Assembly (NCBI GenBank): GCA_002189035.1
Contig: NEEC01000002.1
Location: 3,968,001-4,032,000, forward strand
Length of the DNA stretch: 64,000 nt
Direction: 5' to 3'
From: Utricularia gibba
Lineage: Eukaryota > Plantae > Magnoliophyta
Below the pieces are notes generated by a model. It was not told the DNA's origin, made no database searches, and saw only the letters and a program-made list of their open reading frames with translations. The number at the start of each line of letters is the position of its first letter. Within the stretch, counting starts at the first letter, position 1. The translations under genes and the position numbers were made by a program. Below are positions 1-64,000 of the stretch, piece after piece.

Positions 1-30
1 TTGATGTATGGAAAAAATTTAGTTAAAAGG

Positions 31-1192
31 TTTTTAAGTGATTGAGTGCATGGAAAAGATTCATATTGTGCTACAAAAATTTAGTTCTACTACCTAGTTT
101 TATATTTTTGCGCATAAGTATCGCAATTGTGTTATTTTAGTCTTAGTTGGGACTAAATCTACGATTTAGTCTCAACCTTCTAATAGTTTTACTCGAGCAA
201 TGCAGTGCAGGTCGCAACACGAATCCCAAGGAGCCGAATATGCACAGTGTAGTGGCAAAAGATGAGTCTAAATGTCTAAAAAGTGGTAGACACAAAATCC
301 AAGGAGGAAAAAGGGAGATTTTGGACAAAAAGGGAGGAAAGATGAGAGAGAAGGCAGATCTCCCCTTGGAGACTCACGAACACATTTTCTGGGGAGTAGG
401 TTTTCTAAGGAGGAAGAAGAAGGAAGACAAACAGGAACGAAGCTGAAGTTCAAGATTATTTTCTATCTTCGAAGAATATTACTCCTAGCTAAGAGTAGCT
501 AGTGACACTTTTCAGTTTTTGTTGACACTTCACATTACTTGCTTGTTTGCTTTCTGGTATTTGACTGTGAAATGAGCACACTGTGGGTGATGTTTTCTTT
601 TCCACTTTCGTTTACCTTAAGCATGAGTGGCTAAGTACTTAGGGGGGTGCCTTGCAGTAAAAAGGGGAGAAACATGTTAATCAACCTTTAGATCTAAACA
701 ACCATAAGTCACGCCACTTCCTTAACAAACCAGGATAGATCCAGGAGGGGAAAGTAGTGAAACCCAACTTAACAACCCTAATTAGAGGTAGACCAAAAAT
801 TAGGGGGAAAAACAAGAATCCGGGTAGATCTAGATCTTGTGAGTTAGTTGTATGATTTGTGGTTTGTGTGAGTTTGTTTAGTGATGAGCATACATCCCCT
901 AGGAGTCCCAAGGCATCACCCATTCCATTCCAGAAACAACCAAACTCGAGAACTTATTACTTTTCTTTACTATATTTCGTTTTAGTTCTGCCTTAATCCT
1001 AGCTAAGACCAATTTTACCAACGTGACATTGATTCCTTGCATTGACCTTCACATAGCAAGCACCTAGCTCCTTGTATTCGACCCTAGTCCACTATGCTCA
1101 TAATTGTTTTATGCTTGAATGTGTATTAGGTTATAAATTTATTTGATAGGAAAATTTGCATTTAACGACATTGCATAATTTTTCGTTTATCA
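31..1192 (+). repeat. LTR of Athila-like family A (5' LTR; terminal ~12 bp missing or replaced)
   Basis: Ends ...TTTATCA directly before a PBS; homologous in inverted orientation to 34309-35459, which shows the intact TGATAACAC start. Confidence 0.85.
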
Positions 1193-1195
1193 AAT

Positions 1196-1213
1196 TGGCG
1201 CCGTTGCCGGGGA
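1196..1213 (+). promoter_or_regulatory. Primer-binding site TGGCGCCGTTGCCGGGGA (Athila-type, tRNA-Asp)
   Basis: Exact motif 3 nt after the LTR-terminal CA; this PBS is typical of Athila elements. Confidence 0.9.
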
Positions 1214-1216
1214 GCG

Positions 1217-3058
1217 ATGTTTATATGTTTTGTGATTCGGTTGATGCATTTGCGTTCTTCTGGTGCAGGTGATCTTGTTTTCCATCCAGAAATCAAGAGA
1301 ACTATCAGCAAGAACCGCACAAGAGTGAGAGAAGCAACAAGGTTGAGCAAACTTCCTGTTGTTGCTCAAACTAATTTCAATATGGCAGAACAGGAGAAGA
1401 CCCTGAATGAGCTTGATGCAGCTGACCATACGTACAGAGGGCTGTGTATTAGGTTCTCTGATGACACAGCCAACAAATTGAAGCCAGCTAGTATTAATTT
1501 TCTGCCCAAGTATTATGGAAAAGTGGGTGAGAACCCACATGAACATCAGGAAAACGTGACTGCTGTTTGCACCTCTTTTAAGAGTGCTAGTATGACTGAG
1601 GATGCCATCTGTTTGAGGGCATTCCAATTTACACTGGAAGGAAGTGCAAAAATGTGGTTCAATTCTCTGAAGCCTGGGAGTATCAAAGATTGGAGTGGTA
1701 TGAAGAAGGTATTCTTGAGTAAATATTTCCCTGCTTCAAAAGCTGAAGGAATAAGGAAGGAAATTAGTGATATTGAGCAATCAAATGGTGAATCTTTACA
1801 TGAATATTGGGAGCGCTTTAATCACCTGCTAGGCTCCTGTCCACACCACGGATTTCAGACCAATGCATTGGTCAAGTATTTTTATGATGGTCTTCTATGC
1901 ACGGATTTCAGACCAATGCAGTGGACTCTGCAGCAGGTGGGTTTTTGAGAAAAATAACTTCCACAGAAGCTCTTGCATTACTTGAGGAGTTGGCTGAGCA
2001 CTCCAGACACATAATCAGAAAATAGGCCTCGAATAGAAGAGTATATGAACTGGAATGCAAGCCAAAGTCATCAGAAAGTGAGCTAACGAAAAATGTGGCA
2101 GCCATGCCTGAGATGATGAAGGATCTCTTTTTATTCCGAGCTAAGAATATGGCTTGCGGGAACTGCCACAAGATTGGAAACATTGCTGATAAATGGCCCG
2201 AATTGATGGAGGAAGAACATGTGAAAGCAATGGGATATTTAGAGCCACAAAGGAAGAAATATGATCCCTATTCGAGCACCTACAATCCTGGATGGAGGGA
2301 TCATTCAAATTTCAGATGGAGTAATAGTGATATTTCTTACAAGGGTGAAAGTTCATCAGCTGGACAACAAGGATTTCAGCAAAAGTTCTATGAGCAGCAG
2401 CAACGTTCTTATCAAGCTCCACAATTTCGCAAGCCAAACTAGCAATGCAACAGCAATTTCAGCCTCCAAACCAAAATAATTCTGGAGGAAATTTTGGAAG
2501 CACATTGGAGGATATTTTGAAGACTTTCATGACCCAATCAATAAAAAACCAAGCTGAGAACCAACAAGCTATCAAGAATCTTGAAATTCAAGTTACTCAT
2601 CTAGTAACAGAGGTTGGGGAGCTGAAGCAAAAAGGAAGCCTACCGTCGCAAGCCAAACAGAATCCTAACTCTGTGGGACAACAGAATATCAGCGCAATGA
2701 CATTGAGAAGCGGAAAAAAAAAACCTGGAAGAGGAATTAGTCCAACCTAAGAATTATTTCTCCAAAAGGCTTTCTTGAAGATGTTCTTGTGAAGATTGAG
2801 CAGCTAGTGTTCCTAGCAGACTTTTATGTGGTGAATATGCCTGCTGGAGGTTCAAAGGATATGACCATCATCCTTGGAAGACCCTTCTTGAGCACTTCCA
2901 ACGCCATAATTAATGTGAAGATGGGTACAATTGAGTTATCCTTTGATAAAGAAAAGATTACAGTGGACATGAAGGAAGTGAAAAATTATCCCAACGATTT
3001 TGAGAGTGTATGCTCAGTGGACATCATGGATGAATTAGTTGAAGAACGCTGGATATAA
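1217..3058 (+). pseudogene. Athila-like gag plus aspartic protease remnant (frameshifts and stops)
   Basis: ORF 1217-1948 LRAFQFTLEGSAKMWFNSL...ESLHEYWERFNHLLGSCPHHG (retrotransposon gag); 2789-3058 FLADFYVV...IILGRPFLST (protease C-terminus). Confidence 0.9.
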
Positions 3059-3931
3059 AGAAGATGACAAAAAGGAAAATGGATATAAAGAAGGCTTTGT
3101 TGAAGAATCAAATATGTGAATTTCAAGTCTTCCTTAGCTCACACGAGACGGGTTTTGGTTGATGTTGAGAAGAAAAATTTCAGTATTAGTCTTAGCTCGG
3201 ATCAAGAATCAACATTATTTGAAGGATTCACCCAAGATCCAAAGGAAATTTTGGATAAGGTTGAAGATGCTTACATGGTTGCAAAACATATCCCGATGAA
3301 CAGTTACTCCTAGGTAAGACTATAACTTGGGAACGAGGTTCTACTGATATTTTTAATTTAATTGCTGCATGAATTGTACCAGTTGGAGACAGATGCAATG
3401 ATAAGAACATGTATTTCAATGATGAAAAATCTGACGTGTGGGACGATCCATATTGGTGGAGGAGATGCAAAGATGGAGTATTCAAAATGTTGAACAATTC
3501 TTGTAAAACTTTTCAGAATGAGGCCCAGGACGTTGCTGATGATATGGTATTGAAAGATGCAACAAAAACGTAGCCTCAAAGAAAGTCTAGTCCAGGACTG
3601 GAAACAAGGACGCTCTTGGGAGGCAACCCAAGTTTAATTTCTGTTAGTTTTATTTTCATGTCATTTTATTTTTGCACTTTTAGACTTAGCTAGGAGTTAT
3701 TTTGGAGAGTTTTTGATGTGTTCCTGTTGCAAAATGGGAAATTAATCTGCGGTTACAGGAGAGATAAGTACAGGGGAACGGTTGATTTTCAGGATTTTAC
3801 AAATTTACCCTCAAACGCTCGGTGAATTTGGGGGTAAATTCCATTGTAACGTTCAGCTTGTTTCAAACATTCCATTGTTCTTGAGTTCAGGTAGGGTTGA
3901 AGAGGAAGAGAAAGGGAAATCATAGCGGAAA

Positions 3932-4750
3932 ATGACCAGCAAGGGCATCCCCTACTTCAAGCAACATGCAGAAATGCTCAACCTCAAGTACCTACACTTT
4001 GATGAAGAAGAATTCACAGCCAGGTACAATGAGGTAAAAGGGGCAAGGGTGCTGCCTTGTAGGATCATAGATTTCGAAATATTGGTAGAATTGGGCATAC
4101 TTACTGAAGTTCATTCAATTTTAGAGGATTCTGCGCTACTTCCTTTATGTGATTTGAACCGTCCTTCTTATGTTGAATTGATGTGTGAATTTGTTTCTAC
4201 CTTTTGTTATGAGAAACCAGAAACTGTGATTGCACCATCAGCCATTACCTTTAAATTGCTAGGAAAGAATTTCTCATTATCAATTGATGAATGAAATGTA
4301 GCTTTAGGATTTTGTACAGAAAAGTAAGTTGAATCCCATGAATTTGCTACTTCATTGTTTGATTACCCTGATGATTTTAATGCTGAAGTGGTTTATGAAA
4401 TTTTAACTGATCAACATGTGATAGAATTTAAATACAAAGGGATGAAAGCTGATTTATTTACAAACCCTGCTATGCGAAATGTTAACTTGCTTGTTTCTGC
4501 TGTACCGTTGGTAGGGCCTTAGGATTTAATTCTCTTTACAAATGTGATTTTTTTGTAAAAGGTTATGCTTTGATAAAATTTCTGAGTTGGAATTTTTGCA
4601 CGTAGAAACAAAGTTAGCCCCTCTTAATGCTCATTTTCTTAAAACTGCTGGACTAATTCGTGCACGAGGAAGTGGATTCGTTTTTAAGTCTATTGCAGGA
4701 CTTTGTGGGGAGGCACCTCCAATGAAAGAAAAGGGAAAAACCCCTGATTA
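3932..4750 (+). pseudogene. Athila env-like/ORF3-type remnant
   Basis: DFEILVELGIL...PSYVELMCEFVSTF, downstream of the Athila-typical GGGAGGCAACCC motif (~3619). Confidence 0.6.
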
Positions 4751-4819
4751 GACAGTCATGACCCAAAGGAATGAGAAAGTTTTCTGCTGCACTGAAAGGA
4801 CTAACATGATATATGATAG

Positions 4820-5340
4820 GCTGGATTTTATCGTAGATTTATTCAAGATTTTTCAAAAATTGCATCACCTTTGTGTACCTTGTTGCATAAGGATGTTGAG
4901 TTTCATTCTGATCAAATTTGCAAAAATGCCTTTGATGTTTTGAAAGAAAAACTTGTTTCAGCCCCATTATCTAGGCTCTAAATTAGAGTCTACCCTTTGA
5001 ACTAATGTGTGATGCAAATGATGTAGCTTTAGCTGTGGTTTTGGAACTAAAGTTGGAGAAGCATTCCCATGTCATCCACTATGCATCCAAGTGCCCAAAA
5101 GAGCTACACCACTACACAGAACGAGCTACTGGCCATTGTGTTTGCCCTTGAGAAATTTCGATCTTATTTGTTAGGAGCCAAAGTGATAGTGTATGCAGAC
5201 CATGCCGCATTGAGATATCTCCTCAACAAGAAGGATTTGAAGCCTAAACTCATTAGATGGATTTTATTACTTCAAGAATTCAACTTGGAGATCAAGGACA
5301 AGAAAAGGATGTTAGAATCTAGTGGTAGATCATCTTAGCT
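4820..5340 (+). pseudogene. Ty3/gypsy RT C-terminus and RNase H fragment
   Basis: GFYRRFIQDFSKIA..., [35 protein letters not shown]...DHAALRYLL...[11 protein letters not shown]. Confidence 0.9.
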
Positions 5341-5658
5341 ACATCACTTTTGGATTTCTGGAACTGATGCCTTATCGATGACAGCATCCCGAACTGATGC
5401 CTCCTTGATTTCCGGAAGACTACAAACACCTAATCATGAGCCTTGACATGCGGAACTCGGGAGTCCTTGACATGTAAAATCAATAGCGTACCAGTGTCAA
5501 AGCAGAATTTTCATGCAAGTCACTGCAATTCACAACAGAACCAAGGGGACACGAAAACTCATATGCCTTAAGCTGCATGAGTTTATCATATGTTTGCAAT
5601 TGACCAAGAGTCATTATCTAAATTGAAATTGTATTAAAATTTTCTTGTTTCTCTACAG

Positions 5659-6590
5659 TGCAGTAAAATACCTGCTAATGGGGTACAAATCGAATGCGGT
5701 TAATCGGTCCCTAAAAAGCTTCCAAAAGGTGCTATGATGGGATAGCACTGACCGATAGACTGATATGTATCAAAGATTTGACAGCAGCAGCCATATTGCA
5801 CAACCTAAAAAGCAAACGAATTATAGCAGAGCAGGTGGCGATCATCTGAAAAGCAGGATCACAGTATAGGCACAAAAAGCAACCGGCATCTACAGAATTC
5901 AGGATTCGGTCAGATGGACCTCTTCTATAAGTAGGAGAAATTCTAAAGAGAAAGTAGTTCGACTCGAAGCCCTCCAACTTGTATCTTTTCCCAGCATCCG
6001 CGTCTAGTGAAGATTTTCCCGATGAGCTTCAATAGTTCTGTGGTTTTTCCATTCTCCGAAAGTTTCCACGTAAAAATCTTTGCCTATCTTCATTTCTTCT
6101 AAACGAAACGAGCGAAACATCAAAAATATAATCAAGTGTGGCACATCCAGCTGCACCCATAACCCGAAAATCAGCCTCCTCTCGGATACCGATTTTGTCC
6201 CGCAACACCTACACATAATAAATGTGCTTTGTGGAGATTGCTTGTTGCATTAGACTCAAAACCAACATGGCTTTCACCCGAGAGCATGTACACGATAAGC
6301 AATACCCTTCCTCACTACTTGATTGATTTCATATCTGTGAGTGTTCATTTTTCTACATTAGTTTCTCCAGTTTCTAGTTTTTGGTCGTTATGCAGATTGA
6401 TTGAAATTATATGTGCCTTTGTTATATGCTTTGATGCAGGAGTTTTATGAAGGTTACACCAAGTTGGTGCCTTCCACCTTTAATGCGAAACTAAAGCAGT
6501 ACTATTTGCTGCCATGTTTCCATCTATTTGCTAGAAATAAAAAACTACTGAGCGATTTTTTCAATGGTTTGTCATTTGCTAAAAGTAAAA
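5659..6590 (+). pseudogene. Unidentified spliced host-gene fragment (two exons) interrupted by a solo LTR
   Basis: Acceptor CTCTACAG at 5658; the exon reads KIPAHNKCALWRLLVALDSKPTWLSPESMY...DFIS once the LTR and one TSD are removed; phase-0 GT-AG intron 6337-6439; next exon EFYEGYTKL...YYLLPCFHLF. Confidence 0.55.
5676..6207 (+). mobile_element. Solo LTR, Tat/Retand-like family
   Basis: Homologous to the LTR at 15656; inverted termini TAATGGGGTACAAATCG / CCGATTTTGTCCCGCAACA; 5-bp flanks CCTGC/CCTAC. Confidence 0.85.
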
Positions 6591-6659
6591 AACTACTCAA
6601 CGGGGTAGTGCAGATGTACAAGACCCCGGCCTCATGACTATCAGTAGGGAATAGCTAAA

Positions 6660-8900
6660 AGCCCTTGTGACAGAGATACTTTAAACCATCCTTACGGCTG
6701 AACTCCAACACACAGGAGGGGACACCCGAACTTGAACGTCGAGCCGATAAGCAACCCCTACTGTCTGAATATCTCCAGGACACGGAGACTGAATCCGAAA
6801 TTGAGGAAAAAATGTTGCAGAGGAAGAGGCACAACCAGGTCATATATGAGCTAGGTACAAGGAGAGGAAATACGGCTAGCAAAATTCTTGGAAAAGTGAA
6901 GAAAAGCTGATGAGAGAACTAGAAGAAATTCTTGAGAAGAAAAAGTCGGTTGGCCAACGTATACCACCCAGGGCTAGAGAAAGTAGAGGTTTCACAGATG
7001 CATTCGACCAAAATGTATGCACTGGGAGAGGGGATGTTTTGGGCGATATCGATTTCGCTCTGAAGAGCAGTACCAAAGGAGTGGCAGGTACCCCAACACT
7101 ATGCTTTGACCCATTTTCGGATGAGCTAATCGGGGAAAAGCCAGAGAGGGGATTCAGGGTCCCCGACGGACTACCGACGTACGACGGAAAAGGGGACCCC
7201 ATATTGCATGTGACCGACTTTGATATGAGAATGGCAACGGTCCGACACTCGGAAGCTATGAAGTGCAAGCTATTCGCCTATTCGCTCCAAAAGGGAGCAA
7301 AGACATGGTTGAAGCAATTGGAACTATGCATCATGGGGTCTTATCGGGAATTGGTGCTGTTATTTACGACTCGATATGCCGTCAACATTGAGGCCCCGCC
7401 ATCCAAGGCAGCGCTGTATTCCGTCCGATACGACCACCGAAAAGAGAGACTTAGAAGGTTCATCGACTAATTCAACTACTCAGCTCAGGACGTTCAGTTA
7501 GATTTGAAGGAGAGAGTGGAAATAATGAAACGGGCTTTGGGGACGTCAAAGCTAGGGCAGAGCTTATCAAGGTCTCCACCCAAAATTCTGGGGAACTCCT
7601 CAAGAAGATAATGAAGTACATCCGAGTTTATGACGACCTCAGAGCCGAAATGAGAAGCCGCGTGGAGATTCAACCGGTACTGCATAAGAGGAGCAAACCG
7701 CAAGGATTCCACAGAAAAACAAGCGTTGCGAAGTATATCAAGTGGAACCAACCAAAGCGAAAACCTACTACAAGATGCATAAAACAACAGGACATGACAC
7801 TGTTGATAGCACACAAATTTTCATGTTTTTAGGATATGAAAATCATGAATTTTTAATTATGTTTAGTTGTTTATTTTATAGTTTTAAGTATTTTTATATA
7901 TAATTTAGGAAAATGTAATTTTTACTGTGTTAGTGGGCTAAATCATTTGATTTAGATGCTTAATTCAAAGGTAGACCAACAAATCAAGACGGGAGTAGAA
8001 TGTGTTAGTCCGGGGTAGAACAAGTAGAACCAGGTAGACCTAGTTCTATATGCTTTGCATGCAAGCGGACCAAATTGCAAGGTTGGTGATGATATGGAGG
8101 ACTAGCTTAATTGAAAATATGATGAATGACATGGGTAGACTTTGGTTATTTAAAGTTGTGAGTGTCGGAACATGGTAGATTAAATTAGGAATTTTGGCAC
8201 CACACCACATGTAGATCTTTAAGACACATTAGTATTATTCTGAGTTAAAACCAGCACCTGTTACCTTAGCGTTAAGACCTGATATTGTTTACTAATCTTG
8301 TTTACCGAACTTGTTCATCACTGTTGGTCCGAGCTTAGACTAAGACTTATCATTACTTTGAATTCTGCATCTGTTGAAATACATGAAAAGCACAAGCTCC
8401 TTGTGATTGACCCCGACATCCACTATACAAGTTTTCTCAATTTGTATTTTGTGTAGATTAGGGCTTCTAAATTTATTTGATACGGAGATTTGCTTTATTT
8501 GCAATGATATGCTAAAATCTCCGTTTATCAACTATCGACTGCCGAGTAATGAAAAGCATAATCGAGTAGTATCATTCTAACGGCGGGGGCAATGGTGCGA
8601 CGTGGAACCCCTCAGAAGTGACGGAACGCAAAAGGGGACATCATGAACACCTCGGGAACGAGGGAAACTTGTATCCAAAATTCCCTCCATGCCAGCAGAA
8701 ATCCAATCCCTGAAAGGAGACAGGACAAACCGGAAGGTTCAAGAGATGCCAATGAAGTGCAAGACAGCCCCCCTTATATTCGGCAAATCCATGTGGTATC
8801 CGGGGGGCCCGAAATCGATTAGTCAGGAAAGGCGAAGAAAAGGTACTTGGACGAGCTGAAGAGGGGAGAGGTCTTAGAGATCGGGAAAAACCGAATTGAA
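6660..8900 (+). pseudogene. Tat gag remnant, interrupted at the zinc knuckle
   Basis: YDGKGDPILHV...KCKLFAYSLQKGAKTW (6910-7470); knuckle YYKMHKTTGHDTVDC split at 7804. Confidence 0.85.
7804..8530 (+). mobile_element. Solo LTR of Athila-like family B (lacks ~640 bp relative to the 39282 copy)
   Basis: TGATAGC...TTTATCA; TSD ACTGT/ACTAT; homologous to 39282-40648. Confidence 0.9.
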
Positions 8901-8929
8901 AGAGCTTCCTAGGAGAAAGAAGAAATCAC

Positions 8930-11900
8930 CTTCTCTGAACGAGACTCCCCCATCAATACGATAGTACGGAATGAACCCCTAGTGGTGGTAGGGATATGCA
9001 GAAGCGCCAAGGTAAGAAGGATCCTCATCGACTAGGGATCCTCTTTCAATATCATGAAGAAGGAGGTGGCCGAATTACTCGCGTCATCCAGGGAGGGAGA
9101 TATACGCTCAATTCACATGGAATTATATGCTTTTGATCAACGGGACGTGCAGACAGTCGGAAAAATAACCTTGCCCGTGACATTCGGTGTTGCAAGGCGA
9201 AACTGAACTGAAAGGTTGGAATTCTTGATATTGGATTCGGAGGTCTCATATAACATCATTTTTGGCTGACCCGGTATCAACCGATTCGGTATGATACCCT
9301 CAACTATGCATCTGAAAGTTAGGTTCCCGACACCGAGGGGCATTTGTACGTTGGATATCGACCAACCAGCCGCCCAATCATGTTATGTGTCTTCCTCTCG
9401 AGATCCCTACGTGAAGAAGCCAAGAATAATGATTGTGGAAAGAGAACATCATGAACCTTCCAGGTAAGCAATGGAACCAGTAGGATACAAACAATTTCAG
9501 TTGGTATCGAAGGATGTGCAGAAGACGACCCGCATTGGCATCAACCTAGATACCGAATTTGAAAAAAGGTTAGTGGAACTTTTAAGAAAGAATGTCGATA
9601 TTTTTGCCTGAACTGCGGTGGATTTTGTAGGTATCGATCGATTTGTTGCCGAACATCACATTGATACCTATCTGGGAGCAATGCCGATTCGGTAGAAACA
9701 ACGGAATTTTTCCAAAGAGAAGTGTCGGATCATCAAAGAGAAAACGAGAGAGCTTCTAAAAGCTTGTTACGTAAAGGAGATTCAGTAATCCGAATGGGTA
9801 GCCAACCTTGTCGTTGTCCCGAAACCCGGGGAAAAATGGAGAATGTGTGTTGACTTCACCGACCTCAATGCCTACTGCGAAAGATTGATAAATTGGTAGA
9901 TGCCATTCCCGGGTCCCGATTTTTTAGCACCATGGATGCATATTCCGAATATCACCAGATTTTTATCGTAGAGAAGAACCAGCCAAAAACCACCTTCTAA
10001 ACCAAGGATGGGGTTAAGTGCTATGTTGCGATGCCCTTTGGATTGAGGAATGCTGGGGCTATTTACCATAGATTGGTGAAAAAAATCTTTTCTTCTGAAA
10101 TCGGTACTTCTATGGAGGTGTATGTGGACGATATGATCGTAAAATACATGAATGAAGAAGATCATTTGGCATATTTGGATTCTTGCTTCTCTCTATGTCA
10201 GTCACATGGGTTAAAACTCAACACGGTGAAGTGTTGCTTGGGGTGCAGAGTGGAAAGTTCCTTGGACATTATGTATCAGAAAGAGGGATCGAAGCCGACC
10301 CTGTGAAGATTAAGGCAATATGTGAAATGCAACCCTTGAGGACAATTAAAGAATATCAGAGCCTCATAGGTAAACTAGCTGCCCTCGGCTGATTCATATC
10401 TCGCTTGGCAGATAAGTCGGCACCCTTCTTCAAGGTCCTCCGAAAGGGAAATACTCTGTAATGCAATGAAGATTGTCGAGTCGCCTTCGAAAAACTCAAG
10501 GGATATCTCTCATCGCCTCCACTGTTAGTGGCTCCGAAGGAAGAGGAGCCCTTCGGGCTCTACTTATCAATATCACCCGTTCCGGTCAATGGAGTCTTGA
10601 CAACAATTTCGGGAGAAAAGCACCTACCGGTGTATTATGTGGGAAAGGTTCTCCTACCAGCAGAAACCCAGTACTCAGTAACCGAGAAGTTCATCTTAGC
10701 TTTGAAAGTGGCTGCTACGAAGCTAAAATCATATTTCCAAGATCGGCATATCGTGGTATTCACCAATCAACCATTGAAGAACATTCTGTCTTGAACTGAA
10801 ATTTCCGGAAGGAAAGCCAAATGGGCGGTCGAGTTAAGCACAATGGATATCGAATTCAGGTCAACAACGACGTTCAAAACCCAGCCTCTAGCCAATTTTG
10901 TAGTCAAAATGAATAGGCCTATCGACCAGTTTGTGGAAATCAATGACTGATGGGTCATGCATGTCAATGGTTCAACATATAATGGAGCTAGAGAAGGAAT
11001 CGACATCCGAACTCGAGACATGGAACACATTTATGTCACGGTGAAATTCTTATTTCCTGCCTCCAATAATGCCGCCGAGTATACAGCCTTGATTGAAGGA
11101 ATGAAAATGGCCAAGGAACACGGAGTTGCAGAACTCGATGCCTATACCGACTCATGGCTAGTCCAAGGTCAATTTTCAGGTGAGTACAAAACTCATGACC
11201 CTTTAATGGCTTTATATCGCGTTAAGGTGAAGGATCTGGTGAAGACCTTCAAGGAGTTTACCTTATTACACGTAGCATGCGAAGAAAACAGATCCGCAGA
11301 CAATCTTTCCAAGATTGCTGTAAGATTTCAGGAGCAAAGGAAGGGAGTGTGACAATCCGGTTGCAGGATCAACCCTCGGTAATCTTACAGGCAGTGAACC
11401 ATATTACCCAAAAACCGTTGAGCGACATCTCTCTGCAGCTAAATCCCCTTGAAGATTGGATGACGCTTTATATTCAGTATCTACAAAGCGGAGAAATGCC
11501 GCCTAACAAATCAAAGGCCTGAAAATTGGAGATTTGAGCAAAGAGGTATACACAGGTGGATGGAATTTTTTATCAAAGATCCTTTGATGGGCCTTTACTA
11601 AGGTGTATCGGGAAAGAGCATTCTCAAGACCTTACAACCGATTTACATGAGGGAAAATGCGGCAATCACGTTAGGGTTCGATCACTATGAAGGGCATTGA
11701 GAAGTGGATACTATTGGCCAACCATGAAGCAAGATATTACCGAAACAGTGAGGAAATGCAAGGTATACCTTGCCTGAGTGTTCGGTTTGTTACCTCCGTA
11801 AGACTATTGCTCACTTTTTTATGGTCAAGGAAATGCAAGCACGAAACTCGAGGATTTCAATGGGTCTTGGGCAAACCGGTTAGACGAAGTTTTATGGTCA

Positions 11901-12343
11901 TATCGAACCACCCCTCGAACCACTACAAAAGAATCTCCTTTCTTGTTAGTGTACGGATCGGAAACCATATGCCCGGTCGAATTAACACTGAAAAGCTACA
12001 GGGTGGAACACTACAATGAAGAGGAAATGCCGCTCTGCGAAAACTGGAGTTGGAGTTGTTGGAGGAGAAAAGACAGAGTGTTTACAGCCGACTAGGGGCT
12101 TATCAGAAAAGAACAGAGAGAAGTTACAACAAATCAATATCCCCGAGGGAATTCTCAGAAGGAGATTTGGTGCTTCGAAGCATCCAACCCCAAAAACATG
12201 TTGGAAAATTACAGCGCAATTGGGAAGGCCCTTATCGGATTTCAAGGGTGATTGAGAGAGGAGCTTATCGTCTAGAACAACTAGATGGCGTGGAATTTCC
12301 GAGGTCATGGAATGCATCTCATTTGAGGAAATACTACGCCTAG
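8930..12343 (+). pseudogene. Tat pol remnant (PR, RT, RNase H, additional RNase H, integrase lacking most of its core)
   Basis: MPFGLRNAGAIY..., YVDDMIVK; aRH 10957-11352 ASNNAAEYTALIEG...TDSWLV...NRSADNLS; integrase C-terminus KLQRNWEGPYRI...WNASHLRKYY. Confidence 0.92.
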
Positions 12344-12899
12344 TCGGCCAAATATCAATCCCTATTATAGATCTTTAGAGCACTCAGGTAGCTACATATT
12401 CCTCCAAACTGGAGATGAATCAACAACATTGTAAGCCCAGGCAAATCCTCTAAGTCTATAATAGCAAAGCATCCCAGGGCACCTCCAGAAGTATTGAATC
12501 CCCTAAACCCAGGCACTAGTGGAAATGGTAAGCCCTTGTACAAATCAGGACCGGATTCCATAAGCCCTAAGTAAAGATCTTATTACCGAATCTCGAGATG
12601 GTAAGTGCACCCAAAGCAGATCCGACTATGCCTTGAAAGCATAGATATTTGGCCAGAAGAGGGCCTATTTGGATTGGGGATGCAACTCAACCTAAGAGGG
12701 GTTTAATGTCCTTAGCAGCAGTCTTGCATGCATGAGAAAAGACTTAGGCAAAAAAGCCCAACCAAGACTCGCAAACCATGCAACGTGCAAATCAGAATAA
12801 TTGATAAAAAGCAGAGGCAATATGCAAAAACTAAGTAAACTGAAAGGAGGAATCCCAAATCAGGACCTCAAAATATATAAAAACCCCAAATCGGGGGCA

Positions 12900-15381
12900 A
12901 AAACATCAGTTTCAGAAGGAAGGAATTAAGGTTCATCAGTTTAGGGGCCGACATGTCCCTTCATCCTCGCTCTCAGCTTGGCTTCATTCTCCCGCCCGAT
13001 CCTAGCCCGAATAAGCGCTATTAAGCACTCCCGATCAGCATCAAACCCAAATTTTAGGGCTTGGAACACATCCACGATGACATCCAGCATGTTCTCTTCC
13101 TTCCTCAGGGGATCAGCCCTGTCGAAGCGCAGATCCGTGATCGATAACCCCAAATTTCTGGCTGATTTGGTGCATTTGCCGATATAGAAGTAGGCCGATT
13201 AGATCCCCGGCGTAGATGTCTGATAACTCGGAGAAGCAGGCCGATTTGACAAAATCTTCTAAAAGCCTCCCCCGAGACGCCTCTTGATTAAGCAACTCGG
13301 CTTCGAAGGCCGAAACACGATCCTTGGCTTGCTTCAGCTCTGCGTCCGCCTCCTCAAATCGCACTTTGAAGCTTTCCTTTTCAGAGTTAGCATCATCGAT
13401 CACCTTCCCCATTTCACCGATCAGGTTTTGCAACTCTTCTTCCCGGCGGGTACACTTTCCGAGCATACTTCTCAATGCACTCCCTTCCTCTCTCAATAAC
13501 TTTATCTTGGCATCTTTGGCCGCAACATGGGCTTGAAGCCGAGAAACTACCTCCGAGTGGGATCCCATTTCCTTGGCCATCCCCCATCCAAAGGTCAAAG
13601 CCTAGGAAAAAATCATTAAGTCAGAAACCGACTATAAACGATTCTGAGAAAGAGGTAGAATATCTATCAAATCCCCTTAAGTATGACTTCCGGCTGAACC
13701 CCTGAAACAGGGTTGCCTCCTCTAAGGCTCTTCGAAGCTCTAGGAGGACTGAAGATGGGGAAGAGCGGGATCCTCCCTTATCTGAATTGGAGGAGTAGGA
13801 ATTCTCCCTGTCTCATTCGGGCATGGAGGCATTAGCCAAAAAGAGCCCCGTGCCGAGAATGAGGCCTTCGGCGGGTTTCGGTGAAGGGGAGAGTTTCCCT
13901 TTTCCTTTCTCTGAAGGGGAGGAGGGTCGTCTCCCGAATCCTGGAAACCTCCTACCAGATCCTCCTTCGGGGAATGATCAGCAGCATTTGAGTGAGCCTG
14001 GGGTGAATCGGCCTGAAAGAAAAGTTAAAAAGGTTAGAGTCAGAGATTCATAGCGACGGGTCGCTAAAGCCGAGCAAACTTGTAAAGAAGGAACCACATC
14101 CGACTCCTGCATCCGGCACATCTCGTCGGAAAAGCGCACCATCATCGAGTCCTCCAAAGCACTCCTCCTTGCCATCCTCTTAACTGCACACCAGACCGAA
14201 ACGTATGAAAACAACAGCAAAGATTTTATGGCTAGGAGAACATTACGGGCTACCTTTCCGTTTTTTCGAGGGTTTCTGAGCGCAAACTTTAACCCTCTTC
14301 TTTTTCTTTGTAGCAAAGGGCTGAGTAGAAGATTCTGGAACAGAATCGGTGGGAATGGGAATAACCGGATCAGGAACAGAGGGGGCATCCGGAGTAGGAT
14401 TCGAAGTGGATGGAGATTGGAGAAGGTGCTAGAACTCCAATTCGGATCCCAAGGGAATAACAAAGTCCGGCCAATGACTATCTCAGCTACGCCCTAGAAT
14501 CCTGCAATTTATCAAAGACTCCCAAGAAAGCATTAAGGCTCGGGACTCGAACTTGGCAGTGCATCCACTGAGTTTCTGATCTACCTCCCTACGAGATTCG
14601 TTAAAGGGATGAAAACGACCGAAAAGCTTTACTTTGAAGGGAGTGGGTTTAGTCAGAAAATTCCACCTGGCCCCCGATGGGGGAGCAACCCAAATAAGAG
14701 AAGACCACTAGTTGTGGTGGATATCGGGAGCTTTTAGAATGAAATCAGGGTGATCTTCAAATCAGCAAAATTGGAAGTGGGAAAAACCATGCATTGGGTG
14801 CTTGCTTTACGGACGGCAATTTTGAAAAGTTGAAAAAAAATCCACTAGAGTCATATTCGGATCTAAACCCCCTGAATAGAAGACGAAGGTGGTGAAACAG
14901 AATATCGAGTTAGGGAAAAGACAAAAAAGAGAAACAACAAATATGTTCAAAAACTAGACGATAAGGGGGTGGAGGGCAAAGTGGAGACCACTCTCCAGGT
15001 AAGCTATAGGAATCGGAAGACTGAATCGAGGAAGGGGTTGTTCCCCCATTCCCCAAGGTATCTGGCTGTCCCTAGCCTGACTGACAATACACTCGTTGGG
15101 GATCGAATACTTAGCCCAAATAGCAGGAATGTTCAATTCGCTACTTCCTACCCATCGCAACTGAGGAAATCAGAAAACAGAAGAACTCAGAACGAACGGA
15201 AAAAAGCCCTAGGAGAAAGAGGCCCAAAAAGGAGTACCCGAATCCCCAAAACTGAGTGAAAAAGACAAAGAATAGACTAGTACCTTTGAAGACTTCGATT
15301 TTCAATGAGTTTCACGGCGGCAGATGCGGCAGATGCGGCAGATGAGTCCGATGGAGTTCGAAGAGCACTGGAATCACGCAT
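12900..15381 (-). pseudogene. Antisense multi-exon gene in the Tat 3' region (Transposase_28-like N-terminus, coiled-coil C-terminus)
   Basis: ORF 14954-15160 KYSIP...AYLESGLHFALHPL; coiled-coil ORF 13113-13598; minus-strand TATAAAT ~15426-15432, ATG 15381, donor ~15282. Confidence 0.65.
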
Positions 15382-15655
15382 GCAAACAAAGAAAGCAAAG
15401 GGGAAAAAATGACAGGCTGAGCGCATATTTATAAGAGGGGTATTCGGAAGATGAAACGGCGCATCGTTTGAGGTGACCAAAACAAGCGGGAAAAAACGTG
15501 GAGCGCCCAGGTGGCGACACATGGCATGGAAGTCAGTCTAAATCGGTTTGAGACTCACCCATAGGAAAGCGGCATACTTGAAATCGGTATAGTAGTGATT
15601 CTGATTCACCGACTTGCCCTAAGAAGACCAATATCGGCAAATCAGAGGAGCTGAA

Positions 15656-16101
15656 TGATGGGTACAAATCGGATGTGGTTAATCGGTCCCTAAAAAGCTA
15701 CCAAAAGGTGCTCTGATGAGATAGTGCCGGCCGATAGACCGATATATGTCAGAGATTTGACAGCAACGGCCGTATTGCATAGCTTGAAAAGTAGCCGAAT
15801 TACAGTAGAGTAGGTGGCGATCATCTGAAAAGTAGGATCACAGTATAGGCATAGAAAGCAACTGACATCTACAGAATTCAGGATTCGATCAGATTGGCCT
15901 CTTCTATAAGGAGAAATTCTGAAGAGAAAGGAGTTCAACTCTAAGCCCTCCAACTTGTATCTTTCCCCACCATCTACGTCTAGTGAAGATTTTGACAGCT
16001 CTGTAGTTTTTCCGTTCTCCGAAGGTTTCCACATAAAAATCTTCGCCTATCTTCATCTCTTCTAAATGAACCGAGCGAAACATCAATAATATAACCAAGT
16101 G
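15656..16101 (+). repeat. Tat 3' LTR, right end missing
   Basis: TGATGGGTACAAATC after purine-rich AGAGGAGCTGAA; homology to 5676-6207 stops at CAAGTGT. Confidence 0.85.
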
Positions 16102-17939
16102 TTGGATAATGTGAGTCAATATCCAACAAAAAGAATATTGATTCTACCACCAATCAAGAATATCATAGTTTTCTCCATTATTACATGATAATTTTTGCAT
16201 TTACAAGGCAACCTCATTAGCCTTGATATTATTGGAAGATGTTGGATCTTGTATCACACAAACCATTGGTGGCCACAACTCCATTATAATTGTTATGATA
16301 TTTTTTAAAATCATATTACGTATATTTAAAATATAGCCATATATTCAAAATATTTAACAAATTTTAAAATCGTATTATGTTAATTATCACCTACAACAAT
16401 ATTATTATGATATTTTTTGAAAATTAAAGTAATATTAATTAAAAAAGACAACATTAAATGACTTGTGGAATAATAAATATTAATAACTAATATACTATAT
16501 TTATGAAATATAAGTAAATAAACAAATAAAATATCAATTTTAAGAAAATCATTTTAAAATTTGCAAACAGATAAATCAAAAAATGCATTTCCGAAAAATG
16601 TTTCAATAATATATTATACTACTAGTTTTTAAAATCAACACCAACTTATGAATATTACTAAATAAATTACTAGTTTAAAAAACTTGCAATATGTATTGAA
16701 TATATAAATTTAAAATATGGCATACATTTTAAATGAAAAAAAAAAAGAACCGGTCAAACAGGATTAATCAAACTTTTAAAAATACATATAGTAGTAATAT
16801 TATTAGTTGCATTATCAAGAATAACTAAATATATGATCAAAAATACAATACTTTTTACAAATATTATTAATTAATATTGTAATTCCTCAACTAATATGAG
16901 TATCTCAAGACCTCAAGTTTATAATCATCTTTCAATGTTTCAATTTCAATCAATCAAAATAAGACTAATAACATTACAATTTTAATCATTAATACTACAT
17001 CATCTTGGTTTTAAAGTTCAACAATAATCTAAAACGCATAACATAAACATAAAAAGTAAATAGTTCTCGCGGAAGAACTAAATCAACTCCTAACTAAGAA
17101 TAATGTCATTCATAAATAGAAAAAAGCTTCAAAATATAATTTGGATCATGATTTTGTCTTCCTCGTCCTCCATGATTCTGTTACAACTTCCTACTTACTT
17201 TCTCTACTCCCAGAAGTCTGTTCATGTCGTTCAAGGTGGTTGGAATATTTCCACTCTCTTATTATTTCCGAAATCTTCTTTTTCTTCCACCTTAGGATTT
17301 GGTATCTTCCACTATGCAATTTCGACTCCTTGGGATTTGAGCTGCTAAAATGTGTTACATTGCTCAAGAGAATGATTAGAACTAAGATTAGAACTAAATT
17401 TAGATTTGGGTCTCAGCTATGCTTCTGGATATCAAAGATTAGTTCTAATGTCATGCAGTAACTTTTCATCCTTCGTCTTCTTTATTGGAAAAATCACGAA
17501 AACTCTTGTAATGAGAATTAGAAAATATCTATGAGAGGAAATATTCTTGCTTCTCTCTCCACTCACTCCACTTGACCTGCCTTGTTGCGTACGGTGGCTG
17601 ACTCTCCTCCTTTTTTTCCATCAATCTCTCTTGTCTTCCTTTTGTATGCAGACATACAATTCCCATTTTCCCCATATACTAATAATAACCTTTGCAGACT
17701 TGTAAGATTATGCCGCCTAGCCCAAATGAGACGGATGTGTATGGATTTGGATGAATAGTAAAACCACTTATCCCTCAAACTAAAGGAAAAATGGTTTAAA
17801 ATAGTGTTTTTACCGAAAATAATTTGATCATCACAAATGTCGATATTTTTCTATTTTATTCACATAATTCTATTATTCTAACACTGAAAATAGCACAAAT
17901 GCGATGAAATTTGATGCAACATCAGTAAAATCCATACTT

Positions 17940-19690
17940 GGAACTTGACTGAGTCCCCTTGCAATTAATCTTGGTTTGAGTCATATTTTCTTCTCTTCTA
18001 CAAGGTTTTCATTGATTTTGTAAATCCATTTGCACTTAACAGTTTTCTTATGATTAGGAAGAGGTGAAAGTGTCCAAGTGTTAGTTCCTTAGAAGACAAT
18101 TCATCTCTTTATACATAGCAAACCACCATTTTCAGAATTATCACATGAAATTACCTCATTAAAATCCTTTGGTTCATTATATTTATTAATGTCATCCACA
18201 ATTGTTAAGGCAAATGCAAGAAAATCAGCTTCTACTTACCTATGAGGTGAACGTATATGTCTTGTTGTCCTATTAATAGCAATGGATGCTTCAAGAGGTT
18301 CATCTATTGAAGTCTGATTTTCGGGATCACTCTCATTGGTTGAATGTTATGGAGTTAAGATCTCAACATCCGTTTCAACATTTTGATTTGCACAACTTTC
18401 ACTTCTTCTCAAAACTAGTTCAGCTCTCTTTTCAATAGACACACCATTTGAGATATCATTAACTTTAGTTATCGATACCTCTTCTTTATATTTCTTCAAC
18501 ATAATTTCTTCATTAAAAAGCATATCTCTACTTGTGATTACTCTCTTTAAACTGGACTCAATAATTTGTATCCTTTAACTCCCAACTCAACTCCCAAGAA
18601 AATAAATTTCAAAGCTCTTGGTTTTAATTTTTCTTCATTAATGCTAGCATATGCTAGAGAATTGAATACTTTTGGGTTCTCATAATTTACTAGTTCTCTA
18701 TTCCACATCTCTTGGGGGGTTTTGGCATCAATATCATATGAAGACAACTTGTTTATAATGGTTGTCGCATAAACAGTGCTGTCTCCTCAATATTTTTCAT
18801 ATAATTTACCAGTGAAAACATACATCGAATCTTCTCCATGATTGTTCTATTCATTCATTCTGCATCACCATTCTGTTGAGTTGTTTTTCTATTAGTTTGT
18901 CCCTCAAAATACCATCAGACTTCAAATTTTCAAACTTAGATAAATGAAATTTCAAACTGTTAGTAGTCCTAAACCTCTTTATTTTCATATCAGATTGCCT
19001 CTAAATCATCACTTTCCATTTTTTCAATACATTAATAGCTTCAGGCTTATGTTTAAGAAAGAAAACCCACAATTTTATTGAATAGTCATCAACTATAGTC
19101 ATAAGATATACAATTTCAAAGAATGAAGGCATATCAGTGGATCCTATAAATCTGAGTACATGCATGCCAAGGAATGAGAGCTATTGAGAATTCCTTTATG
19201 AAAGCTAGATCTCTTGTGTTTGCCGCACAATATTCAAAAAAATCTAACTTTCCAATCTTCTGACAATTTAATAGGCCTCTTGAACCCAATTTTGATAGTC
19301 CATGCTCACTGATATGAGCAAGCCTATAATGCCAAAGTCATATGATGAAGTGGTTTGTCTTCAAGATAGTAGCATTGACTTGAAGTCTTTCCACTATAAT
19401 TCCTTTGACCCTCTTCATAAAAACTATAGTACTTTTACTTACCTATACCATATAATTACCTCCAGTAAATTTGTAACCTTTATCTTCAAGAGTGCTTATC
19501 AAAATAAGGCTTTTCTTAATATCAGGAACGTCTTATATCAGTGAGAATTCTTACCCTCCCATCATGTAGTTTTCTACTAGAATTATTTCCCCTAACTATG
19601 GCACCCATTGGATGCTCTTCATAGGTTGAGAACCATTCCCTAAAAGGACAAAGAGATTCTAGATACTATTTCATGTGTTCGCAATGTTTA
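17940..19690 (-). mobile_element. Degenerate Ty1/copia pol fragment (GAG-pre-integrase, integrase, RT start)
   Basis: LWHYRLAHISEHGL; KTPQEMWN...KLKPRALKFIFLG..GVKGYKL; EPKDFNE. Confidence 0.8.
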
Positions 19691-22587
19691 GATTCTTGTC
19701 ATTGTTAATACATGAAGCATTATCTTAAAATTATTATTTTTATTCTTACACATTTTTTTGTTATGTTAGTATATTTACCTTGCAAAAATGTATTGCAATT
19801 TTGGTTTAATCATTTTCCAATTTAAATTGACTTTGGGGTTATCAAATTCGGAAGAATGAATTATTTGAATACAAATACAATTCCATGAACATATTTTTAG
19901 TGGATGACTCGTCATATAAAAAGATTCTAAACACAGTTAGTGACTTAAATTATTTTTTGAATTCTTTATTTTCAATTTTTTTCAATAAACCTCTCTAATT
20001 TAATTTTTTTAGGCTAATAATGCAACTTTCCTTATATCATGAAATTGTTCTAAAAGCATAGAAAATTTGCTTGTTCCTTATAATATGTTCCATTTGTTCC
20101 TTCAAGGTGTTCTACATGCAAATGATGTGGAATATTGTATCAATGAATTATAATTTGGTCTAAAACTGATTGATGAGACTAATCTACATTAGCAAATATA
20201 CAAGCAATTGAACGCTGTATGTATTAAATAATGTTATTTTAAAAAAAAAATTAGTTATCAATTTTAGACTTTTGATTACATATATTCATGTTAAATGATT
20301 TATATTTTATGTTTTAAACATGTTTTTACTCTAAATTGAAGTAAAAAATAATTTATTTTGTATGTAAAAATGGTTTTGAAAAATAATTAAAATCACGTAT
20401 TACAATGAAATTGATAATATTTTTTTATTTTTGATATTAAATTGTTACCATTATACAACTTTCTTTTCGTAATATTTACTTATCAGCTATTTTCTACACA
20501 TGTTCATCACCACTTGAAAGTAACTGAAAATGTTTTAAATTTTTTAGTAATTTAGTTTTTTTATCTTATAAGTACCCATAATTATGTTCATTAAAATACC
20601 ATTTATTTATCTGAAAATTATGAATTAATAAATAATAATAATGATTGTGGATATTTCAAAATAATTTGGATATTTTCAATCATCCATAATAATAGTAATT
20701 TTAGTTGTGGAATCATAAAAATTAAGTACTAAGTAAAATAAAGTAATTTATTTTTTTTGAAATATGCTATATGTAATTTTTAAATTTTTTCTTCATTTTT
20801 CAAATATACTCAAGCGCAATATAGTTAAAAACAATTTTTTATAATTTTCTTGTTTCAAATTTTTTAAAAAAAAAATCAAAATACAAATATCTCATTCTGT
20901 AAAAGAAATAAATTTTCAATTATATATATAGTAAAATATTCAAAAAATTAATAAGCTATGGTAATTTACAAATAACGTTGCCTGACAATGCCTGACTTGC
21001 ACAATCGGTTTCCTACATGTTGGTTCGGACCATTCCTCTTCACTAGGTGGTTCATTAGCATGTAAGTTCATGTTATGTGTCTACCTTTGTTTCCCATGGT
21101 TGTCCCATTCCTCCGTGAGTAGTATATATGTCTCGGATTAGGATTGTATTCATTACATATGTTTGTTTGTCGATAACTCCATCGATCTTCTCTTTCCCAT
21201 CTTGGAGGAGGGGTTCGCTTCTTGCACCGAAAATCAACAAAAAAGCTAGTTTTAAATCAATATGGAAAACTGATTTTAGATTTATGTTCCAATTTATTAA
21301 GACTCATCCATATGAATCTGTAAACCTTGAATACTAATTCATTTGGACAAATTATGAAAATGTTATTATAAAATAGTGCTATTTAATAATCATTATATTA
21401 CCGTCATACGTTTAATGAAATTATAAAATCAACCATTCCATCATAGTTATTTCATATTTTATGATAACCTATGTTTATCCACATTTGATCTTAACTCCTA
21501 CATTTTACATCCTCACAAACACTAGATCGAATGTGTTTTACCAATAATTAAATCCTTTTTTTTAGGTACTTAAGATCAATCTGAAATTATTTCACACTTT
21601 TTTAAGATTCTATGGTACTAAATAACATGTTGAAGAAAAAGTATTTCAAAAAAAAAAATCAAACATCGAATTAAATATTGATGCATAATAAAAAAATCAT
21701 AAATCCTTAGGTGCAACTACGTACAAGGGCATACTCACTCTAATATAAGAAAACTGATGAAAAACAAAAGGAAGCAAAACCAACAAATGTTGGATTCAAT
21801 TCTAAACTCCTAAACTAAGCCAAAGACTTCCCAACTCCCAACAGCTTATTGCTCATACCCTTATATAGGAGTGAAGATTTGATGGGCGTATATTAAATCT
21901 TATATTCGAATTTTTTAATATAAGGTCCAAATCTTCTAAAATTAATTAATCTTATCTTATCCGAAAATATTTCACTAAATTTTCATTCGGATAATCCAAA
22001 TCTTTGATTGTATGAAGACCACCTAATTTCCTTTAATTTACATCAAAATCATCGTGAAAATTCATAAAACAACTTTTCCTCTAATTAATTATTAATGATG
22101 GTATGATATATAAGATATCTCATAAGGTGTAGTCGGGGAGGGTAGGGGATGAAATTTCATAAGTGCATGTGTTATGCTATAATTTACGCGGGTGTTTATG
22201 GGAGTGAAGTGCGAAATTCTATACTTCACATATTATATTCAGTATGTATATTTTAATTTATTGAAAAAATTACGTTTAATAATGCTGTAAAAATAAATAA
22301 TTATTTAAATGTATAATTTTTTTTATAAGAAATATATTTCTAAAATATAATTTTTATCAATTATTAAAAAAATTATATTATGAAATTATATTTTATAAAT
22401 ACCCTTTTATATATCAATTTAAATATATAATTAATAAAAATAATTATTTTTTTAAAAAAAGGTGAGATATTCTGTAAATACTTGTAAAATAGGGCTGTTA
22501 TGCCAAGAAATAGGCCCTTTTTGCCATGATAATTTTTTGTTTTGAATTTTGATTATGAGTTGATCAAAAAGGTTGGGTTGTGCTTGA

Positions 22588-24580
22588 TCAGAGGGAAACC
22601 TTGACATGGCTTCTTCTAAGCCACAGCTGATACATAACCAGATGAAAGGCATCGTAGTCCAGTGGCGAATTATACCATGAAAAATGCTTCTGCACCTTCA
22701 TCACGTTCCTCTGCATCTGCAAGTACTCGCCGGACGCCACCATTCCCCTAAGCACTTTCTTCATCTTTGGAATATCTGCAGACGTGAGCACTACGGAGAA
22801 ACTGTACCAGTTCAGAATATCAGAGAAGGGGAGCTCGTAGTAATCGGCCACAACCACCGGAACACACCCATAGTATATCGCATCCGCTGCTCTCCCCGTG
22901 TTCACTTCGTAACCCTTCGCATGAATGCAGAATTTACTGCTCATTAGCGCTTCGGAGTAGGGGTTTTGAGACGCGATCTGTGGACGGAGATGTCGCCGTC
23001 GTGTTCCCATGTATCAACGAGGAATTTGCGGACGGGAGAGTTCATTGCTCCGGCATAGAATGCTAGGGTTTTCCTGTAAAATCGATTTCGATTAGAAATT
23101 GCGGTAAAAGGGAAGGTACGAATCGAGAGAGGAGTCAACCTCTTTGAAGGCAACTTCATCGGAGGACGCCCTTTCCGCGGCCAGATCTGGGGAATTGGTG
23201 CATCTTTATGAGGAATGTACCCAGGAACGAAGTAGCTAGAGGAGCACACGGCTTGGATTGCGTTAAGCTTCACGTCAACGGCTTTTTCCATGGCCGTTCT
23301 CCCGACTGAATGGCAAACGACGTAGAAATGATCAGCGCCAGCGGTACGGTTCCAGTAAGGGTACCGGTGACTGATTTCGGCGATGTAGTCACGAACGAAT
23401 TTCTTGATTCCGCCGACACCGATTCGAGGGTCATTTCGCATTGCGGTAATTGAGAACGGCAGGTAGAAGAGATTCGCTTCCGATGGGTCGTCGGTGATGA
23501 AATGGCTTCTGAAGAGGGATCGCTTGAAATAACTCTCGCTGGCGTAGTTCCCCGTCGGCTCCGGCACCACCGGCAGGAAGACGGCAGCGAAGGGGTCGTT
23601 TTTCTTGCGAGGGTACGCAAATATTCTGAGGCTTTGTTCATTTCCTTGTAGTACTCCAAGAAGACTTCCCTATCGTGATAAACGTCGTTGTTTGCTCCGC
23701 TGAACGGCACTCTTTCCTCCGTTTCATTCATTCCGAGGATCACTTCACAGGGTTTGTTCTTCAAAAAAAAAAAAGAAAAAGAAGTGTAGTGTACCGTAGC
23801 ATAATTATTTTGAGTTTTCCCAAGAAAAAACAGAGAAAACCGAACATTTACTTGGCCATCGTTTTCCCATCCAAAGGCCACCTCTTCGTCGTCAGGGGAA
23901 CGAGAAGACTTTGGACCGCCGTCGGATAGGTCGTCGTTGTGCCCTTGAAACCGCACCTTCTCCTGCGCTTCTTTCGCATTGGGCATCACCTGACGATGTA
24001 GTAAAGGAACTGTCGAAGTGGGATACAAATAACAAAAGAACCGAGTACCGAATGGAGAAAATCAAATTACTGAATCGGTGAACACACATGTGATTACTGT
24101 AAAACCCCATGGAAAAATCAACGGACGTGATTGTGACACTCAAGACTTCAGTCACTACCCTTCAATATTGGTTCTACGTAAGCCAACAAAATCAAACTTC
24201 CAATAAAGGAAACAAGACAATAACGCCATACTAAATCAATGGTCAGTACTGAGAACAAGGCATTGACATGTCTCCAAGGTGCACGCACCTTCTTCTCCTC
24301 CCCATGTACAACACTAGTTCACCAAAACAAGTTGTTACCTCAGATTCCGGTGGCGAAGCTGCGGCTGCCGTCAACCTCCGATTATCCCAAGGCTTCACTT
24401 CCTCCACCACTGCTGGGTCATCCAAAGGAAGCACGGAGAAATTCATCCTAAATTCTGTTACATGAACAGGGAGCAATCCAACCTCTGTCTGCAGCTCCGA
24501 CGTGTAAGATATGTAGGAGAGAAGGAACATGGAGGAAGCAACGGCGGTTAGAACCCCAACAAGAAGGGGAACCGGCACGA
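22588..24580 (-). CDS. Exostosin/GT47 glycosyltransferase; two apparent -1 frameshifts, 5' exon structure uncertain
   Basis: GNYASESYFK...ANLFYLPFS...GADHFYVVCH; SKFCIHAKGYEVNTGRAADAIYYGCVPVVVAD; in-frame intron ~23077-23141; single-base deficits at 23633-23635 and 22960-22963. Confidence 0.85.
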
Positions 24581-25768
24581 TAACGGCACCATGGCCGATG
24601 CAGCGTGACTGATGACTACTCTCTCGGAGCAGGTGGAGAAGAAGCTCAGGACATGATTTTTTTTCAAATATCTATGGCTCTTGTAGTTGACAAATCGTCT
24701 ATATATAGGGCTTTGAAGACTCTATGCACAAGTCCGTACTAAAATCCTTTACCAAGCTGCGAAACTAGTCATGGAACTCAACGTCGTTATTATTGCGTAA
24801 ATAAAGTATGTAATTACAATCCGATATTATCTAAAATAGAATAGAATTTGGAGTCAGAAGGATGAATGGAAAGATTATTCAAGTGCTGTTCATTATGATA
24901 AATCCAACGATTTGTTGTGTGTTAGCTGGGGACAAAAGGCATATAGGTAGGTATATATACCAGCAATATACCCTCGCCTCCCCTCCCCTCCCTTCCCCTC
25001 CCTATATGCGATGCGATGCGATGATGAAGTTGCATTATGCAAGGAAAGTAGCGGCACTACAGTTAGTTTCATCCCACTGGTCTAAGACCTCATGGGGCCG
25101 CGCGGCTATGTAGAGGTAATGAATAACGGGAATGCAATGGAGGCAGATTAACGCCTTGTCAAGAAACACACAACCAGATCGGTGTATTACAAGTATAATT
25201 ATCCTGATACTATTTATAGATTTAGGGTAAACAATAATAACGCTAGTTATAAAAAATTCAATTTTCAACGAGGGTAACTAAAAAATATGACAAGTAGATG
25301 AAAAAGTAAAAAAGTATTGTTGTTTGTACGTCGGGGTAGATTGCGAGTTTAGTCGCATAAGTTAGGTATTATGTATGTATGGGCAAATGACATTATACCT
25401 TTCTATCCTAAATTTCTATAATTTAGAAAATATATGTTAGGTATACATAATGTTACAGGTTGAAGGATATTTAACGTTTTTAATTAATTTTCAGTTATAC
25501 GTAGTGGTTTAAGGATTTATATAACACTACGATACCATCATTGAATACAAGTGCGATGGAACTATTATATGTTATATTTTATAAAAACAACATAGGGGTG
25601 CAAATTATATATTACCCACACCCATATTAATATAAGAAAAAGTATACGGCATATGTTAGGTATAATCGATGCCCATAGGTTATTTGGGTATATTATGATT
25701 TTTCAATTTGTGGCTCATTTCATTTTCATTTTAAATTACTTTTTTTTTTATGAAACATAAATTTAGAA

Positions 25769-25788
25769 TATATATATATATATATATA
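25769..25788. repeat. (TA)10 microsatellite
   Basis: Read directly from the sequence. Confidence 0.9.
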
Positions 25789-26290
25789 GATGTGGATTAA
25801 CAAATAATATTTGTTAAATGCCATTTTATTTCTTTTTGTCTCCTTCTATATTAAATATAATTAAAGTTATCTAATTAGAATCTTATAAAAGAAATTATAA
25901 GTTTTACTTTATATTAAGGAAATTATCTTAATGTTATGCTTTATTTAATGTTTTATTGAATTCAATTATATTAATTTTTGAAAAAACATTTCCTTAATTT
26001 TCGGAAGAACACAAGATATTAGTAATGACTACTGATGTGCAGGATACGATAATGGTTGACAGAAGTAGTAATGATTACGTTGTAGTGTCAAAGTATCATT
26101 TAGATTCTTTATGAGATATGCAAAAACAATAGCAGAATTTATGGACTCAACAAGCATAGACGAATGACAACTTTCTTTTTTTAGTTTTTAGTTAAAACCT
26201 TTAATTCACATCTCTCTAGACTATTCTCTACCTTTTGTCTAGTTTACATTAAACTTGATGTTTTGTATGATCGTTTATTGCTAAACCTTT

Positions 26291-26468
26291 CGTTTCTTGA
26301 TTGTGATACTTCTCCTTCTATCTTTAGTGAATAATTCTCCATCTTTTCTCTAAATTTCATGGGGTTTCGCATATCTTGTCGTTTCTTGATTGTGATACTT
26401 CTCCTTCTATCTTTAGTGAATAATTCTCCATCTTTTCTCTAAATTTCATGGGGTTTCGCATATCTTGT
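26291..26468 (+). repeat. Perfect 89-bp tandem duplication
   Basis: 26291-26379 is identical to 26380-26468. Confidence 0.9.
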
Positions 26469-38730: not shown

Positions 38731-41262
38731 CACGGAAAAAAAGAGAGGTGAATAAAGGGTCGAAAAGAAAAGAAAAGAAAAAACAATTGAGACCCAAGTC
38801 CTAAAAAGCAGCACATATTAAAAGAGCATGTGCGGACTTAATAAGTAATGAAAGGGTGAGCAGGGAAAGACTAATCCGGAGGAGTACGGAGGAGCGTGGT
38901 GTTATAAGGTGTGAGTGCTTGGCCAACACTCAGGAAAAAGAAAAGGCAATCATATTATGCCCGGATTAGTCTGGAACAAGCTGCCCCTTAATTACTCAAA
39001 AAAAGAGAAAAAAAAGAGAGAAGAAAAAATGGGTTGGCAACCGTGACCTTAAGTGACTTTGGAGGGATCAATTCTATAAGGTATGATCTTCGAAAACACT
39101 CCTCAAGAGGAATCTACTCATGCACATTTGAGTGATGAAATGACATGCACACTTGCACTTCTGTAGCTCATGCACCGAATTTATTCTCAGTTTTATGTTC
39201 ATCACTGATGCTGAAAGAACCAGTTTTCTGTTAGTCTTAGGTAAGACTTGGGGACAAATCTAGTGTCGTTGTAGCATAGTGTGATAACACACAAATTTTC
39301 ATGTTTTAGGATATGAAAAGTCATAAATTTTTAATTAGGTTTAAGTGTTTATTTTATATTTTTAAGTGTTTTTATTACTTTAGGAGGATGTCATTTTTGG
39401 AGTGATTAGTGGGCTAAATCCTTTGATTTAGCCCACCCCATGTCTAACCCGATTTTGGAGTCTAGCAGCAACCCAAGAATCAAGGAAAAATCTGGATTTC
39501 GTGCAAGTCACCGGGCTGCAGGGAGCAATGAGTATACTGTCACGGTGACAGTCTGCAAGTCAGGGCCAAGAGCAGCAGATCTGTCAGAGAATGTACTTGA
39601 CTTGGGCAGTGGGAGGCAAGAGAAAGATGGGGAGTTGCAAAAAGGGGAGAGACGACCCAGAATTTTTAGACACAGCACACACGAGGGGTTTCTCCCCAAC
39701 CCAACTCGAACACAAAGAACACGAAAGGAGGAGGAAGAAAAAGAATTTTTTTGGAGAAGAACTTCCAGCTTGAAGGCAGAAGATCAAGACCAGTTCAGCG
39801 CTATTGTTTCGGTCTAGGAACAGTAGCAGACGAAAACTAGACTGTTTACTGCTTTATTTTAGTTTGTTGATGTTTTTAGCTTTTGCACCCAACTTCTACA
39901 CAATGTTCTCGACATTTTCGTTGTTTTATGTTAATGCCATCATTTTTTACCTTCAAAGCATGAGTAGCTAAACCCTAGGAGTCTTAATAAAATTGACCAT
40001 TGTTTCTTAGCTTTTGTTTCCATCAAACCATGGGTAGACCTAAGGAAGGGAACAAATAACTTCATAGCTTAGATACTTGATTTAGAGGTAGACCAGCAAA
40101 TCAAGATGAGAGCAATAGGTGTTAGTCCGAGGTAGAACCAGTAGAACCAAGTAGACCTAATTCTATATGCTTTGCATGCGAGTAGACCTAATTGTAAGGT
40201 TGGTGATGATATGGAGGACTAACTTAGCCAAAAATGTGATGAATGACTTGGGTAGACTTAGGTTATTTGAAGTTGTGAGTGTAGGAATATGGTAGCTTAA
40301 ACTAGGAATTTTGACATCACACCATCTGCAGATCCTTAAGGCACGTTAGTATTATTCTGAGTTAGAACCAGTACCTGTTACCTTAGCGTTAAGACTTGAT
40401 ACTGTTTACTGATCTTGTTTACCGAACTTGTTTACCACTTTTGGTCCGAGCTTAGACTGAGACTTACCATTACTTTGAATTCTGCATCTCTTGAAATACA
40501 TGACAATCACAAGCTCCTTGTGATCGACCCCGAATTCCACTGTACACTTTCAATTTAATTTGTATTTTGTGAGAATTAGGGATTATAAATGTATTTGATA
40601 CGGAAGTTTACTTTTATTGCAATGACATGCTAAAATTTCCATTTATCAAATTGGCACCGTTGCCGGGAGCGGTGTTTAATTGTTTTGTGTTTTTAGTTGA
40701 TGCATTTATGTTCTTCTGGTGCAGGTAATCTCACTTTCCTCCTAGAAATTGAGAGAGCTATCAGCAAGAACAGGGTAAGAGTTAGGGAAGCAAGCAGATT
40801 GAGGCAGCTCCCACCCAAGACTAACAACAATCTCATAATGGCTGAACCTGAGAAGACCTTTAACGAATTGGATGCTGCTGATCATACTTACAGGTGTCTG
40901 TGCATCAGATTTCCAGAGGATGGAGCAAATGAGGTGAAACCAGCGATGATCAATTTTTTGCAAAAATTCTATGGAAAAATTGGTGAAAACCCCCATGAGC
41001 ATGTAGACAATGTAACAACGGTATGTACATCATTCAAGGGAGCTGGAATGACTGAAGATTCAATTTGTTTGAGAGTCTTCCAGTTTACCTTGGAAGGAGG
41101 AGCCAAAACGTGGTTCAACTCACTAAGGCCTAGAAGCAAAACCGATTGGGCTGGAATGAAGAAAGTGTTTTTGAGCAAGTATTTTCCAGCTTCCAAGGCT
41201 GAAGGTATTAGAAAAGAAATCAGTGATGTTGAACAAATGAGTGGAGAATCATTGCATCACAT
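38730..41262 (+). mobile_element. Athila family B segment: 3'-type region, LTR 39282-40648, PBS 40652-40668, truncated gag
   Basis: TGATAACAC...TTTATCA then TGGCACCGTTGCCGGGA; gag ORF 40697-41287 closely resembles 1217-1948. Confidence 0.88.
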
Positions 41263-41520
41263 TGTGAGGCAAATGGCGAATGCCTAGAAGGCGGAAACAG
41301 GATGTCTATAGTTCATGGAGAAAATATCATCACAAACTTTCCCAAACTGCAGGAGAACAATTTGGACATGCCCCTTCCATTCGAGTCGAGTTGTATCATA
41401 TTGTTCCACGAATTGAATATTCTTTATTGATGCAACAGTCACCCTATAATGAAAGTTCAAGCACCAACATTGTAAGTTCTTGAGCCATCTTGGGGCCTTG
41501 TTTCTCAAGACTGCATACTC
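41263..41520 (-). pseudogene. Tubby-like protein C-terminal fragment
   Basis: VLRNKAPRWLKNLQCWCLNFHYRVTVASIKN...VLLQFGKV.DDIFSMNYRHPVSAF*AFAICL matches the Tub-domain C-terminus. Confidence 0.9.
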
Positions 41521-41829
41521 ATCAGAAGAGCATTTCGTGTTTTTCATTATAAGGCATCTTGATATTGGGAAGATGGGAATTTGACTAAGCAAACCATGCT
41601 TCTAGAACCTCTTGATAGTAGTAGGTTAAACAATACTCCCCGTGATGGGTGAAATGAGATGGTCGAATATAAGATCTAATTGAGTTTCACTGTCTTCCTC
41701 CTTCAATTCACTTCCCTCTCTGTTTTCTTGAGATGCATTGACAACAAAGAAGAATTCAGGAAACTTGCAGGCAAGTGTTCTATCTTCACTAGCTTCACCG
41801 GAAGAATTTGACCGATAGTGGTCCACCAG

Positions 41830-44800
41830 CAGCCCCAATTTGTCTCTGAGTGGGCAAAATTTCTTAGGATATAGGAGTTTGGTCAAGATATCTGCTAATT
41901 GTTTCTCGGTAGGGACATATTTGAGCTTGATTTTCTTCTCCTTGATATAGTTTCAAACCACATGAAATTTTATCTGAATATGTTTGATTCACCATCATGA
42001 TAGCTGATTTGTTGTCCAAATAGATGGTCACTGGCTTGTCGATTTTAAGATTGAGATCTTTGAATATGTTACAAATCTATATTGTATGATTTGATACAGT
42101 TGCAACAGCCATGTATTCCACCTCAGAAGAGGATTGAGCAACTACACTCTATTTCTTGCTATTCCATGCGAATGCGCAGCCACTCAACATAAAGAGGTAT
42201 CGACTTGTAGATTTCATATCAAATTTATCACTTGTGTAATCACTGTCACAATACACCTATAAACATGGAGACATACCTTTTGAGTAGATAAGACCAAGAT
42301 TACATGTTTTATTTAAATACTTGAGTATCTATTTTCCAACTTCTAGGTGGGTGACTTGAGGCTCTTGCATGAATTGGCACAATAGATTGACCACGAAGGT
42401 AATGTCTGGTCTAGTGGTAGTCAGATACATGAGAGAACCTACAAGCTTGCAGTAAATATTTACATCTACGTTTTTTCCTTTTTCATAAAGGTCCTTTCTT
42501 GCTTCTGGTGTGATGGGTACAGACAAGCCCAAAGAGGAATTCATACCATATTTTCTTAGAAGATCCAGTGTATATTTCTTCTAAGAGACTACAACCGCTG
42601 TATCTGATTGTTTGATTTCCAGTCCTAGAAAGTAGGTCATCATACCCAAATTTGTGAGTTTGAATGCCTTTTTCAATCTCTCTTTTTCTTTATCTACCAG
42701 TTCGACATTACTTTTTGTCATGAGAATGTCATCAACATACAAAGATATAATAACTTGACTAGCAGTAGAGTTATTCTTCAATACATATAGTGTGTTATTA
42801 TTCGCGCTTCTTTGATATCCTTATTTCAAAAAATATTCATCAATTTTACTATACCAAGATCTAGGAGCTTGCTTGAATCCATATAAGGTTTATGTAGTTT
42901 ATAAACTTTATCCTCTTGTCCCTTGATAAGAAATCAAGGAGGTTGTTCAACATAGATTTCTTTAGTGAGATCACCATTGAGAAAAGCAGATTTTATATCT
43001 AAATGAAAGATGGGGCATTTTTTATAGACAGCCATGACAATTAACAACTTGATTGTATCCAGTCTTGCCAAGGGAGCAAAGGTATCGTGATAATCCACAC
43101 CTTCTCATTGTGTAAAGCCTTTGGCAACTAATCTTGCTTTGTATTTATTTATGCTACCATTTGGATTTGATTTTGTTCTAAGAACCCACCTTACTTCTAT
43201 AGCCTCTTGGATTTCACTCGATCAGTAAGGGTTCAGATTTTGTACTCATTTATATTGTCCAATTCAAGTTCCATAACCTTTCTCCACTCGGGATGAATCA
43301 AAGCGTAACTCAAGGAGGTAGGTTCATAATGAGTACTCAGGCATTAATCTTCATAAAATTAATTTATGGATTTGAATCCTTTCATAAGAGTGTGATCATA
43401 GGTCTTAGAGAACAAGAATGACGGTAAATATGAGGAATGAGCTTTTGTTTCTATGGCATGATCCATATGATTTTTGCTTTCCTCAATTAAGAAATATGTA
43501 TCATTGCACTCATTTTGATTAGGCAACTCGTTTAATCCATGTTCCTGCATGTCACTTTGATTCTCTTCATGGATTTCTATTTTATTTCTAATATCCATAA
43601 TTTCCTGAATAATTTCCAATGGAATAGAGGATCTCCATTTGCTTTTTTCGGAGGTAGTTCATTAATCTTTCCCAACTTGCATACTTCACAACAGTCCTTC
43701 ACCAATGTTAGATCATCCATTCCATCTACTAGTTTCGATTTTTTTGTCTTTGCTATAGATATTTGATTGTGGTGACCATATCGGCGATGCCATAATAACA
43801 TGCTTTTCTTTGATTCGGTGCTCAAACAGGTATGGCTGACTTCGACATTATTTCTCAAGAAATAGATGAGGAATGCCTTGTTTACCATAGGTATGACCAT
43901 AATTTCTTGTCCTGCATTGTTTGAAATGGTACATGCAAAGTTGGCAAATAATATTTTGAACCCTTTACTTACCAACTCACCCAAGCTGATCAAGTTATGT
44001 GATGCTGCGGGTACATAGAACACATCTTCAATCTGAATACATTTTGTTGAAGTCATCAATTGTATAGTTCCACATCCGAGTGTTGATATAAAGCTTCCAT
44101 CAGCTATTTTAATATTTCTAGATGTCAAATGAGTGTAATTCATAAATATAGAGAAATCATTAGATATGTGGTTAGTGCATCCACTGTCTGATAACCATGT
44201 ATATTTTTCTTGTTTATCTATTAGTGTAGTAAATATAATGTGTTTTCTTAAGGTTAGTATATCAGCATGAGTGTAGATCTGATCGGCTTCTTTTTCATCA
44301 ATGGTTTTAAAGGATACATTCTCCAGGGCTTTGGAAAAAGCTTCTTGTGAAAGACTAATGCTGAGGTTCCCTTTCAGACTCATAAGTTGTTTGTGCACTT
44401 GTGCAACCATTTCCTTTTTCAGATTGCAAATTTTTTCCGTGTGTCTTTTTTGATTGCAGAAGGTGTAGGTAGTCGAAGGATTCCACCAACAGTTATCTAG
44501 AACATGGGAGTTGGTAATTTTGCAATAGCAACAAGGTGGAATCTCACTTGTAGTGTTTGAGATTGCAAAATTAAACGATCAAAGTGTAGGAGGCTTGTAA
44601 GTATTTTTGAGTTTTTGATCTCCTTTCTTCTGCTCCAAGTGACCTACATAAAAAGCCTTCTCTTCCAAGTCCGTTGATTTAGTGTGCAACTCAAGTTTCT
44701 GAAGGTTTTCCAGTAGTTCTAGGTGAGTGAATCTTCTAAGGCAGCCCGTTGCTACCAATGAGGCGATTTATGAGTTGTTGGAGGCTGGAAGGGCATTGAG

Positions 44801-45260
44801 TATAATGTCTTTCATGCGCTCTTCATCAGGTATGGCTCCCAATAGTTTTAGTTTTCTATCTGCATCTTTGATTATATTAGTCAAGTAATCAAAATTTTCA
44901 CCTGGGTTTAGTCTCAATGTCTCCAATGCTCTCCACTGATAGGTGATTTTTGTGGCTTTGGATTCAGCAGTTCTCAGATAAGTTTTTTCCAGTTGATCCC
45001 ATGCTTCTTCTGGGTTGTTGCACTCTAAGATAGTTTCATAGGCTTCACCAACCACTGCAGTATCGATGGCTGCACATATTTTCTTCTCAAGTGTTTTGTA
45101 TACTTTGTATTTCTCTGTATCTGCAACCTATGGAAGAGTCTCTATGAAGTATTCTTCAAGATCATTGTTTGAGAAGTAGTTTCTCATCTTTTTCTACTAG
45201 GTGCGAAACTCTTTAGGATCTTTGCCATCAAATATTGGAGGAGCAAGGGAAGAATTCATG
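41830..45260 (-). mobile_element. Ty1/copia gag-pol remnant with integrase core deleted
   Basis: gag 45258-44760; CTFC..RHTEKIC; WLSDSGCTNH; LWHRRYGH; CEVCKLGK; LYVDDIL; LVGSLMYLTTTRPDI; KQLADILTK. Confidence 0.92.
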
Positions 45261-45401
45261 TCGGGGTAATCGAGATACTAGAAGAAGATGAGGTATGGCT
45301 GCAAGTTGTTTAGCAGGATTGTATAGAGGTAACAAAGAAGTTGCGTGTATCACTATACGTCACGTCAGGTTCACCATGAAGAACTTGAAGAACTTCAATT
45401 T

Positions 45402-45754
45402 TGTTGGAAATTGCTATAAGACTTGATATGAAAAATATGCTTTGTTTGGGTTCTTACCCGTTACAAATCTACACCACAATGCATCTATTTATAGTATCTA
45501 TATTTTCTACCATCGCCTTTCAATGTTGCTTCTTCCTGTAGCAGTTATCCCATCAAGTATCCGTTAGATCTCTTTGGGTTTAGTCTCTAGGCTGAGTTGT
45601 ATGGGTGAAGTGTTGGATTCTGGCTTATTTTCCTCTGAATGGCCCAAGTCTTCTACTGCAATTTCCTTTAAGGGCCCATTCCGTTTTCCTTCTCTCCTTG
45701 CCTTCTTTCAATCATTGACTTGTGGCCTATCAGTGTTTTCCATGAGATTCAACA
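45402..45754 (-). repeat. Copia-type LTR
   Basis: TGTTGG.../...TTCAACA termini; minus-strand TATAAAT ~45490; just upstream of the copia gag; no PBS or TSD seen. Confidence 0.55.
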
Positions 45755-47949
45755 TTTTGCACCAATATGGTGATTGAGTATTGTATATCACAAAATTAGT
45801 GCCGGCCAAACCTATTGCTGGAATTCCACTTCAAACACAGGACACCTTACAACTACGAGGATACTTCACAAAGAATTCGATTATCTAGTAGACAGAAAGA
45901 AAAAAGAAAACTGTAACTTTTATTTGTTCTCATTGTAGGATACTTTAAAAAACTTCATATTAATGATATACAATTTAATAGTAAATATATATTTATAAAA
46001 TTGTTGTTATAAGATTAATAGCACATACTATGAGTATGATATTTTCAGATGTCGTTTTGTGAAAATAATTCATGCACACTAATTGTATGATAAATATATG
46101 AAAATTGATAAATGATTTAATGTCTTTTATATTTGTGATTTTTAGAACTCTATTAGGTCAATTTTGCATACCTTTTATTTCACTTTCTAAATATTTTTAG
46201 AACTCTATATTTTCCATAGCACTTTAATCTTTTCGAAGGAAAAATATATTCTGTAATTTTTCAAGACAATTTTGACCTAATTAGGAGAAAATTCGAGCTA
46301 ATCTTGCTGTAGTCAAAGATTTGGCCTATTCGAATAAAACTCAATGAAAGATTTTCGAATAAGATAACATTCGCATCTTATCATGGTAGATTTGAATCTA
46401 ATACTAGAAGATGTACATACTATCTTAGAAGATTTTGATTGAAGATTTGATATAAGCCCATCAATAAAGCTCAACAAATCTCTATCCTTATATAAAGATC
46501 AAAGATTGGAGATCGGAGTTGTAGGAGTCTAGAGTTGAGTCTTGCACTCTTGGATTCATTTCATGTCGTTTTTCATCAGTTTTTATGTATTAGAGTTAAG
46601 TATCCATGTGTGAACACTCATGGCTAAAGATTTACGGTGAAGCCTTGCTTATGAAAATCATGTGGTTGTGATTGTTTTACCATGTTTCTCGATATTTAAT
46701 ATGAGATTTCATTCTTTTTTTTGTAATATTTTCTAACCAAAGTAATTTTAGTACCACATAACCCCATAGAAGTGTGGAATAATTTAAGATTTACCTCAAG
46801 CACCTAAGGAAAAGACCTGAATCATATATTATTGGTAAGACACATTCTATTTAATTTGTTTGTAAGGTGTGAAGTATATATAAAAGTGTGGGAAAAACAT
46901 GGGTTATCACAAGATGTGAAATGGTTCTAATGGTATAGTTGATTCTATAATCCTACTAAATGAGACAATACTATAACGGTTATAAGTAGCACTATTTTAG
47001 AATAATATTCCTAAATCTTATGCAATCAAGTTAGTATTCAAGGTTTACATATATGAATATAGATGAATTTTAAACAAGGTGGATCCTAGATTCAAATCCA
47101 ATTTTTATATTGTTTTTAAAACCAAAATTTTATTTTTTTTTCAATTTTTGAAGTATTTATTTTTTAAAAAAAATTTTAATAACAATTTATTATAGTATGA
47201 TCTTATTTTATTATTTCGATGATTTTGTTCACTTGCGATTACCATCAAAAAAAATTTCAAATAGTCAGTTTAATTATTATCAAATTTATTATATTCTTTA
47301 AATTACATGTATTATAGTAAATTTGCGTAAATGTCAGGCCTTAGGCTCACCCTTCATTCAACACATTAATTGGGGCGCTTCGCTTGTGGACTAGCTGGGC
47401 CGTTGCCCTGACGCGGTTATTGGGCCTTTTCGTGGAAGTAAGATTGAGCCTCTCCGAGGTGGGCTGATTCATGGATATGAGATAGGGCTGCGTGGAATTG
47501 GGCTGATTCATGGATATGACGTAATTCACCCAATGAGCTCAGCACTAAGCGGCTCAAGCTCCAATTCCAATCGGCCCAATATCCACCGCGTCTCGGCCCA
47601 GGTAGCAATCTTGCAGGCAGCCACAGTAACCCACCGGAGTCGGCATCGTGAGTGGTTCGGTGGAAGCAGCTGTCCGACGGTGGGTGGGACCAGTTCTGCG
47701 AACTGAATTGTCCTGCAAAATATTGGAGACCAATTGTGCGAAAATTTCAAATAGTGGGGACTTTTGGTGCCAATAAGATTTGGGCACTAATTAGAACAGA
47801 TGCAGGGAATGTCGCTCAATGCAATGGAGAAAATTCCATTCCAATGTAGAACTTTAAATCATGAAAAAAACTAACTGTATTTTTACTTAAAAGGAATTTC
47901 CCACTGTTAAATATATATCTAGTTCAAATATAGTTTGTCTTTATAATCT

Positions 47950-49700
47950 TTACGTCTTCTTTGTTTGAAATTCCTTCAAAAAAAATGCAGGTACAAGATA
48001 AGCAATTGATATCAAATACATAATTTTAATGAAAGAAAGAGAATACTTACATAAAGAAAGATTTTATATTAGTTGGAGAATAACCTATTCCAATTGAAAT
48101 TGAAAGTGTTATTTTTAAAGGACTTAAAGCCATAATATCTGATGAAGTATTCTTTTTTCTATAAAGAACAAAGAGGTTATTTAAAACTGTTTTTATATTA
48201 TTTACTTTTCTTGTATGGTCATTTAGATACAAATTTTCAAAGAAAAAACATACAAATTCTAATTTTATTCTTGGGTCAAGAAGGCATCCAAATGAAATAA
48301 TCTTTATATAATAACTCCAATATTTTTCAAACAAAAACTTCATATTTATTGCCATATCTCACATGATATCATCTTCAAAGTTAGTAAGCTCTTTCAGATT
48401 CATCCCATTACTTGCAATCTGCATGAAATATAAGTTTGAAGTAGGATATTTTGATAAAGATATCAAATTGATAATATTGTAAAAAAAAATATCCAAAAAT
48501 TGCATATTTTTTCAGTCTTATATCACTCTTCATCACTTTGACAACACTTATAGTTTCTACAATTGTAGTTAAGAGTAATGAAAGCAAGTTGATACTTTAA
48601 AGTACTCTCAAACATCGTATAAATTGAATTCCATCTAAATTCCATCTAGTCATCACATCCGTTCTCGAGAAACTTTCAAAAAAAATCTTCTAAATGAATT
48701 TCTACAACATATTTATAAAATTCCCTGAAGCAAGCCATTATAGAGAATTTTTGGTAGCTGCAAAACTAAGAAGTTAATTAGTGTGGACACAATCAAGAGT
48801 AAACAAGCGATTTACTATTTGAATTTTGAATACCAAATTTTGATTTGGATCAATCAATGAGTAGGTATGTTCTTCCAGATATATTTTGAATCTATTTTTA
48901 ATAAACTGACTAGCACTTTAAAGATTGTGTGAAGCTTCAGGGACACAAAAAAATGGTGATTAGGCGTTATTCTGTCTCAATACAAATAGAGCCAACTCCT
49001 TGATCCTAGATAAGTACCATCAGCAATAATTCGAGTCTTTCTAGAGATTGTTGAGAGTGAGGTAAATATTGGCTGATTATTGTTCAAATGATTGCTGCAG
49101 GTATTATGTATAAGCCATGTCATTATGTGTCTAAGGTCCTTAATTTTTGTCAGAATTGAAATGTTGCACAAAGAGTAGATAGGAATTTTTAGATTCTTTT
49201 TATATCTTCAATAAATACAACATATCTTTTTGTTAGGACATTCTTCATATTGGTAGATGTCATTTGAGAGTTTTTGGTCAATTGATTCAAGACACACCCT
49301 TTCTATGTGGTCTTTTGTTATACACATAGTGCAATATGCCTCTAGATTCGAAAAGCAAATGACAGAACCTGATAACATATAGATTTTCATGTTTTTATGA
49401 TATAAAAATCACAAGTTTTTAATTATGTTTAGTTGTTTATTTTATAATTTTAAGTATTTTCATATAACTTTAGAAATATGTAATTTATGTATGTTAGTGT
49501 ACTAAATCCTTTGATTTATCAAACCAGGCTATGAAAATATACTTGAATATATAAATATTGCAACAACAAGGTTTTCTTGAGAAAAGGTATATGTTTAGAA
49601 GGTTACAACAAGTATTTATAGGATATAAAAAAAGCCGTTAACTAGTAGATAAATTTGTAATTGTAATTATCATTGCTTCTAGCTTCTAGGTGGTTTGGTG
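47950..49700 (-). mobile_element. Degenerate hAT transposase remnant
   Basis: MKFLFEKYW...LLDPRIKLE; DVMTRWN; MCITKDHIE. Confidence 0.8.
49370..49521 (+). mobile_element. 152-bp miniature derivative of the family-B LTR inside the hAT remnant
   Basis: TGATAAC...TTTATCA; homologous to the first ~145 bp of 39282; AACC on both flanks. Confidence 0.75.
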
Positions 49701-51459
49701 AGTGGGCCTTCTTGGAGAATGGACTTAGTCATTAGGGCCTCTTTCCCTAAAGGTAACACATTGGTATAAGGCTCATTTCATTGAATTCGGATCCATAATG
49801 ATAAGGCATGTATCTGACTTTAGTATTCTATTTCTCCTTGGCTTGGAGGCAGTGCAGCAACGATGACTATCCCCTGGGTTTTACCGTATCAGCCCATGCC
49901 ATGCTTGGGTCTTCCATCTACAGAGAAGTTATACCCAAATTTATAACATTCATTGGCCACATTGATTTGTTCTCAATCAAAAACAAAAGACATATTTATT
50001 CTTAGGAAGATGTGGGCTCTCAATATATCATCCATACTCATCAGGGAGAATGGAAACACCGGCAAGACCTAGATATCATTAGGATCAATAGAGCACACGA
50101 ATGATTTTGATTGAGAATTCTAAAATTCCACAAATGTGAGAAAACAAGATATTACAATTATAGTATCTTTCCTACAAAAAAATCTTTTGGATGTCTAACG
50201 AATATTGTACGGGAAAAAATCTTTCGTATTATATGATACAATTATATAAAAACAAAAGATATAACAATCTGTTATATTAATATGTCAAAAAATGACATTT
50301 ATGCTATCAGAAGATGGGCTATACTATAGACTGCACCTTCATGAATCAATGGTTCATTAGAAACCATGATCTCGAAGACAACTCATTAACATTTTTTTGA
50401 TTGGTTTCAATTAAATTAGATGCAAGAAAATAACAAATTTATAAAAATATGAAAATAAATTATTTACATGATAATAATAATAATAATAATATAATTGATA
50501 TTTTTTTATCATAAGTTTTAGAAAATTAAACATGTATTAAATTATGATTAACTTAGGAATAATATTTATGATATTATTTTTAAGTTCATAAGTAATTCTT
50601 CAAATTATTTATCCAATTTTCAAACTTATTAACTAAAAAATTTTCAAATTATTTATTTAATTCAATTTTATTCAAATTATTTAATAAACTAATAAATTAT
50701 AGAAAATATTTGAAAATAATTTTAATTTTGTTAAATATATAATTAAAAACATCAATGATCATTATTGAGTTTAAAAAATCAATAAACACAATTATAAATA
50801 ATTTTAGGTCATAATAATAATAATTAATATAAGAATTTGCATTTATGATTCAAATATATAAAAATGTCATCAAACAAATCAAGGTAGTAAATATAGACTA
50901 ATCATTAATTAATAGTAACTATGAAGTTATTCATTATTTTGATTAGTTTGATAATATGTTGATTTAGTTGAATTATAAATTAAAGGTATTATATTTGTCA
51001 TTATAAAAATTTATCCATATGAAATTTTTTTAATTTCATATGTAATATAAATGTTTTGCATGATTTTGATATTATAGAAACAATAATTCTAATGTATAGA
51101 TGTTGAGAAGATTTATGTAATGGAAAATTTATTATATCTATTTATTTTAAAATATAATTGCAAATAACTCATTTATAAAGCTCTCATTATTTAATTATCT
51201 AGATTTAAAAAATAGAATTCAATACAAAAAATGTGATTACTAAATAGTTAATTATAATGAATGTTTTAAGTTGTATTTATCAGTATGAATATTTTAGTAC
51301 TATCTATATAACTGTTTGTAAAAATAAATGAAATGTAAATTTTTTTCATATATCAATATAATGTCTTCTTTAAAACTCAAATAAGCACATATCATATTAT
51401 TGAAATTTTTTAAAAACTCTATGCTATGATAATATATTATATATACTCTCTATCATATA

Positions 51460-52290
51460 TATTAACTAGAGTATGTACTATTTATAAATACGGTATACAA
51501 CTCCATTAATTGCAAGTGTTGTAATAAGGTCCGGAAATGATTAATAGGCAAGGTTTTGATGAATATGTCTAAAAAATAAACCTTGGATGGAATATGTGAG
51601 GGAACAAAAAAACCTATTTCATAAATTTCTCGTATTATGTAATAGTTTATGGCCAATGTTTTGTCCACTCATAGAATACTGGATTTTGAGTTATGCAAAT
51701 GACCGATTTATTATCATAGAACAACTCAATAGCTATTTGCACAGATTATCAGAAATCCTGTCACAAAGAAGCTAACCACTTCAATTTTACAGTAACAACT
51801 ACCATACTTCTATATTCTGCTTCGGCGGAGAATCTCGTGACTGTAGGTGGCTTCTTAGCCTTCAAAAATATATCTATTGACCAAAAAAAATAGAATATCT
51901 ATTGATTGATCGTTATATCGTTGGATAAAGTAATTAATCTATATCACCACATGGAACACAAGATCAAGTATTGTACGACATGAAGTCCTACATTCTAGTG
52001 TGTTCGTCATGATTTCTGCAAGAATTGGTTCAAGGGTTGTGTTGCAAAAGCCAAGTGATATCATGTATACGATAAGTATAAGTATAATAAATAGCCAACC
52101 AATGGTCAATGTGGTACAATATCTATGACTACTAGTGATGTATCATTGAACAACTTGAAGCATGTCACTATTAGTGATGATGTTGTTTTCCTTAACAATA
52201 TTATAAATAGAAGCCAAAATCTCAAGAGATCCTTGGATTTTAAGAACATTTGACCATACGAGACTTGAATGCAGACCAATGTTATTTGTA
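51460..52290 (-). mobile_element. Old copia RT/RNase H remnant, left part (split by the hAT)
   Basis: SAEAEYRSM, YDNKS...NPVFYEWTKH, FLDIFIKTL. Confidence 0.75.
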
Positions 52291-53389
52291 GGAAGACTTA
52301 GAGGTGGGTTCGGTTCCGAACCGTACGGTTTCGGTTCAGAACCGAACGGTTCCAACGAACCATCGGTTCCAAAACCGCGGTTCACTGTAGACAACGGTTC
52401 TGGTTTCGGTTCGGAACCATACAGACGAAACCTTGAACTGAACCGATACCGGAACCGTACGGACGGTTTCAGTTCGGAACCGGAACCGAGATTCGCGAAC
52501 CGAACCGTAACCGGAACCGATTGGTTACTGTTTATAGGTGTTTTCCAGACACCAATATGAATTATTGTGGGTGCTTGTCAGTGAAATTTGTAATAATTAT
52601 TATTTTTTTATATTTAAATATTATCAAACAATATATTTAATAATATTAATTTTTGTATTTAACCAGATATATTATGTAATATACTATATTAATTTATAAA
52701 AAACTATAACTTAAATTACTTGATAAACTATCTCAATAAAATATAATTAAAATCAATATAATTTGTGACTTAAATAAATGAAATAAATAATTAAATTATT
52801 AGTATTTGAATATATATTTGATAAAATTTAATTTTTTAAAACAAATACAATAAGATTACAAATCATATAAAATGAATGGAATTATTATTTATATATTTAT
52901 TTTTTTAAAATGAAGATATTTATATAGTTGTTTTATATAATCTTTTGTAAGTATTGTGTATTTTTCAAATTAAAATAAAATATCATTTATTTCATATATT
53001 TTGGAAACAAAATATTAGAAGGATTAAATATATTGCATTTTCGAAAGTAAGATCACATATTTCACGTTTCTTAATAATCGTTAAAGGTGTCCAGGCTCCA
53101 AAGAAGATCCTAGGCACCCTCAATAACGGATCAGAGTGTCTGGACAACCTCTAACCACAACCCTAATTCTGAGGCTCACGCTGCCCAGGCATTAGAGGCA
53201 CCCTTAGAAATCATTATACGTGCCTCCAAAATGAATTTAAAGGATCACTATTCACTAGAGCATATTTCACACGATGCATATGAGAATTCAACGAATGTAA
53301 CACTAACAACAACATAATTGTCTACTAGAAAAAAAAATCATCAACAAAAATATTTCAACTACATCATAAGTGTTCAAAAGAACTAATAT

Positions 53390-55415
53390 TAGAGGCTCCC
53401 TCTAACAATCTTATAGGCATGCATAATACTCCCATAAGGCATGTCCCTCACGTATGGGAGGCTGTTCTATTCAGTTCTCAATAACATAACTTGGAACATC
53501 ATGAACATACCGTAACCCTTCAAGGAAAGTCTGCATCTCACCATCAACATTTAGTGATGTATCATCCCTATTAGTATGCGAATAGGGACTTGGAAAAACA
53601 GCATTATATTCCTGAAAAATTAATGGTTAGTTTTGATGTGTAACCAAGTGTATGGTAGAGTAGAAAAGCTAAAATGACTTACCGGATTTTTCATTGACTT
53701 GTGAGGCAAATCATCAATCAATAAGGTGTTGTGACAGTCATATCTTGAGTTTAATCCATTGTTGACAGCCCATACACGACTCAACTCCTTCATATAGACC
53801 GTGTTGCTAGGATTGCTGTGAACACGTACACCCGTGTTCGTAGTCATCGTTTGATCCCACACAAAAATGAGTTTATCAAATAATGAAGGTGGAAAGACCC
53901 ATTTAGTGATTGCTTGTAGCTGCTCCCTACAAAATAAATCAATTGCAAGAATTGGCACCATTCTAAATACCAACCAAAAAAAAAGTAACATACGTACCCG
54001 CCACGAGATGACCATAACGCTACATCAAAATTATCCATGCACCACCTAATAAAGTCACGAGCATATGGACGTAGAAAGACTGCATAAATTACACTAAAAA
54101 ACACCTATGATATCTGACAAATCTTGAATGCATATAACACACAAAATAAGTGTTGTGTTAATACCTGATCGGCCATATATAATTTTATCTGGAGGGATTC
54201 GTGACCTTGACGGTCCAGCCCTATACACGATGTCTGCGAGCACACCATTGACATCCAAGATTATCTGCTTTCGTTGAGGCTCAGAGGCAATCAAAGAGGG
54301 TCCGGTATATGCCCAATGGCTCTCATACCAATCCAACTTGGAGCGAAGCTCTTCATTCTCCTTTGTTATAAATTCAAGTATCTCATCTATATCATTGAGA
54401 TCATGTGTGAGCTCGTCCCCTTCAACATCATTACTTTCTTGTGTCCTTTCATTCCTAGACAAATCTTTATTCTTTTGGGATACTCTAGGATTCTTCAACA
54501 CACCACACCAATAACGTTTTGTCCCCGGTGCATCCACAAATGGTGGTAAAATGTCAACAAAACTCCTTTGCATACTGGAGAAAAAGAGTATAAGATCTTG
54601 TACATCCCTCTTGTGCAAGGTATCAAATCCTACAATAAATAAAGATTCATTAACAATAGATTAAACAAAAATATTCAATAAAAATATTAAATATGAGTAA
54701 TTTTGATAAGTCTAAACTCAACAACAATAAATTGAATACACATATTCGAAAAGAGTATTGAAAAAAAATATTCAATAACACTAAACTGTATAAATATATA
54801 CCCAATAAGAATAGATTAAAAAATATTCAATATTCAATAATGATAGACTGAATAAAAATAGATAGAAAAGTATTCAATAAGAATAGATTGAACAAAAATA
54901 CATTGAAAAAAAAAATATTTCTAAAAAATAATGAATAAGAATAGAATAAAAAAATTAACAAACAAATTTAATTAGATTAGATCGAATAAAAGTATAATAA
55001 GAACAGAATAAAATACATTCCTCAAATCCTCTTCTCACATCTGTCACTAGTACCAACCTTTTTTTCCCCTTTAGGGTGTAGTGGTTCTTGTTTGGAGTCC
55101 TAAAGAATACACTCACAGCAAAAAAATAACGAAGTTTCACCTCAAGAGATAACTTCTCACAAAAGCCAACACATATGAGATAAATCTTGGAGTCAAATGA
55201 GATAATGGAATCTCTAAACATTCTAATATTTCTTCTTAAAAGGACAACAATAGTAAGCGCAAACCACAATGAAAATGCTCCGTGCTTAAGGCAAATCCCA
55301 TTGGACCCACACGGTTTGGAATTTCAGTTTCAATCAACTCATCCGGTTCTTTGTCCCAAATCTCATACCCATCTGGTATCAAGAATCTAGTTCTCAATTT
55401 TTCAGAAGTATACAT
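53390..55415 (-). pseudogene. Transposase_28-like plus FCP1/NIF HAD-like fusion gene (copy 2)
   Basis: MYTSEKLRTRFLIP...STEHFHCGLR; ILDVNGVLADI; VFLRPYARDFIRWCMDNFDVALWSS; NTLLIDDLPHKS; VFPSPY...LWEYY; in-frame stops in first and last exons. Confidence 0.85.
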
Positions 55416-56192
55416 CTACAAAACACCCATAGGTATTGTATAAAAAATCAAACTACAATAATTGAACAAGGTATTTCAATTTGGAACATAGATCAGCAAC
55501 CCATGATGGAAAATAAATCACATACTTTGTTTAATTTAAACAACACTCCAAGTAGGTGGTGGGACTGTGGGGGCGTCCGGTCGCTTTCGGCTGGGGGGGG
55601 GGGGGATGGGGGAAAGAGGTAAGAAAATTTTCTTACCGGATGGGTGGGGATTAGGGTTGTCTTAATTGTTAACGTGGGGAGTGGGTAAAGTGGGGACTGG
55701 GGTGGTGATTTGTAGCGCTATGTATGGGTGCGTGAAGAGTTGGTTTAATTACCGAAATCATTAGGTAATGATTACGCGCAATATGTCTCTAGATTCATAG
55801 GTTGTCAGTAATTATTTTTGTTGATTTCAGATGAGAAGTGTCGTAGCTTGAATCGATCCGAACCCACTGTGTAATTTTTTTGGAAATGCTGTTTAATTAC
55901 TCCAATTTTGAGGCACCCAGAGTCGCTAATGTGGGCGTCTGGCACCGTCACCCATAAAATTATATTATCTAGGCATCTGTACCCTAATATTTGGGAATTG
56001 CGCAATTTTAAAAGAAGACTTAATTTTCAAAAACATACCATTGTTTTCGTGCATTAATTGGAATATAAGAAATTGAAAATGAAATTCTTTCATATATCCT
56101 AAATATTATAAAAAAAATTAAATGACATGTTAATTAAACATTGAAATAAAATTTCAGTAAATAAAAAATTTTCATGTGTCGTTTAGACCATC

Positions 56193-56615
56193 TTCCAGAC
56201 ACCCATATTGTCTCGTGTGGGTGTCTGGAAAGACAGTGGGATACCCTTTTCAAGGCACCCATAATGCCTCGCGTGGGTGTTTGGGAAGAGTGGACGAGAC
56301 CATTTGCAGGCACCTATATTTGCTCATATGGGTGTATGGGAGTATGCAACCATATTCCAGGCACTCTATCTTTAGGAACGATAAGGATCGAGTCCATTAT
56401 TTATTTGATTTAAAAATATTGCACTCTATCCTTATGTTTTCTAAGGATCGAATATCAGTGTATAATAAAAAAATGCATTCTATATTTAGGAACAATAAGG
56501 ATCGAGTGTATTATTTATTTGACTTGAAAATATTGCACTCTATCCTTATGTTCGATCCGTATGAGTGCAACCCTATTCCAGGCACCCACATTTGCGCATG
56601 TGGGTGTCTGGTAAG
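56193..56615. repeat. Array of palindromic TTCCAGRCACCCA-N12-TGGGTGTCTGGAA units plus a duplicated internal block
   Basis: Perfect 13-bp inverted repeat 56193-56230; related units at ~56250, ~56305, 56576-56613; block 56362-56440 repeated at 56477-56560. Confidence 0.85.
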
Positions 56616-56649
56616 GATGTATCCAAAGGTTTTGGTAAGTGCCCGGATC

Positions 56650-57665
56650 ATATAATTTTAATGAAAGACATGAATACAACGTACTTCATCTTCATACAAA
56701 GTAATAGTACTTCATAAAGCATTTGAAGTAATAGGATTCATGCTACTTTTCAAAATGTCAATAGCATTTGTATTTGTAGAGGCATTAGCCAAAGAAATAG
56801 AAAAAAATCCTATCAGATATTCTATAAAATGCTGTGACCTTTTCAATGATTTTAGCCATAGAAAAACCATTATGTGGTGATGGTTATTCTTGAAAAGCTA
56901 AAATTCATTTTTGCTTACACCAAGAATTATCTACCCAAGAACATGTAATAACAATATAACTCTCATTATTACAACCTTTCCAACCATCACAAGTCAAATA
57001 AAAATTACATTGTAGAGATTTAAAAGTAGAAATTAAAGAGTCACGCATGTTTTTAAAATCCTCAAGTGTCATATGATGCAAGGTTTTCCTAGAAAAATTT
57101 TTGTATCCCGGTTGAGCTTGTTTCAACATATCATTAAAAGAAGATTTTTCAACTAATGAAAAAGGAAGTTCATTAAGTATCAAATAACGGACCACACTTA
57201 CTTGAAAAGGTTTATAATTAAAAACAAAATTAGATAATCCCACACTATTATCACCCCCTAAACATAATCTAGTCTGACGAAACTGTGGTTATTTATCATT
57301 ATGCTTCTCCCTAACATGCCTCTTATATGTACCGGTTCCCCAACCTTTTTTGAAAGTATACTCTTTACCCCAATGTTTACAACAAATTTTTTCGGGATTA
57401 GAAACAACAAAATGCTCTCCAACATCCAAAGAATCATCACTAGAATTTTTGATCTTTTACGAAAAAGAAGACTTGATGAGGTTGAAGAACCCACTTCTTG
57501 AGTACTAGAAAAATCATCATGTTTGGGTAAGGGACCACATTCAAGCTCTTGTAAAAATTGAAGGTCTTCCCCAAAAGAAAATTCTCTATCATTTTCAAAA
57601 ACGCAAGGTATAGTAGAATCAGCTTGAGAAGCTTGAGAAGAATTTTTTAAATCAAACCTCTCCAT
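56650..57665 (-). pseudogene. hAT transposase N-terminal half
   Basis: LILNELPFSLVE...FSRKTL...LTCDGWKG...YIVITCSWVDNSW; ends just after a VRCIH (CxxH-like) motif. Confidence 0.88.
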
Positions 57666-58729
57666 GTTGTAAAAAATAAAAAAAAACCTGTTACCCTGCA
57701 GGCCTCACCAATGTCGTCCAAGTGGAAATTTGAAATTCGATACTTCAGAATATCTACAATTACGAGTTGTATGTAGAAGTTGAAATAGAATTATTTCTGG
57801 TAATGAGTGATGAGATAATAAGAGGAAGTAATGGAAAACTATAAGACAGCCATATCATATATATAGATAAATTTTTTATTAAATTAATAGCAACGGATAC
57901 TTTCAAAACCATGTGCAACTCCACAGTGTGCACAGTCACAAATGCATTTACTAGCCATTGAGATTAATATATACATAAAAAATATATTTTAAATATGATG
58001 CTGCCACGGTAGTTTTCACATGAATATTTTAAATATATATTTATGTTTAAATATGCATTGTGCTACCAATATAGATAAATTAGAGATATTAGCAATGCAT
58101 AACTACTTATTGAGAAAAATATGTAGATAATGAAATTTTAAAATATTTATTTGGTTGAACTATCGAAATTATTCAATAAATTTGAGTAATTTAGTATTTT
58201 TCTATTGAAGTTATACATTTTATATTTATTAATTTCATTCTAATTTTATAATTTATAGTATATAAATAAATGAAATAAATTATTAAAGTGATAAAATTAT
58301 CAGTAATTGAAAACATATATAATAAAATTACATTTTTTCAGACATCAACATTAGCTTGTGAGTGTTCAGGAAGAACATCTGAAAGACACAGACCATTCCT
58401 GGCCACCTGCATTTACTCATGCCTCATGTAAGAGTGTCATGAGGGCACTTGAAATCATTTTCCAGGCACCCACATCTATCGTCAGCATGTCTAAGAAGGG
58501 ATGTTTCAGAAGATTTTCCAGGCACCCACTTCCATCGTATGGGTGTCTGAAATCATATACATTTATTTATTTTTTTAATTTTTTAAATTTTTTAAATTTT
58601 TTTTATTTTTTTCGGTTCCAAACTGACGGTTTCGGTTCGGAAACGTGAACATTACGGTTCATACACGGGTCGGAACCCTCGGTTCCACGGTTCCAAATTT
58701 GCCGAACTGAACCCACCTCTAGGAAGACT

Positions 58730-59680
58730 TTCGAATGTAAATTGGAATGTTTAAAGTCACCAAGAGCTATTTGTCGACAACATATATTAGCGTTAAAATC
58801 TAGGATCCAATCAAATCCAAAGTTATGAAAAATATTTGAATTCGTATATGCAAAATCACCATTGCCTATAGTGTCAATATTGGATGTAATATTATCGAAT
58901 ATAGAGCTTGTCTTTCATTCAGTCCATAAGGAGTGAACAAGTGCAACGAAGTCAAGTGGTAGTGTGCCAAGAGTATTAGTCACGCTGTGGTATTTGGGAC
59001 CATCTACACAACAATAGGTACACCACACACATTGTGAGTCCCCTGATGGAGGGTGATGTACATACTTTGGCAGCTAAAGCATTTTTCGTGACCATGAAAA
59101 AGTTGGATATTGAATTAATCATTGTTAAATTTTTATGACATTCACAAGTGAGTGCATGATGATAGTCTTCATTAAGATACAAATAAGAAGTGATTTTTTG
59201 ACTATTGAATAAATCATATGAAGTGTTAAAAATTAAATATAAATTATTGGAGGTGTTTAGAGTACTCTCTAGAATGAAATTGGTCTCCAAATTCTTCGAT
59301 AGTCAAAGTCAAGAGTTTAAGTGAATTCAATTGATTCTCAATTTGTTTAACTTTGCATAGTATGTCACAATTGAATCTCCTCATTGAACCTAAGTTTGTA
59401 ATTCATCTCTAAGATGAAAGATCTGAGGTTCTACTGAAGACACAAAATGCCGATCAATTTCTTCCCATAACTCTTGTGCAGTATTGATATAGACAAAAAC
59501 CTCAAAAAATTATTTTCCTTAGAATTCAAGAATAATGATATAGCATAGAAATTTTATTGTTACCTTTGTGATACTTTTTGGTTGATTCCTCCCATCTTCC
59601 AAGTGCAACGACTTCCATACCAATAGATCTATTGGGCAAGATTAATGGAGTTGTTGTAACATAGATATGACTGAGTCAAT
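58730..59680 (-). mobile_element. Old copia gag/RT remnant, right part
   Basis: TAQELWEE..., IFHLRDEL-like gag residues followed by degenerate RT; collinear with 51460-52290 across the hAT. Confidence 0.6.
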
Positions 59681-60479
59681 TGGGCCCACCTAATTCTATA
59701 CACACAATTTTCAATCATGCCACCTAATTATGACCATCGAGATGATTCAAAACAAAGGAAGAAGAGCCAAACACATATGAGGTTTATTTGACAATATAAC
59801 AATAGTGTAAAACAACAAAGTAAATCATTATTTCTCTAATATTTTTAAGCATTCAATAAGATTAATAAATAGAAAATGGAGATTTCTTATTGATCACAAT
59901 ACATGCTTATATATATGATGTTCATAACTATAATTAAGAAAATATCTTATACTATGATATATACTATATATACTACTTACCATGTATACTACCTATAAAT
60001 ATAGTAAAAATCATAATTATAATATTTATGGTAATAAATATTATAACATAGATAGCAAGACAATAGATATGCCATCAATCTCATACCATGCAAACATCTT
60101 TCACATATAAAGACATTGATATAGGAAAGTTATCAAATTGATAACATCCGATGGCATCATTGATCGAGTGTCAATGAGTAATGAGAATTTCATTTTATAA
60201 TACAAACAAAAAAAGTTAATTATCAAAAACTTGTACTCAAAAGCAAATAAAGCAATTGTCTGTACACAAATAAATCAAATAAATATTCACCTCATGCCTC
60301 TTGATAATTTAAACTTATCAAAACACAACTCTTTGTGTTAAATTCTAAAAGTCCAATATATTGCATGCATGCTAGTCTTCAAGAGTTCATGATAAAAATA
60401 AAAAATAAATGTATCATTCCATTGTGATCAATGTATCAACACTTGTCACAAGGAATAAAGATATCTAGAGAGTAGTACT

Positions 60480-61190
60480 GATGATCAAATGTTAATGCCA
60501 CTCCCATGATAGGTGGAGGGGTTTATGGAGAGAGTGGGTGTAATTCTCTTGAACTGCAAGATGCCACTTGTAATATAGATAGAGCTGTTTCTCTTCTTCT
60601 TTTATACAGCTTCACGTTGCAAGAATTTTTGTATGTTATTGGCTCTTGCTGCAGAGTTTTCGTAATAATGTACTCCCTCGAGACCTGTTGCCACTTTCCT
60701 CTTCCACACTCCTCCAATCCATGCATAAATCATCCACAACAGAAAAAAAAAAATGGAATAGTGACATCAGCACAACTGACTCCAGCCCACCAATGGGTCA
60801 CTTACAACATGCACTCCACATTTTCGTTACAGAAGAGTTGACACGGAACCAAAAGGCAATCTAACAAGTTTATTGAGTATGAACTTATGCTTCTCATCAA
60901 ACTAGGTGATTCCTTTTCCTCTTTGTCTTTGCTCTTTTCTTTCTTCAAATGATGCCTCTTGTTCTATGCTCATTCTCAAGAACCTCGAAACCTCCTCCCA
61001 AATGTAGAATTCTATGACAGTGCCACCTCCATGCGTAAATTGGCTCATTGGACTTGGACTCTCCAAACTAACAACTATGGGTGTTTGACCACTACCGCCT
61101 CCAACCCAACCGCCATTCTAATGTAGAAAGCTTGAAGCATGACCTTCATAAATCGCTTGCTGTTGAACTTGTAGGTTGTATGGTTCTTGC
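60480..61190 (-). pseudogene. SHAQKYF-class (DIVARICATA-like) MYB pseudogene
   Basis: RGKGIT*FDEKHK|intron|FMHGLEECGRGKWQQVSREYIITKT...NIQKFL...KKKRNSSI; Trp codon converted to TAG at 60902-60904; donor at 60884; acceptor apparently mutated. Confidence 0.75.
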
Positions 61191-62413
61191 ATTTTCAACA
61201 GAAAATATAATAGGAAATAAGTTGAACAATCATTAATCATATAATACATCAATTGAAATTTACCCAAATATGCTCGATACAAATCTTTTTCTATTGGAGA
61301 GCAAAAACAACAAATCTAATGTATAACATAGAAAAAAAAGCTAGGTTTTAAAAGCCATAAAATGGAGCCAAAGAAATCAAGCAGCGAGAAGAATGGAAAA
61401 TGACCAGAGAAGAGATAAAATGCACTTGGAAGGAGTTTGGAGATAAGATGCAAAGAGAAACCAAAAAAGTAGTAGCAAAAAAATGAAGAGAAAGTAAGGC
61501 ACCAAGATTCTCGTAGGCTTTTTTAACCTCTCCTTTTCGTTTTTGCACACCCAACTTTCACTAAATTAAGGATTTTTGCAAAGTTAATAAATGTTTTCGA
61601 AAAGCCACCGGAAAGCCACGTTAGTATTTCCTCAAATATTTAAAGATGCTCTTATTGAATGGGACTAGTTGGAACATTTTAAGGAGAGCATAGAAAATAT
61701 TTTCCCTCCTCTATAACACCTACTTGCTAGTGGAAGATGCAATACTTGACAATTAGGGACAATGGGTATGCATCTTTGGAATGACAACTAGAGGTGCAAG
61801 CCATCTAGCCAAGTGAAGTTTGATGTTTCCTCTAGTTTTAAATTGAGCTTTACACTCATGTTTATGTATCCCTCTTAATTTGTCAATCATAATTCTTCAT
61901 CTCTGTAACACGATCAACTAGGTCTCCCAAAAAGTTGTAATTCGGCCTTCTCCCTAGTAAGCATAGCCAAGGACCATCTTCGTGCAACAACATTAGAGAT
62001 TTTCATTGTTGGTGTCAAGATAGTGAGCATAGGCACCTCACTTGTAGGAACTTCTTTTGGGCGTAATGCACTTTAACATGGAAATTCACATATGTATATG
62101 TCCAAATAGTGGGAACTAAAATTACCTAATATGTAGAAATGTTGAGAACCAATTTTTCCATCAAGACTAAATTTACAATTTTGACCAAATAATGAGAACT
62201 AATTTCACCATTACAGAAAATTATGAGGATTATTGGCATCAAAGCCTATCAAATTCAGATTCAACAGATTTTGCATTTTGTTGTACCATGTGAAATTTTT
62301 TTAATGTGCCTGATTTGGGTATCTATTGGCCCATTGGGTAATCGTGTGAAATGAAAACCTTAAACAGAGGCCCGGCCTGCGCAAAGAATCCCTTCAGTGT
62401 AATTGTGGCAAAA

Positions 62414-63165
62414 ATGCTCGGTATCGCAGCATCAGCGGCTTGTGTTGTCGTTCCTCCCATCCGCCTCAGCGTGTTCAGGATGTCGTCAGCCGTCGCTTCT
62501 GCTAATATCATCGAACACGTCGTCCTCTTCAAAGTCAAACAGGACGCCGATCGGCCGCCGTGGGTGCGATGCTCAGCAACCTCAATTCTCTTGTCTCTCT
62601 CGACCCCGTCCTCCATCTCTCCGCCGGTCCTGTTTCTCGCTGCCGAAGCCGGTCTAATCTCACCTTCACCCACATGCTCCACTCTCGGTACAAATCCGCA
62701 TCCGATTTGGTCGCCTATGCCCAACACCCCACTCACGTGGGCGTTGTCGCAAACTACGTCAAGCCGGTGGTCGATGACGTTATGGCCGTCGATTGGATCG
62801 CCGAGGACTTCACTGGTTCCCCTGTGCTTACTCCTGGGTCGATCTTGCGGCTCACTGCCTTGAAGCTTAAGGAAGACACCACGCAGATAGGTAAAAGCGA
62901 GGTTTTGAGGGTTACGCGGGGAATTCGGGACAAGTTCCCGTCAATTGAACAGTTGACAGCAGGGGAGAACTTCTCACCTGATAGAGCCAAAGGGTTTTCC
63001 ATCTGCTCCATTGCAGTTTTCAAGGGAGGAAGGGAACTGGAGGCATTGGATTCGGAGGAGGAAGCAGTCAACGAGGAGAAGAACAAGGTGAGGGAGTTCC
63101 TCGACAGCGTTGTGGTGTTGGATTACCCGGTGGCGCTGGCAGCAAACCCGTCGGCAAGCCTATAG
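62414..63165 (+). CDS. UP3: Stress-response A/B barrel (double Dabb) protein, UP3-like; apparent -1 frameshift at ~62552
   Basis: IIEHVVLFKVK...FTHMLHSRY...HPTHV...DDVMAVDW...GENFSPDRAKGFSI; N-terminal extension; C-terminus ASL. Confidence 0.85.
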
Positions 63166-63447
63166 CCAGCGATTGCAACCAGCACATGCCATTTCTCATG
63201 CTTTCATCCCCAATTACGTCCATGTGATAAATAACGAACATCAATATGTTTCTAATTGCAGTGTCTTCCTTCGTCATATAAAAATAATAGACATATCGAA
63301 CTTTTTTTTTCTAATAGAAGCAGTGCAGTCATTCCGGTGTTCAACAGATAATCCAATTATGATCACAAGAACTCTACATACAAACCAGCAAGTATACGAA
63401 GCAAATAACTATTTCGCATATGAGCACTGGCTTGCTCAGTCTCGCAC

Positions 63448-63800
63448 TTACCTAGTCAGGTAGTATATCACAAGAAAAAAAACCACAAAAGACACCACTA
63501 GCATAAACGTTCTGCGGTTTGATTTGGTCTCAAAAACCTGCATGGACAACAAATTGGATTCCGCAAAATGCCTGAGTTGAAAACAATAAGAAGTTCAAGA
63601 TTGGTTGAAGTTACCATCTTAAATTTATCAAATGTTCCTGACAAAACTCCTCTGGAGGCATCCATATCGTTTCCCTGAACAATATGTGCAAAATCGTAGT
63701 AAACCCACTAAAAGGAATTGGATAAACTTAAGCAACTACATACCATTCTGTCAAGCATGCGATTGTGGACCTCAACCTCTTCGTTTATGTCACCAGAAAG
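63448..63800 (-). CDS. BET1: BET1-like Qc-SNARE, last three exons (63744-63800, 63615-63674, 63448-63537); 5' part lies outside the window
   Basis: LSGDINEEVEVHNRMLDRM|GNDMDASRGVLSGTFDKFKM|VFETKSNRRTFMLVVSFVVFFLVIYYLTR*; all GT-AG, phase 0. Confidence 0.93.
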
Positions 63801-64000
63801 CTGTTCAAGAAATGCGTCCTCAGCATCAAAGCCAACTTGCGTTACCCAAAAAATGACCTATTTCTAAACATACTAGGAAATCCACCTTGCTATACAGTAC
63901 ACATGGTGTACATATATTTATTGAGTGTTAATTGCAACTGCGTTTTAATAGATCAATCAAAATATAAATCTCTTTCTTTCATGGAAAAAAACTCAATGTA

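Follow-up and report, generated by a model that had tools for sequence, protein, structure and literature searches.

A probable dead copy of a transposon-borne TRP28–NIF/HAD fusion gene inside a hAT element of Utricularia gibba

Structure and decay of the gene

The window analysed here, a 64,000-nucleotide stretch of the Utricularia gibba genome (contig NEEC01000002.1), holds on its minus strand a predicted five-exon gene at 53411-55415, which we call copy 2, and a related gene at 29146-30913, copy 1, which served as comparison partner and is itself in decay, with one stop and two frameshifts in exon 1 and another stop in exon 4. Exon 1 of copy 2 (55017-55415) encodes a TRP28 (Transposase_28) domain, is truncated at its 3' end and is spread over three frames. 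Exon 2 (54165-54629) carries the end of the TRP28-side region (YWCG), an acidic linker, the coiled-coil-like segment ENEELRSKLDWY and HAD motif I (LDVNGV); it is followed by exon 3 (53998-54079) with motif II, ending in ALWSSRGG, by exon 4 (53683-53926) with motifs III and IV, including LLIDDLPHK and ending in NP, and by exon 5 (53471-53611), which supplies the end of the NIF/HAD-like domain and now finishes at a premature TGA (53473-53471). Behind this TGA, which lies 20 codons ahead of the ancestral TAA (53413-53411), we recognised an ancestral C-terminal tail of 19 codons plus TAA (53411-53470, minus strand). Its coding past is apparent from a tblastn match with copy 1 that reaches 53408, from its alignment with the tail of NIF-family proteins, and from a family-profile match that runs through the premature stop.

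The landmarks listed in a preliminary description of this DNA were recovered on the minus strand. The start peptides MYTSEKLR and MNTSEKLR begin at 55415 and 30913, respectively, and ‘TAG’ immediately precedes both ATGs, which had been described as lying right after an acceptor-type AG, a position that would imply a further 5' exon; the segments YWCG/FWCG, ENEELRSK/ENEPLKQQ, IYGR and WSSRGG were likewise found. The introns, reported there to match, do so: the three between exons 2-5 run from GT to AG, and copies 1 and 2 agree in their positions and phases (1, 2 and 0). Intron 1 of copy 2 is filled by an AT-rich minisatellite of 8 copies (54639-54947), which also replaces the lost 3' end of exon 1 and over which read depth in public DNA runs dips. 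Upstream of the gene lies a G-rich tract (55556-55740; 47% G on the plus strand, with poly-G at 55593-55605) that is joined to the ATG region and to hairpins in diverged contigs and is possibly the 5' UTR or promoter region of copy 2.

Besides the premature TGA, copy 2 has an in-frame TAA at 55238-55236 in exon 1, a -1 frameshift at the T-run 55167-55153 of the same exon, and a loss of about 33 codons from the exon's 3' end, from 55016 downstream. The stop at 55237 is private to copy 2, since all other contigs in the public DNA runs have A there and read TTA (Leu), and the loose ends of other contigs at 55016 encode WTSFVWICPP. Copy 2 is therefore a pseudogene without a functional product, and none of the listed public RNA runs was found to hold the copy 2 stretch. 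The preliminary description had missed this broken state. The exon-1 frameshift is probably common to the close multi-copy relatives of copy 2.

Both copies need a -1 shift, and the place in the TRP28 domain where they need it coincides, which plain independent decay does not account for well. We considered a tiny intron, for which the candidates were 20-42 nt long or would destroy conserved coding sequence, and ribosomal slippage, for which copy 1 has no slippery run; neither was accepted as an explanation. In a speculative reading that we think unlikely, the conserved offset would be a site of regulated recoding and not a mark of damage.

Two probable copies of one ancient fusion gene

Copies 1 and 2 had been described as homologous but clearly diverged and not as products of a recent local duplication, and their comparison bears this out. 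At the DNA level they align in three exon pieces only, at 67-77% identity (73% in exon 3), and have no non-coding DNA in common. Their proteins are identical at 120/293 positions (41%) over exons 2-5, covering the linker and the phosphatase-like part, and at 65/139 positions (47%; pairwise E 3e-42) over exon 1, the TRP28 part, with frame breaks read as X. The similarity is thus not confined to the HAD domain; homology over TRP28 part, linker and HAD part alike identifies the copies as the same fusion gene rather than two captures.

The N-terminal domain was assigned with PF04195 (TRP28), which matches copy 2 with 32.1 bits (E 1.4e-7, profile positions 4-62 of 69) and copy 1 with 28.0 bits (positions 3-66 of 69), with X standing in for the breaks. 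Both copies exceed the curated threshold (26.2 bits) only with this read-through, the scores being 23.5 bits (copy 2) and 18.2 bits (copy 1) otherwise. For the C-terminal domain, single exons gave colinear matches to Pfam NIF (160 positions) that lie under the cut-off (14.9 and 14.1 bits), at positions 39-61 for exon 3 (E 0.022) and 81-125 for exon 4 (E 0.039). An alignment built on exon 4 retrieved 38 NIF-family proteins, and a profile of ten NIF-family proteins, themselves full PF03031 matches (E 1e-19 to 3e-21), scored 140 and 135 bits against the spliced copies. Exon 2 yielded a lead to NIF in an Atlas feature search, while an exhaustive HMMER search with it (154 aa) returned a single spurious repeat protein. 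Word-indexed searches that used a 174-aa ORF or the exon-2 alignment of both copies found no relatives among proteins of 0.55-1.75x query length, a range that leaves out relatives of ~500 aa; PDB sequence searches gave blank or spurious results for exon 4, the family relative P0007 and the family profile alike. A match of the first 59 residues to DUF3805 (Mog1/PsbP-like; Atlas score 0.93, with 123 shared features) was treated as a lead only and set aside.

Motif I of the HAD domain reads LDVNGV in copy 2, FDVNGI in copy 1 and LDLNG[LV] in plant relatives; the canonical DxDx(T/V) with both Asp residues is absent, the nucleophile Asp being present and the +2 Asp changed to Asn. In the NIF/FCP1-homology HAD family the Asp at +2 of motif I is the general acid, and because it is replaced by Asn, phosphatase activity of the whole DLNG subfamily appears doubtful. 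Copy 2 has the motif II Ser (ALWSS) and the motif IV acidic pair (LLIDD), beside which SPYK has become LPHK. The predicted fold of P0007, one of those ten NIF-family proteins and not a protein of the window (pLDDT 69, pTM 0.72), has SCP1, SCP2, SCP3, TIM50, UBLCP1, CTDNEP1 and Fcp1 as its top PDB matches (E 1e-5 to 1e-3, TM 0.5-0.6).

The closest known counterparts of this part are the DLNG-type plant NIF/FCP1 proteins (rice Os03g0755800-like, often auto-named TIM50), which the window copies match colinearly over the full domain, C-terminal tail included, and with which they share the altered motif I (Asp nucleophile, Asn at +2), the WSS and DD motifs, and three intron positions and phases. 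In contrast to that family, the window copies have a TRP28 N-terminus, are repeated and decayed, lack two family introns and a 4-5-residue insert, and form a separate, long-branched clade. In a tree with 11 fragmentary family members, mostly grasses, the two copies, both on long branches, grouped together with 100/99 support relative to the sampled NIF-family proteins, on a long stem (1.35). One tree member, from Panicum, adjoins a MULE transposase and is perhaps not a clean host reference; no long inverted repeats enclose the NIF gene of that locus and its neighbouring transposase. Copies 1 and 2 retain three of the five NIF-family introns in the same phase and lack the same two, and the retention of these introns points to an origin from genomic DNA. 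As judged from their sequences, the two copies probably descend from one ancient fusion.

Between the two copies, the proportion of nonsynonymous differences was lower than that of synonymous ones in both exons 2-5 (pN 0.404, pS 0.736) and exon 1 (pN 0.324, pS 0.738), a comparison that is qualitative only because dS is saturated; differences peak at third codon positions, and all internal indels of exons 2-5 are whole codons. These patterns support long past purifying selection on the ancestors of the two copies. The earlier claim of an old transposon gene family maintained under selection is accordingly upheld for the past, as pN < pS and whole-codon indels indicate, but not for copy 2 itself: since copy 2 is a pseudogene and its frameshift is probably present in close relatives, the selection concerns ancestors.

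The enclosing hAT element and the origin of its cargo

Copy 2 lies within a hAT element at 52299-58721, a placement already proposed and now documented by inverted ends and a perfect 8-bp target duplication, with a remnant of an Ac-type transposase also present. The target-site duplication GGAAGACT occupies 52291-52298 on the left and recurs as an identical 8-mer at 58722-58729 on the right. Just inside, the left terminal inverted repeat (52299-52316, plus strand, starting TAGAGGTGGGTTC) pairs with the right one (58704-58721, minus strand) over 18 nt, of which 17/18 match (94% complementary); both arms start with TAGAGG. A metagenome scan with this 18-nt end gave 18 loci that have no other likeness to the element or the gene and were dismissed as chance matches. 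Subterminal repeats of the CGGTTC/GAACCG type cluster at the two element ends (52304-52520 on the left; CGGTTC at 58612-58700 on the right).

Further inwards lie hairpin units. One (TTCCAGRCACCCA...TGGGTG) at 52537-52582 is contiguous with the inverted end in other copies; degenerate units, together with the small palindrome TAGAGGCTCCCTCTA at 53390-53404, occupy 53090-53404 directly downstream of the gene, and diverged contigs span this flank and the gene's 3' end. Upstream of the gene are an internal cluster (55901-56615, with a 78-nt direct repeat at 56361-56552) and, near the right end, further hairpin units at 58340-58552. Across the window, 12 of the 15 hairpin-motif matches fall within the element, on both sides of the gene. 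The internal 10-mer CCGAACCCAC at 55858-55867 repeats exactly the inner portion of the inverted end of the hAT. Only three CCGAACC sites exist in the 64-kb window; the 10-mer is one of them, and each lies within the element.

The transposase remnant (56731-57665, minus strand), recognised from its ORFs, comprises a truncated N-terminal third, with the BED finger and the start of the RNase-H-like domain. Its zf-BED match is under the cut-off (E 0.023), and its Atlas score to Ac transposase/DAYSLEEPER-like clusters is 0.96, with 206 shared features. The remnant is broken and lies on the same strand as the gene; lacking the parts of a hAT transposase that serve catalysis and dimerisation, the element is non-autonomous. 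Other hAT copies, seen as loose contig ends, run on past 56731.

In four public DNA runs, hundreds to thousands of contigs matched at 85-99% identity across the whole 6 kb; the gene and the whole hAT element are multi-copy. Diverged contigs (87-94%) span the gene/flank junctions. Depth over the gene was about twice that over hAT-specific parts in two runs, and the mutation spectrum among copies is dominated by C>T and G>A, as in silenced repeats. The weak joints seen in these runs have short sides and fall within AT-rich DNA. What looked in other contigs like repeat boundaries, at 53391 and 55422, was discarded, the sequence there being a diverged continuation of the same flanks.

The identification of copy 2 as a dead second copy of this transposon-borne fusion gene, enclosed in a hAT element, seems to us very probable. 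It would be internal cargo of a non-autonomous hAT that has intact ends and a truncated transposase and depends for its movement on a transposase acting in trans, which presumably recognises the subterminal CGGTTC repeats and the hairpin units. The gene that the hAT took up would already have been transposon-borne and would have come without the ends of its earlier carrier, through template switching in the course of gap repair or as a re-mobilised composite in the style of a Pack-hAT; the element would then have been amplified with its cargo already frameshifted, and the private stop and the missing end of exon 1 would be later events in copy 2. We judge the chances of this sequence of uptake, amplification and later private damage to be about even.

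The same features allow the gene to be seen instead as a long-standing accessory gene of an autonomous hAT lineage, the present element being an internal-deletion derivative that has lost most of its transposase. Gene and transposase remnant share a strand, and the element is laid out as end, transposase, hairpins, gene, hairpins and end again; hairpins of hAT type flank the gene on both sides, gene/flank junctions recur in diverged copies, and the transposase breakpoint at 56731 looks like an ordinary deletion, given that other copies run past it. However, to our knowledge hAT elements classically encode transposase only, the roughly twofold depth over the gene suggests that it may occur elsewhere too, and a frameshift probably present in close relatives leaves no sign of selection within the hAT subfamily. 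This origin is, in our view, somewhat unlikely.

Uptake by the hAT must also be weighed against a nested insertion with eroded ends, whether derived from a MULE or a PIF/Harbinger element or representing a small hAT-like element inside the larger one. Such insertions are common in plant genomes; the block holding the gene is somewhat commoner than the hAT parts, and it has the TIR-like 10-mer at 55858-55867 towards one edge and TAGAGG at 53390 at the other. But inverted repeats of useful length are missing from the block's borders, its candidate edges have no target duplication (3-4 of 8 positions match), and the breakpoints at 53391 and 55422 lead into diverged continuations, not new flanks. 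An inner hAT-like element running from TAGAGG to the 10-mer was rejected, its ends being unpaired and lacking a target duplication. The earlier suggestion of a nested MULE derivative finds no support in these results: the block shares no non-coding DNA with copy 1, the copy on the MULE side, no long inverted repeats bound it, and its flanks carry the hAT hairpin motif. We therefore consider a nested insertion improbable.

That the gene is an ordinary domesticated or host gene caught between two hAT insertions, rather than a transposon gene, is more improbable still. A second hAT could have left the internal hairpin cluster and the TIR-like 10-mer behind, and Pack-type elements can form by re-mobilising adjacent insertions (PMC8903248). 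On the other side stand the multi-copy state at 85-99% identity with the C>T and G>A spectrum of silenced repeats, the broken state of copy 2, the probable MULE transposase remnant beside copy 1, and the TRP28 domain itself, reported from transposons only (PMC11963269). An association with two DNA-transposon superfamilies, as first proposed, is firm on the hAT side for copy 2 and weakly borne out on the MULE side, where a probable MULE transposase remnant adjoins copy 1.

Possible function and relation to known transposon genes

TRP28 (PF04195) has been described in Retand (Ty3/gypsy) LTR retrotransposons, which encode it in an antisense ORF; it occurs in flowering plants only and is predicted to bind DNA (PMC11963269). 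The domain in copies 1 and 2 is the same Pfam domain, above the cut-off with X at breaks; in Retand it lies within the POL-3'LTR stretch, whereas in the window it is spliced to a phosphatase-like domain and carried by DNA transposons. Pack-TYPE transposons are non-autonomous DNA transposons carrying captured coding DNA, hAT types included (PMC8903248). Like a Pack-hAT, the element described here is non-autonomous, has hAT ends and an 8-bp target duplication, and carries foreign, intron-containing coding DNA that was amplified together with it; unlike one, it keeps a piece of transposase, and its cargo is a whole multi-exon gene of a transposon family with past purifying selection.

The product of the intact gene would combine an N-terminal TRP28 domain, an acidic coiled-coil-like linker and a NIF/FCP1-type HAD phosphatase-like domain, the last probably derived from an intron-containing plant family with motif I D-L-N-G and without the second catalytic Asp. 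TRP28 may target nucleic acid or chromatin, and the SCP/FCP1-like module may bind, or very slowly dephosphorylate, a phosphoserine substrate such as the polymerase CTD, to the transposon's benefit. We offer this model of the intact protein tentatively. The explanation as a whole, comprising the identity of copy 2, an ancient fusion under selection, a history as hAT cargo and this function, we hold to be reasonably likely.

Known accessory genes of DNA transposons include, for example, those for ULP1 proteases in KAONASHI MULEs and VANC in VANDAL MULEs. The TRP28-NIF gene resembles them as a non-transposase gene of cut-and-paste transposons conserved beyond what dead cargo would be; it differs in its domains, TRP28 and NIF/HAD-like, and in its association with more than one transposon superfamily. 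By analogy, the gene may plausibly take part in how the transposon copes with silencing or transcription in the host. Going further, the gene could be a selfish helper cassette passed among unrelated transposon superfamilies (hAT and MULE), with its TRP28 domain taken from Retand, and selected for acting on host transcription or silencing, for example by docking on transposon chromatin through TRP28 while the Asp-Asn HAD site traps or slowly dephosphorylates the polymerase CTD; we think this unlikely as it stands.

Our literature search found no description of the fusion, of At3g29760/At4g26190, or of NIF genes with transposons. Selected non-transposase genes of transposons are rare and informative, the known cases being captured protease genes and anti-silencing factors. 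A fusion of TRP28 with a CTD-phosphatase-like domain, present in at least two cut-and-paste superfamilies and under long purifying selection, would be a new kind of helper, and it would pair the TRP28 domain, so far unexplained, with a partner whose activity can be tested. The dead copy 2 locus would have its value as evidence that such a gene can cross superfamily borders without the ends of its former element.

Two copies of one fusion gene

The fusion gene at 53411-55415 (minus strand; copy 2), which joins a TRP28 (Pfam Transposase_28) N-terminus to a NIF/HAD-like domain, has a partner of the same make-up at 29146-30913 on the same strand (copy 1, here also termed the MULE-side copy). The ATG of copy 2 at 55415 begins MYTSEKLRTRFLIP and that of copy 1 at 30913 begins MNTSEKLRLRFNIP, each immediately preceded by 'TAG', and the remaining landmark peptides of the preliminary description were found at both loci. 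Exons 2 to 5 lie at 54629-54165, 54079-53998, 53926-53683 and 53611-53471 in copy 2, and at 30317-29887, 29794-29713, 29665-29425 and 29355-29146 in copy 1, all on the minus strand. Borders are GT..AG in all six introns separating these exons in the two copies together, and the introns do match as described, falling at identical codons in phases 1, 2 and 0. Intron 3 of copy 1 (29666-29712), at just 47 nt, is below the usual plant intron size and has probably been partly deleted. A G-rich tract (55556-55740; 47% G) lies 140-325 nt upstream of the copy 2 ATG and includes a 13-nt poly-G (55593-55605, + strand); given the acceptor-like AG directly before the ATG, it may be 5' UTR or promoter.

The copies share 120 of 293 residues in exons 2-5 (41%) and 65 of 139 in exon 1 (47%; pairwise E 3e-42, stops and frame breaks being treated as X). 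At the DNA level only parts of exons 1, 3 and 4 aligned, at 67-77%, together with no non-coding DNA at all. These values show homology along the N-terminal domain, linker and phosphatase-like domain alike—similarity is thus not confined to the HAD domain—and mark the duplication as old, in keeping with the earlier view that this is one fusion gene, clearly diverged and not recently duplicated locally. A maximum-likelihood HAD-region tree likewise placed the window copies in one clade (100/99 support, long stem of 1.35), in a small, fragmentary sample of mostly grasses where both copies sit on long branches. Gene structure gives independent support for a single origin. The plant family has five introns in the NIF region (seen in a Panicum gene, a Taraxacum gene and as intron read-through in many predicted proteins), three of which recur with the same phase in the window copies (one inside the Val codon that follows RGK/YGRS, one inside codon six of WSSRxx and one behind NP), indicating that the NIF domain was copied from genomic DNA; the same two, between W and D and after SLG, are missing from both copies, a derived structure that they share besides the fusion.

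Divergence was lower at nonsynonymous than at synonymous sites in exons 2-5 (pN 0.404, pS 0.736, the latter saturated) and exon 1 (pN 0.324, pS 0.738), variation was greatest at third codon positions, and internal indels of exons 2-5 were whole codons; most divergence therefore arose under coding constraint. The proposal that the family was maintained under selection holds for this past constraint and fails for copy 2 itself, which is dead. In a Panicum virgatum locus (L001), a partial DLNG-type NIF gene and a MULE transposase gene are 3.6 kb apart (6001-7066 and 10724-12955), with no inverted repeats enclosing the two and no TRP28 exon; some 'host' NIF-family references may themselves lie in or near transposons. 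The window also holds retrotransposon gag and integrase fragments, a GT47 exostosin-like gene fragment and a Dabb (stress-responsive A/B barrel) gene (jointly, 1217-1948, 22944-23570, 40697-41287, 43577-44410 and 62560-63165).

A TRP28 domain and a phosphatase-like module

With X at the breaks, PF04195 scored 32.1 bits in copy 2 and 28.0 bits in copy 1, both N-termini exceeding the curated Pfam cut-off for Transposase_28 (26.2 bits); unbroken exon-1 pieces alone scored lower than these bridged versions. TRP28 has been described as the hallmark of the antisense ORF in Retand LTR retrotransposons and is known only from flowering-plant transposons, its role being unknown and DNA binding predicted (PMC11963269). 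Ahead of the TRP28 core, the first 59 residues of copy 2 (55239-55415) fell nearest DUF3805, Mog1 and PsbP-like clusters in an Atlas feature search (score 0.93, just 123 shared features), a faint hint at how this segment might fold.

Pfam NIF (PF03031) matched exons 3 and 4 colinearly and weakly. The exon-4 alignment of both copies retrieved 38 short plant proteins (sources including Panicum, Eleusine, Arundo, rice Os03g0755800 and Taraxacum), PF03031 being already annotated in many of them and two giving full-domain NIF matches (E 1e-19 and 3e-21), and a ten-protein NIF-family profile scored 140 and 135 bits against the spliced window proteins. An exhaustive search with exon 2 came back blank, and the homologue search, with queries of ≤174 aa, covered relatives smaller than ~500 aa; the literature searched held no description of a TRP28-NIF fusion. 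For the predicted model of one NIF-family relative (pLDDT 69), the nearest solved folds were SCP1-3, TIM50, UBLCP1, CTDNEP1 and Fcp1. Three DLNG-type plant NIF proteins (P0002, P0007 and P0026) are auto-named 'TIM50' in public databases, a label that probably mirrors the shared fold alone.

Motif I reads LDLNG in the plant subfamily and DVNG in the window copies. The nucleophile Asp, WSS and DD are retained as in FCP1/SCP enzymes, whereas the second Asp, the general acid in those enzymes, is Asn in the window copies and the plant subfamily. Judged from this replacement, the domain is phosphatase-like, with doubtful activity for the entire subfamily.

Decay of copy 2 and a shared frame offset

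Exon 1 of copy 2 contains a TAA (55238-55236) and a -1 frameshift at a T-run (55167-55153), and lacks its last ~33 codons, AT-rich minisatellite DNA coming next. A premature TGA stands at 53473-53471: the match to copy 1 and the plant family extends another 19 codons, up to a TAA (53413-53411). No RNA run was listed as containing the stretch. Given these observations, copy 2 is dead. The minisatellite (54639-54947; some eight AATATTCAATAAGAATAGATTGAA-related units) occupies intron 1 at the lost exon-1 end, and read depth drops over it.

In four public DNA runs labelled as the same species, all other contigs have A at 55237, giving TTA (Leu), so the TAA is private to copy 2. At 55016, ten contigs run on into sequence encoding WTSFVWICPP, where copy 1 has WWTSFVWVSPP; the exon-1 end was thus lost locally. 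The frameshift is probably common to close relatives of copy 2, since the public-read indels listed, a table short of 85 further rows, include no well-supported one at its site. Both copies require a -1 shift at the same TRP28 spot (55167-55153 in copy 2, 30656-30637 in copy 1), with LTP-to-CE spacings of 26 and 38 nt respectively, both 2 modulo 3, and coding constraint is visible on either side. Coincidence under independent decay would be rather improbable, and recoding, or an old lesion inherited by both, is a conceivable explanation.

The hAT carrier and a possible route of uptake

The hAT element enclosing copy 2 (52299-58721), as previously proposed, is delimited by inverted ends matching at 17 of 18 positions (52299-52316 and 58704-58721) and flanked by a perfect 8-bp duplication, GGAAGACT. 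It carries subterminal CGGTTC repeats at both ends, a broken Ac-type transposase remnant (the N-terminal third) on the strand of copy 2, and 12 of the 15 window matches to a hairpin motif (TTCCAGGCACCCA..TGGGTGTCTGG), sited near both ends, directly downstream of the gene (degenerate) and clustered at 55901-56615. This cluster contains a pair of 78-nt direct repeats with 91% identity (56361-56552). An internal 10-mer (55858-55867) exactly matches the inner portion of the hAT terminal repeat, and a short palindrome, TAGAGGCTCCCTCTA (53390-53404), lies at the opposite edge of the block that holds the gene. Both may be left over from a second hAT end; they showed neither pairing with each other nor a target duplication. 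Hairpin-repeat arrays lie on both sides of each copy (28370-29095 and 30960-31520 for copy 1, 53090-53404 and 55901-56615 for copy 2), with different, carrier-specific cores (CTGTAAT..ATTACAG and CCAGGCACCCA..TGGGTGCCTGG, respectively), and could be places where template switching is frequent.

Hundreds to thousands of contigs from the four DNA runs cover the whole 6 kb at 85-99% identity, differing mostly by C>T and G>A, as in methylated repeats, and in two of the four runs depth over the gene is ~2x that over hAT-specific parts. Other copies run on with different sequence at 56731, which marks the transposase deletion point. Diverged contigs (87-94%) span the junction between the 3' end of the gene and the hairpins downstream of it, and also link the ATG region with the G-rich tract and upstream hairpins, so gene and present flanks were amplified together.

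The idea of a nested MULE derivative is disfavoured, because the DNA in common with the MULE-side copy is all coding, the block lacks bounding inverted repeats and a target duplication, and hAT-type hairpins flank it on both sides. Association with two transposon superfamilies is firm for the hAT of copy 2; for copy 1, it depends on a MULE transposase remnant 2.3 kb away with weak matches (DBD_Tnp_Mut E 0.034, MULE E 0.11). Acquisition by the hAT is tentatively favoured, given the higher gene abundance and this remnant beside copy 1, over the alternative that remains, namely that an autonomous hAT lineage has the gene as a resident second gene and the present element is a deletion derivative. 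In an acquisition, the hAT would have taken up an already transposon-borne gene without the former element's ends, by template switching in gap repair or re-mobilisation of a composite, routes like those described for Pack-type elements, hAT included (PMC8903248). In the intact protein, a possibly nucleic-acid-binding TRP28 would be connected through a coiled-coil-like linker to an SCP/FCP1-like module whose active site is Asp-Asn; our best guess is a putative transposon helper that would bind or slowly dephosphorylate a phosphoserine target, e.g. a polymerase CTD.
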